Below, piece by piece: positions 1 to 43,907 of a DNA stretch of 43,907 bases; position 1 is the first letter of the stretch; every line of letters begins with the position of its first letter. The translations under genes and the position numbers were made by a program. Under the pieces are notes generated by a model. It was given only the letters and a program-made list of their open reading frames with translations, did not search any database and was not told where the DNA came from. The DNA is from Scenedesmus sp. PABB004. Taxonomy: Eukaryota. The stretch spans positions 496,001 to 539,907 of the forward strand of contig JABVCE010000024.1 of NCBI GenBank assembly GCA_014905635.1, in the 5' to 3' direction.

Positions 1-146
1 CGTGCCGCGCCGCTGTGCTGCCCACGCCCGCCCACACACCGCGCCCGCCGCGCCGGACTAAACCGTACCCGCGCCCGCCCGCCAAACCGCGCCGCCCGGG
101 CCTCCGCCCGCTAAACCGCGCCGCGCCCGCGCGCTCAACCCCGCAG

Positions 147-449
147 ACGCCGCTGCTGGAGGTCATCGACAAGATTGTGAGCAACCGCATCCACCGCGTG
201 TACATCATCGACGACGCGGAGCGCCCGGTCGGCGTGGTCACGTGCACCGACGTCGTGCGGCTCGTCGTGCGCGTGACGCGCAAGGCGCTGCTCGACGGCA
301 GCGCCCACGGCGGCGCCGCCGGCGAGGGCGGCGAGGGCGACGAGCAGCAGCAGGCGGGGCAGCAGCAGCAGCAGCAGCCGGCGGCGGCGGCGGGCGCGGA
401 CGCGGACGCGTCGGAAGCGCGCGCGCCAGAGGCGGCGCCGCCGCAGTAG
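147..449 (+). CDS. Last exon of a CBS-domain protein (SNF4/AMPK-gamma-like); 5' part lies outside the window
   Basis: Acceptor ccgcag at 141-146, then TPLLEVIDKIVSNRIHRVYIIDDAERPVGVVTCTDVVRLV, which fits the CBS pattern (ihRlyVvD...pvGvvTxtD). Low-complexity Q/A tail and TAG at 447-449. Confidence 0.8.
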   Translation, partial: TPLLEVIDKIVSNRIHRVYIIDDAERPVGVVTCTDVVRLVVRVTRKALLDGSAHGGAAGEGGEGDEQQQAGQQQQQQPAAAAGADADASEARAPEAAPPQ

Positions 450-1006
450 TGGCGGCGGCGCCGTGCGCGCGGGCGCGGCGCGCGGTTGCCAAGTTGCCAA
501 GTTGAGGGGGGGGGGCAGCTGCGACGCTGCCGGCTCAAACAGTATCAGTATCGGGAGGGAGAGCGAGCGAGCGAGAGCGAGCGCGCGGCGCGGCGCGGCC
601 GGGCGGCGCGCGGCGGTGCGTGCGTCATGTGTGCTGCGGCGACTGAGCGACGGCGCTTCGCGGGCCTGCAGCGTGCTCAGGGGCGTAACCTGCTGCTTAC
701 TCGCAAGGGCGCGGCGCGCCTCGGGCAGCTGGGCCAGGGGGGCCCTCTGCACGCACACGGACAGACACAGACCGACAGACACAGACCATAACCCTGCACA
801 GATTGACAGTCCCGCGAGACCAGGCGCCACCAGACCTGCACATGGACCCCCCGGCCGCAGGGGTGCATGTCGCAGCACCGCGCCGCGCCGGCGGCCCCTC
901 CGCTCCCACCCGCTCCCACCGCTCAGCCGCGCGGCGCGCCCGGCGAGGGGCGCCCGGCGCTGGAACACAGCTGCACACCGCTGCACACGTCCACGCGGCG
1001 CCCGAC

Positions 1007-1363
1007 TCACATGAAGGGCCACGTCGTCGGCAGCGCGCCGGGCGCGTGCGCGGCGGCGCCGCGCGTCGCCGCCGGCGCCGCGCCCGCCTTGCTGGTGCTC
1101 GCTCGGTGGTGGTGGTGGTGGTGGTGCGGCGCCGGCCGGAACATCGCCGCCAGCCAGGCGTCCAGGAAGGCGCGGCGAGGGGGCGGCGCCGGCGCGCCGG
1201 CGGCCCCCGCTGAGGCCGCGCGCCGCTTCGCGGCGCCGCCGCCGTGGCCGTGCACGCTCGCCGCCCCGCCGGTGCACTTGTCTCGCCGCACGGTCGCGAG
1301 CATGCGCTCCGCCAGGCGGTGCGAGCGCTGCTCGCGCTCCAGGGCGCCGCAGGGCCAGGCCAT
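1007..1363 (-). CDS. Possible small hypothetical protein (MAWPCGALEREQRSHRLAERML...HHHHHHH...TTWPFM)
   Basis: ATG at 1363, protein-like charged N-terminus, His7 tract and stop at 1007. Divergent from UPM1. No recognisable domain. Confidence 0.3.
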   Translation of the reverse strand: MAWPCGALEREQRSHRLAERMLATVRRDKCTGGAASVHGHGGGAAKRRAASAGAAGAPAPPPRRAFLDAWLAAMFRPAPHHHHHHHRASTSKAGAAPAATRGAAAHAPGALPTTWPFM

Positions 1364-1695
1364 GGACAGCGCGCGGGCGTGTGGCACGAGTGGCGGCGTG
1401 CGCACGCGGCGAGTGTGTGCGTGTGGCGCGCTCGCGAGTGAGATGGGCAGCGACACCCGAGCTCGCAGGGCCGCGACCGCGGCTCAGGGGCTGGGGCACG
1501 GGCGGAGGTGGTCCCGACCGATGGACCGCGCGGTCCACGCCCGCTGGGGTCAGCCCGCAAAAGCCCCGCCGCGCCGCCAGCAGCAGGCGTCACAAGCTCA
1601 GAGCGCTCTCCGGACGCCAGCAGCGCTCCAAAAGCACCCTCCTCAGCAGCTGGCCCCCGGCGCCCTCACTCGCGCGCCCCCAGCACGCCGGCGCC

Positions 1696-2346
1696 ATGCT
1701 CGCGCGGGGGCCCGCCAGCCGTTCCGTGCTCGCAGCTGCCAGCGGCGTCGGCCTGGCGGTCCCGGCGGCGCTGCGGCGCGCGGGGCGCCGTGCGCCGGCC
1801 GGCCGCGCCTGCTGCGCGCGGCCCGGCCCCAGCGACGCCGGCGCGCGCGATCCCGCCGGCCCCTGCGACACCAGCCGCTTCCTGGAGCTGCTGCGCGAGC
1901 GGCAGGCGGCCGCCGGTGCGGCGGCGCGGCGGCGGGCGCAGCAGCAGGACGGCGGCCGCCGCGGCGTGCCCATGCGGGCGGCGCCGCCCCGCGCCGCCGC
2001 TCCCCTGCCGACGCCCTGACGGCCCCACCGCTCGCGCCGCAGGCGGCGCCGGGGCGAGCAGCAGCGCGGGCGGGCCGCCGGGGCGCGTGTACCTCGTGGG
2101 CACCGGCCCCGGCGACCCGGGGCTGCTCACGCTGCGCGCGGTGCAGCTGATGCAGACCGCCGACGTCGTGCTCTACGACCGGCTCGTCTCGGACGACGTG
2201 CTGCGCCTCGTGCACGGCGGCGCGCGCATGGTCTACGTCGGCAAGGCCGCCGGCTTCCACACGCGCTCGCAGGCGCGGCCGCGGCGGACGACGGCGCGCT
2301 GCAGCGGGCGTGCGCCCGGCGCGGCTGGCGGCGCCGACCCAGCCAG

Positions 2347-2377
<31 letters not shown>

Positions 2378-2831
2378 TGACCCGCCGCGCCGCGCGGCGC
2401 GCGCGCGCGCGCGCAGGCGGAGATCCACGAGCTGCTGCTGCAGTTTGCCGAGGCGGGCGCGACGGTCGTGCGGCTCAAGGGCGGCGACCCATACGTCTTT
2501 GGCAGGCGCGCGCCGCCGCCGCCGCTGAGCCGCTGGCGCCGCCGAGTCCCCGCCGCCGCCGCCGCCGCTGCCGCCGCCGCCGCGCGCCGCGCTCCGCGCT
2601 CCGCGCTCGCTGCAGCGGCGCGGCGCGCCGCGCTGCGCTCCTGCGCCGCTGCGCTCCGAGGCGACGCGTCGCCCACCCGCCCGCCGTCTGCCCCTTCCGC
2701 AGGGGCGGCGAGGAGGTGGCGTACCTCGCGGCGCGCGGCGTGCCGGTGCACGCGGTGCCCGGCATCACCGCCGCGGCGGGCATCTGCGCCGAGCTGGGCA
2801 TCCCCATGACGCACAGGTCCGCGGCGGCGGC

Positions 2832-2862
<31 letters not shown>

Positions 2863-2885
2863 GCGTGTGTGCGGCGGCCGCGGCG

Positions 2886-2927
<42 letters not shown>

Positions 2928-3635
2928 TGGGGGCGCGGCGGCGGCGGCGGCGGCGGCGCGGCGGCGCTGTGTGTGTGTGGTGGGTCGCGGGGGCGCCGAG
3001 CGCAGGGGGCGCAGGCGGAGAGGAGGAGAGGCCGCGCCGGCGGCGGGGCGCGCCTGCGCCGTCCGCCACGCGCCGACCGCGCCGACGCCGCACCGCGCCG
3101 CGCCGCGCCGCGCCGCCGCAGGGGCGTCGCGACGAGCGTGCGCTTCCTCACCGGCCACGCGCGCGAGGGCGGCGAGGCGGCGCTCGACGCGAGCGTCGCG
3201 GCGGCCGCCGACCCGGGCAGCACGCTGGTCGTCTACATGGGCCTCGCCACGCTGCCGGCGCTCGTGGAGCAGCTCACGGCCGACGGGCGCATGCCGCGCG
3301 ACCTGCCCGCCGTCGCGGTCGAGCGCGGCACGACGGCGGCGCAGCGCGTCGTGTTTGCGCCGCTCGGCGGGCTGCACGCCGCGATCAGCGCCGCGGGGCT
3401 GCAGTCGCCGACGCTGCTGGTCATCGGCGAGGTCGTCGCGCTGTCCCCCGGCTGGGCCGCCGCGGCGGCGGGGACGCAGCCGCAGCAGGCGCCGCGCCAC
3501 CCCGCGCTCGACTGCGCGCGGCTGCAGCTGCCCGACGCCGTCGCCGCGGTGCTGCGGCCGGCGGAGCGGAGCGCGCCCCAGCAGCAGCAGCCGGCGGCAC
3601 CGCGGGAGCGGGAGCACGAGCTGGGGCGCCGCTGA
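1696..3635 (+). CDS. UPM1: Plastid uroporphyrinogen-III C-methyltransferase (SUMT/CobA-type, siroheme pathway), 5 exons
   Basis: Transit-peptide-like N-terminus. Motifs [74 protein letters not shown] and TLVVYMG join across introns at about 1916-2042, 2273-2416, 2506-2702 and 2817-3121. Confidence 0.95.
2888..2925. repeat. (GT)n microsatellite flanked by (GGC)n in UPM1 intron 4
   Basis: Seen directly in the sequence. Confidence 0.95.
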
Positions 3636-3800
3636 TCGCGCCCGGCGGCGGCCGGGAGGGGGGATTCCTTGCGCCCGCAGATTGCTTGCGCCCGCGGGCC
3701 CGGCGCACCGCTGCAACACGCGGGTGCGCGCGGCGCCCCGTGACTGACTTGTTCCCGGGCACCCGCGGATCGCCGCCGCCAGCTCGCGCACGCCAGGCGG

Positions 3801-6161
3801 CTACTCCTGCCCCAGCGCCGCCGCCAGCCGCACGGCCGCCTGCAGCAGCAGCTCATCGCCGCCCGGCGGCCCAATCAGGCTCAGCCCGACTGGCAGCCCC
3901 TCGACGCGTGCAAAGGGCAGGCTCACCTGCGCGCGGTGGCGCGGGCACGCGGCGGCGGCGCGTGTGCGGGGCGCGTGCCGGCAGCGCCGCCGCGGCGGCC
4001 ATGGCCACGGTCGCGGCTGGCCAGCCGCGACGCACCTGCGGCAGGCCTGACAGGCCCGCGATTGCGGTGAGGCTGATGAGCGAGCGCCGCCAGTCGTCCA
4101 GCTGGGCCGCCGGCGTGTCGAGCGGCACCGCCGGCCCCGGCGCGGTCGGCAGCGCCAGCAGGCCGTCGTCGCCGAGCAGCGCGCGCACGTGCGCCGCGAT
4201 GCTGCGCGCCGCGCGCGCACGGGGCGGCGGGCGTGTGGCGAGGCGGCGGCCGCGGCGGCGGCGGCGGAGCGCGTGCGCGCGCCCGGCGTCGCCCGGGCCC
4301 CGTCGCACCGCGCGCGCTTGGCGTCCGCGGCGGCAAACTCTGCGTCGCTGATGCCGCTGGCCATCCTGAAGCGGTCGGCGACGCCCGGCCCGAAGCGGGG
4401 CGCGTGCCCGCTCACCCACGCGCCGTGGGTGCGCCAGATCTCGTGCGCCTGCGCGCCGCGCCGCGCCGCGCCGCGCCGCGCGCGGCGTCGGTTGCCCGGG
4501 CCCTCTGGCGCGCGGGGCGGCGCCGCTCGCTGCCCTCTCTCGCGCTGAGCCCTAGTTCGTCAGCGCGGCGTCAGGGCCCATGCGCACCTGCGTGACACGG
4601 AAAACCTCCATCCAGCTCCCCAGCAGCTCCAGGCCCTCGCCCGCAAGCGCCGCGCCTGCCACCTCGACCTCGGTCGGCTCGCCCAGCACGCCCTTGACTG
4701 CGGCGGCGCGGGTGCGCGCGGGTCCAGGGGCGCGCCGGCGGCGCCGGCGGCAGCGTGCGCGCGCGCCGGCGGCCGCGTTTTGCCGCGGCGCGCACCCGCG
4801 CCAGAGCTGGCCCCCGACAGCGCGCCGTAGATGGCTTCGCCAGTGGCCGGCTGCGCCAAGCTGAACGCGTCCTTTGCGACGAGCCAGCGCACCGGCAGCG
4901 GCCCGTCCCCCAGTGGCGCCGCCGCACAGCCGTCGCCGCTGGGCGGCGCCAGCAGTACGCGTCCCACGCGCCGCAGCAGCTCCGCGTCGCGCGTAAACCT
5001 GCGGCGCGGCGGGCCCAGGCGCTCCACGGGGCGCCGCGCCGCGCCGCGCCGGAACCGCCCGCGCCGCGCCGCGCCGCGCGGCGGGCGCCGCACCAGCCGA
5101 CCGTGTCAAACGACGGCGCGAGCGGGCGCGCGTGCGCGAGGGAGATGCGGCCGTGGCTGGGGCGAATGCCGTACAGGCCGCAGTAGCTCGCCGGCACGCG
5201 CACCGAGCCGCCCGTGTCGCTGCCAAGCCCGACGTCCGCCTGCCCCGCCGCGACCGCCGCCTGCGGCCGGCGCGCGCGGCGCGCGGCCCGCGGCGTGGGC
5301 GTGAGCGGCGCCGCCCGCGCGCCGGCCGCGCGCGCCGGCCGCGCACCGCGGAGCCGGAGCTCGAGCCGCCGGGGATGCGGCCGGGCGCGGCGACGTTGGT
5401 CGGCGTGCCATAGTGTGCGTTCTCGCCGTTGAGGCTGCGGCAGGGGAGCGGCGGGGCGGCAGGGCGGGACGGGGCGGCAGGGCGGCGGGGCCGGGGGCGT
5501 TTCAGCCGTGGACGTTTCAGCCGTGACGTGCCGGGCGAGCCCGGCAGCAGCTGCGCGCCGACTGCAAGGCTGCAGCCCTGCGCGCGCCGCCAGCTGCGCG
5601 CGCCGCCGCCAGCTGCACACGCCTGTAGGCGAGCTCATCCATGTGGGTCTTGCCCACCACCACGCCACCAGCCGCGAGCAGCGCGGCGACGGGCGGCGCG
5701 GTCGCCGCCGCGGGCGCGGCGTGCGTCTGCAGCCACACCGGGTTGCCAAAGCCCGTCGCATGCCCCGCCACCTGCGCGGCGCGGCGCGGCAGGTTTGCTG
5801 AGCGGCCGGGGCCGCTGCTGCCGCTCCCGCCGCCGCTGATTCGGCGCCACCGCGCCGCCCGGCGCCGTGGGGCGCCTCACGTCGAACAGATCCTTGACCG
5901 CCACCGTCACGCCGGCCAGCGGCCCGCTGCCGGCGCCCTCCAGGCGGAAGCGGGAGATGAAGGACCCCGTGGCGTCTGCGGCAGCGGCGGTTGAGGAGCT
6001 TGTGCGCAGCGGGCGGGGCAGCGGCAGCAGCGCTCGAGCGTGCGTTTCACACCTGCGTCCGCCGCCGCCGCAGCCATCGCGCGGTGCCGGCGGGGCGCCT
6101 GGACGGTCGCAGGGCGCAGCAGCCTGGCTCCAGTCAGCGCGGGGCGGCGCAGGCCGAGCAT
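3801..6161 (-). CDS. Amidase signature family protein (AMI1/Toc64 amidase-domain-like), multi-exon, probably organelle-targeted
   Basis: Spliced motifs [108 protein letters not shown] and [13 protein letters not shown]. The Lys-cisSer-Ser triad motifs are present. Confidence 0.93.
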
Positions 6162-6502
6162 CGGTGCCGCGGCGGCCGCAGCAGCAGCGCAGCGGCGCGC
6201 CGCCCGGTGCGCGGCGTGCGCGGCGTGAGTGAGATCGCTGCGAGCGGCTCGGAGCGTAGCGCGTCTCGGTGCCAGTGACTTGGCGGGCCGGCGGCGAGCG
6301 CAGCGCGCTGTCGAGCTGGCGGGAGCACCTCCCGGCCAAAGCCCGCGCCTGCCCGCTCGCCTGCCCCCGAGCCGACCTCCCGCGCCCGCGCGGGTGCTGT
6401 CAGTTCACTGCAGTGCTGTCAGCTATCGGCCCGCGCTGCCGCCGGCACACACCAGCCGGCCGCGGCAGCGGCGCCGCTGCTGCCGGCCGCCCGTGGCCGC
6501 AC

Positions 6503-7060
6503 ATGCTGCGCGCCGCCGCGGCCGCCAGCGCCGCCCTGCCAGCCCTGCCAGCCCTGCCAGCCCTGCCAGGTGGTCGCTGCCAGCTCTTGGCCCTCGTGCC
6601 GAGGGCGCCGTCGGCCGCCTGGGGCGGGGCGCGGCGCGGCGCGGCGGGCGTCGCAGCAGCGGGCAAGCGGCAGGCCAAAACCAAGGCGCCGGCCAAGGCC
6701 GACCTGCCTGAGAAGGTCTGCACCGTCTGCGGCCGCCCGTTCTCCTGGTGCGCGCCACGCCGAGCCGCTGGGTCCGCAGGCTGGCCAGCGGCTGGCCGCC
6801 AGCCTCCGGCGTGGCGCGGCGCGGCTGACCGCGGCCAGCGCGGGCTGCCCCGCGACGCGCGCGGTGCTGCTCACGCGCACTGCCTCCACCCCCGCCGTGC
6901 GCGTGTTCTGCGCAGGCGCAAGAAGTGGGCGAACGTGTGGGCGGAGGTGAAGTATTGCAGTGATCGCTGCCGCTCCAACCGGGGCAGCGCCGGCGGGCGG
7001 TCGGAGCTCGAGCCTGGCGGGAGCCAGGCGCCAGGGCCGGCGGCGGGCGCGCCGCCGTGA
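6503..7060 (+). CDS. DUF2256-domain small Zn-binding protein with a transit-peptide-like N-terminus, 2 exons
   Basis: KADLPEKVCTVCGRPFSW|RKKWANVWAEVKYCSDRCR matches the DUF2256 consensus (LPxKxCxxCGRPFxWRKKW...VxYCSxRCR). Intron at 6748-6915. Confidence 0.88.
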   Translation: MLRAAAAASAALPALPALPALPGGRCQLLALVPRAPSAAWGGARRGAAGVAAAGKRQAKTKAPAKADLPEKVCTVCGRPFSWCAPRRAAGSAGWPAAGRQPPAWRGAADRGQRGLPRDARGAAHAHCLHPRRARVLRRRKKWANVWAEVKYCSDRCRSNRGSAGGRSELEPGGSQAPGPAAGAPP

Positions 7061-7409
7061 CGCCGCCGCGCCGGGTCGGCGCCGCTGGGCGGCGGCGCGT
7101 GCGGAAGAGAGTGACGCGGGGCGGCAGAGCAACCGCGGCGTCAGCTCCGCGTAACGCCGCCCGCCGCGACGAGCCCGCAGCTCTCTGGCACTCCTGTCGC
7201 GGCTGCCGTCCGCCCCGCGCGAGACCAGACCGCTTCCAGCCCTCGCACGCGTCGCACCGCCGCCGCTGCCGACGCCGCCGCCGGCGCCCGCGCTGCCGCT
7301 GCCGCCGCTGCCCCCTCGCCCCGCGCGCCCCGCTCGGGACGGCCTTTGCGGTCTTACGGACTCCCGGGCGCGCCGCGGGACAGCCGGGGACGCCGCAGCA
7401 GCTCAGCAG

Positions 7410-9006
7410 ATGGCTGCGCCGCAGCGAGCAGCGGCCGGCGGCGCGCCGCCGCGCCGCCTGCGCGTGCTGTGCCTCCACAGCTGGCGGACGAGCGGGGCGA
7501 TCTTCAGGGAGCAGCTCCGGCGGGCCGGGCTGGACACGGCGCTCGACGACCTGCTCGAGCTGGTGCGTCGACAGCACGCAGCGCGCAGCAGCTCCAACAC
7601 CCTGGCTGTCGCGAGCGAGCGAGCGAGCCCGCCGCCCGCCCGCCCGCCCGCCCGTCGCCGGCAGGTCTTCATCACCGCGCCCAACGCCGCGAGCGGGCCG
7701 ATCCCCGAGGACGTCGCGGGTGCGTGCGGCGCCGCCGGCAGCTCCGCGCGGCCGCACACCGCCGCCGGCCCGCGCGCGCACGCGCCACCGTCCCCCGCCC
7801 GCCCCTGCCGCTGTCCCCCGCCAGGCACCTTTGCGCCGCCCTACTTCGAGTGGTTCAGTACGGAGAAGGCCCAGGCACGCGCCGCGCCGCGCCCGCCGCC
7901 TCACGCTCACGCTCCCACACGCTCACGCTCCCACACGCCCGCGCACCCGCGCCATCCCTCACGCTCGCCCTGCCCTCCCTCCCGCGCCCGCGCCCGCTCT
8001 GTGCCCTCCCTCCCTTGCTGTCCCACACCACAGGACGGGGAGGAGATCGTGTTCACCTACAACCGGCTGCTCGAGAGCGAGGCCTTCATCGCCGCGGCGG
8101 TCCGCGACCTCGGGCCCTTTGACGGCCTCTGCGGCTTCAGCCAGGGCGGCGCGATGGCGTCGAGCCTCGCCGCGCTCCAGGCGGCGGGGCTGGCGCTGCA
8201 GGACGTGCCGCGCTTCAGGTGACGGGGGGCCCCGCCGCGCCCGCCCCGCCCGGCGCCCGCGGCCGCCGCGCAGCGCTGCCCGGGGGCCTTCCGCGGGCGT
8301 CGACAATGCCCCGCCTGAACCGCCGCCGGCACCACCGCCTGAACCCCAGGTTTTGCCTCCTCTACGGCAGCGTCCTGACCACGCACCCGCGCTACGCGCC
8401 GGCCTTCCGCGAGCGCGTGCCCGTGCCCTCCTGCCACGTCATCGGGCACAAGGACTAGTGAGCGCGGCGCGGCGCGCTCCAGACGGCGCGGCGCCGCCGC
8501 AGGAGGGGCGGGGCCCTCGTGCCGCGCGCGCACGCCGGCCCCGCCTGAGCTCCGCCCGCCCGAGCAACGCGCGCGTCCGCACTGCACCGCCGCCCCGCCC
8601 GCAGCGTGAAGGAGCACTCGATTGCGCTGGCCCGCGCGTTTGAGGCGCCGATTGTGATCATGCACGGCAGGTGCGCGCGCGCGCTTGGCCAGGGTTTACC
8701 GGGGGTCACCTGAACCCTGCCACGAGGCCAGGGGGCCCCGCGCGGGTCGCTCGGGCCGCCGGGGCGGCTCGGGTCGCTGGGTGCGCGCCGCCGCGCCTGA
8801 CGCCGCCGCCCGCGCGCCCGGGCAGGGGCCACGTCGTGCCGCCGCTGGCGCGAGAGCACCTGGCGGTGCTGCGGGCATTCCTGACAGCGATGCGAGACCT
8901 GCCGCCGCCGGCGGGGCCCGCGCCGGTGCGGCCGCGGCGGCACGGAGCCTGGGCTGCCAGCGCGCTGCTGCCGGCTCGCCCAGCCACCGCGCCACCGCCG
9001 AGCTGA
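7410..9006 (+). CDS. FSH1/OVCA2-family serine hydrolase, 7 exons
   Basis: LRVLCLHSWRTSGAIFREQ, PPYFEWF, GPFDGLCGFSQGGAMA (nucleophile elbow), PSCHVIGHKD|Y (Asp) and HGR|GHVVP (His). Confidence 0.92.
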
Positions 9007-9446
9007 GCCGCCCGTCGCCGCCGCCGCGCAGGGGCGGGCGCAGCTGGAGCCGCTCGACCCGCCCCGGCCGGTGTGGGAGGCCGAGGCCGAGCAGGCGCAG
9101 GAGCAGAGCGGCGCGGGCGGCGAGCGGCAGCAGCAGGGGTTCGTGCACCGGCTGAAGCTGAGTGGAAGGCCGCCGTCGAAGCTGTGAGGCGGCAGCCCTG
9201 AGGCCGCGGCGCGTTTGTGACCTCGCTGCGCGGCGCCGGCGGCTGGCGAGTTGAGCCGGGCAGCCTGTGCAACTGCCGTGTTACGGCCGCACTTGCTATC
9301 CCCAGAACCGGGGGCGCCTCGCCGTGCAGCCCTGCGCAGCCGCCGCGCTCCGCTCCGCGCTCCTTGCTCCGGGCCCCGCTCCGCGCTCCGTGCTCCGGGC
9401 CGCCGCCGCGCGCGCACACGCGCCGCGCCTGCGGGCTTGGCCCACC

Positions 9447-11792
9447 TCAGCCCACCTCGGCCTTGCAGATGGGGCACTTGCGGCTGTACTGCCCGAGCCA
9501 CTGCGACGCGCAGGGCTCGTGGAACTCGTGCCTGCAGGGCAGCGCGAGCACCGGCTCCGCGCCGCCGAGGTCGCACTGGCAGATGCTGCAGATACCGGGC
9601 CTGCGGCGGCAGGGGGCGGCGCGGCAGCGGGGTGAGGCGCGGACCTCCGAGGACGGCGCCACGGGCGGCCGCGCGCGCCGCGCGCGCGCCGCGCCGCGCA
9701 CCCGTCGTCGCCGGCGCCGGCGCCGCCGCCGCCGCCCTCGCCGCCGCCGCCGCCGCGCGGCGGCACCGCGCGGCGCGGCAGGCTCGCCAGGATCTCCGGC
9801 GGCACAACAACCTTCACGTCCTCCAGCCCCACCAGCGCCTCGTAGCTCAGCGGCGCGCCGAGCCCCGCGATGCCGGCGAGGCCGAGGCGCTCCAGGCCCC
9901 CCGCCGCGCCGCCCGCGGCCGGGCCGAGGTCGAGCGGCGGCAGCAGCGCGTCGCGCGGGAGCTCCAGCCCGAGCAGCGCGCTCACGCGCGCCATGCGCGC
10001 GAGCGCGTCGGGCCCGAGCCCCGCCAGCAGCGCGCCGGCGCCAGGGGCGCCGGCGGCGCCGGGGCGCTGCCGCGACGAGAGCTCCTGCGCCAGCAGGTCC
10101 AGCACGGACCCCGCCGCCGCCGCCGCCGCCGCCGCCCCGCCCTGCTGCTCCTGCGACTGCCAGCGGCGCAGCCGCAGCTGCTGCGCGAGCAGGGCGCCCC
10201 GCGCGGCGCCGGGGTCGGCGGCGCCGCCTGCGCTCGTCACGAGCCCCGCGCGGGCGCGCGCGCTGCCGATGCCGCCGCCGTCCGCGACGCCCGCCTCGCC
10301 GTGCGCCTGCAGCAGCGCGCGCAGCTGCTCCTGCGCGCCCAGCTGCGCCGCCGCCAGCTGGCTGACGGCGCCCATGGCGTGTGGCGGCGCGCCGGCCGCG
10401 GCCGCCGCAGCCGCCTCCTCTAGCGCGGAACGGATGAGGCCGCCGCGCGTCGACAGCGGCGCCGTGCCTGGCGAGAGCCAGGCGTCGTCCTCGCCGTCCG
10501 ACGCGGCGTCCACCAGCGCCGGCGGGCGGTCGTCGCTGCCGGGCCGCAGTGGTTGGTCGCGCGGCGCGGCGGGCGCGACGCTGAGACCGGGCCGCCGCTG
10601 GCGCAGCTGCGGCGCCGAGGCGGCGGCCTCCGCGGCGCCGCCGCCGGCGCCGCCGCCGGCGCCGCCGGCGACCAGGAGGCTGCTCGCGGCAAGCGCCGCC
10701 ATGGCCAGCGCGTCGCTCTGCCGCGTTGACTCGCTGGCAGACGCGAGCAGCGCCTCCCACGGCGGCGCGTCCGGCTGCGGCGCCACGGCGGCGGGCGCGG
10801 CGCCCGGGGGCGGCCCGCGCTCCAGGAGCTGCACCAGCGCGCCCAGGCTGCCGCCCGGCGAGCCGCCGAGGCCGCCGCCAGCGTGCTGCTGCGCTGCCGC
10901 CGGGACGGCGCCCCCCTGGCGGGCCGCGCGCGTGCTGCCAGCGAGCAGCTGCCGCACCCAGGCCGCCACCTGGGCGTTGGGGCTCTCGCCCAGCGCGGCG
11001 CCGGACGGTGCGGGCGCCACGCGCAGGCGCGCGAGGGCAGGCATCACCAGCGGCGGCGCAGCGCCGTCCGGCGTTGCGTCGGCGCCGACGCCGTGCCCGG
11101 CCGCGCCGCGCGCGCTGCCCTGCTGGGGCTGCTGCGCGTCCGGGCGCTCGCCGTCCGCCGCCCGCTGCTGGTCCGTCGCTGCCGTCCCGGGGCCCTGGTC
11201 CGCCAGGGAGCGCGCGATGGCAATCCGCAGCATCAGATCCTCCACGCCGCCACCGGCCTCGTCGCCGCCGCCGCCCAGCAGCCCGAGCAGCGCGCCGCCG
11301 CGCCGCGCAGGCCGTGGGCGGCCCAGCTGCGGCGTGCCGCCGCCGCCGCCGTCAAGGCCGCCGCCGCCGTCGTCCGAGAGGTCGCCACCGAGCGCCGCGA
11401 CCAGCGCCGGCGGGCCGTCGTCGTCGCCCTCGCTGCTGGCCGCGCCGTCGTCGTCGTCGCCGCGCCAGCGTGCTGGCGCAGGCGCGAGCGCCGCCGGCGG
11501 CGGCGGCGGCGGCGCGGTCGGCAGCTGCGCGGGCACAGGCGCCGGCGGTGCTGGCGGCTGCGGCGACGCAGTGCCTGCCTGCCCGTGGACTGTAGGCAGC
11601 TGCACGTGAGGCGGCTGCGGCCGGCTGGGCCGCGCGGCAGGGCCCGCGCCAGCTCCCAGGCTGACGTCGCCGGCGGCGAGCGCGCCGCTGCTGGCGGTGC
11701 TCTGGTCGCCGGCGCGTCGCTCGCGAGGCGGCGGCGGCGGCGGCGGCCGTGGTGGTGGGGGCGGCGGCGGCGCCTGCTGCCACCGTTGCCAG

Positions 11793-11885
<93 letters not shown>

Positions 11886-12190
11886 GGCTGCGCCGCAGCC
11901 GGCGGCGGCCACTGGAGGTGCTGCTGCGGTGGCCACTGGAGGTGCTGCTGCAGCGGCCACTGCTGCAGCGGCCACTGCTGTGGCGGCCACTGCTGTGGCG
12001 GCCACTGCTGCTGATACTGCTGAGGCGGTGTCAGCCAGGCGCCGCTGGCGACCAGCTGCGCGCCTGGCGCGGCCATGAGCGGCGCCGACGGCAGCGCGTG
12101 CTGCGCTGGCCATCCCTCGGGCGGCCACTGCTGCTGCGGCCACGCCGCGCCCATGTGCTGGCCGCCGCCGCCGCCGTTCCAGCCGCCAAA

Positions 12191-12225
<35 letters not shown>

Positions 12226-12712
12226 TGCGGCGCTGCGCAGCGTGCTGCTGCTGGTGCGCGCCGCGCCGGCGCGGCGGCGCGCGGGGGCTGCCGCCCCGGC
12301 TGCTGCTGCCACCGCTGCCGCTGCTGCTGCCACCGCCGCTGCTGCCCCAGCCGACGGCGGCCTGGTGCGGCGCCGCGGCCGCGGGCGTGCGGGGCGCGCT
12401 GGCGTACTGCTGCTGCGCACGCGCGCCCGCGCTGTCGTCCGGCCGCGCCCCGGGCGGCGGCGCCGCCTGGGGTGGCTCGCAGGCCCACGTCCCCGCCTGC
12501 CGCAGCCGGCTGGGCGGCGCGCTGCCGCCGTTCGCCGGCGGCGGGTGCGGGCCAGCGCAGCAGGCGCGCTGCTGCTGCTCCGGCTCCGCCGCCGGGCAGA
12601 CCGAGTCGCCGCAGGCCGGGGACCCGCTCGCCGCCGGAGGCATGGGCGATGAGGAGCCGGAGGAGGGCAGCGCGGGGCTGCTGGGCGCCGGGGGGCCGCG
12701 CGGCCGCTGCAT
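9447..12712 (-). CDS. Large low-complexity RING-H2 E3 ubiquitin ligase with polyQ and a UIM-like motif
   Basis: A long first exon from ATG 12712 contains LSYEALVGLED, a pre-RING motif seen in BIG BROTHER-like RING-H2 ligases. After an intron at about 9601-9701, the last exon reads CSICQCDLGGAEPVLALPCRHEFHEPCASQWLGQYSRKCPICK (C3H2C3). Confidence 0.88.
11793..12015 (-). repeat. Coding (CAG)n polyQ tract plus QWPPQ/QWPLQ peptide repeats
   Basis: Long ctg run at 11793-11884 on the + strand and repeated ggccactgctg units at about 11908-12012. Confidence 0.95.
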
Positions 12713-13673
12713 GCCGCCCCCCGCTCTCAGCAACCCGCGCCAGCGGCTGGCGCTGCCGCTGGCGGGCGTGGCGGTGACGGTCCGACGGTGACCGGGAAGC
12801 GCCTGGCGCGCAAGCTGGCCGCGCGACGACCGCTCGAGGTTAGGTCAGGCGTGTGCGCGTGCGTTTCTCGCTTTGTCACCCGTTCCGGGTGGGGCGGACC
12901 CCCTCGCGGGGGCACCGACCTGCGGGCCGGTCCCAAACCGTTATGCCTCGCGCCGCTGTGGCCTGTTTCAGGCGGCCGGCGATCAGAGGATGCCCATGGT
13001 CGGTGTTGGCGGCGGCGGCGCGCGCGCGGCGGTGGCAGCGCCGCGCACGCGCGCCGCGCGCCCGCGGCGCCGGGGCGCCCCCCGGGGCGCCCCGGCAGCC
13101 CCCATCCCCCCAGCCGCCGGTGTTGAGACCACCGGCCGGCGCTCCCACGGCGGTAGCGAGGCCGGGGAGCACGCCCACTGGGCTGTTTTGCGCCGCGCCG
13201 CACGCTCCCAACGCGCCTGGTCGCGACAGCGCCTGAAAATTGGCTGCGTGTCCGAAACGCCCTTCCGCAGCGCGCCCGGGCGCCCGCGCCCCGCCAAGCC
13301 CTGCTGAGCAGCGTGACCACATCCCCCTGCGCACGCCCGGCCCGCGGGCGCGGCCGCAGCGCGCCGGCAGGGCGCCCGCTCGACCGCTTGAGCGGGCGGC
13401 GCCGCCGGTGTCGTGGTCTCTCGGGCGGCGAGGTGCACGCAGCGGGCAGCCTGGTGGTGGCGACAGCATCCTGGACAGCGTGCAGCCTGAGCGCGCGCCG
13501 AAGGCGTGCAGCCGAAGGCGTGCAGGCGGCGGCGCCGGCGGCCGCGGCGCGGCGTGTTTGAGGCGCGCGCCTGTCCCGGCGTTCGGGGCGCGATACAACG
13601 ACCTCGACGCGGCGCGCCGCGCGCCCCCGGAGCGCTGCGCGCTGGCAGCAGCAAAGGGAAAGTGTTCTCCGCG

Positions 13674-16600
13674 ATGGCGCGCCGGGGGCTGCGCTGCGCG
13701 GCCGCGTTCGTTATTCTGAGCCTTTTCACGACTCTCAGCGTGGCCGCCGGCATCAGCGGTGAGCGGCGGCCCCGCAGCAGCAGCGGCGCCGCGCGGCGCC
13801 CCGGTGACGCTCTCGCTGCACAAGCTCCAGAAGCTGCCGCCCCCGCCCGCCCCGCAGCCACGGGCGCCTCTGCTGCTGACGACGACGGCGGCGGCGCGAC
13901 CGTCGCGCACGGCGGCGGCCGGGGCCGCCACAAGCCGCGCCCGCCGCCGCCCGGCCTGACGCGGCTCGCACTCAATCAGCTCATTGTGCCTCCGCGGCCG
14001 GCTGGGCGCCCGCACCAGCCCACCTGCCTGAGCACCGCCACGGTCGACGCGTGGCTCACGGCCGCCATCCAGCAGGACTACGCGCCCCTCCTCGTGGGCG
14101 GCGGCGACGTCACCGCCTCCTCGCGCACCACCACGCAGACGCTCTCGCAGCGCGACCTGCTCGACAGCGTGTGCAACCACACCAGCCTCGTGCAGTACCG
14201 CGGCGCGTCGGCGCTGCAGGACCAGCTCGTCGCCGCGGTCAACGCGGGCAAGCTCTGCGACGCGCTGCCGACGTGCGGCCCGCTCGGCCGCGCGCCGCGC
14301 CTGGCCCGCCGGCACCGCGCCGCGCGCCGCCGCCACAGCCGCGTGGCCTCGCTGGCTGACCACGGGGCCCTGCCTCGCGCATGCACGCGCGCGCCCGCAG
14401 CTACTGCGCGGCCGCGTTCAACGCGAGCGCCGGCTACACGCTGGCGTCTGCGTCGGCGGTGCGCGACGCGCTGCCGGCCGTGCCCGAGCAGTTCAACTGT
14501 GTCGCGGCCAACTTCAGCCAGCGGCTGGACCACTTTGACGCGGCCAACACGCAGCGCTTCAACCAGGTCGGGCGCCGCGCCGCGCCGCGCGCGCGGGGGC
14601 CGGGGGCGGTCGATTACCGAAACGCCGCCGCCGCGGCTGCAACTGCTGCGCGCCGCAGCTGTACTACGTCTGCGACGCCACGTGGCCGAAAGGCAGCAAG
14701 CGCGAGCAGGTGACACGCACGCGGCCGTGCGGTGGTCAGCAGCAGCGCCCGGGCGCTCTCCGTGGGGTCCCCCCCCCCCTCTCTCACACACTCACACTCA
14801 CACTCACACTCGCTCCCCGTTTGTCGCGCCCTCGCCCTGCCCGCGCGCTGCCGCCAGGCCGCGCGTGGCAACGTCATCGTCTTCCTCGGCAACGAGACGC
14901 CCCTCAGCAAGCCGCAGCAGCCCAGTGCGGCCGCGCCGGCGCGCCATGCGCCCCAGCCGCGGCCGCGGCTGGGGCGCCGCCCGAGCAGCAGCGCGGCGGC
15001 ACTGCTGCGGGCGGCGTGCGCGCGTCCGACGCCGACCCCGCCGCCGCAGTCATTTTTGAAAACGCGCGCCGCCTCAACGCCCTCGTCGTGCTCGTCGAGC
15101 ACCGGTGAGAACGCGCGCCGCACCTGAGCCGCGCCCGCGCCCACGTCCACATCACACCCACACCCACGCTCACACGTGCGCACACACCCCTGAACCCCCC
15201 ACACCCCTTTAACCCCAGCTACTACGGCAAGTCGATGCCCTTCACGCCGGCCACGGCGGGCGGCGCCCTCGCCACCTGGCAGTACAAGTGGCTGACGGTG
15301 CAGAACGCGATCGAGGACACCACAGCGGTGCTGGCCGCAGTGCGCGCGGCGCGGCGCGTGCCCGCCGCGACGCCCGCAATCGTCATCGGCGGCAGCTACG
15401 GTGTGTGACGCGCCGCCCACCACCAGCCGCGCGCAGTGCCGTGCGCGGGCCAGCGGCGTCGCAGCCGCGGCGCAGCCCTGGCCAGCGTGCCTGCCTCCAT
15501 TGCATGCACTCACCAACCTGCCCGCCTCGCACCCCCTCTATATCTCAACCCCAGGCGGCGTGCTGGCCACGTACCATCGCGTGGTCAAGCCCAGCGTCTT
15601 TGCCGCCGCGGTGTCGTCCAGCGCGTGCGCGCGCCCGCGCGCGCGCGCGCGCTTGCCCCTCCGCAGGGGCCGGTGCGACCTGCCTCGTGACTGAGCGGCT
15701 CGCCGCCGCTGCGCCCCTTGCCGCCCGCCAGGCAGCTCAATTTCGTGTTTGGCTCCAACACCTGGGCGGCCACGTCGGAGCGCTTTCACATCGTGCTCGG
15801 CGACAGCATGCGCACGTTTGGCGGCGACAGGTGCGGCCGCCGGGGCAGCGCGGCGCGCGGCGCGCGGCGGGCGGCGCGCGGCGGGCGGCAGGCGGCGGGC
15901 GGCAGCCTGCCGCGCCCAGCGAATGCGCGCCGCCGCCGCCGCGGCCAGGTGCGTCGCGGTCGCGCGCGCGGGGCTCGACGCGGTCATGGCGGCCACCAAG
16001 ACGCCGGCGGGGCGGCAGTCGATCGTCGACACGTTCAGCGTGTGCGCCGCGTCCGCGCCGCGCGTGCTCAAGGACGAGGCCGGCGGCCTGTCGGCCTTCA
16101 TGGAGATCTACGGCAGGTTCCACGGCTGGGTGCAGGTGCGCGCGCGGCCGCGCTGTCCGCAGGGGCAGGGGGCGTTCGATTACCGAAACGCGCCGCCGCT
16201 CACGCTGCCCGCCGCCCACGCACGTTCGCCGCCGCAGCTCAACAACCAGCCCTCGCTGCTCGGCCAGGTTGCCGCGCTGTGCGAGCTGCTGATCGACCGC
16301 GCCGACGCGCCCGGCGGGTCGCCGATGGCCGCCGTCGCCGACGCGCGCTACTTTTTCGAGAGCGGCGGCGCGCCCGACGTGCGGCGCCGGCGCGGCGGGC
16401 AGGGGCGCGCGCGCGCGCGCGCGCTGCAGGGGCTGGAGGGGGGCGCTGCGCCGCGCGCCGCACATGCGCCGCGCTCTACCCGACACCCCCTCCCCATCAC
16501 TCACACGCACACGCACCCACACGCTGCCAGTGGTGCATGTCGGTCAGCCCCTACACCCTCATCACCGACGCGCTGCCCTCGTGGAGCTACCAGGTGGGGG

Positions 16601-17342
16601 CCCCTAAACCCTCGCCACTGACGGCCGGCGTGCACCGAGCCGCGCCCCGCGCGCCTGTGCAGCGCCCAACAACCCCCCCCCCCCCCCCCCCCCACCACCA
16701 CCACACACACACACGCGCGCGCGCGCGCGCGCGCGCGCACGCATCCACACCAACCACCACCACCGCCACCCGGCCGCAGTGCTGCACGCAGGGCACCATT
16801 TTCTCCGGCATCCCCTCGGACGGCAGCCCCCGCAGCATCGCGCCGCCCTACACCGCCACGCCCGCGGCGCTCGCGGCCGACTGCAGCCTGATGTTTGGGC
16901 CTGGCGTGCCGCCGCTGGCGCCCGCGCCGTTCATGCTCGGCGTCGCCGGCCTCGTCAACGCCACGGGCGGCCTCGTGCTGACAAACGGCGATCTTGACCC
17001 ATGGGCTGGTGGATCGTGGGGCCCGTACCCGCCAGACGCGGCCGGCGGTGGCGGCGCCGCGTCCCCATCCTCCTACAAGACCATCACCTACCCCCGCGCG
17101 AGCCACGTATCGGGTGCGCCGGCTGGCTGCCAGGGCGCCGCGCCGTGCTGCCCTGCCACGCCGCGCCCGGTACGGCCGACGCCGCGCCGCGCCGCGCCCA
17201 CGCCGCCCCCCCGCCGTGCGCTGTGCGCCGCGCAGACACGCACACGACCAACTGGGACAACCCGCTGCCGCCTGAGCAAGGGCTCTACACGTTTTTGCGC
17301 ACGCTCGCAATCACCAGCGCCGCCAGGCTCGCGCGCGGCTGA
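13674..17342 (+). CDS. Secreted peptidase S28 (lysosomal Pro-X carboxypeptidase-like), multi-exon
   Basis: Signal peptide MARRGLRCAAAFVILSLFTTLSVAAG. Motifs QRLDHF, VFLGNE, LVVLVEHR|YYGKSMPF, LTVQNAIED, IGGSYG|G (Ser), AVSSSA, WSYQ|CCT, TNGDLDPW (Asp) and ASHVSD (His). Confidence 0.92.
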
Positions 17343-18144
17343 CCCACCACCGCGCGCGCGCGCACCCGACTGGCTTCAAGCTCCCTGCACTGCCTGCAGC
17401 AATCGGCGCGCATGTCACTGCAGCGCTTGGGCTCGCTGCTCGTCAAAACGCGCTGTGCCGGCCGGTCGGCGCGCAGGCGATGATGGCGTATACAGCGCCG
17501 CTGCGCGGTGTAGCTGTGCTGACTATGGGTACAACTACACCGCGCGCGCAGCCGCTGTGTACATGATCACTTGCGTGCCGACCGGCTGGCACAGCGCTTG
17601 CAAGCGCTGTGCCCGATTGCAAGCGCTGTTCCCAATCGTCCCCAATCGGTGTCCGCAAGCCCGCGACCCGCCGTTTCATCATTTTGCTGCGTGCGCAGTT
17701 TCCTGCTGTTTCTTGAGCTCACACCCACCACACTCTCACCACACAATCGCACACCAGAGGCCATTTCATGCGCGGACCGTCACCCGGGCAGCGCGCGGGC
17801 GACCAGCGAGGGGTTGCAGGGCGCGCGAGGGCTGGCCCGCCCGCGACCAGCTCGGGGAGCTGCGGGGCACGTGAGGGCTGGCCCCGCGGCCAGCTTGGGG
17901 AGCTGCGGGGGCACCTCGGGCCAACTTGGGCGGCGGCCGCCCAAGTTGCAACTTGAACAATTGTTCAAACGTGGCGGTTTGGCCCGACGAAAGCGCTCGC
18001 GCCCTCGCTTGCGTGCCCCCCGATCATGTGAGCTGCCATTCGCGCCGCTGCGATAGGGCAACGCAGGCCGGGTTTGGCCGCAGCAGCCAGCCACCAGCGG
18101 GTTGTTCGCCCCCGCGGGGGCGGCGCGGCCGCGCCGCCAGCGCG

Positions 18145-18527
18145 ATGGAGGACTATCAGGAGTACTTCGAGGGCGTTGCGGAGCAACTCGACGTGGATGT
18201 GCGTGCAGAGACTGCGCGCCTGCCGCAGCTCGGGCCCCGGCCGCGCGGCGGCGGCGGCACGAGCGCGACGGACGAGCTCACCGCGTTCCATCTGGAGAGG
18301 CTGTGTGCTGAGGCGGATGACGCGCTCATCGCGTTCGAACTGAAGAGGCTCCAGGCTGAGGTGGATGCAGAGATGGCGCGCCTGCCGCAGCTCGAGCCCC
18401 AGGCGGCGGCGGCAAGAGCGCGAAGCCGCGCAAGCCGCGCAGCGACCGCGGGGTGCCCAGGGGGCCCCGGGCCAAGAAGAAGGCCGCTGCGCCAGACCCC
18501 AAGAGCGTGATCGACGATAAACCATGA
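18145..18527 (+). CDS. Orphan protein with an internal duplication and a basic KPRKPRSDRG tail; apparent 1-nt frameshift at 18397-18400
   Basis: MEDYQEYFEG... contains repeats DVRAETARLPQLGPRPRGGGGTSAT and EVDAEMARLPQLEP/GGGGKSAK. The second repeat continues only in the -1 frame, ending at TGA 18525-18527. Confidence 0.5.
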
Positions 18528-19220
18528 GCGAGGACGCGCAGGCGGCACCGGGCACGGTGCGCAGCTGCTGCGCACGCTGGCGGACCAGGCTGCCGCGGCG
18601 GGACGAGCGCTGGCGGGGCGGCGGGCGTGCACCTGCACACGCGGCAGCGGTGTGAGGGAGAGCGCTGGGTGGACCTGGAGCGCACGGCCGGCAGCGGCGG
18701 CGGGGGCGGCCGCCAATCGGTTGCAACTTTCCAGCGCGCGGCGCCGCGGCGGCTCGCTCGCCGCGGGCTCGACCCAGCGCGGCGCCAGAACGGACCGTCT
18801 GCGCTAGTCCTCTAGGCAAAGGGAAACAAAAGGATGATGAGGCAGCCAAGTTCCCGCTCCGCGCCCACGCTTGTGTGTGCCGCGCGCCTCGCGATGCGGG
18901 CGCGCGCCCTGACCCCCCCCCGCACCCGCCCCACCGCGCCGCGTGCGTTGCCCCCTCTCGGCTCGTTCGCACGCGCAGGCGCTCCCCCAGCGCTGCGCGG
19001 GTCGCGCCGCGCCGGGGGGATCGCTCGCCCCGCCCGCGCGGCCCGCCGCCGCCCGCGCCACCGCGCGTGCGCAGGCCTCGCGCCGCTCAGTGCTCGCGGC
19101 GGCGCGCCCCGCTGGCTCGGCGCTCGGAGGGCGCGAGGCGCGTGCACGCGCGCCGAGCGCACTCCGCGCCGCTCGGTGCTCGATGCTCGCGGCGGCGGGC
19201 GCGCCCCGTGCGGCGGTGGC

Positions 19221-19566
19221 TCAGTGCTTGGAGGGCGAGAGGATCTTGCGGTGCATCGCGCACAGCAGCATGTAGATGAACACAAATGCCGCGCCGACGA
19301 TGATGTCCTGATGATGCCCCGGGGCATAAGATTGAGTTAGGACAGCGGCGGGAGCGGGGGCGGGCGCAGCGGCGGCTCAGCGGCGGCGCGGCGCGTGCGG
19401 GGCGCCCCGGCGGGCAGGGCGGCGCGGCGGGCGCGGGGAGGCGGCGGCGGCGGCGCGGCGCTCACAAAGACGATCCACCAGTTTGTGACGCGCAGCGCGA
19501 AGTACGTGATCATAGGAGACACAAAGCCAAAGATGCTGGGGATCTGGGTCATCATGTCTGCGTCAT

Positions 19567-19640
<74 letters not shown>

Positions 19641-22600
19641 AGGCGGGGGCGGGGGCGTGCGGCGTGAGCGGGCGGGCGGGCGGATATGTCTATGGCAGCT
19701 AGCGGGGCGCGGGCGCGGCCGGCGAGCGACAACAGCCTCTCGTCGCCGGCCTGCGGCGCGTCACCCCGCCGCGCGGCGCGGCCTGCTGCGCGGCGCTCAC
19801 AGTACTGCATGACGACGCTCTTGGCCGCGGCGCGCAGCGCGTACGACTTGCGGCGCCGGTGCTTCTGTCAGGCGCGCGGTGTCGTGGCAGCGGAGCGGAC
19901 GCGTGAGCAGATGGTGGCGCGCGGGTGCGGCACGGAGGCGGGCGCGCGCGCGCGCGCCCCGGCCCGCGCCGCGCCCGCGTCGCGCCTTGGCGTCGCCGCC
20001 CGCCTCCAGGTCGCCGCCCTTGGCCGCGTCGGCGGCGGCGGCCTCCGCCGCCTCGCGCTCAAAGTAGACATCCTGGCGTCAAGGGGCGGCGGCCGGGGCG
20101 GGGCGCGGTGAGGTCTTCGGGCTGCCAGGCTGACAGGCCCAGCAGGCCCCCCCCCCCCCCCCGGGGGCCGGCCGTCCATGCGCTGCGGGCCGCCCACGCC
20201 CCCCAGCGCCCCCTGGAGCCCGCCCGGGGTTCAGGGTTCAGGGTCCAGGGTTCAGGGCCCAGGCCCCGCCCGCGCACCTCGTACTCCTTGCCGCAGCAGG
20301 AGAGCAGTGTGTTGGTGAAGCGCGGGATGAGGCGCAGCGCGTGGATCGCCCAGCCTGGGCAGCGCGGGTGCGGCGCGGCGGCGCGGGCGTGCTCAGCACA
20401 AGCTCAGCCCACGCGCCCTCTCGCGCGCCCTCCCGCTCCCGGAGCCCTGGCCAAAACGCCCGCGCGCCCATAGCCCTGCCCTCCAAAGCCCTGCAAAGCC
20501 CCGGTCACCCATGTAGAGGGAGAGCCAGACGGCGGTGATGAACTCGATGAGCGCGACGATCATCTCGGCGGTGAACGTGAAGTTGCCCTGCGCGCGGCGC
20601 ACGGCGCGGCGCGCGGCGTGCGGCGCGGAGGCTGGCTCAGTGGGGCTCCGAGCGAGCGAGCGCTCGCTCGGCGCCGGGGCGGCTTGGGCTCCGCCGCAGG
20701 TCAAGCGTTCAAACGACGCGCTCAAGGAAATGCAACGCAACGCAACGCAACGCGCCTGCTTGACAAAGGCGGACTGGGTGTAGTAGACGTTCATCATCGA
20801 CAAACAAACAGACAACCAAACAAGCAACCGAAACAAACACACACACGCCCACCTGCTTGACAAAGGCGGACTGGGTGTAGCAGACGTTCATCATCGACAA
20901 ACAAACAGACAACCAAACAAGCAACCGAAACAAACACACACACGCCCACCTGCTTGACAAAGGCGGACTGGGTGTAGTAGACGTTCATCATCGACAAACA
21001 AACAGACAACCAAACAAGCAACCGAAACAAACACACACACGCCCACCTGCTTGACAAAGGCGGACTGGGTGTAGTAGACGTTCATCATCGACGTCACGGG
21101 CTTGAGCACGAGCGCCGCGACAACGAGCACCGACGGCAGCAGCCCGTACGCCTTGCCGACGGTGCCCTTGGGCTGGTGCACGAACCAGAGGAGCATGTGG
21201 AACGCGATGGTGAGCATCGCGTAGACCATGACCTGCCGGATGCCGCCCGCCATCGGCGCGAGCCGGCACGTCGGCGGCGGCTGCACGCGGCGCGCGCGCG
21301 GCGCGGGCGGGCGGGCGGGCGGGCGGGGCGGGTCAGTGAGCAGATCAGACTCATTCAGAAAGGTCAAACTCAGTCAAACTAGAACAAATAACACAAAAAG
21401 AAACACGTTGAGCCCCCCGGCGCGCCCCCGCACCGCGCTGCCCGGGTTGAAGGTGTACTTGATGTCCAGGTTGTCGTTCGTCGCGCACCAGCTGCCCTGG
21501 TACGCCATCTGCGGCCGGGCGGCGCACAGGCGCGTGGTCACGCGGTGCGTGCAAGCGTGTGAGGGTCAGGGTGGGCGAGTGCGTGTCAGCGCGAGCGTGC
21601 GCGCGTGGCCGCGTGGGCGGCGCGCCGGGCGCGAGGTGGCATCAAATCGCTGGTGCGATCAGGCAAGAGTCTCTCAGGCCCGCCCCCCCCCCCCCCCCCA
21701 GCCACGCCGCCGGCGCGCACCTTGTTCAGCACGCTGCTGAGCGTGAAGAGCTTGAACCACGCCGCCGCGACGAGCACGAGCGTCACAAACCAGGGCAGGA
21801 AGCTGCGCTTGGTGCGGCGCGCGCGCTGCACACGGCGGCGCCGCGCGGCGGGGCGGGGCGGGGCGGGGCGGGGCGACGCGTGCGTGCGTGAGCGCGCACG
21901 CCGCGCCCGGCAGCCCTCTGCCGTGCGCTCTCTCTCGCCGCCGCCGCCGCGCGCTCCGCGGGCCCTGAACCGCCCCGCCCACCTTGTGCGCGCGGCAGGC
22001 GCCAATGTAGGGCACCCACATGAGGGCGATGGCGAGTGAGAGGAAGAAGATGAGGGCGCCGCACTCGATCGCGACGAGCGCCCACAGGGCCTTGATCTCC
22101 ATGTGGTCGATGCCCTGGGGTTTAGCGGGGTTGGCGGGGTAAGGGTTTAGGCGGCAGGGTTGTAGGCGGGCGGGGTTTTAGGGAGGCGCGTGTGGGCGGC
22201 GGCGCGGCGGGCGTGCGGGCGTGCGGGCGCGCCGCGCGGCTGCTCGCGGGCGGGGCGGGGCGGGGCGGGGCGCCGCTGCGGCCGCCGCTGCGGCCGCAGG
22301 CGGGGCGCGCGGGGCCCCCGCGCCCCTCCCCGCACCGGCCGGCCGTTGTTCGCGACGAGCTTGGACCCCGGCTTGGGGAAGGCCAGGCGCTGCAGCTTGT
22401 CCCAGACCAGGCTGTTCTGCACAATCTGCTCGGCAGCGGCGCAGCGGCGCCGGCGGCGGCGCCGGGCGCTCAGCGGCGGGCGCGCCGTCCCACCCGTCGC
22501 CGCCGGCCCCTCGCCGCCGCCGCGACCGCGGCGGCAGCGCTGCCGCGCCGCTGCGCGCGGCCGCCGCCGCGCGCCGCCGCACCTGGAAGCCCGTCCAGCC

Positions 22601-22986
22601 GGTCACGGCGATCGTCCAGAGGATGAGCACCGCCACGCTCACGCCGCTCACGGTCGTCTCCTTGGCATCGTACAGCGTGTCGCCGATCGAGTGGTGCGAC
22701 TTCTCCGGCGCGAGGCCGCCCGACGCGGCGGGCGAGACTGCGCGCGGCGGGCGCAGCGGCGGGACGCGGGAGCTGGGGCGGCGGCTCCTGCTGCTGCCGC
22801 TGCTGCTCCTCCCGCTGCCGCCGCCGCTGCTGGGGTGGCAGGCAGCGCGCGGCGCAACGCACGCGCCGACGGCGACTCCACGCGCTGCTCGACCGGCGGC
22901 GCGTCCACTGCGGTCGCGGCGCCCGCCGCGTCGTCGAGGGCCGGCGCCTCGGCGGCGGCGGCGGCCTTCTTCTTGAACAGGCCCAT
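19221..22986 (-). CDS. Multi-pass membrane protein of unknown family (about 9 hydrophobic segments, about 12 exons)
   Basis: Spliceable exons MGLFKKK..., VSVAVLILWTIAVTGWTGFQ, ALWALVAIECGALIFFLSLAIALMWVP, FLPWFVTLVLVAAAWF, VMVYAMLTIAFHMLLWF, LLPSVLVVAALVL, MIVALIEFITAVWLSL, IPSIFGFVSPMITYFAL and DIIVGAAFVFIYMLLCAMHRKILSPSKH*. Confidence 0.8.
19569..19636. repeat. (CA)n microsatellite directly upstream of a minus-strand splice acceptor
   Basis: Seen directly in the sequence. Confidence 0.97.
20755..21092. repeat. 97-bp tandem repeat (3 full units plus a partial) spanning an exon end and splice donor
   Basis: Units start at 20755, 20852, 20949 and 21046 (cctgcttgacaaaggcggactgggtgtag...). One substitution is visible at 20881. 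Confidence 0.97.
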
Positions 22987-23510
22987 GCCTGCCGGCTGCC
23001 GCGCGGGCGGGGCGGGCTGCGTGGCCTGCGGCGCCAGCAGCGGCAGCAGCGGCGGCAGCGGCGGCCCGCGGTGAGCTGCAGGGCCGCCGCGCGGCCGCGG
23101 CGCGGCGTCCCGACAGTCCGCCGGGTCGGGCTGGCCGCGATGGGGAGGCGCGCGGGGCGCGGCGCGGCGCCTGGAGGCGCCCGCCAGCTGGCTCGTCCTC
23201 GCACCTGCGAGAGCTCGCCGCGGGGTCGCTGGCGGTCCACACGTTGTGCAGCGCTGATCGTGTGCTGAGCGTGTGCGGGGCGAACGGCACGGCCGCAGCG
23301 ATCACGGCACCACCAGGCGTGATGCGACCGCCTGTCCGGCTCCTGCTGCTGCACCACGTCGCCGTTCGCTCTCGCCCTCCTCGCATCACGTCACAGACCG
23401 ACGTCTCCCGACCCACCGCGACGTGGCGCAAGCCGGGGAAGCCCCCACGCGCGGGTCGGTGCTGGTGCCGTGCGCTCGGCCTCCGCGGCCCACGATCCCG
23501 GTCGCCGACC

Positions 23511-25882
23511 ATGCGCGCCCTGGCCGCGCATCAGCAGCCGCCGTGGTGCGGCGGCCGGCGCGGCGCGCCGGCGGCGGCACCGCCGCGCCGCTGCGCGCCG
23601 CTGCTGCGCGCCCGGCGGCACTGCGCGGCGGCCGCGGGCAAGGTGCGCGGCGCGCGTGGCGTGGTGGGATGGCGTCACGACTGGGCCGCAGAGCTCTGGG
23701 CGGCGGCGGCGGCGGCAGGATCTGCCGCCGCCGTGCTGTCCCCGGCGTCGCCTTGACTTCGACGACGAGCCGCTGCCGTGCGCACGCGCTGCCGCTTGCA
23801 GGACGGCAAGCAGGCTTCCGAGGAGAAGCAGGAAGAGTACGTGGAGGCGCTGAAGAAGGGCGGCGTGGTGCGCCGGAGCCGGAGCCGGAGCGGGCGCCGC
23901 TGGCTGCGGGCTGGCTGCGCACCCGCCGCTGGTCGCGGCAGCAGCAGGCCGCCCACTACCCGCGCCCGCGCCGGCTCCGGCCACACAGGACCAGGCCACC
24001 GCGCAGCGCATCCTCGACAAGTGGCGCGAGGCGGGCGCGGAGTCCGACCCGAGCCAGCTGCGGAAGCTCTTCCTGAGCCAGAGCCTCGTCCCGATCGCCG
24101 CGACCGCGGTGCAGGTGCGCTATTGCCCTCGCCGCCGCCACCGCCACCGCCGCCGCCGCGGCGCTCTCGCCGCCTCTGCCTCTGCGCCGCGCCGCGCGCT
24201 CCCCACCGCGCCGCAGCTCCCCCGCACCCTTGGTCGCCCAGATGCACTCGTGTGCTCGCCCACGCCCCACGCACACACTCACACACGCTCACACACACTC
24301 ACACACACCCAAACACACACACACATCCACAAGCGCAGCTGCTCTTTGACGGCGGCGCCGCCTACTCCATCTTCATGACCTCGACCCTCTTTGCCGCGGG
24401 GCCCGACTTCTGGGGTGCGCAGGCGGTAGTCTTCCCGCCAAAACGCTCGAAACCCCTGCACCTCCCACCTGTGGGCGCGCTGGCTTGCTCGCTTGCTCCC
24501 CCACTCACGCGGGCCCTCCGTGCCCGGCGCCGTTGTACAGGCCGCCCGTTTGCCGTGTTTGGCCTGGACTTCCTGGCCATATACTTCGCACTCAGCGTTT
24601 TCTTCGACGTGATCACACTCACCTCGGGTGCGCGGCGCGGCACGGCGGCGGCTTGGCGCGCGCGCACGCGGCGGCAGGCGCGGGCGACGGCGGCAGGCGC
24701 GGGCACGGGGCGCCCATGCGCCGCGCCACGACCGGCTCTGCGGCCCCGCGCCCCCGCCCCGCAGTCGTCATCACGACCGCCAAGCTCGGCACCGCGCCGC
24801 AGGCGTTCTACGACGGTGCGCCGCTGCGCGACGGGCGGCCACCCGCGCCCGCTGCGCGCGGCTCGGCGCGCGCCGCGCGCGCCGCACGCGCCGCACGCCC
24901 AGCCCGCCGCCACAACCCTGCCGCGCCGCCCTCCCACGCCCCGCGCGGTGCGCAGCGGTCAAGGCCATCGCCGGCCCCGCGGGGTCCGGCGGCGCGGACG
25001 GGCTGAAGATTGTCGAAAAGGCCAAGGCAGCGGTCTCGGCCGTCAAGGTGCGTGTGCGCGCGTGCTGCTGTTTGCTCTGCCTGTGTCCTCCTGAGCGTGT
25101 GTGCGCATGCATGCGTGCGCCGCGTCAGGTCGCGTCGGCGCTGGACGCCATCGCCGGCCTGCTCGAGACGGCGGCGGCCGGCGGCGCCACGCGGGGCGAC
25201 GCGACGAAGAGCATCGACACGCTGAGCAACCTGTCGGCCTATGTCACGCTCTACCGGTGAGCGGGGCGCGATCAGCCTGTGCCGGCCTCGCCGTCGCGCC
25301 CCCGCCGCGCCGGCCGACGCGGCGGCGCCGCGCCACGCCACGCCGCGCCCGCCGCCGCCGCAGCGCCGAGTCGGCGGGCGGCTTTGACCCGGCGCGTGTC
25401 GGGCTGTCGGAGGCGGAGGCGGCCAACATCGCGCTCGTGTTTGGGCAGTACGACCTGGACGACAACAACAAGTGCGCCGCATGGGGCCCAAACCCAAAAC
25501 CAAAACCCCCTGCGCTGCTGGGCTGTACGGCTGCCGACCCGGCCCCCCTGGTTGCCCTGCTGCGCCGCCGCCACGCCACCCGCCGCCGTGCCGCCCGCCC
25601 GCCGCGCCAGGCTGGACGCGCGGGAGTTCCGGGGCATGCTCTCCGCGCTCGGCTCGGACGTGACCGAGGACGAGGCGGCCGCCGCGATGGAGGTGCGCGG
25701 CCCGCCGCGGCCGCCGGGCGCGCGACGCTGCCACCGCGAGCGCTGCCGCCGCCGCCGCCGCCGCTGACCGCTGCCCTGCGCCCCCGCCGCCGGCGCCGCA
25801 GGTCATGGACACGGACAAGGACAGCTTCATCACGTTTGCCGAGTTTGCGGAGTGGTGGGCGGCGCGCAAGCGCAGCAAGTGA
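23511..25882 (+). CDS. Plastid-targeted membrane protein with a C-terminal EF-hand pair, 11 exons
   Basis: Transit-peptide-like start, hydrophobic segments (LLFDGGAAYSIFMTSTLFAA; FAVFGLDFLAIYFALSVFFDVITL) and EF-hand loops FGQYDLDDNNK|LDAREF and MDTDKDSFITFAEF. Confidence 0.85.
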
Positions 25883-26406
25883 GGCGGAGAACGTGACGGC
25901 CGCCGCGGTCTCGTGACCGCCTGGTGAACGCCGTGGCGTGCCCATTGACCGCGTTGACCGCGGCCCCCTAGGCTCCGTACGAGTGCGCAAGCCCCCAGGA
26001 GCACGCATGAAACCGCACGGCGTCGTCCCGCGGCCCGGCGGCCCGGCGTTGCGGGCTGGGAGCGCTCGCGACGCCGCGGCGCGGTCTGGCGCCCGCGCCC
26101 GCTCGGCTTGCGCGCTGCCGCCCCCGCCTCCGCGCAAGTCTGGAACACTACATCGCCGCACGTCTGCCGAGCGCCCAGCAGCAGCCGCTGCGCAGCTGGC
26201 GCCCAGCAGTCGCCTCAGTCGCCGCGCGCTCGCTCTCGCCACGCAGCCTGCAGCACCAGCGCCTCCAGCAGGCGCCAGCAGCTGACCCGCTCCCGTAGCG
26301 AGCCCCGCCCGGGCCTGCGCGGGCTGCCGTCTCGGAGCGCGCTCGCGCCGAGCCCGCGCGGCGCCGCGCCGCTGCTCTGCCGCCGCCGGCGGCGGCGCCT
26401 CGCGCC

Positions 26407-29400
26407 ATGATCCTGTCAAAGGCCCGGGCCCGGCAGCCCGCCGGCCGGGGCGACTCGGTGAGCGGCGACCGGGCCGCGCCGGCGCGGCGCACGCGGGCCC
26501 CAGGGCCCGCGCGGCGCACCGCAGCGCGGCCGCCGACGCGCGCCGCCGAGCGCAGGCCAAGCGCGGCGGCGAGAAGCGCGTGCCCAGCCTGGAGGAGCTG
26601 CTGGAGGCCCGGGACTACGTGGGCGCCATCACGCTGCTGCAGTACAAGTGCGGCGCGCACGCGGGCGCGCGCTCGATCGAGCACGCGGGCGCGCGCCCCG
26701 GCCAGCGCTCGTGAGCGAGGCCCGCCCGCCCCTGCGCAGGCGCCGGGGCGCGCGCGGCGACGCCAAGCTCGCCGAGTGGCAGGCGTACGCGCACTTCCAC
26801 CACGGCGAGCAAGACAAGGCGCGCAGGCGCAGAGCGCGGGCGCAGCGCGCGCGCGCCAGCGCCCCTGCGCGCCAAGCCGCCGCGCGCTCACCAAAACACA
26901 CTATGCCCCCTCTCACACACACACTCACAAAGCACACAATCACACACTCACACGCACCCACGCTCCCAGGCGCTCGCGCTGTACCGGGAGCTGCTGGCGG
27001 GGCCCGACCCCGACCCGGTCCACCACATCTACGCCGCGGCCTGCTGCCTCCACATGGGCCTCCTGGAAGAGGCGGTGGAGGCGGCCAGCATGGTGCGGCG
27101 CGCGGGGCTGGCGATGCGGAGCCTGGCCGCGGCGTGGCCAGCAGGGTTTGACTGCTTGCCGCGCAGCGCGGCGCGCAGAGCCGCAGCGCGGCGCCGGCGG
27201 CGGCGGCGGCGGCAGCGCGGTCGGCCGACGCCCGCGCCGCGGCCGCGCCGCGCAGGGCCCGCGCTGCCCGCTCGCGACGCGCGTGCTGTTCCACGCGGCG
27301 CACCGCCGCGGCGACGAGGACGGCCTCATGGCGCAGCACGGCGCGCTGGGGGACGGGCCGGAGGACCAGCTCAGCCTCGCGGCGCTGCACTTCCACCGGG
27401 GGCACTTCCAGGCGCGGCGCGCAGTGCCGGCTGGCCGGGCCGGGCCAGGCGGACACCGTGCGGCGGGCGGCGCACCGGCCGCCCACCGCGCGCTGGCGCT
27501 GGGCTCCGGGCGGCGCGGCCCACGCGGCGCGCCGCGCGCCGCACCGGCCGCAGGAGGCGGCGGACATCTACAAGGCGCTGCTGCTGGAGAGCCGCGACCT
27601 CGCCGCGCTGAGCTACCACGTGGCCCTCTGCTACGCCAAGCTCGACTTTTACGACGTCAGCAACGAGCTCCTGCAGGTCCGGTGTGCCTGTGTCTCTGCC
27701 CGGGCGCGCTGCCAGCGTCGACTGACGGGGCTGCGGCCGGGGAGGGGCAGAGGGGGTGTGCCAGGTGCACGCAGCGCGCGGCGACGCGAGCCCCTGCGCG
27801 CCGCCGCCGCAGACCTACCTGAGCAGCCACCCCACCAGCCCGCTCAGCGTCAACCTGCGTGCCTGCAACGCCTTCCGGTGCGCCGCGCGCGCACGCGACC
27901 TCTGCCGCCGCCCGCTGACTGCGAACCGACCACGCTGCGCTGCGCCTCCCGGCTGACCTCCCGACCCCGCGCCGCGCGCCGTGCCCCGCGACACGCCGCA
28001 GGATGTTCAACGGCAAGGCCGCCGAGGCGGAGCTGCGCGGCCTGGCTGAGGCGTGCGGCGGGCGGCACGCGGAGGCCCACGCGCTCGTGCGGCACAACCT
28101 GGTCGTCTTCCGCGGCGGCGAGGGAGCGATGCAGGCGCGCGCGCGCCCGCGCCGTCGCGGCACGCTGAGCATCCAAGCCCCCCCGCAACGGCCGGGCCCG
28201 CCCGCCGCCGAGCGCGGCGCGCCGCGACCGCGGCTCTGACGCCGCGCCACGTGTCGTGCCGCGCCGCGCGCAGGTGCTGCCCGCCCTGGGCGACGCGCCG
28301 CCCGAAGCCGCGCTGAACCTGGTGATCCACCACCTGCGCCGCGGCAAGGTCGGCGAGGCCGCGGCGCTGCTGAGCGGCCGCGGCCCCCAGCGACGCCGCA
28401 CGAGTACATCCTGCAGGCGCGGCTTGGGCGAGCCAAGGGGCGGCAGGCAGCAGGCAGAGCAGCCGGCGCACGCAGGGCCGGCTGACGGGCCGCTGCGCGC
28501 GCCGCCGCCGCGCGCCGCGCCCGCGCAGGCTGTCGTCGGCGTGCTGCAGGGCCAGGCGAGCGGCAGCATGGAACAGCTCAAGGCCGCGCAGCAGGCCTTC
28601 CAGGTCTGGCCCCGCGCGGCAGCAGGGCTGGCGCGCGAGCGCGCCAGCCGCGCGCGGCGCGCCGCCGGCGGCGGCAGCCCCGGCCCAGTCGCTGAGCGCG
28701 CGCGCCTTTCCGGCGCGGTCCCGCCGTCGCCGCCGCCGCCGCCGGCGCAGGTGGTGGGATCGAGCGCAAGCGAGTGCGACACCATCCCCGGGCGCCAGGC
28801 CATGGCGAGCGCCTACTTCCTGGCGGGCGCGTGGGAGGACGTGCTGGTCTTCCTCAACGTGAGGCGGCGTTTCTTGTAGCGATGAGGCCCAGGGCGGGCC
28901 GCCGCGCAGCGGCGGGGCCGCACGCTGGTCCCCGCGCGCTCCGCGCCACGCGCGGCTGCGTCAGAGACAGCCTCGGGCTCCGCGGCGAGCCGCGCCGCGC
29001 GCCGGCCCAGACCTCACCGCCCCTGCCGCGCCTTGCAATCAACGGCGGCAGTCCATCAAGTCGTACTTTGCTGGCGACGACACGTTTGCATGGAACCTCG
29101 CCCTCGCGCTTGCGGCCACGGGCGCGCACCGCGAGGCGGCCGATGCGCTGCGCGGCATCACCAGCGAGACTATCAGGCCAGCGCCGCGCGGGGGTGACAT
29201 TGCGGCGGCGGCTGGGCTGGGCAGCGCCCCGGGCGGCAGGCAGCGCCGCCGTGCGGTGGGGCGCCTGCGCCCGGGCCCTGCTCAGCGAGCGCCGCCCGCC
29301 GCCCGCTGCGTGCTGCGCGGTCCGCCAGGTCGGACCCGCTGCACCTCGCCTGGCTGTGCCGCTGTCTGGTGCTGTCGGGGCGCGCGGGCGAGGCTTGGGC

Positions 29401-30026
29401 GGCGTACGAGGCCGCCGCGGGGGCCGGCGCGCCGGGCGCTGCGGGCGAGGCTGGATACCGGCTGCTGCAGGTGATCGCGGGCGACTGCTACCGCGCGGGC
29501 GCCTTCCTCCACGCGCTCAGGGTGCGTGCGCGCCGCAGCGGGCGGGGCGAGCGCCGGACCCGCTGCGGCTGGCCGGCGCGGCTGGCGAGGGCGGGGCGCG
29601 CGCCGCGCCCGCCCAGCGGCCAGCGGCCGCCGCCCCGGCCCACGGCCCCGCCGCACGTACTCCGCCAGGCGCTGGACGCGCTGGAGCGGCTCGACCCCGC
29701 GCCGGAGCTGCTCGAGGCCAAGCGCGGCGCGGCGGCGGGGGCGCTGCAGCTCATTGTCGCCGGCAAGCTGCAGGTGGGCCGGCGCCGCGCTGCCAGCGCC
29801 GCGCCGCTGCTCCGCTGGCGGCGGGGCTGGCTGACGACGTTGCGCCGCCGCGCTGGCCGCCGCCGCGCGCGCGCAGCCCGAGCTGCTGGCAGAGGTGGTG
29901 GAGCTGCTGCAGGCCAGCGCGGGCGGCGGCGCCGGTGGGCGGGCGCGTCCGGCGGCAGCGCAGCAGGTGGAGCACATGGTGCGCGTGATGCGGGCGTGGG
30001 GGCTGCGCAACGGCGTCGCGGTGTGA
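26407..30026 (+). CDS. IFT56: Intraflagellar transport protein 56 (IFT56/DYF13/TTC26), about 15 exons; apparent 1-nt frameshift at 28384-28388
   Basis: MILSKAR..., [122 protein letters not shown] and [17 protein letters not shown] match known DYF13/TTC26 motifs. Confidence 0.95.
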
Positions 30027-30372
30027 GCGTGGCGGGGCCGGCGCCAGCTCTGTGCATGCGTTTGGTGTTACTCTTGACTTGCCGGTGGCGCCGGGCCGGC
30101 TCTTTATTGCCAGCAGCGAGACAGCACATACGCCAGCAGCTGCTCGTGCCTGTCTTGCTTTGCCCAGCCGCCGCACATACGCCGCTCCCTACTAGCCGCG
30201 CAGTGCTGCTAGCCCCCGCGACTTGAGACCAGCTGACGCAATGGCTTCCCGGACCCACAGCGTTGCGCGCACGTGTCTTGAAGTGGACTCTAGCAGACAT
30301 GTGACTTGTCCAAGGCTCCTTGGTGATGGGGGCGAGGCCCAGACTTGGTGACAATGAGCGTGCTTGCGCGGC

Positions 30373-33300
30373 TCAGTTGCACAGCATGCGGACGCGGGCG
30401 AGTGCTTGCTGCGCGCTGTCCAGGACTCCAGCGAAGCCGACGGTGTAGAGGCCGGGCGTGCAGTTGAACGCCGGTGCGGGTGTGATTGTCTGTGTGAACG
30501 TTGTGTCTGGATAGAACGCAAAGGGCCCTGGGGCGCCGCCCGGGACGGTGGCACCGGTGAAGTCCCAAGCTCCCAACTCGACCGCCCTGATCCACGCGTC
30601 CGTGCGCGCAGAGAAACTGAAAAAGACTGAGTTGGCGAGGGTGTTTGCTGTGGCGGTAGAAGCGCCGGAGGTACAGCCCCACGTGACAGTTGCAACGACA
30701 AAATCGTTGCCCCGTGTGGTGCAGTGGATGCGCAAAGCTGTGACGCGCGTTGTGGTTGAGGTGTCCTGTCGTGAGAGAACGTCGACTCGGTAGACGTACG
30801 TCCCTGGGTTGGGGCAAGTGGCAGTAAAACTCAACGTGTTCACGGGCTGTGCGGTGCCAGCCACGTCCGGTGACATCTGCACGTTTGCGAGCGAGGTGCA
30901 ACAGGCATTGCTCAGCGTGGCCAGCGTCGTGCCGTCCGGCGGGATCGGAGGGAACGTGCGCCCCACAGTGCCGACGGGGCATGCCACGTTGAGTGCCTTG
31001 CACGTGGGCTGCGAGCGCGCACGGGCGCAGGCATGAGCACGGCGGCGCTGCGGCACCGCGGGCTGGCTTGAGCAAACGCCGCCGCACCTTGCAGCAAGTC
31101 AACTGGGCATCGTTCAGTGACGTGCCGTCTGGTACAAGAGCCTGGATTAGGTTGTTGTTCGGTACATAATCAGGGGGGCAGCCGATTGCCTTACACGTGC
31201 GCTGCGACAGGGCAAGGCGGTCGCAGTGCGAGGCGTCAGTTCGCGTGACGCCGCGCCGCCGGCGCGCGCCGGCGCAGAGCTTGACAGCATGGCGGCCGCC
31301 ACCACAGTCCGCTCTGCACGCAAACTCCGCACCTGGCAGCACAAACCATTGGTCGGTGTGTCGCCATCACTCGGGATAGGCGGGGGCTGCTTCAGCGTGT
31401 AGCCGGTTGTGCAGGTGAAGGATGATGCCGTGCAGGTTGGCTGCGGCAGGGCGCGGCGGCCGGGTGTGCGGCGTCAGTCAGTCAGCGCGCAGACGCAGAC
31501 GCCGTGGCGCACCACCGCCCATCCTACCCCCCAGACGCCGCACCTTGCAGCAAAGGAGCACAGCCTCAGTCAGTGACGCGCCATCTGGTATGACAGGCCA
31601 GATGCTCTTGGTTAAGTAACCGGGGGGGCACGTCATACCAGCTGAACCAGTGGCTATGGCGCCACATGTGAGCTGCGACAGGGCAAGGGCGCGGGGAACG
31701 GGGGTGGGTGGGGGCAGGATTGACGTGCATGCGGTCGTCTGCCGCCGCGCGCGCACAACACCCACCCGTGCACTTCGTTGTAGCGGCATCCCATCCAAAG
31801 CCGTTGGCGCAGTCGCACATGTAGCCGCTGCCAGGCGCAGCGACGTCGTGGCAGGTGCCGTTGGAGTTGGCCACGTTGGCACAGGGATTGCCGCCGCCTG
31901 CGGTGGCGCAATCATCCTTCTCTGCGGGGCAGCGCAAGCGCCCAGGTCGGCAGCATGAGCTCCGACCTTGGATTGCCAGCGCCGTCGAGCGGAGCCCGCT
32001 GGGGCACGCGCTCACCGATGCACTTGCGCTGCGCCGCGCTCCATGTCAGGCCGCGTGTGCAGCCACAGCTGAAGCCGCCGCCCGCGGTGTTGGAGCACGC
32101 GCCATCCGACCCCACGACAGCGGCGCAGGGGTTGTTGGTTGGGTCGCAAATGTCGTTTGCTGCGGCGGTGAGCGCGGCGAGTAGGGCGGCCGAGTCGGTG
32201 GATGGTGCACAAGGGGCACAGAGGCACACAGACGCACACCCCGTCACTCACCCGGGCTCGGGCTCGGGCTGGGCCTGGGGACGGGGCTCGGGCTCGAGGG
32301 GCTCGGGCTCGAGGGGCTTGGGCTCGGGCTGGGCTTCTGTGCCGGGGTGGTGCACGTGGACGTGGCCGGGTTGCAGAAGAAGCTCGCGCAGTCGCCATCC
32401 GCCTTGCACGACTTGTTATCGCCGCAGAGGGCGCACGAGCTGCCGCCGCAGTCCACAGCGGTCTCATCGCCGTTCTTGACACCGTCGGTGCAGGTCGGCT
32501 CCTGCAGTGGGCAGCCGGCACCATGCCAATGGTCGGCGTCAGCTGCTAATCTGAGCGGTTTCGCCGAGTGAGCGGGAGCAGGCACAATCACGCACCTTTG
32601 TCGCGCACACGCCGCTGACGCAATTGGTGGACGCGCAGTCGGTTGCAGCGGTGCACTTGCTGCCGGCCGGGCATGCAGGGCAGGTGCCACCGCAGGTGGT
32701 GTTCGAGCAGGACGGTGCCTGCGCGTTTCAGGCAGGTGGCGGCAGCGCAGCGAGGGGTTGCGTATTGCTGGGTGTTGCGCGCGACACATGGCGCCGCGCG
32801 CTGCGCATGCTCACCACCGTCGAGCACACGCTGTTCACACAGTTGCCAGACGAGCAGTCGCCGTCGAGTGCGCACGGCTGCTGGAGCGGGCAGGGGCGGC
32901 AGCTGACGCCGCCGCAGTCGGTGCCTGCGGTCAGGCAGCGGCCAAGCGTGAGGCCAGGCCGGCTGTCAGGGTGCCACCACAAGGCGGTGCGCAAGGCTGC
33001 TGAGGGGGCGCCGACCGCCCCGCACCCGTCTCGTCCTGGTTCTTGATGCCGTCGGAGCACGTGGGCCAGGCCCCGCTGCACGTGCCCTGCACACAGTTGC
33101 CTGTATCACAATCAGTTGGCACCAGGCATGTGGTGCCAATGGAGCAGGCGGGGCAGGCGCTGCCACCGCAGTCTACGCCCGTCTCCAGACCGTTCTTGAT
33201 GCCGTCGGAGCAAGTTGGGTGCTGCAGGGTGTCAGCAATGAGGCAGGTGTGAGACGCCGGGAGCAAGAGGGTCGAGAGGCAGCTCGCTGCATCCGCCCTC

Positions 33301-35265
33301 GCGCGTGCGCGCACCGGTTCGCCGCAGGAGCCTCCCTTGCAGTAGTCAGAGCCGCAATCGGAGTCTATCTTGCAGGCGGCGTGGATGGTGAGGCACGGGA
33401 GGCACGAGCTGCCACCGCAGTCCACGTCAGTCTCGTCACCGTTCTTGATGCCGTCAAAGCAGGTCGGCTCCTGTGTCTTGCACACACCGTTGATGCAGTT
33501 GGCGGACGTGCAGTCATACGCAGTTGAACATTTACCGCCGACTGGGCACGCCGGGCAAACGCCGCCGCAGGTGGTGCTAGAGCAGGACGGCGGCTGCGCG
33601 TTCCGGACAGGCAGCAGCAGCGCAGCGAGGGGGTTGAGCGCTGCTGCACAGAGTGCAGCGCACACCCGCCGGGGCTGCGCTGCGCGCGCTCACCTGGCGG
33701 GCGCAGAAGCTGCCCCTGCACAGCAGGCCAGTGCTGCAGTCCGAGTCAAAGGTGCAGCGCGTTCCTCTGCGGCACTCGGGGCAGTTGGGCCCGCCGCAGT
33801 CGACGTCGGTTTCGTTGCCATTCCAGATGCCTGTGCGGTGCGCCAGCGGGGAGGGGCTCGGGTCGGGCTGTAACCGCTGGCGAGCGCGCAGCGCTGGTGG
33901 TAGCCGCATGCTGCGGCCCAGCACGGGGGGCGTGGTGCGCGCGCACCGTCGTTGCACGTGGGGACCTGGGCGACGCAGCTGCCCTTGTTGCAGTTGCTGG
34001 ACGCGCAGTCCGAGGGCCGCTCGCAGCGCTGCCCCGTGCCGCACGGAAGGCAGCTCGAGCCGCCGCAATCCACACCTGCGAGGGCGCGAGCGTAGCGCAG
34101 CACGTCGGCACCCAGAGGCGCGTGCGGCAGAGCCCCCCTCCTCCCCCCTCCTCCCCACCGCGGGCGCGGGCCACGGGCCACACCTGTCTCGCCCGGGCTC
34201 AGCAGGCCGTCCTGGCAGGATGCAGCCAACACGGCGCAGAAGCCACCCTTGCAAAGACCATCTGTGCAGTGTGCAGAGCTGGAGCACCGCTTGCCGGTCG
34301 AGCACGTAGGGCAGCTCCCGCCGCAGTCCACGTCTGTGTGCGTGGGTGTGCGTGTGCGTGAGGCGGCGGCAGCAGATCAGGCGGCGTTGTGCGGCAGTGC
34401 CCGCTGCAGGGCACCCCGGGCGCGCTCGGCGCGGCGCACCTGTCTCGTCGCCGCTCTTGACGCCGTCCGTGCAGTGGGCCGGGGTCACCTGCGCGCGCGC
34501 ACACAGCGATGGGTCGGTCCACAGGGCCCAACAAGCCGCCCCCTCGCTCCCCCGCTCGCGCGCCTCGCTGTGCGTGCGTGCGCGCGCCACTACTCACCAC
34601 ACCGCCGGTGACGCACTGGCCGGCGCTGCACGCGCCCCCGGTGCAGGCCGCGCCGTCAGCCTGGTTCCTCCAGTAAATCATGCCCGTGTTGGCGTCGCAC
34701 CCCAGCGGCGCGCGGCACTGCTCGGGCGGGGGCCGCACGCACGCACGGCACGCCGAGGTGCCGCCGGGCGACCAGGCGCCCGCCGCACACTTTGTGCAGG
34801 TGGGGCCGGGCGCGTAGCCGTAGCCAGGCACACAGACTGCGGGAGCGCGCGAGTGTGAGGTGAGGCGAGAGCCCGCGCCTTGGTGCGCTTGCTGCGCGTA
34901 GCAGGCCGCGCACCATCACAAGCCTTGGAGTTGTGCCCTACGGTGGTGAAGGGGAACGGGCAGCGATTGCAGCCTCGCTTGGAAGCAGTGAGCGTGTAGC
35001 CTGGGCTTGAGCACAGGCAAATCGGCGGGGAGCCAGGCGTGCACGCGGCGCAGCCCGGGATGCCGCATCCGTGCAGCGCCGAGCTCGGCGGCAGCTTGAC
35101 GCCGCACTTGCTCTCCGTCGCAGCCACGGCTGCGGGTACTGCTGCGTGAGCGGCCGTGGCAGCGGCAAGCATCAGAGCGAGTCCGAGAAGCGCCGCTGAA
35201 GCGGGGCGGCGCCCGCGCTGCGGGCAGAGCTGGGTACATAGCGGTGACATGTTGGAACGTTTCAT
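30373..35265 (-). CDS. Secreted Cys-rich repeat protein, copy A: signal peptide, DCGG repeats, SP linker, 2 EGF units, then 4 TC..CC repeats and a putative beta-prism domain; may be a chimeric, out-of-phase fusion
   Basis: Mirror of copy B down to about 31688, then unrelated exons ending ...LARVRMLCN* at 30373. Confidence 0.75.
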
Positions 35266-35293
35266 GAAAAAACGTTGAGAGAGCGCAAACTGC
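31688..35293 (-). repeat. Left arm of a ~3.6 kb inverted duplication
   Basis: Reverse complement of 37260-40867. Mirrored ORF coordinates sum to 72553 (34678+37875, 32244+40309), then to 72556 outside a short diverged patch (31912+40644). Confidence 0.97.
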
Positions 35294-36069
35294 TCGACGG
35301 GCCCCGCTACGCGATCGGCCGGCCTAACAGTTGTTCTAACATGGTGCGAAGCTCCGGCTGGTTACTCTGAAGGGTTGTTCAACATAGCGACGCGCCCCAC
35401 GCTCCAGGGCCAGCTGGCTGCCTGGACACGGGCGCTGTGGTACTGGGCGCGAAGCAGCGACTACAGGCGCATGGTCGCGGTCTCGCGTCTGGGCGGCCTG
35501 GCGCACGCCCAATCGCACAGGAGGCAAAAGCCCGATTGGCATGCCACCGCTGGCACGCCGGGCGCTGATGCCACTGGCACGTCCGCACGTGGCACGCGGG
35601 ACCGTCAGTGGCACTGGCGCCCAATCCCCGCGCCAGATCACGCCCCAGGTTGTCGGCCCGACAGCCCCGCCGACGCCTCCAAGCAGTGCCCCCTCATGCT
35701 GCCACCGCCCGCTGCGACAGCCGCTTGTCAACGCCAGCAGCCGGGGGCGGCGCTGCCAGTGGCGCAGCTGCGTGTCGGCGGTTCCGTAACGATCGGAGCT
35801 GGCCTGTCATGCCATCCAGCATGGCCACGGGGCCGCGGCCATGCTGCCGCTGCTGCGACGCCCGCGCCCCGCCCGGCGGGCCCCGGCGGCTGCTCCGGCA
35901 GCCGCGCCCAATGCCACCGGTCCACCTGTGCGCACGCGCAGCCGCTGCTGCGCGGCGGCGCGGCCGCCGCGAGCCCGGCAGTCGCGGCGGGGCGCAGCCT
36001 AGGCGGCCCTCTGACCTCTCACCGCGCCCACCACCTCAGCCGCCGCCTCGCCCGCCCCTGGTGGTGCAG

Positions 36070-36624
36070 GGCCACGCGGAGGCGGTGGTGCGCGGCCTGG
36101 CGCTCGAGAGCCTGGCGGAGCTCGACGGCGTCGTGGGCGTCGGCGGCGACGGGTTGTTCAGCGAGCTGCTGGCCGGCCTGCTGCAGCACCCGCACCCCGC
36201 GCAGGCCCTGCGCCTGCGCCTGGCGCTCATTCCTGGCGGCTCGACCGACGCCGTGGCGTGCACGTGCGCGCACGCCACGCGCGCGCGCGGTCGGCGGCAG
36301 TGCGCCGGGGCCGCCGGTCTGCCGCGCCCGCCCGCCGACCCGCGCCACCGCCGCCCGCGGCCGATCCACGCCAGGCTGCACGGGACGCGCGACGCCCTGA
36401 CCGCGACCCTCCACATCGCTCTGGGCGACTCAACGCCCCTGGACGTCGCGCAGGTGGTGCCCTTGGCCGTTGCGCCGCCGGGCGGCGCGGTCGAGGCCGA
36501 GCGCGGCGCGACGGCGACCCCGCCATGTCACGCGGGGCGCAGCCCACCGCTGCCCTGCTGCACCGCGTTGGATCACGCTCGGGCTTGGGCGTCGCCGGGG
36601 CGGCGCTGCAGCGCCGTTCGCTGA
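36070..36624 (+). pseudogene. Two-exon fragment of a ceramide/sphingosine kinase (DAGK catalytic domain)
   Basis: GHAEAVV...LDGVVGVGGDGLFSELLAGL...LALIPGGSTDAVACT|LHGTRDALTATLHIALGDSTPLDV shows the GGDG and CERK-type GSTD motifs. No upstream NPxxG exon and no downstream accessory-domain exons are seen before a stop at 36624. Confidence 0.75.
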
Positions 36625-37259
36625 GCGCTGGGCCGCGTCGGGGCCGAGCCGCCCGCCCGGTCACCGCCGCGCTGCGCCAGCAGCTGCGGCGTGCTATATA
36701 CCCCCGCACCACCGCCGCCTGGGGCACGCGCAGCGCACCAGGGGCAGGCAGCCGGCGGCCCGCCGCCGCGCGGGGCAGCGCACGGGGTGCAGCGCGTGCT
36801 GCCGCGATGTGGCTCGGCCGCCGCCGCGTGCGCGTGGCAGGCGACGGGCAGGGCCTGCTGCTTGAGTTGTTGCCGCCGGAGCGGCGCTGCTGCTGCCCGC
36901 CGCGCTGGCGGCCTGTGCGCGCCGCCAGCGCTGCTGCTGCCCGCCGCTCAGCGCCGCGCAGCGAGCTGCGATGCGGTGAGCCGGGGCGCGCCCGGCGGCA
37001 TGGCGGCGGCGGCTTGCTGTCGCCGGCGTGCGCCCACTGCGCTGGCGCCGGCGCAGTGCCGTTTGCGGAGGTCGTCGCGCTGCGCTGCCGCAGCTGTTCG
37101 TGCCGAGTACCACCACAAAATCATTCCCCCTCTCGCTTTCAGCGCCTCCAAGCGGCCAACCGGGCAAGCGCCGGGCGCGCCTTGTTAAGTAACCCTTCCG
37201 AAACACTGCCGAAGAGTGAGCTTCGCACCGTGTTACCGGCCGATCGCGCGACGCCGGGC

Positions 37260-40200
37260 GCAGTTTGCGCTCTCTCAACGTTTTTTCATGAAACGTCCCA
37301 ACATGTCACCGCTATGTACCCAGCTCTGCCCGCAGCGCGGGCGCCGCCCCGCTTCAGCGGCGCTTCTCGGACTCGCTCTGATGCTTGCCGCTGCCACGGC
37401 CGCTCACGCAGCAGTACCCGCAGCCGTGGCTGCGACGGAGAGCAAGTGCGGCGTCAAGCTGCCGCCGAGCTCGGCGCTGCACGGATGCGGCATCCCGGGC
37501 TGCGCCGCGTGCACGCCTGGCTCCCCGCCGATTTGCCTGTGCTCAAGCCCAGGCTACACGCTCACTGCTTCCAAGCGAGGCTGCAATCGCTGCCCGTTCC
37601 CCTTCACCACCGTAGGGCACAACTCCAAGGCTTGTGATGGTGCGCGGCCTGCTACGCGCAGCAAGCGCACCAAGGCGCGGGCTCTCGCCTCACCTCACAC
37701 TCGCGCGCTCCCGCAGTCTGTGTGCCTGGCTACGGCTACGCGCCCGGCCCCACCTGCACAAAGTGTGCGGCGGGCGCCTGGTCGCCCGGCGGCACCTCGG
37801 CGTGCCGTGCGTGCGTGCGGCCCCCGCCCGAGCAGTGCCGCGCGCCGCTGGGGTGCGACGCCAACACGGGCATGATTTACTGGAGGAACCAGGCTGACGG
37901 CGCGGCCTGCACCGGGGGCGCGTGCAGCGCCGGCCAGTGCGTCACCGGCGGTGTGGTGAGTAGTGGCGCGCGCACGCACGCACAGCGAGGCGCGCGAGCG
38001 GGGGAGCGAGGGGGCGGCTTGTTGGGCCCTGTGGACCGACCCATCGCTGTGTGCGCGCGCGCAGGTGACCCCGGCCCACTGCACGGACGGCGTCAAGAGC
38101 GGCGACGAGACAGGTGCGCCGCGCCGAGCGCGCCCGGGGTGCCCTGCAGCGGGCACTGCCGCACAACGCCGCCTGATCTGCTGCCGCCGCCTCACGCACA
38201 CGCACACCCACGCACACAGACGTGGACTGCGGCGGGAGCTGCCCTACGTGCTCGACCGGCAAGCGGTGCTCCAGCTCTGCACACTGCACAGATGGTCTTT
38301 GCAAGGGTGGCTTCTGCGCCGTGTTGGCTGCATCCTGCCAGGACGGCCTGCTGAGCCCGGGCGAGACAGGTGTGGCCCGTGGCCCGCGCCCGCGGTGGGG
38401 AGGAGGGGGGAGGAGGGGGGCTCTGCCGCACGCGCCTCTGGGTGCCGACGTGCTGCGCTACGCTCGCGCCCTCGCAGGTGTGGATTGCGGCGGCTCGAGC
38501 TGCCTTCCGTGCGGCACGGGGCAGCGCTGCGAGCGGCCCTCGGACTGCGCGTCCAGCAACTGCAACAAGGGCAGCTGCGTCGCCCAGGTCCCCACGTGCA
38601 ACGACGGTGCGCGCGCACCACGCCCCCCGTGCTGGGCCGCAGCATGCGGCTACCACCAGCGCTGCGCGCTCGCCAGCGGTTACAGCCCGACCCGAGCCCC
38701 TCCCCGCTGGCGCACCGCACAGGCATCTGGAATGGCAACGAAACCGACGTCGACTGCGGCGGGCCCAACTGCCCCGAGTGCCGCAGAGGAACGCGCTGCA
38801 CCTTTGACTCGGACTGCAGCACTGGCCTGCTGTGCAGGGGCAGCTTCTGCGCCCGCCAGGTGAGCGCGCGCAGCGCAGCCCCGGCGGGTGTGCGCTGCAC
38901 TCTGTGCAGCAGCGCTCAACCCCCTCGCTGCGCTGCTGCTGCCTATCCGGAACGCGCAGCCGCCGTCCTGCTCTAGCACCACCTGCGGCGGCGTTTGCCC
39001 GGCGTGCCCAGTCGGCGGTAAATGTTCAACTGCGTATGACTGCACGTCCGCCAACTGCATCAACGGTGTGTGCAAGACACAGGAGCCGACCTGCTTTGAC
39101 GGCATCAAGAACGGTGACGAGACTGACGTGGACTGCGGTGGCAGCTCGTGCCTCCCGTGCCTCACCATCCACGCCGCCTGCAAGATAGACTCCGATTGCG
39201 GCTCTGACTACTGCAAGGGAGGCTCCTGCGGCGAACCGGTGCGCGCACGCGCGAGGGCGGATGCAGCGAGCTGCCTCTCGACCCTCTTGCTCCCGGCGTC
39301 TCACACCTGCCTCATTGCTGACACCCTGCAGCACCCAACTTGCTCCGATGGCATCAAGAACGGTCTGGAGACGGGCGTAGACTGCGGTGGCAGCGCCTGC
39401 CCCGCCTGCTCCATTGGCACCACATGCCTGGTGCCAACTGATTGTGATACAGGCAACTGTGTGCAGGGCACGTGCAGCGGGGCCTGGCCCACGTGCTCCG
39501 ACGGCATCAAGAACCAGGACGAGACGGGTGCGGGGCGGTCGGCGCCCCCTCAGCAGCCTTGCGCACCGCCTTGTGGTGGCACCCTGACAGCCGGCCTGGC
39601 CTCACGCTTGGCCGCTGCCTGACCGCAGGCACCGACTGCGGCGGCGTCAGCTGCCGCCCCTGCCCGCTCCAGCAGCCGTGCGCACTCGACGGCGACTGCT
39701 CGTCTGGCAACTGTGTGAACAGCGTGTGCTCGACGGTGGTGAGCATGCGCAGCGCGCGGCGCCATGTGTCGCGCGCAACACCCAGCAATACGCAACCCCT
39801 CGCTGCGCTGCCGCCACCTGCCTGAAACGCGCAGGCACCGTCCTGCTCGAACACCACCTGCGGTGGCACCTGCCCTGCATGCCCGGCCGGCAGCAAGTGC
39901 ACCGCTGCAACCGACTGCGCGTCCACCAATTGCGTCAGCGGCGTGTGCGCGACAAAGGTGCGTGATTGTGCCTGCTCCCGCTCACTCGGCGAAACCGCTC
40001 AGATTAGCAGCTGACGCCGACCATTGGCATGGTGCCGGCTGCCCACTGCAGGAGCCGACCTGCACCGACGGTGTCAAGAACGGCGATGAGACCGCTGTGG
40101 ACTGCGGCGGCAGCTCGTGCGCCCTCTGCGGCGATAACAAGTCGTGCAAGGCGGATGGCGACTGCGCGAGCTTCTTCTGCAACCCGGCCACGTCCACGTG

Positions 40201-40867
40201 CACCACCCCGGCACAGAAGCCCAGCCCGAGCCCAAGCCCCTCGAGCCCGAGCCCCTCGAGCCCGAGCCCCGTCCCCAGGCCCAGCCCGAGCCCGAGCCCG
40301 GGTGAGTGACGGGGTGTGCGTCTGTGTGCCTCTGTGCCCCTTGTGCGCCATCTTCTGCCGACACTGCCGCCCTGCGCCTGCTCGCCGCCGCAGCGAACAA
40401 CAACACGTGCGACCCAGTCAACAACCCCTGCGCCGCTGTCGTGGGGTCGGACGGCGCGTGCTCCAACACCGCGGGCGGCGGCTTCAGCTGTGGCTGCACA
40501 CGCGGCCTGACATGGAGCGCGGCGCAGCGCAAGTGCATCGGTGAGCGCGTGCCCCAGCGGGCTCCGCTCGACGGCGCTGGCAATCCAAGGTCGGAGCTCA
40601 TGCTGCCGACCTGGGCACCTGCGCTGCCCCGCAGAGAAGGATGATTGCGCCCCCGCGGGCGGCGGCAACCCCTGTGCCAACGTGGCCAACTCCAACGGCA
40701 CCTGCCACGACGTCGCTGCGCCTGGCAGCGGCTACATGTGCGACTGCGCCAACGGCTTTGGATGGGATGCCGCTACAACGAAGTGCACGGGTGGGTGTTG
40801 TGCGCGCGCGGCCGCAGACGACCGCATGCGCGTCAATCCTGCCCCCACCCACCCCGTTCCCCGCGCC
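37260..40867 (+). repeat. Right arm of the inverted duplication
   Basis: Reverse complement of the left arm, 31688-35293. Confidence 0.97.
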
Positions 40868-43800
40868 ATGAAATCTAGCGACGAGTGACTGCGTGCTCAA
40901 GCCCTGCGCCAACGTCACCAACTCCAACGGCTTCTGCTCTGACCTGCCCAATGCGGGCCACACCTGCGGCTGCAACCCGGGCTACACGTGGATTGCCAGC
41001 GCCGGCGCGTGCAGAGGTAAAGAATGGCCATGCCGCAGCGTGACAACGGGCGTCGCGCCCTGCAGCGTGCCAGCGGCTAACCGACACCCTCGCTCGCCCA
41101 CCTGCTGCGCCTGCGCAGACACGGACGGCTGTGCTGGCAATCCTTGCAAGGCCGACCCCAACGCCAATGCCACCAGCTGCAAGGACGTCCCAGCGCCCGA
41201 CAGCGGCTACACGTGCATGTGCAATCCCGGCTTTGTTTTCAACGCTATCACACGCAAGTGCCAAGGTGCGTTGCAGGAGAGCCGGGGCTCGCCTCTGCAC
41301 GCTGCACGCCGCACGCTGTGCGCCGCCCCCGCTCACCACCCCTCGCCCTTGCTCGCTGCCAATACACAGACGAGGACGGCTGTGCAAACAAGCCGTGCGC
41401 TGGCATCGCGAATGCTAATGGTGTCTGTCACGACGTGCCTGCGCCTGGCACTGGATTCACCTGCGAGTGCAACCCAGGTGGGTGGTGGGCGGATTGGCTG
41501 GGGGGCTGCGAGGTGACCAGTGACGTGTGTGCGTCTGCGGTATTCACGCCGCCGCTCACGCACGCGCGCTCCCTCTGGCTGCGCCAACCAGGCTACGGCT
41601 GGGCGGCGGCGACCAAGGTGTGCACAGCGACAAACGCATGCGTCACCAACCCATGCCAGGGCTTGCCGTTCTCGAACGGTGTGTGCTCCAGCCTGCCGGG
41701 CATGCAGTACAGCTGCGGGTGCAGCACCGGCTACAGCTGGAGTGCTGCGTTGCGCACGTGCATCGACACCAACGGTTGTGCGTCCAACCCTTGTGATGCC
41801 GACCCCAACGCCGTCATTGGAAGCTGCACGGACGTGCGCGCCCCAGACACCGGGTACACGTGTCGCTGCAAGCCTGGGTGAGCTCTTGTCTTGTCTGAAA
41901 TGTGCAAAAACCTCAACGCATTAACTGCCTTGAACTCCGAGCTGACAGTCTGCGTCACGCGGCCGCCCACTTGCAGGTATGAGTTCAACCAGCCAACGAG
42001 GCAGTGTGTAGGTGAGTGACCTCATTTCAGTGTTGCGTGTTGTGCTTCCGCGAGCCCAAAGGGCGTTGCTAAGACTGCCTGCCCGCAGATCCCAACGGCT
42101 GCACCAACGCGCCATGCAAGAGTGTGGCCAACTCCAACGGTCGCTGCTCTGATGTGCTTCCGCCAAACACGGGCTACGTGTGCGGCTGCGACACAGGTTA
42201 CAGCTGGGATGCCGCTGCCCTCAAGTGCAAAGGTGGGTGCGTGTGAACAGCATTGATTGTGGTACTGGGAATGTAGCTACTGCGGGAAATTGCCTCGCTC
42301 GTTGGCGGCAGACGCTGAGCGTGATAGGGCTGCCCAGTCCTGAGTATTCCCAAAACAATGCTCCCCCATCGCAGACACAAACGGCTGCCTGGGCAACCCA
42401 TGCTCCAACATGACCAACGCCAGCGGTGCCTGTACGGACGTGCCAGCGCCTGGCAGTGGGTTTGTGTGTGGCTGCATCAATGGCGCGCAGTGGATCTCTG
42501 GCGCGTGTGTTGGTGAGCAAAACGCTGTTTTGCCGCCGCTGCCTCATGCTGCTGCCACGTACATGCTCAACCCCCGCTGTTTCTGCCCGCAGATGTGGAC
42601 GGGTGCGTCAACAACACTTGTGGTGCTGTTCCTGGAAACAGCAATGGCACGTGCATCGATGTTCCAGCACCTGGCACAGGCTATACGTGCGCCTGCAGCG
42701 CCGGCCTCTCCTATGATGCATCCACCAACAAGTGTATCGGTGGGTGGGGGCTGCGCAAACAGAGTGGGCTTGAATTCATTAAATGCTGAGCCTCACACCC
42801 TTGCTGTCAATCGCAGACACCAACGGCTGCCTGGGCAACCCATGCTCCAATGTGACCAACGCCAATGGTACGTGCATCGACACTCAGGCTCCTGGAAATG
42901 GCTACAGCTGCGCCTGTCGCACAGGGTGAGGGAATGGGAATGCATTTTGCTGCACGAAATGCTCACGCGCTGCACCAGTCACCACCCCTCACCTTTCTGT
43001 CCGTGTCGCTGCAGGTACTCTTGGAGCAAGAGCGCCAAGCAGTGCAAAGGTAGGTAGGGGCGAGAAGGCCTTGCGCTGGTTGCTCGCTTCCAAGCCTCTC
43101 ACGTTTTTGGCTCCCCCTCTCTCTCTCCCGCTTTCTCCCTGTCTTGCAGACACAAATGGGTGCCGCAATGACCCATGTGGCACCGTCCCACACGCCATGA
43201 ACGGCTCGTGCGTCGACGTGGCAGCTCCTGGCACCGGCTACACGTGCAAGTGAGTGCACCGTGCCCGGGGTGTGACCGGGGGGGGGGGTGGATGGCGTGC
43301 TGCTCTCTCAACCGTTAAAGCCACTAACCAACGCCCAACTCAACAAAACTGATCAACTTTGCAGGTGCTCATCTGGATATTCTTGGAACACCACATCGTT
43401 GGCGTGCCAAGGTTGGTAGCTGGGTTAAATGATTCAACTTTTGTGGCTAACCTGGTGTTTCAATTGCTTGTTTAGTTTTGTTTGACGCCCATTTTCTCTC
43501 CGCCCGCAGACATCAACGGCTGTGTGAACAACACGTGCGCCGCTGTGGCCAACTCGGACGGCAGCTGCACAGACGTGCCTGCCCCGGGAACCGGGTACGT
43601 GTGTGGCTGCACCTCGGGCCGCGCATACGACGCTACAACCAACGCATGCACAGGTGGGTATGTGCCAGCACGTGAATTCGGCACCGCAGCTTTCTGCTGT
43701 GCTGCTGCTGCGCTGCCGGGGGCCACCCTGGGTTTGTGGTACTCTGCTCGCAGACATTGATGGCTGCACGGGCAACCCATGCGACAGCACGACCAACGCC

Positions 43801-43907
43801 ATAAATGGTACCTGTGCCGACGTGGCAGCTCCGGCACTGGCTTCACGTGCCAGTGAGTGTGCGCCGCCTGGCCCCAGGGGGAGGGGGTGCTGCTGCTGCT
43901 CTCGACC
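37288..43907 (+). CDS. Secreted Cys-rich repeat protein, copy B: signal peptide, Cys-rich N-terminus, 9 DCGG-type repeats, Ser-Pro linker, at least 14 tandem EGF-like units; runs off the window
   Basis: Hydrophobic LLGLALMLAAATAAHA, repeats such as PTCFDGIKNGDETDVDCGGSSCLPC, the linker PSPSPSPSSPSPSSPSP, and EGF units DTNGCxxNPC...C.DVxAPGxGYxCxCxxGYxW, mostly on phase-1 exons. Confidence 0.9.

Follow-up and report, generated by a model that had tools for sequence, protein, structure and literature searches.

The locus described here raises the question of whether two divergent genes that share their 5' halves as the arms of a long inverted repeat form a reversible switch for cell-surface proteins or preserve the trace of a past rearrangement. 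The genes lie in a 43,907-nt stretch of Scenedesmus sp. PABB004 (contig JABVCE010000024.1), referred to below as the window. The published assembly of this strain has 77 contigs, an N50 of 1.3 Mb and 78.5% GC according to its report (PMC12571836), and this GC content agrees with that of the window. The repeat consists of the following parts:

31688-35293, minus strand: arm A, the 5' half of copy A, 13 exons, with the ATG placed at 35265 by mirror mapping
35294-37259, no strand: spacer of 1966 nt, 75.9% GC, lying upstream of both divergently oriented copies
37260-40867, plus strand: arm B, the 5' half of copy B, exons 37288-37639 through 40635-40790

Using blastn, we aligned 31688-35293 with the reverse complement of 37260-40867 in a single alignment of 3612 columns with 99.086% identity, 23 mismatches and 7 gap openings. 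A repeat search returned two 3093-nt arms separated by 1966 nt and an outer pair of 475 nt at 96%; the two methods recover the same coordinates as an earlier note on this DNA. The only other long repeat in the window is a tandem repeat at 20755-21092. The outer flanks of the two arms differ from each other, and the locus has the form of a palindrome, with two inverted arms of very high identity and a spacer between them. Each arm starts 28 nt 5' of the first in-frame ATG (37288 in copy B, where a second ATG follows at 37303), which bears out the earlier description of head-to-head genes whose arms begin just upstream of the start codon. Inverted-repeat geometry of this kind is the one point in favor of a hairpin-RNA source, in which read-through transcription of arm A (antisense), the spacer and arm B would give an RNA that folds back as a 3.6-kb hairpin and supplies small RNAs for silencing the gene family. 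Because the two genes are transcribed divergently, their normal transcripts do not cross both arms, and we regard this reading as extremely improbable.

Each arm was modeled with 13 exons and 12 introns of 77-116 nt, all of them GT..CAG. The shared coding sequence is 2314 nt in arm A and 2317 nt, stop-free, in arm B, and both end in phase 1. The exons are identical letter for letter to a deposited NCBI protein of Scenedesmus sp. PABB004 (P0016). They encode an N-terminus that resembles a signal peptide by eye, cysteine-rich modules, an SP-rich linker and two EGF units; on this content the splice model and the earlier note agree. The literal DCGG motif is present in 7 cysteine-rich modules, and the repeated module takes the form C-x-DG-x-x-NG-x-ET-x-V-DCGG-x-C-x-x-C. 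It matched no Pfam or NCBIfam model. Among 8000 scored candidates, 954 proteins were related to it at E ≤ 0.001, including proteins from Chromochloris (P0003), Adineta, Myxococcota and Bacteroidota. The shared half can therefore be assigned to proteins with a DCGG cysteine-rich module, for which there is no curated family. A plastid-type flip-flop, which involves the large rRNA-bearing inverted repeats of an organelle genome, was also considered and set aside: the spliceosomal GT..AG introns mark the genes as being of nuclear type, and neither an Rfam family nor a tRNA was found in 28000-43907.

Beyond arm B, the gene continues in the same style:

40879-43907, plus strand: EGF array specific to copy B, from the six-Cys pattern and the splice model, continuing past the end of the window

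The first two exons after the arm (40879-41016 and 41119-41265) are both of phase 1-1. A strict six-Cys EGF pattern gave 10 matches in 40300-43907, 2 inside the arm and 8 further on, and about 4 more units, split by introns, were recognized by eye only in the reading frames; together these agree with the at least 12 additional EGF units claimed earlier for copy B. Pfam matches to EGF-type models were weak (best 21.9 bits against a cut-off of 21.5, others 18-19 bits).

Copy A takes a different course on leaving its arm:

30373-31672, minus strand: 3' part specific to copy A in the splice model, exons 31672-31544, 31440-31333, 31201-31088 and 31008-30373
31673-31765, minus strand: 93-nt hybrid intron of copy A, GTGGGT..CAG, with its donor in phase 1 and its acceptor in phase 0

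The A-specific part encodes four TC..CC modules followed by a domain of about 190 aa at the C-terminus, where the earlier note had described TC..CC repeats and a globular domain; our searches detected no relatives of the C-terminal domain. The A-specific frame of 987 nt in four exons is open to the stop codon at 30373-30375, with introns that are all phase 0 and GT..CAG. That this frame is intact, with consensus splice sites, is unexpected if it has long been untranslated. Arm homology runs as far as 31688, which leaves 14-15 nt to the acceptor of the first TC..CC exon, and none was found beyond; the outer breakpoint of copy A is thus intronic. Consensus splicing joins the last exon of the arm, which ends in phase 1, to TC..CC exons of phase 0 and so produces a frameshift: 34 wrong-frame codons are followed by a stop at codon 806. 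The deposited gene model, which begins mid-gene, takes the same wrong frame after the fusion point. Unless splicing turns to a cryptic acceptor, the predicted product of copy A is most likely a truncated protein with the N-half only, about 805 residues long. On paper, the junction offers 32 in-frame combinations of donor and acceptor, 2 of which join the consensus donor to AG acceptors preceding 31653 and 31641, so an in-frame fusion could still be made. The predicted A-specific part may still be in use. The proposal of a shared N-half with alternative C-termini therefore holds for the different 3' parts and fails for a C-terminus of copy A that is in frame under consensus splicing.

Metagenome contigs provided a view of both ends of the repeat. 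None of those listed bridges the outer junction of copy A at 31688. The sole listed contig to reach it, X3 record 20 of 823 nt, agrees with 31237-31688 except at 3 letters and then continues with 371 letters that fit nowhere in 29000-37259; judged from this match, the A flank in that organism is apparently joined either to a far more diverged arm or to other sequence altogether. Another contig (X4 record 31) crosses from the right end of the spacer into the arm, matching 94 and 179 letters with 1 other letter in each piece.

The spacer itself proved to be composite:

35294-35437, no strand: left spacer end, by alignment a decayed inverted copy of the right end (about 37140-37259)
36067-36516, plus strand: ceramide-kinase fragment Y', the second half of DAGK_cat with one read-through intron (PF00781, E 8.7e-9)
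36599-37090, plus strand: ceramide-kinase fragment X', the 5' region of the kinase gene, with its start 'MWLGRRRVRV' near 36806
37140-37259, no strand: right spacer end, the partner of 35294-35437, directly upstream of copy B

Homology between the ends extends over about 100 nt (local alignment score 46, compared with 22.9 ± 3.0 and a maximum of 36 for 200 shuffles), and an end-to-end alignment contains shared blocks. The earlier description of a unique spacer of about 2 kb is right as to size and needs amending at the ends. The promoter or 5'UTR of copy A is likely to lie within 35294-35437. Fragment Y' covers profile positions 41-99 of the 125 in DAGK_cat and is 96% identical to residues 846-994 of P0121, the product of a ceramide-kinase gene on another contig. 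For X', 36599-36784 matches residues 623-681 of that protein at 79%, within a broader match of 36519-37112 to residues 600-800 (E 1.1e-30). X' lies downstream of Y' in the spacer, whereas in the full gene, judging by the domain order of P0121, the X' region precedes that of Y', and the pieces are thus permuted. A complete ceramide kinase, with DAGK_cat and CERK_C in order, was looked for; the spacer holds partial pieces in reversed order, and neither the part between them nor the C-terminus (CERK_C) was found there. The patchwork, with its kinase pieces out of order, points to a complex rearrangement that was probably replication- or repair-based. Past the first 100 nt or so, the two spacer ends differ, with the captured kinase 5' region on the right directed at copy B.

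We then asked how identity is distributed along the arms. From the inner to the outer end, 4 of 3093, 18 of 32, 9 of 36 and 9 of 448 columns differ. The inner 3.1 kb is 99.87% identical and the outer part differs at about 2% (inner compared with the outer rest, Fisher p = 3.4e-6), with one patch standing apart:

40353-40420, plus strand: divergent patch in which 27 of 68 columns differ from its partner at about 32138-32200

The patch straddles the boundary between intron 11 and the EGF1 exon, where acceptor and reading frame are intact in both copies; both arm versions retain their splice sites and reading frame despite the differences. Identity along the arms is thus uneven and tract-like rather than uniformly diverged. 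This mosaic fits gene conversion from arm to arm and provides indirect evidence that the arms recombine with each other. Short-read polishing of long-read assemblies can also make repeats alike.

Polishing could thus account for the near-identity of the inner arms if long-read assembly had misjoined arm A or copied it falsely in inverted orientation, and such an artefact is also favored by the unbridged position 31688, exactly where the one contig reaching it departs from the window sequence. Against it stand the differences between the arms (4 inner sites, the 68-nt patch and 2% in the outer part), with splice sites and frame kept in both, the 2-kb spacer with a different and coherent gene sequence on each outer side, and the presence of one inner junction in an unrelated metagenome contig. 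To our knowledge, fold-back read artefacts do not yield a spacer together with distinct coherent flanking genes. We therefore consider an artefact very unlikely. The inverted repeat is real, and we read it as a true inverted segmental duplication of nuclear DNA in a green alga of very high GC content.

Its origin is probably best explained as an inverted segmental duplication that created a chimeric paralogue whose arms were homogenized by conversion; the locus would then be a duplication scar, with a switch unsupported. Under this account, the 5' half of a gene for a secreted modular protein would have been copied in inverted orientation. Gene B would be the intact parent, its EGF array running on past the arm; that its exons after the arm are EGF units of the same 1-1 phase class supports this assignment. 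Through a breakpoint within an intron, the copy would have acquired its 3' part from an unrelated gene (the four TC..CC modules and the orphan C-terminal domain), giving the chimeric copy A, in keeping with A-specific introns that are all phase 0 against the phase-1 last donor of the arm. Later gene conversion between the arms may have kept the inner 3.1 kb alike, while the outer part, the one 68-nt patch and the promoter-proximal ends would have drifted. An occasional crossover between the arms would flip the spacer as a by-product of homologous recombination, with no programmed switch.

The decayed inverted homology upstream of the arms and the graded, patchy identity would also suit a pair of old head-to-head paralogues, in which A and B have long been neighbors and owe their identity solely to a recent conversion tract from B to A. 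This history is unlikely, as homology breaks off abruptly within an intron with none past it, and the incompatible exon-phase classes on either side of the breakpoint are unexpected for an older functional A.

The earlier note had proposed that the same geometry could act as a phase-variation-like switch. Crossing-over between inverted repeats inverts the intervening DNA, an established process, and the layout agrees with the further claim that flipping the spacer would give each gene the upstream DNA of the other. Since the N-half is itself duplicated, inversion never re-pairs N- and C-halves and flips the spacer only. Regular inversion that alternates the upstream ends driving A and B, giving reversible surface-protein states, is permitted by the geometry; the mosaic arms carry signs of recombination, and the spacer ends are unlike beyond their first 100 nt or so, with the kinase 5' region on the right pointing at B. 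However, the earlier note saw no recombinase, and we found no recombinase, integrase or transposase family in Pfam scans of open frames in the window, which covered 40 of 85 frames of at least 110 aa ending at or beyond 30000 and 161 of 167 frames of at least 125 aa starting before 30300 (the two lists overlap at 29198-31366) and along the arms took frames of the coding strand. Invertons and shufflons have a recombinase in or beside the element and short bounding recombination sites; the scanned frames contained no such enzyme, and the repeats here are 3.6 kb of exons and introns, long coding arms instead of short sites. In addition, the 100 nt or so proximal to the two copies are homologous to each other, and copy A is out of frame under consensus splicing. 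In a human Y palindrome, one report gives a ratio of conversion to inversion of 56:3 among 83 phased chromosomes (PMC3723533); conversion so far outnumbers inversion there that arm identity need not mean frequent inversion. On these grounds, we judge the switch highly improbable.

An equally improbable variant is a recombination-active cassette. Exchange would keep the shared half identical, and frequent crossovers would turn the kinase-derived 5' region toward B or A, setting up heritable and reversible expression states; the intron at the arm edge might be a recurrent exchange point, because the metagenome contig joins the A flank elsewhere exactly at 31688. If frequent flipping of the spacer were true, the locus would be a rare instance of promoters exchanged through recombination in the nuclear genome of a eukaryote.

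Known inversion systems differ in design. In phage Mu Gin (tail-fibre S/U) and the R64 shufflon, DNA inversion combines a constant N-terminal part with alternative C-terminal parts, using one promoter, one constant part, short sites and a dedicated site-specific recombinase, and inversion changes the fused C-terminal segment. Here, in contrast, the constant part is duplicated, inversion alters no coding junction, and the scanned frames hold no recombinase. In exon shuffling, breakpoints are intronic and lie between symmetric-phase module exons. Our locus likewise has an intronic breakpoint and single-exon symmetric modules (DCGG and EGF 1-1, TC..CC 0-0). Unlike in exon shuffling, the joined classes differ in phase, and the fusion thus violates the phase rule on which productive shuffling depends.

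The closer parallels are palindromes and fold-back duplications. Large palindromes on primate and mouse X chromosomes are reported to be kept alike by gene conversion (PMC8327919; bioRxiv 10.1101/800185). The locus resembles human Y palindrome P6 (PMC3723533) in its inverted arms of >99% identity, its non-duplicated spacer, the ascription of identity to gene conversion and, here by inference, rare inversions of spacer and arms as a by-product of the same recombination; in our case conversion is inferred from one genome, compared with population phasing for P6. Unlike large palindromes (>10 kb), the arms are only 3.6 kb, each is the 5' half of a gene, and the copies have different 3' halves, with one junction out of phase. 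Hermetz et al. 2014 reported 21 sequenced fold-back spacers of 766-70,466 bp, with a median of 3,428 bp (PMC3907307). Our locus shares with these a spacer to the parent (about 2 kb here) and short inverted homology at the boundary of spacer and duplication. Whereas those duplications, as reported there, are megabase-scale, terminal and from patients, this one is intragenic, its outer end is rejoined within an intron of another gene, and its spacer carries out-of-order pieces of a gene from another contig.

The finding opens no new mechanism. It provides a base-resolved example of how a gene for a modular extracellular protein was rebuilt in an algal genome that is compact and extremely rich in GC. 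A single locus displays the breakpoint within an intron, the patchwork spacer with sequence copied from another gene, and the subsequent homogenization of the arms. The deposited gene model of copy A is corrected as well, both at its mid-gene start and in its reading frame past the fusion point.

The earlier note described a long inverted repeat, and this repeat is real, with exactly the position given in the note. A repeat search returned an arm pair of 3093 nt (32201-35293 and 37260-40352) with 1966 nt in between and an outer arm pair of 475 nt that is 96% alike, and blastn aligned 31688-35293 with 40867-37260 in a single alignment (3612 columns, 99.086% identity, 23 mismatches, and 7 gap openings). 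Each arm holds the 5' half of one of two head-to-head genes, referred to as copy A and copy B:

31688-35293, minus strand: arm A
35294-37259: spacer
37260-40867, plus strand: arm B
30373-31672, minus strand: A-specific part (TC..CC exons and C-terminal domain)
40879-43907, plus strand: B-specific part (EGF array)

No second long repeat was found when the whole window was compared with itself; besides this one, it contained only internal module repeats (~76%) and a tandem repeat at 20755-21092 (period ~97 nt, copies ~99% alike). The PABB004 assembly is reported as 39.8 Mb in 77 contigs, with an N50 of 1.3 Mb, 78.5% GC, and 1.31% repeats (PMC12571836), and this contiguity suggests that long reads lie behind it. 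Parts of the window also occur in six freshwater-metagenome runs from three studies (at most 0.29 of sampled words). We compared contigs from four of these runs with 29000-37259; the contigs are short and leave many parts without cover. One contig of 273 nt (X4 record 31) joins 35115-35293 to 37259-37166 on opposite strands, which corresponds to the junction between the right spacer end and the arm, with 179 and 94 letters on either side and one differing letter per piece. At least one inner junction is therefore present outside the PABB004 assembly. Two further contigs are not bridges, since one enters the left spacer end by just 15 letters (X1 record 8) and the other the arm by just 3 letters (X2 record 15). 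A third (X3 record 21) matches 32964-34082 with 87 differing letters and 8 gaps.

To describe the shared 5' half, we built a splice model from the window sequence and the exon ends of P0016, the deposited protein model of copy A (hypothetical protein HT031_005687, Scenedesmus sp. PABB004), which was retrieved with the exon-bearing arm frame. In this model, 13 exons make up the arm part of copy B, the first beginning at the ATG at 37288 and the last ending at 40790; the 12 introns between them (77-116 nt) are GT..CAG throughout, and the arm frame is open across 2317 nt with a final phase of 1. The mirror model of copy A spans 2314 nt and likewise ends in phase 1. The predicted product consists of a signal-peptide-like N-terminus (called by eye), a cysteine-rich region, DCGG-type modules, an SP-rich linker, and two EGF units, in that order. 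There are about 10 modules of the type C-x-DG-x-x-NG-x-ET-x-V-DCGG-x-C-x-x-C, with a literal DCGG in seven. Among 8000 proteins scored, 954 were relatives of the module at E ≤ 0.001, coming from Chromochloris, bdelloid rotifers, Myxococcota, and Bacteroidota, and neither Pfam nor NCBIfam holds a matching model. The module is an uncurated repeat that occurs widely but is scattered unevenly among eukaryotes; the type seen at 38960-39238 and 39332-39527, for example, is abundant in Myxococcota, T9SS proteins of Bacteroidota, Adineta, and a few green algae. A proteomic study of the maternal cell walls of Scenedesmus obliquus is reported to have identified two EGF-like-domain proteins (PMC11839794), in keeping with an extracellular role for proteins of this type.

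Beyond the arms, the two genes differ. In copy B, a strict six-Cys EGF pattern matched 10 units in 40300-43907, two of them within the arm, and about four additional, intron-split units are visible in the translated frames. Greedy exon chaining of the B-specific part was rejected because the exons it produced were implausible, and manual placement was limited to the first two. In copy A, the arm is followed by four TC..CC modules and then a C-terminal domain, in an open frame of 987 nt with its stop at 30373:

40879-41016 and 41119-41265, plus strand: first two B-specific exons, phase 1-1, same as the arm EGF exons
31672-31544, 31440-31333, 31201-31088, and 31008-30373, minus strand: A-specific exons, separated by phase-0 GT..CAG introns

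The A-specific part is an orphan. Its C-terminal part had no relatives among longer proteins and no match at E ≤ 0.001 across 1.84 billion representatives, and none of 125 pattern matches for this protein in the metagenome contigs was confirmed. Atlas scores for the domain did not exceed 0.80, which is chance level according to the tool's guide, and its AlphaFold model was unusable (mean pLDDT 33.1). The only Pfam match, a weak PKD-like one, fell below threshold and was rejected (E 0.006-0.008, 16.5-17.1 bits where the cut-off is 27). The introns before TC..CC exons 1 and 3 share identical last 16 letters before the acceptor (31201-31220 and 31673-31690), so the module was duplicated along with its intron end.

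The arm homology ends at 31688/40867, in both copies inside the intron after the second EGF exon and 11-15 nt upstream of the acceptor. The acceptor of copy B leads into a phase-1 EGF exon. The acceptor of copy A leads into the first TC..CC exon; this exon starts on the module's conserved 'xTC' and, like the other three, is phase 0. Copy A therefore carries a phase mismatch, since a phase-0 exon follows the phase-1 last donor of the arm:

31765-31673, minus strand: hybrid intron of copy A, GTGGGT..CAG, 93 nt, phase-1 donor and phase-0 acceptor
31370-31673 and 38732-39017: window stretches where the P0016 gene model goes wrong (see below)

With consensus splicing, the copy-A product would run on for 34 codons ('AHMWRHSHWF...') and stop at codon 806, near 31570. 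Retention of the hybrid intron does not restore the frame, since 93 is a multiple of three. A search for alternative splice sites listed 32 donor/acceptor combinations that are in frame, each of which departs from consensus at the donor or depends on a cryptic acceptor within the exon; two of them join the consensus donor to the AG acceptors before 31653 or 31641, which would cost the module its first cysteine. The 490 residues of P0016 lie letter-for-letter on window exons, including exons unique to copy A. The model starts mid-gene in the wrong frame ('MATKPTSTAAG...'), lacks exons 1-6 and the entire TC..CC and C-terminal frame, and past the fusion point contains an extra predicted intron and a frameshifted reading, in the same wrong frame as consensus splicing. 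From the sequence, we infer that copy A is likely truncated in vivo.

A metagenome contig of 823 nt (X3 record 20) follows 31237-31688 with 3 differing letters, after which its next 371 letters have no counterpart in 29000-37259. The A flank of another natural population thus leaves the window sequence exactly at the arm edge, which makes 31688 a real evolutionary breakpoint. The outer A junction itself found no independent confirmation among the contigs of the four runs compared with 29000-37259. If the paralogous intron is taken as a guide, the A breakpoint possibly shares a 4-nt microhomology (CGCC) with the arm.

Differences between the arms are distributed unevenly (B coordinates):

inner arm: 4 of 3093 columns differ
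40353-40384: 18 of 32 columns differ
40385-40420: 9 of 36 columns differ
remaining outer arm: 9 of 448 columns differ

The inner arm differs from the remaining outer arm with a Fisher p of 3.4e-6. Its four differences comprise one in codon 4 (between both candidate ATGs), one that is synonymous, and two that are intronic. The 68-nt patch runs from the end of intron 11 into the start of the EGF1 exon and leaves the acceptor and frame intact in both copies ('ANDICDPT' versus 'ANNNTCDPV'). The arm boundary at 35293/37260 is sharp, and inward of it the spacer ends are decayed inverted copies of each other over ~100 nt (alignment score 46, versus 22.9 ± 3.0 and a maximum of 36 in 200 shuffles). Because a near-identical core is combined with older-looking flanking homology and a foreign-looking patch inside, repeated gene conversion between the paralogous copies would account for this mosaic, as far as one genome can indicate. 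GC content is higher in the arms than in the unique gene parts (68.5% in arm exons, 61.2% in A-specific exons, and 61.1% in the B-specific part). This would fit GC-biased conversion, but amino-acid composition may be the sole cause.

The spacer encodes, on the plus strand, the second half of a DAGK catalytic domain (Pfam, E 8.7e-9, positions 41-99 of 125). The closest protein to this piece is P0121 (HT031_006851), a deposited 1358-aa protein of the same alga encoded on another contig (87,414 nt long), with DAGK_cat at residues 805-912 and CERK_C at 1316-1354. The P0121 model is a zf-C3HC/NuBaID protein fused to a ceramide kinase, and it looks as if it translates the region between both genes. 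Two strong tblastn alignments of P0121 with the spacer were used; the remaining low-stringency output was mostly low-complexity noise and was set aside:

36067-36516, plus strand: kinase piece 1, 96% to P0121 residues 846-994, including a read-through intron
36599-37090, plus strand: kinase piece 2, P0121 residues ~600-800, the kinase 5' region with the start 'MWLGRRRVRV'

Piece 2 lies upstream of piece 1 in the full gene and downstream of it in the spacer, on the same strand, and neither the intervening stretch nor the remainder of the kinase was found. The spacer is thus a patchwork in which copied gene pieces stand in permuted order. This order calls for at least one further rearrangement; templated insertions made separately, a circular intermediate, or the junction of a tandem duplication could each account for it. 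The start derived from the kinase, near 36806, is ~480 nt upstream of the copy B ATG and points towards B.

The earlier note had proposed that inversion of the spacer could act as a phase-variation-like switch between alternative C-termini. The geometry is sound, in that inversion would exchange the upstream regions of both genes. The switch itself gained no positive support and is weakened by the phase mismatch in copy A. No recombinase family was detected among the open frames scanned against Pfam (40 of the 85 with ≥110 aa ending at or beyond 30000, and 161 of the 167 with ≥125 aa starting before 30300, two sets that overlap between 29198 and 31366), no contig among the four runs could phase the spacer orientation, and a 27-base spacer pattern had no match in the metagenome contigs. 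Classical inversion switches with alternative C-termini combine a single constant part with short sites and a recombinase of their own. Here, in contrast, the constant half is itself duplicated, so inversion leaves every coding junction as it is and turns round only the spacer.

The closest known arrangements are inverted segmental duplications, and palindromes, in which gene conversion keeps the arms alike. For the human Y palindrome P6, 56 conversion events versus 3 inversions are reported in 83 phased chromosomes (PMC3723533), so frequent flipping does not follow from high arm identity. In fold-back inverted duplications of the human genome, the spacers measure 766-70,466 bp with a median of 3,428 bp, and the junctions carry 2-8 bp of inverted microhomology or longer inverted repeats (PMC3907307). 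The 1966-nt spacer and the inverted homology at its ends fit that picture. The best reading is that a real inverted half-gene duplication gave rise to copy A as a chimeric, probably truncated paralogue, and that the locus belongs to this known kind of inverted duplication. On this reading, conversion keeps its arms alike, and its spacer is put together from pieces of a ceramide-kinase gene.

GC content is 75-84% in the first 30 kb and 58-73% in the repeat region, and the pair of modular surface-type genes stands out as an island of relatively low GC (30000-43907 compared with 1-30000). No Rfam family or tRNA was found within 28000-43907. The ~14 kb at 15213-29516 (69-80% GC) contain long open frames on both strands, and none of the 74 frames scanned there (≥125 aa) had a Pfam match at E ≤ 0.001. 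The first 15 kb carry pieces of ordinary nuclear genes (CBS, TP_methylase, amidase, DUF2256, FSH1, and RING finger).
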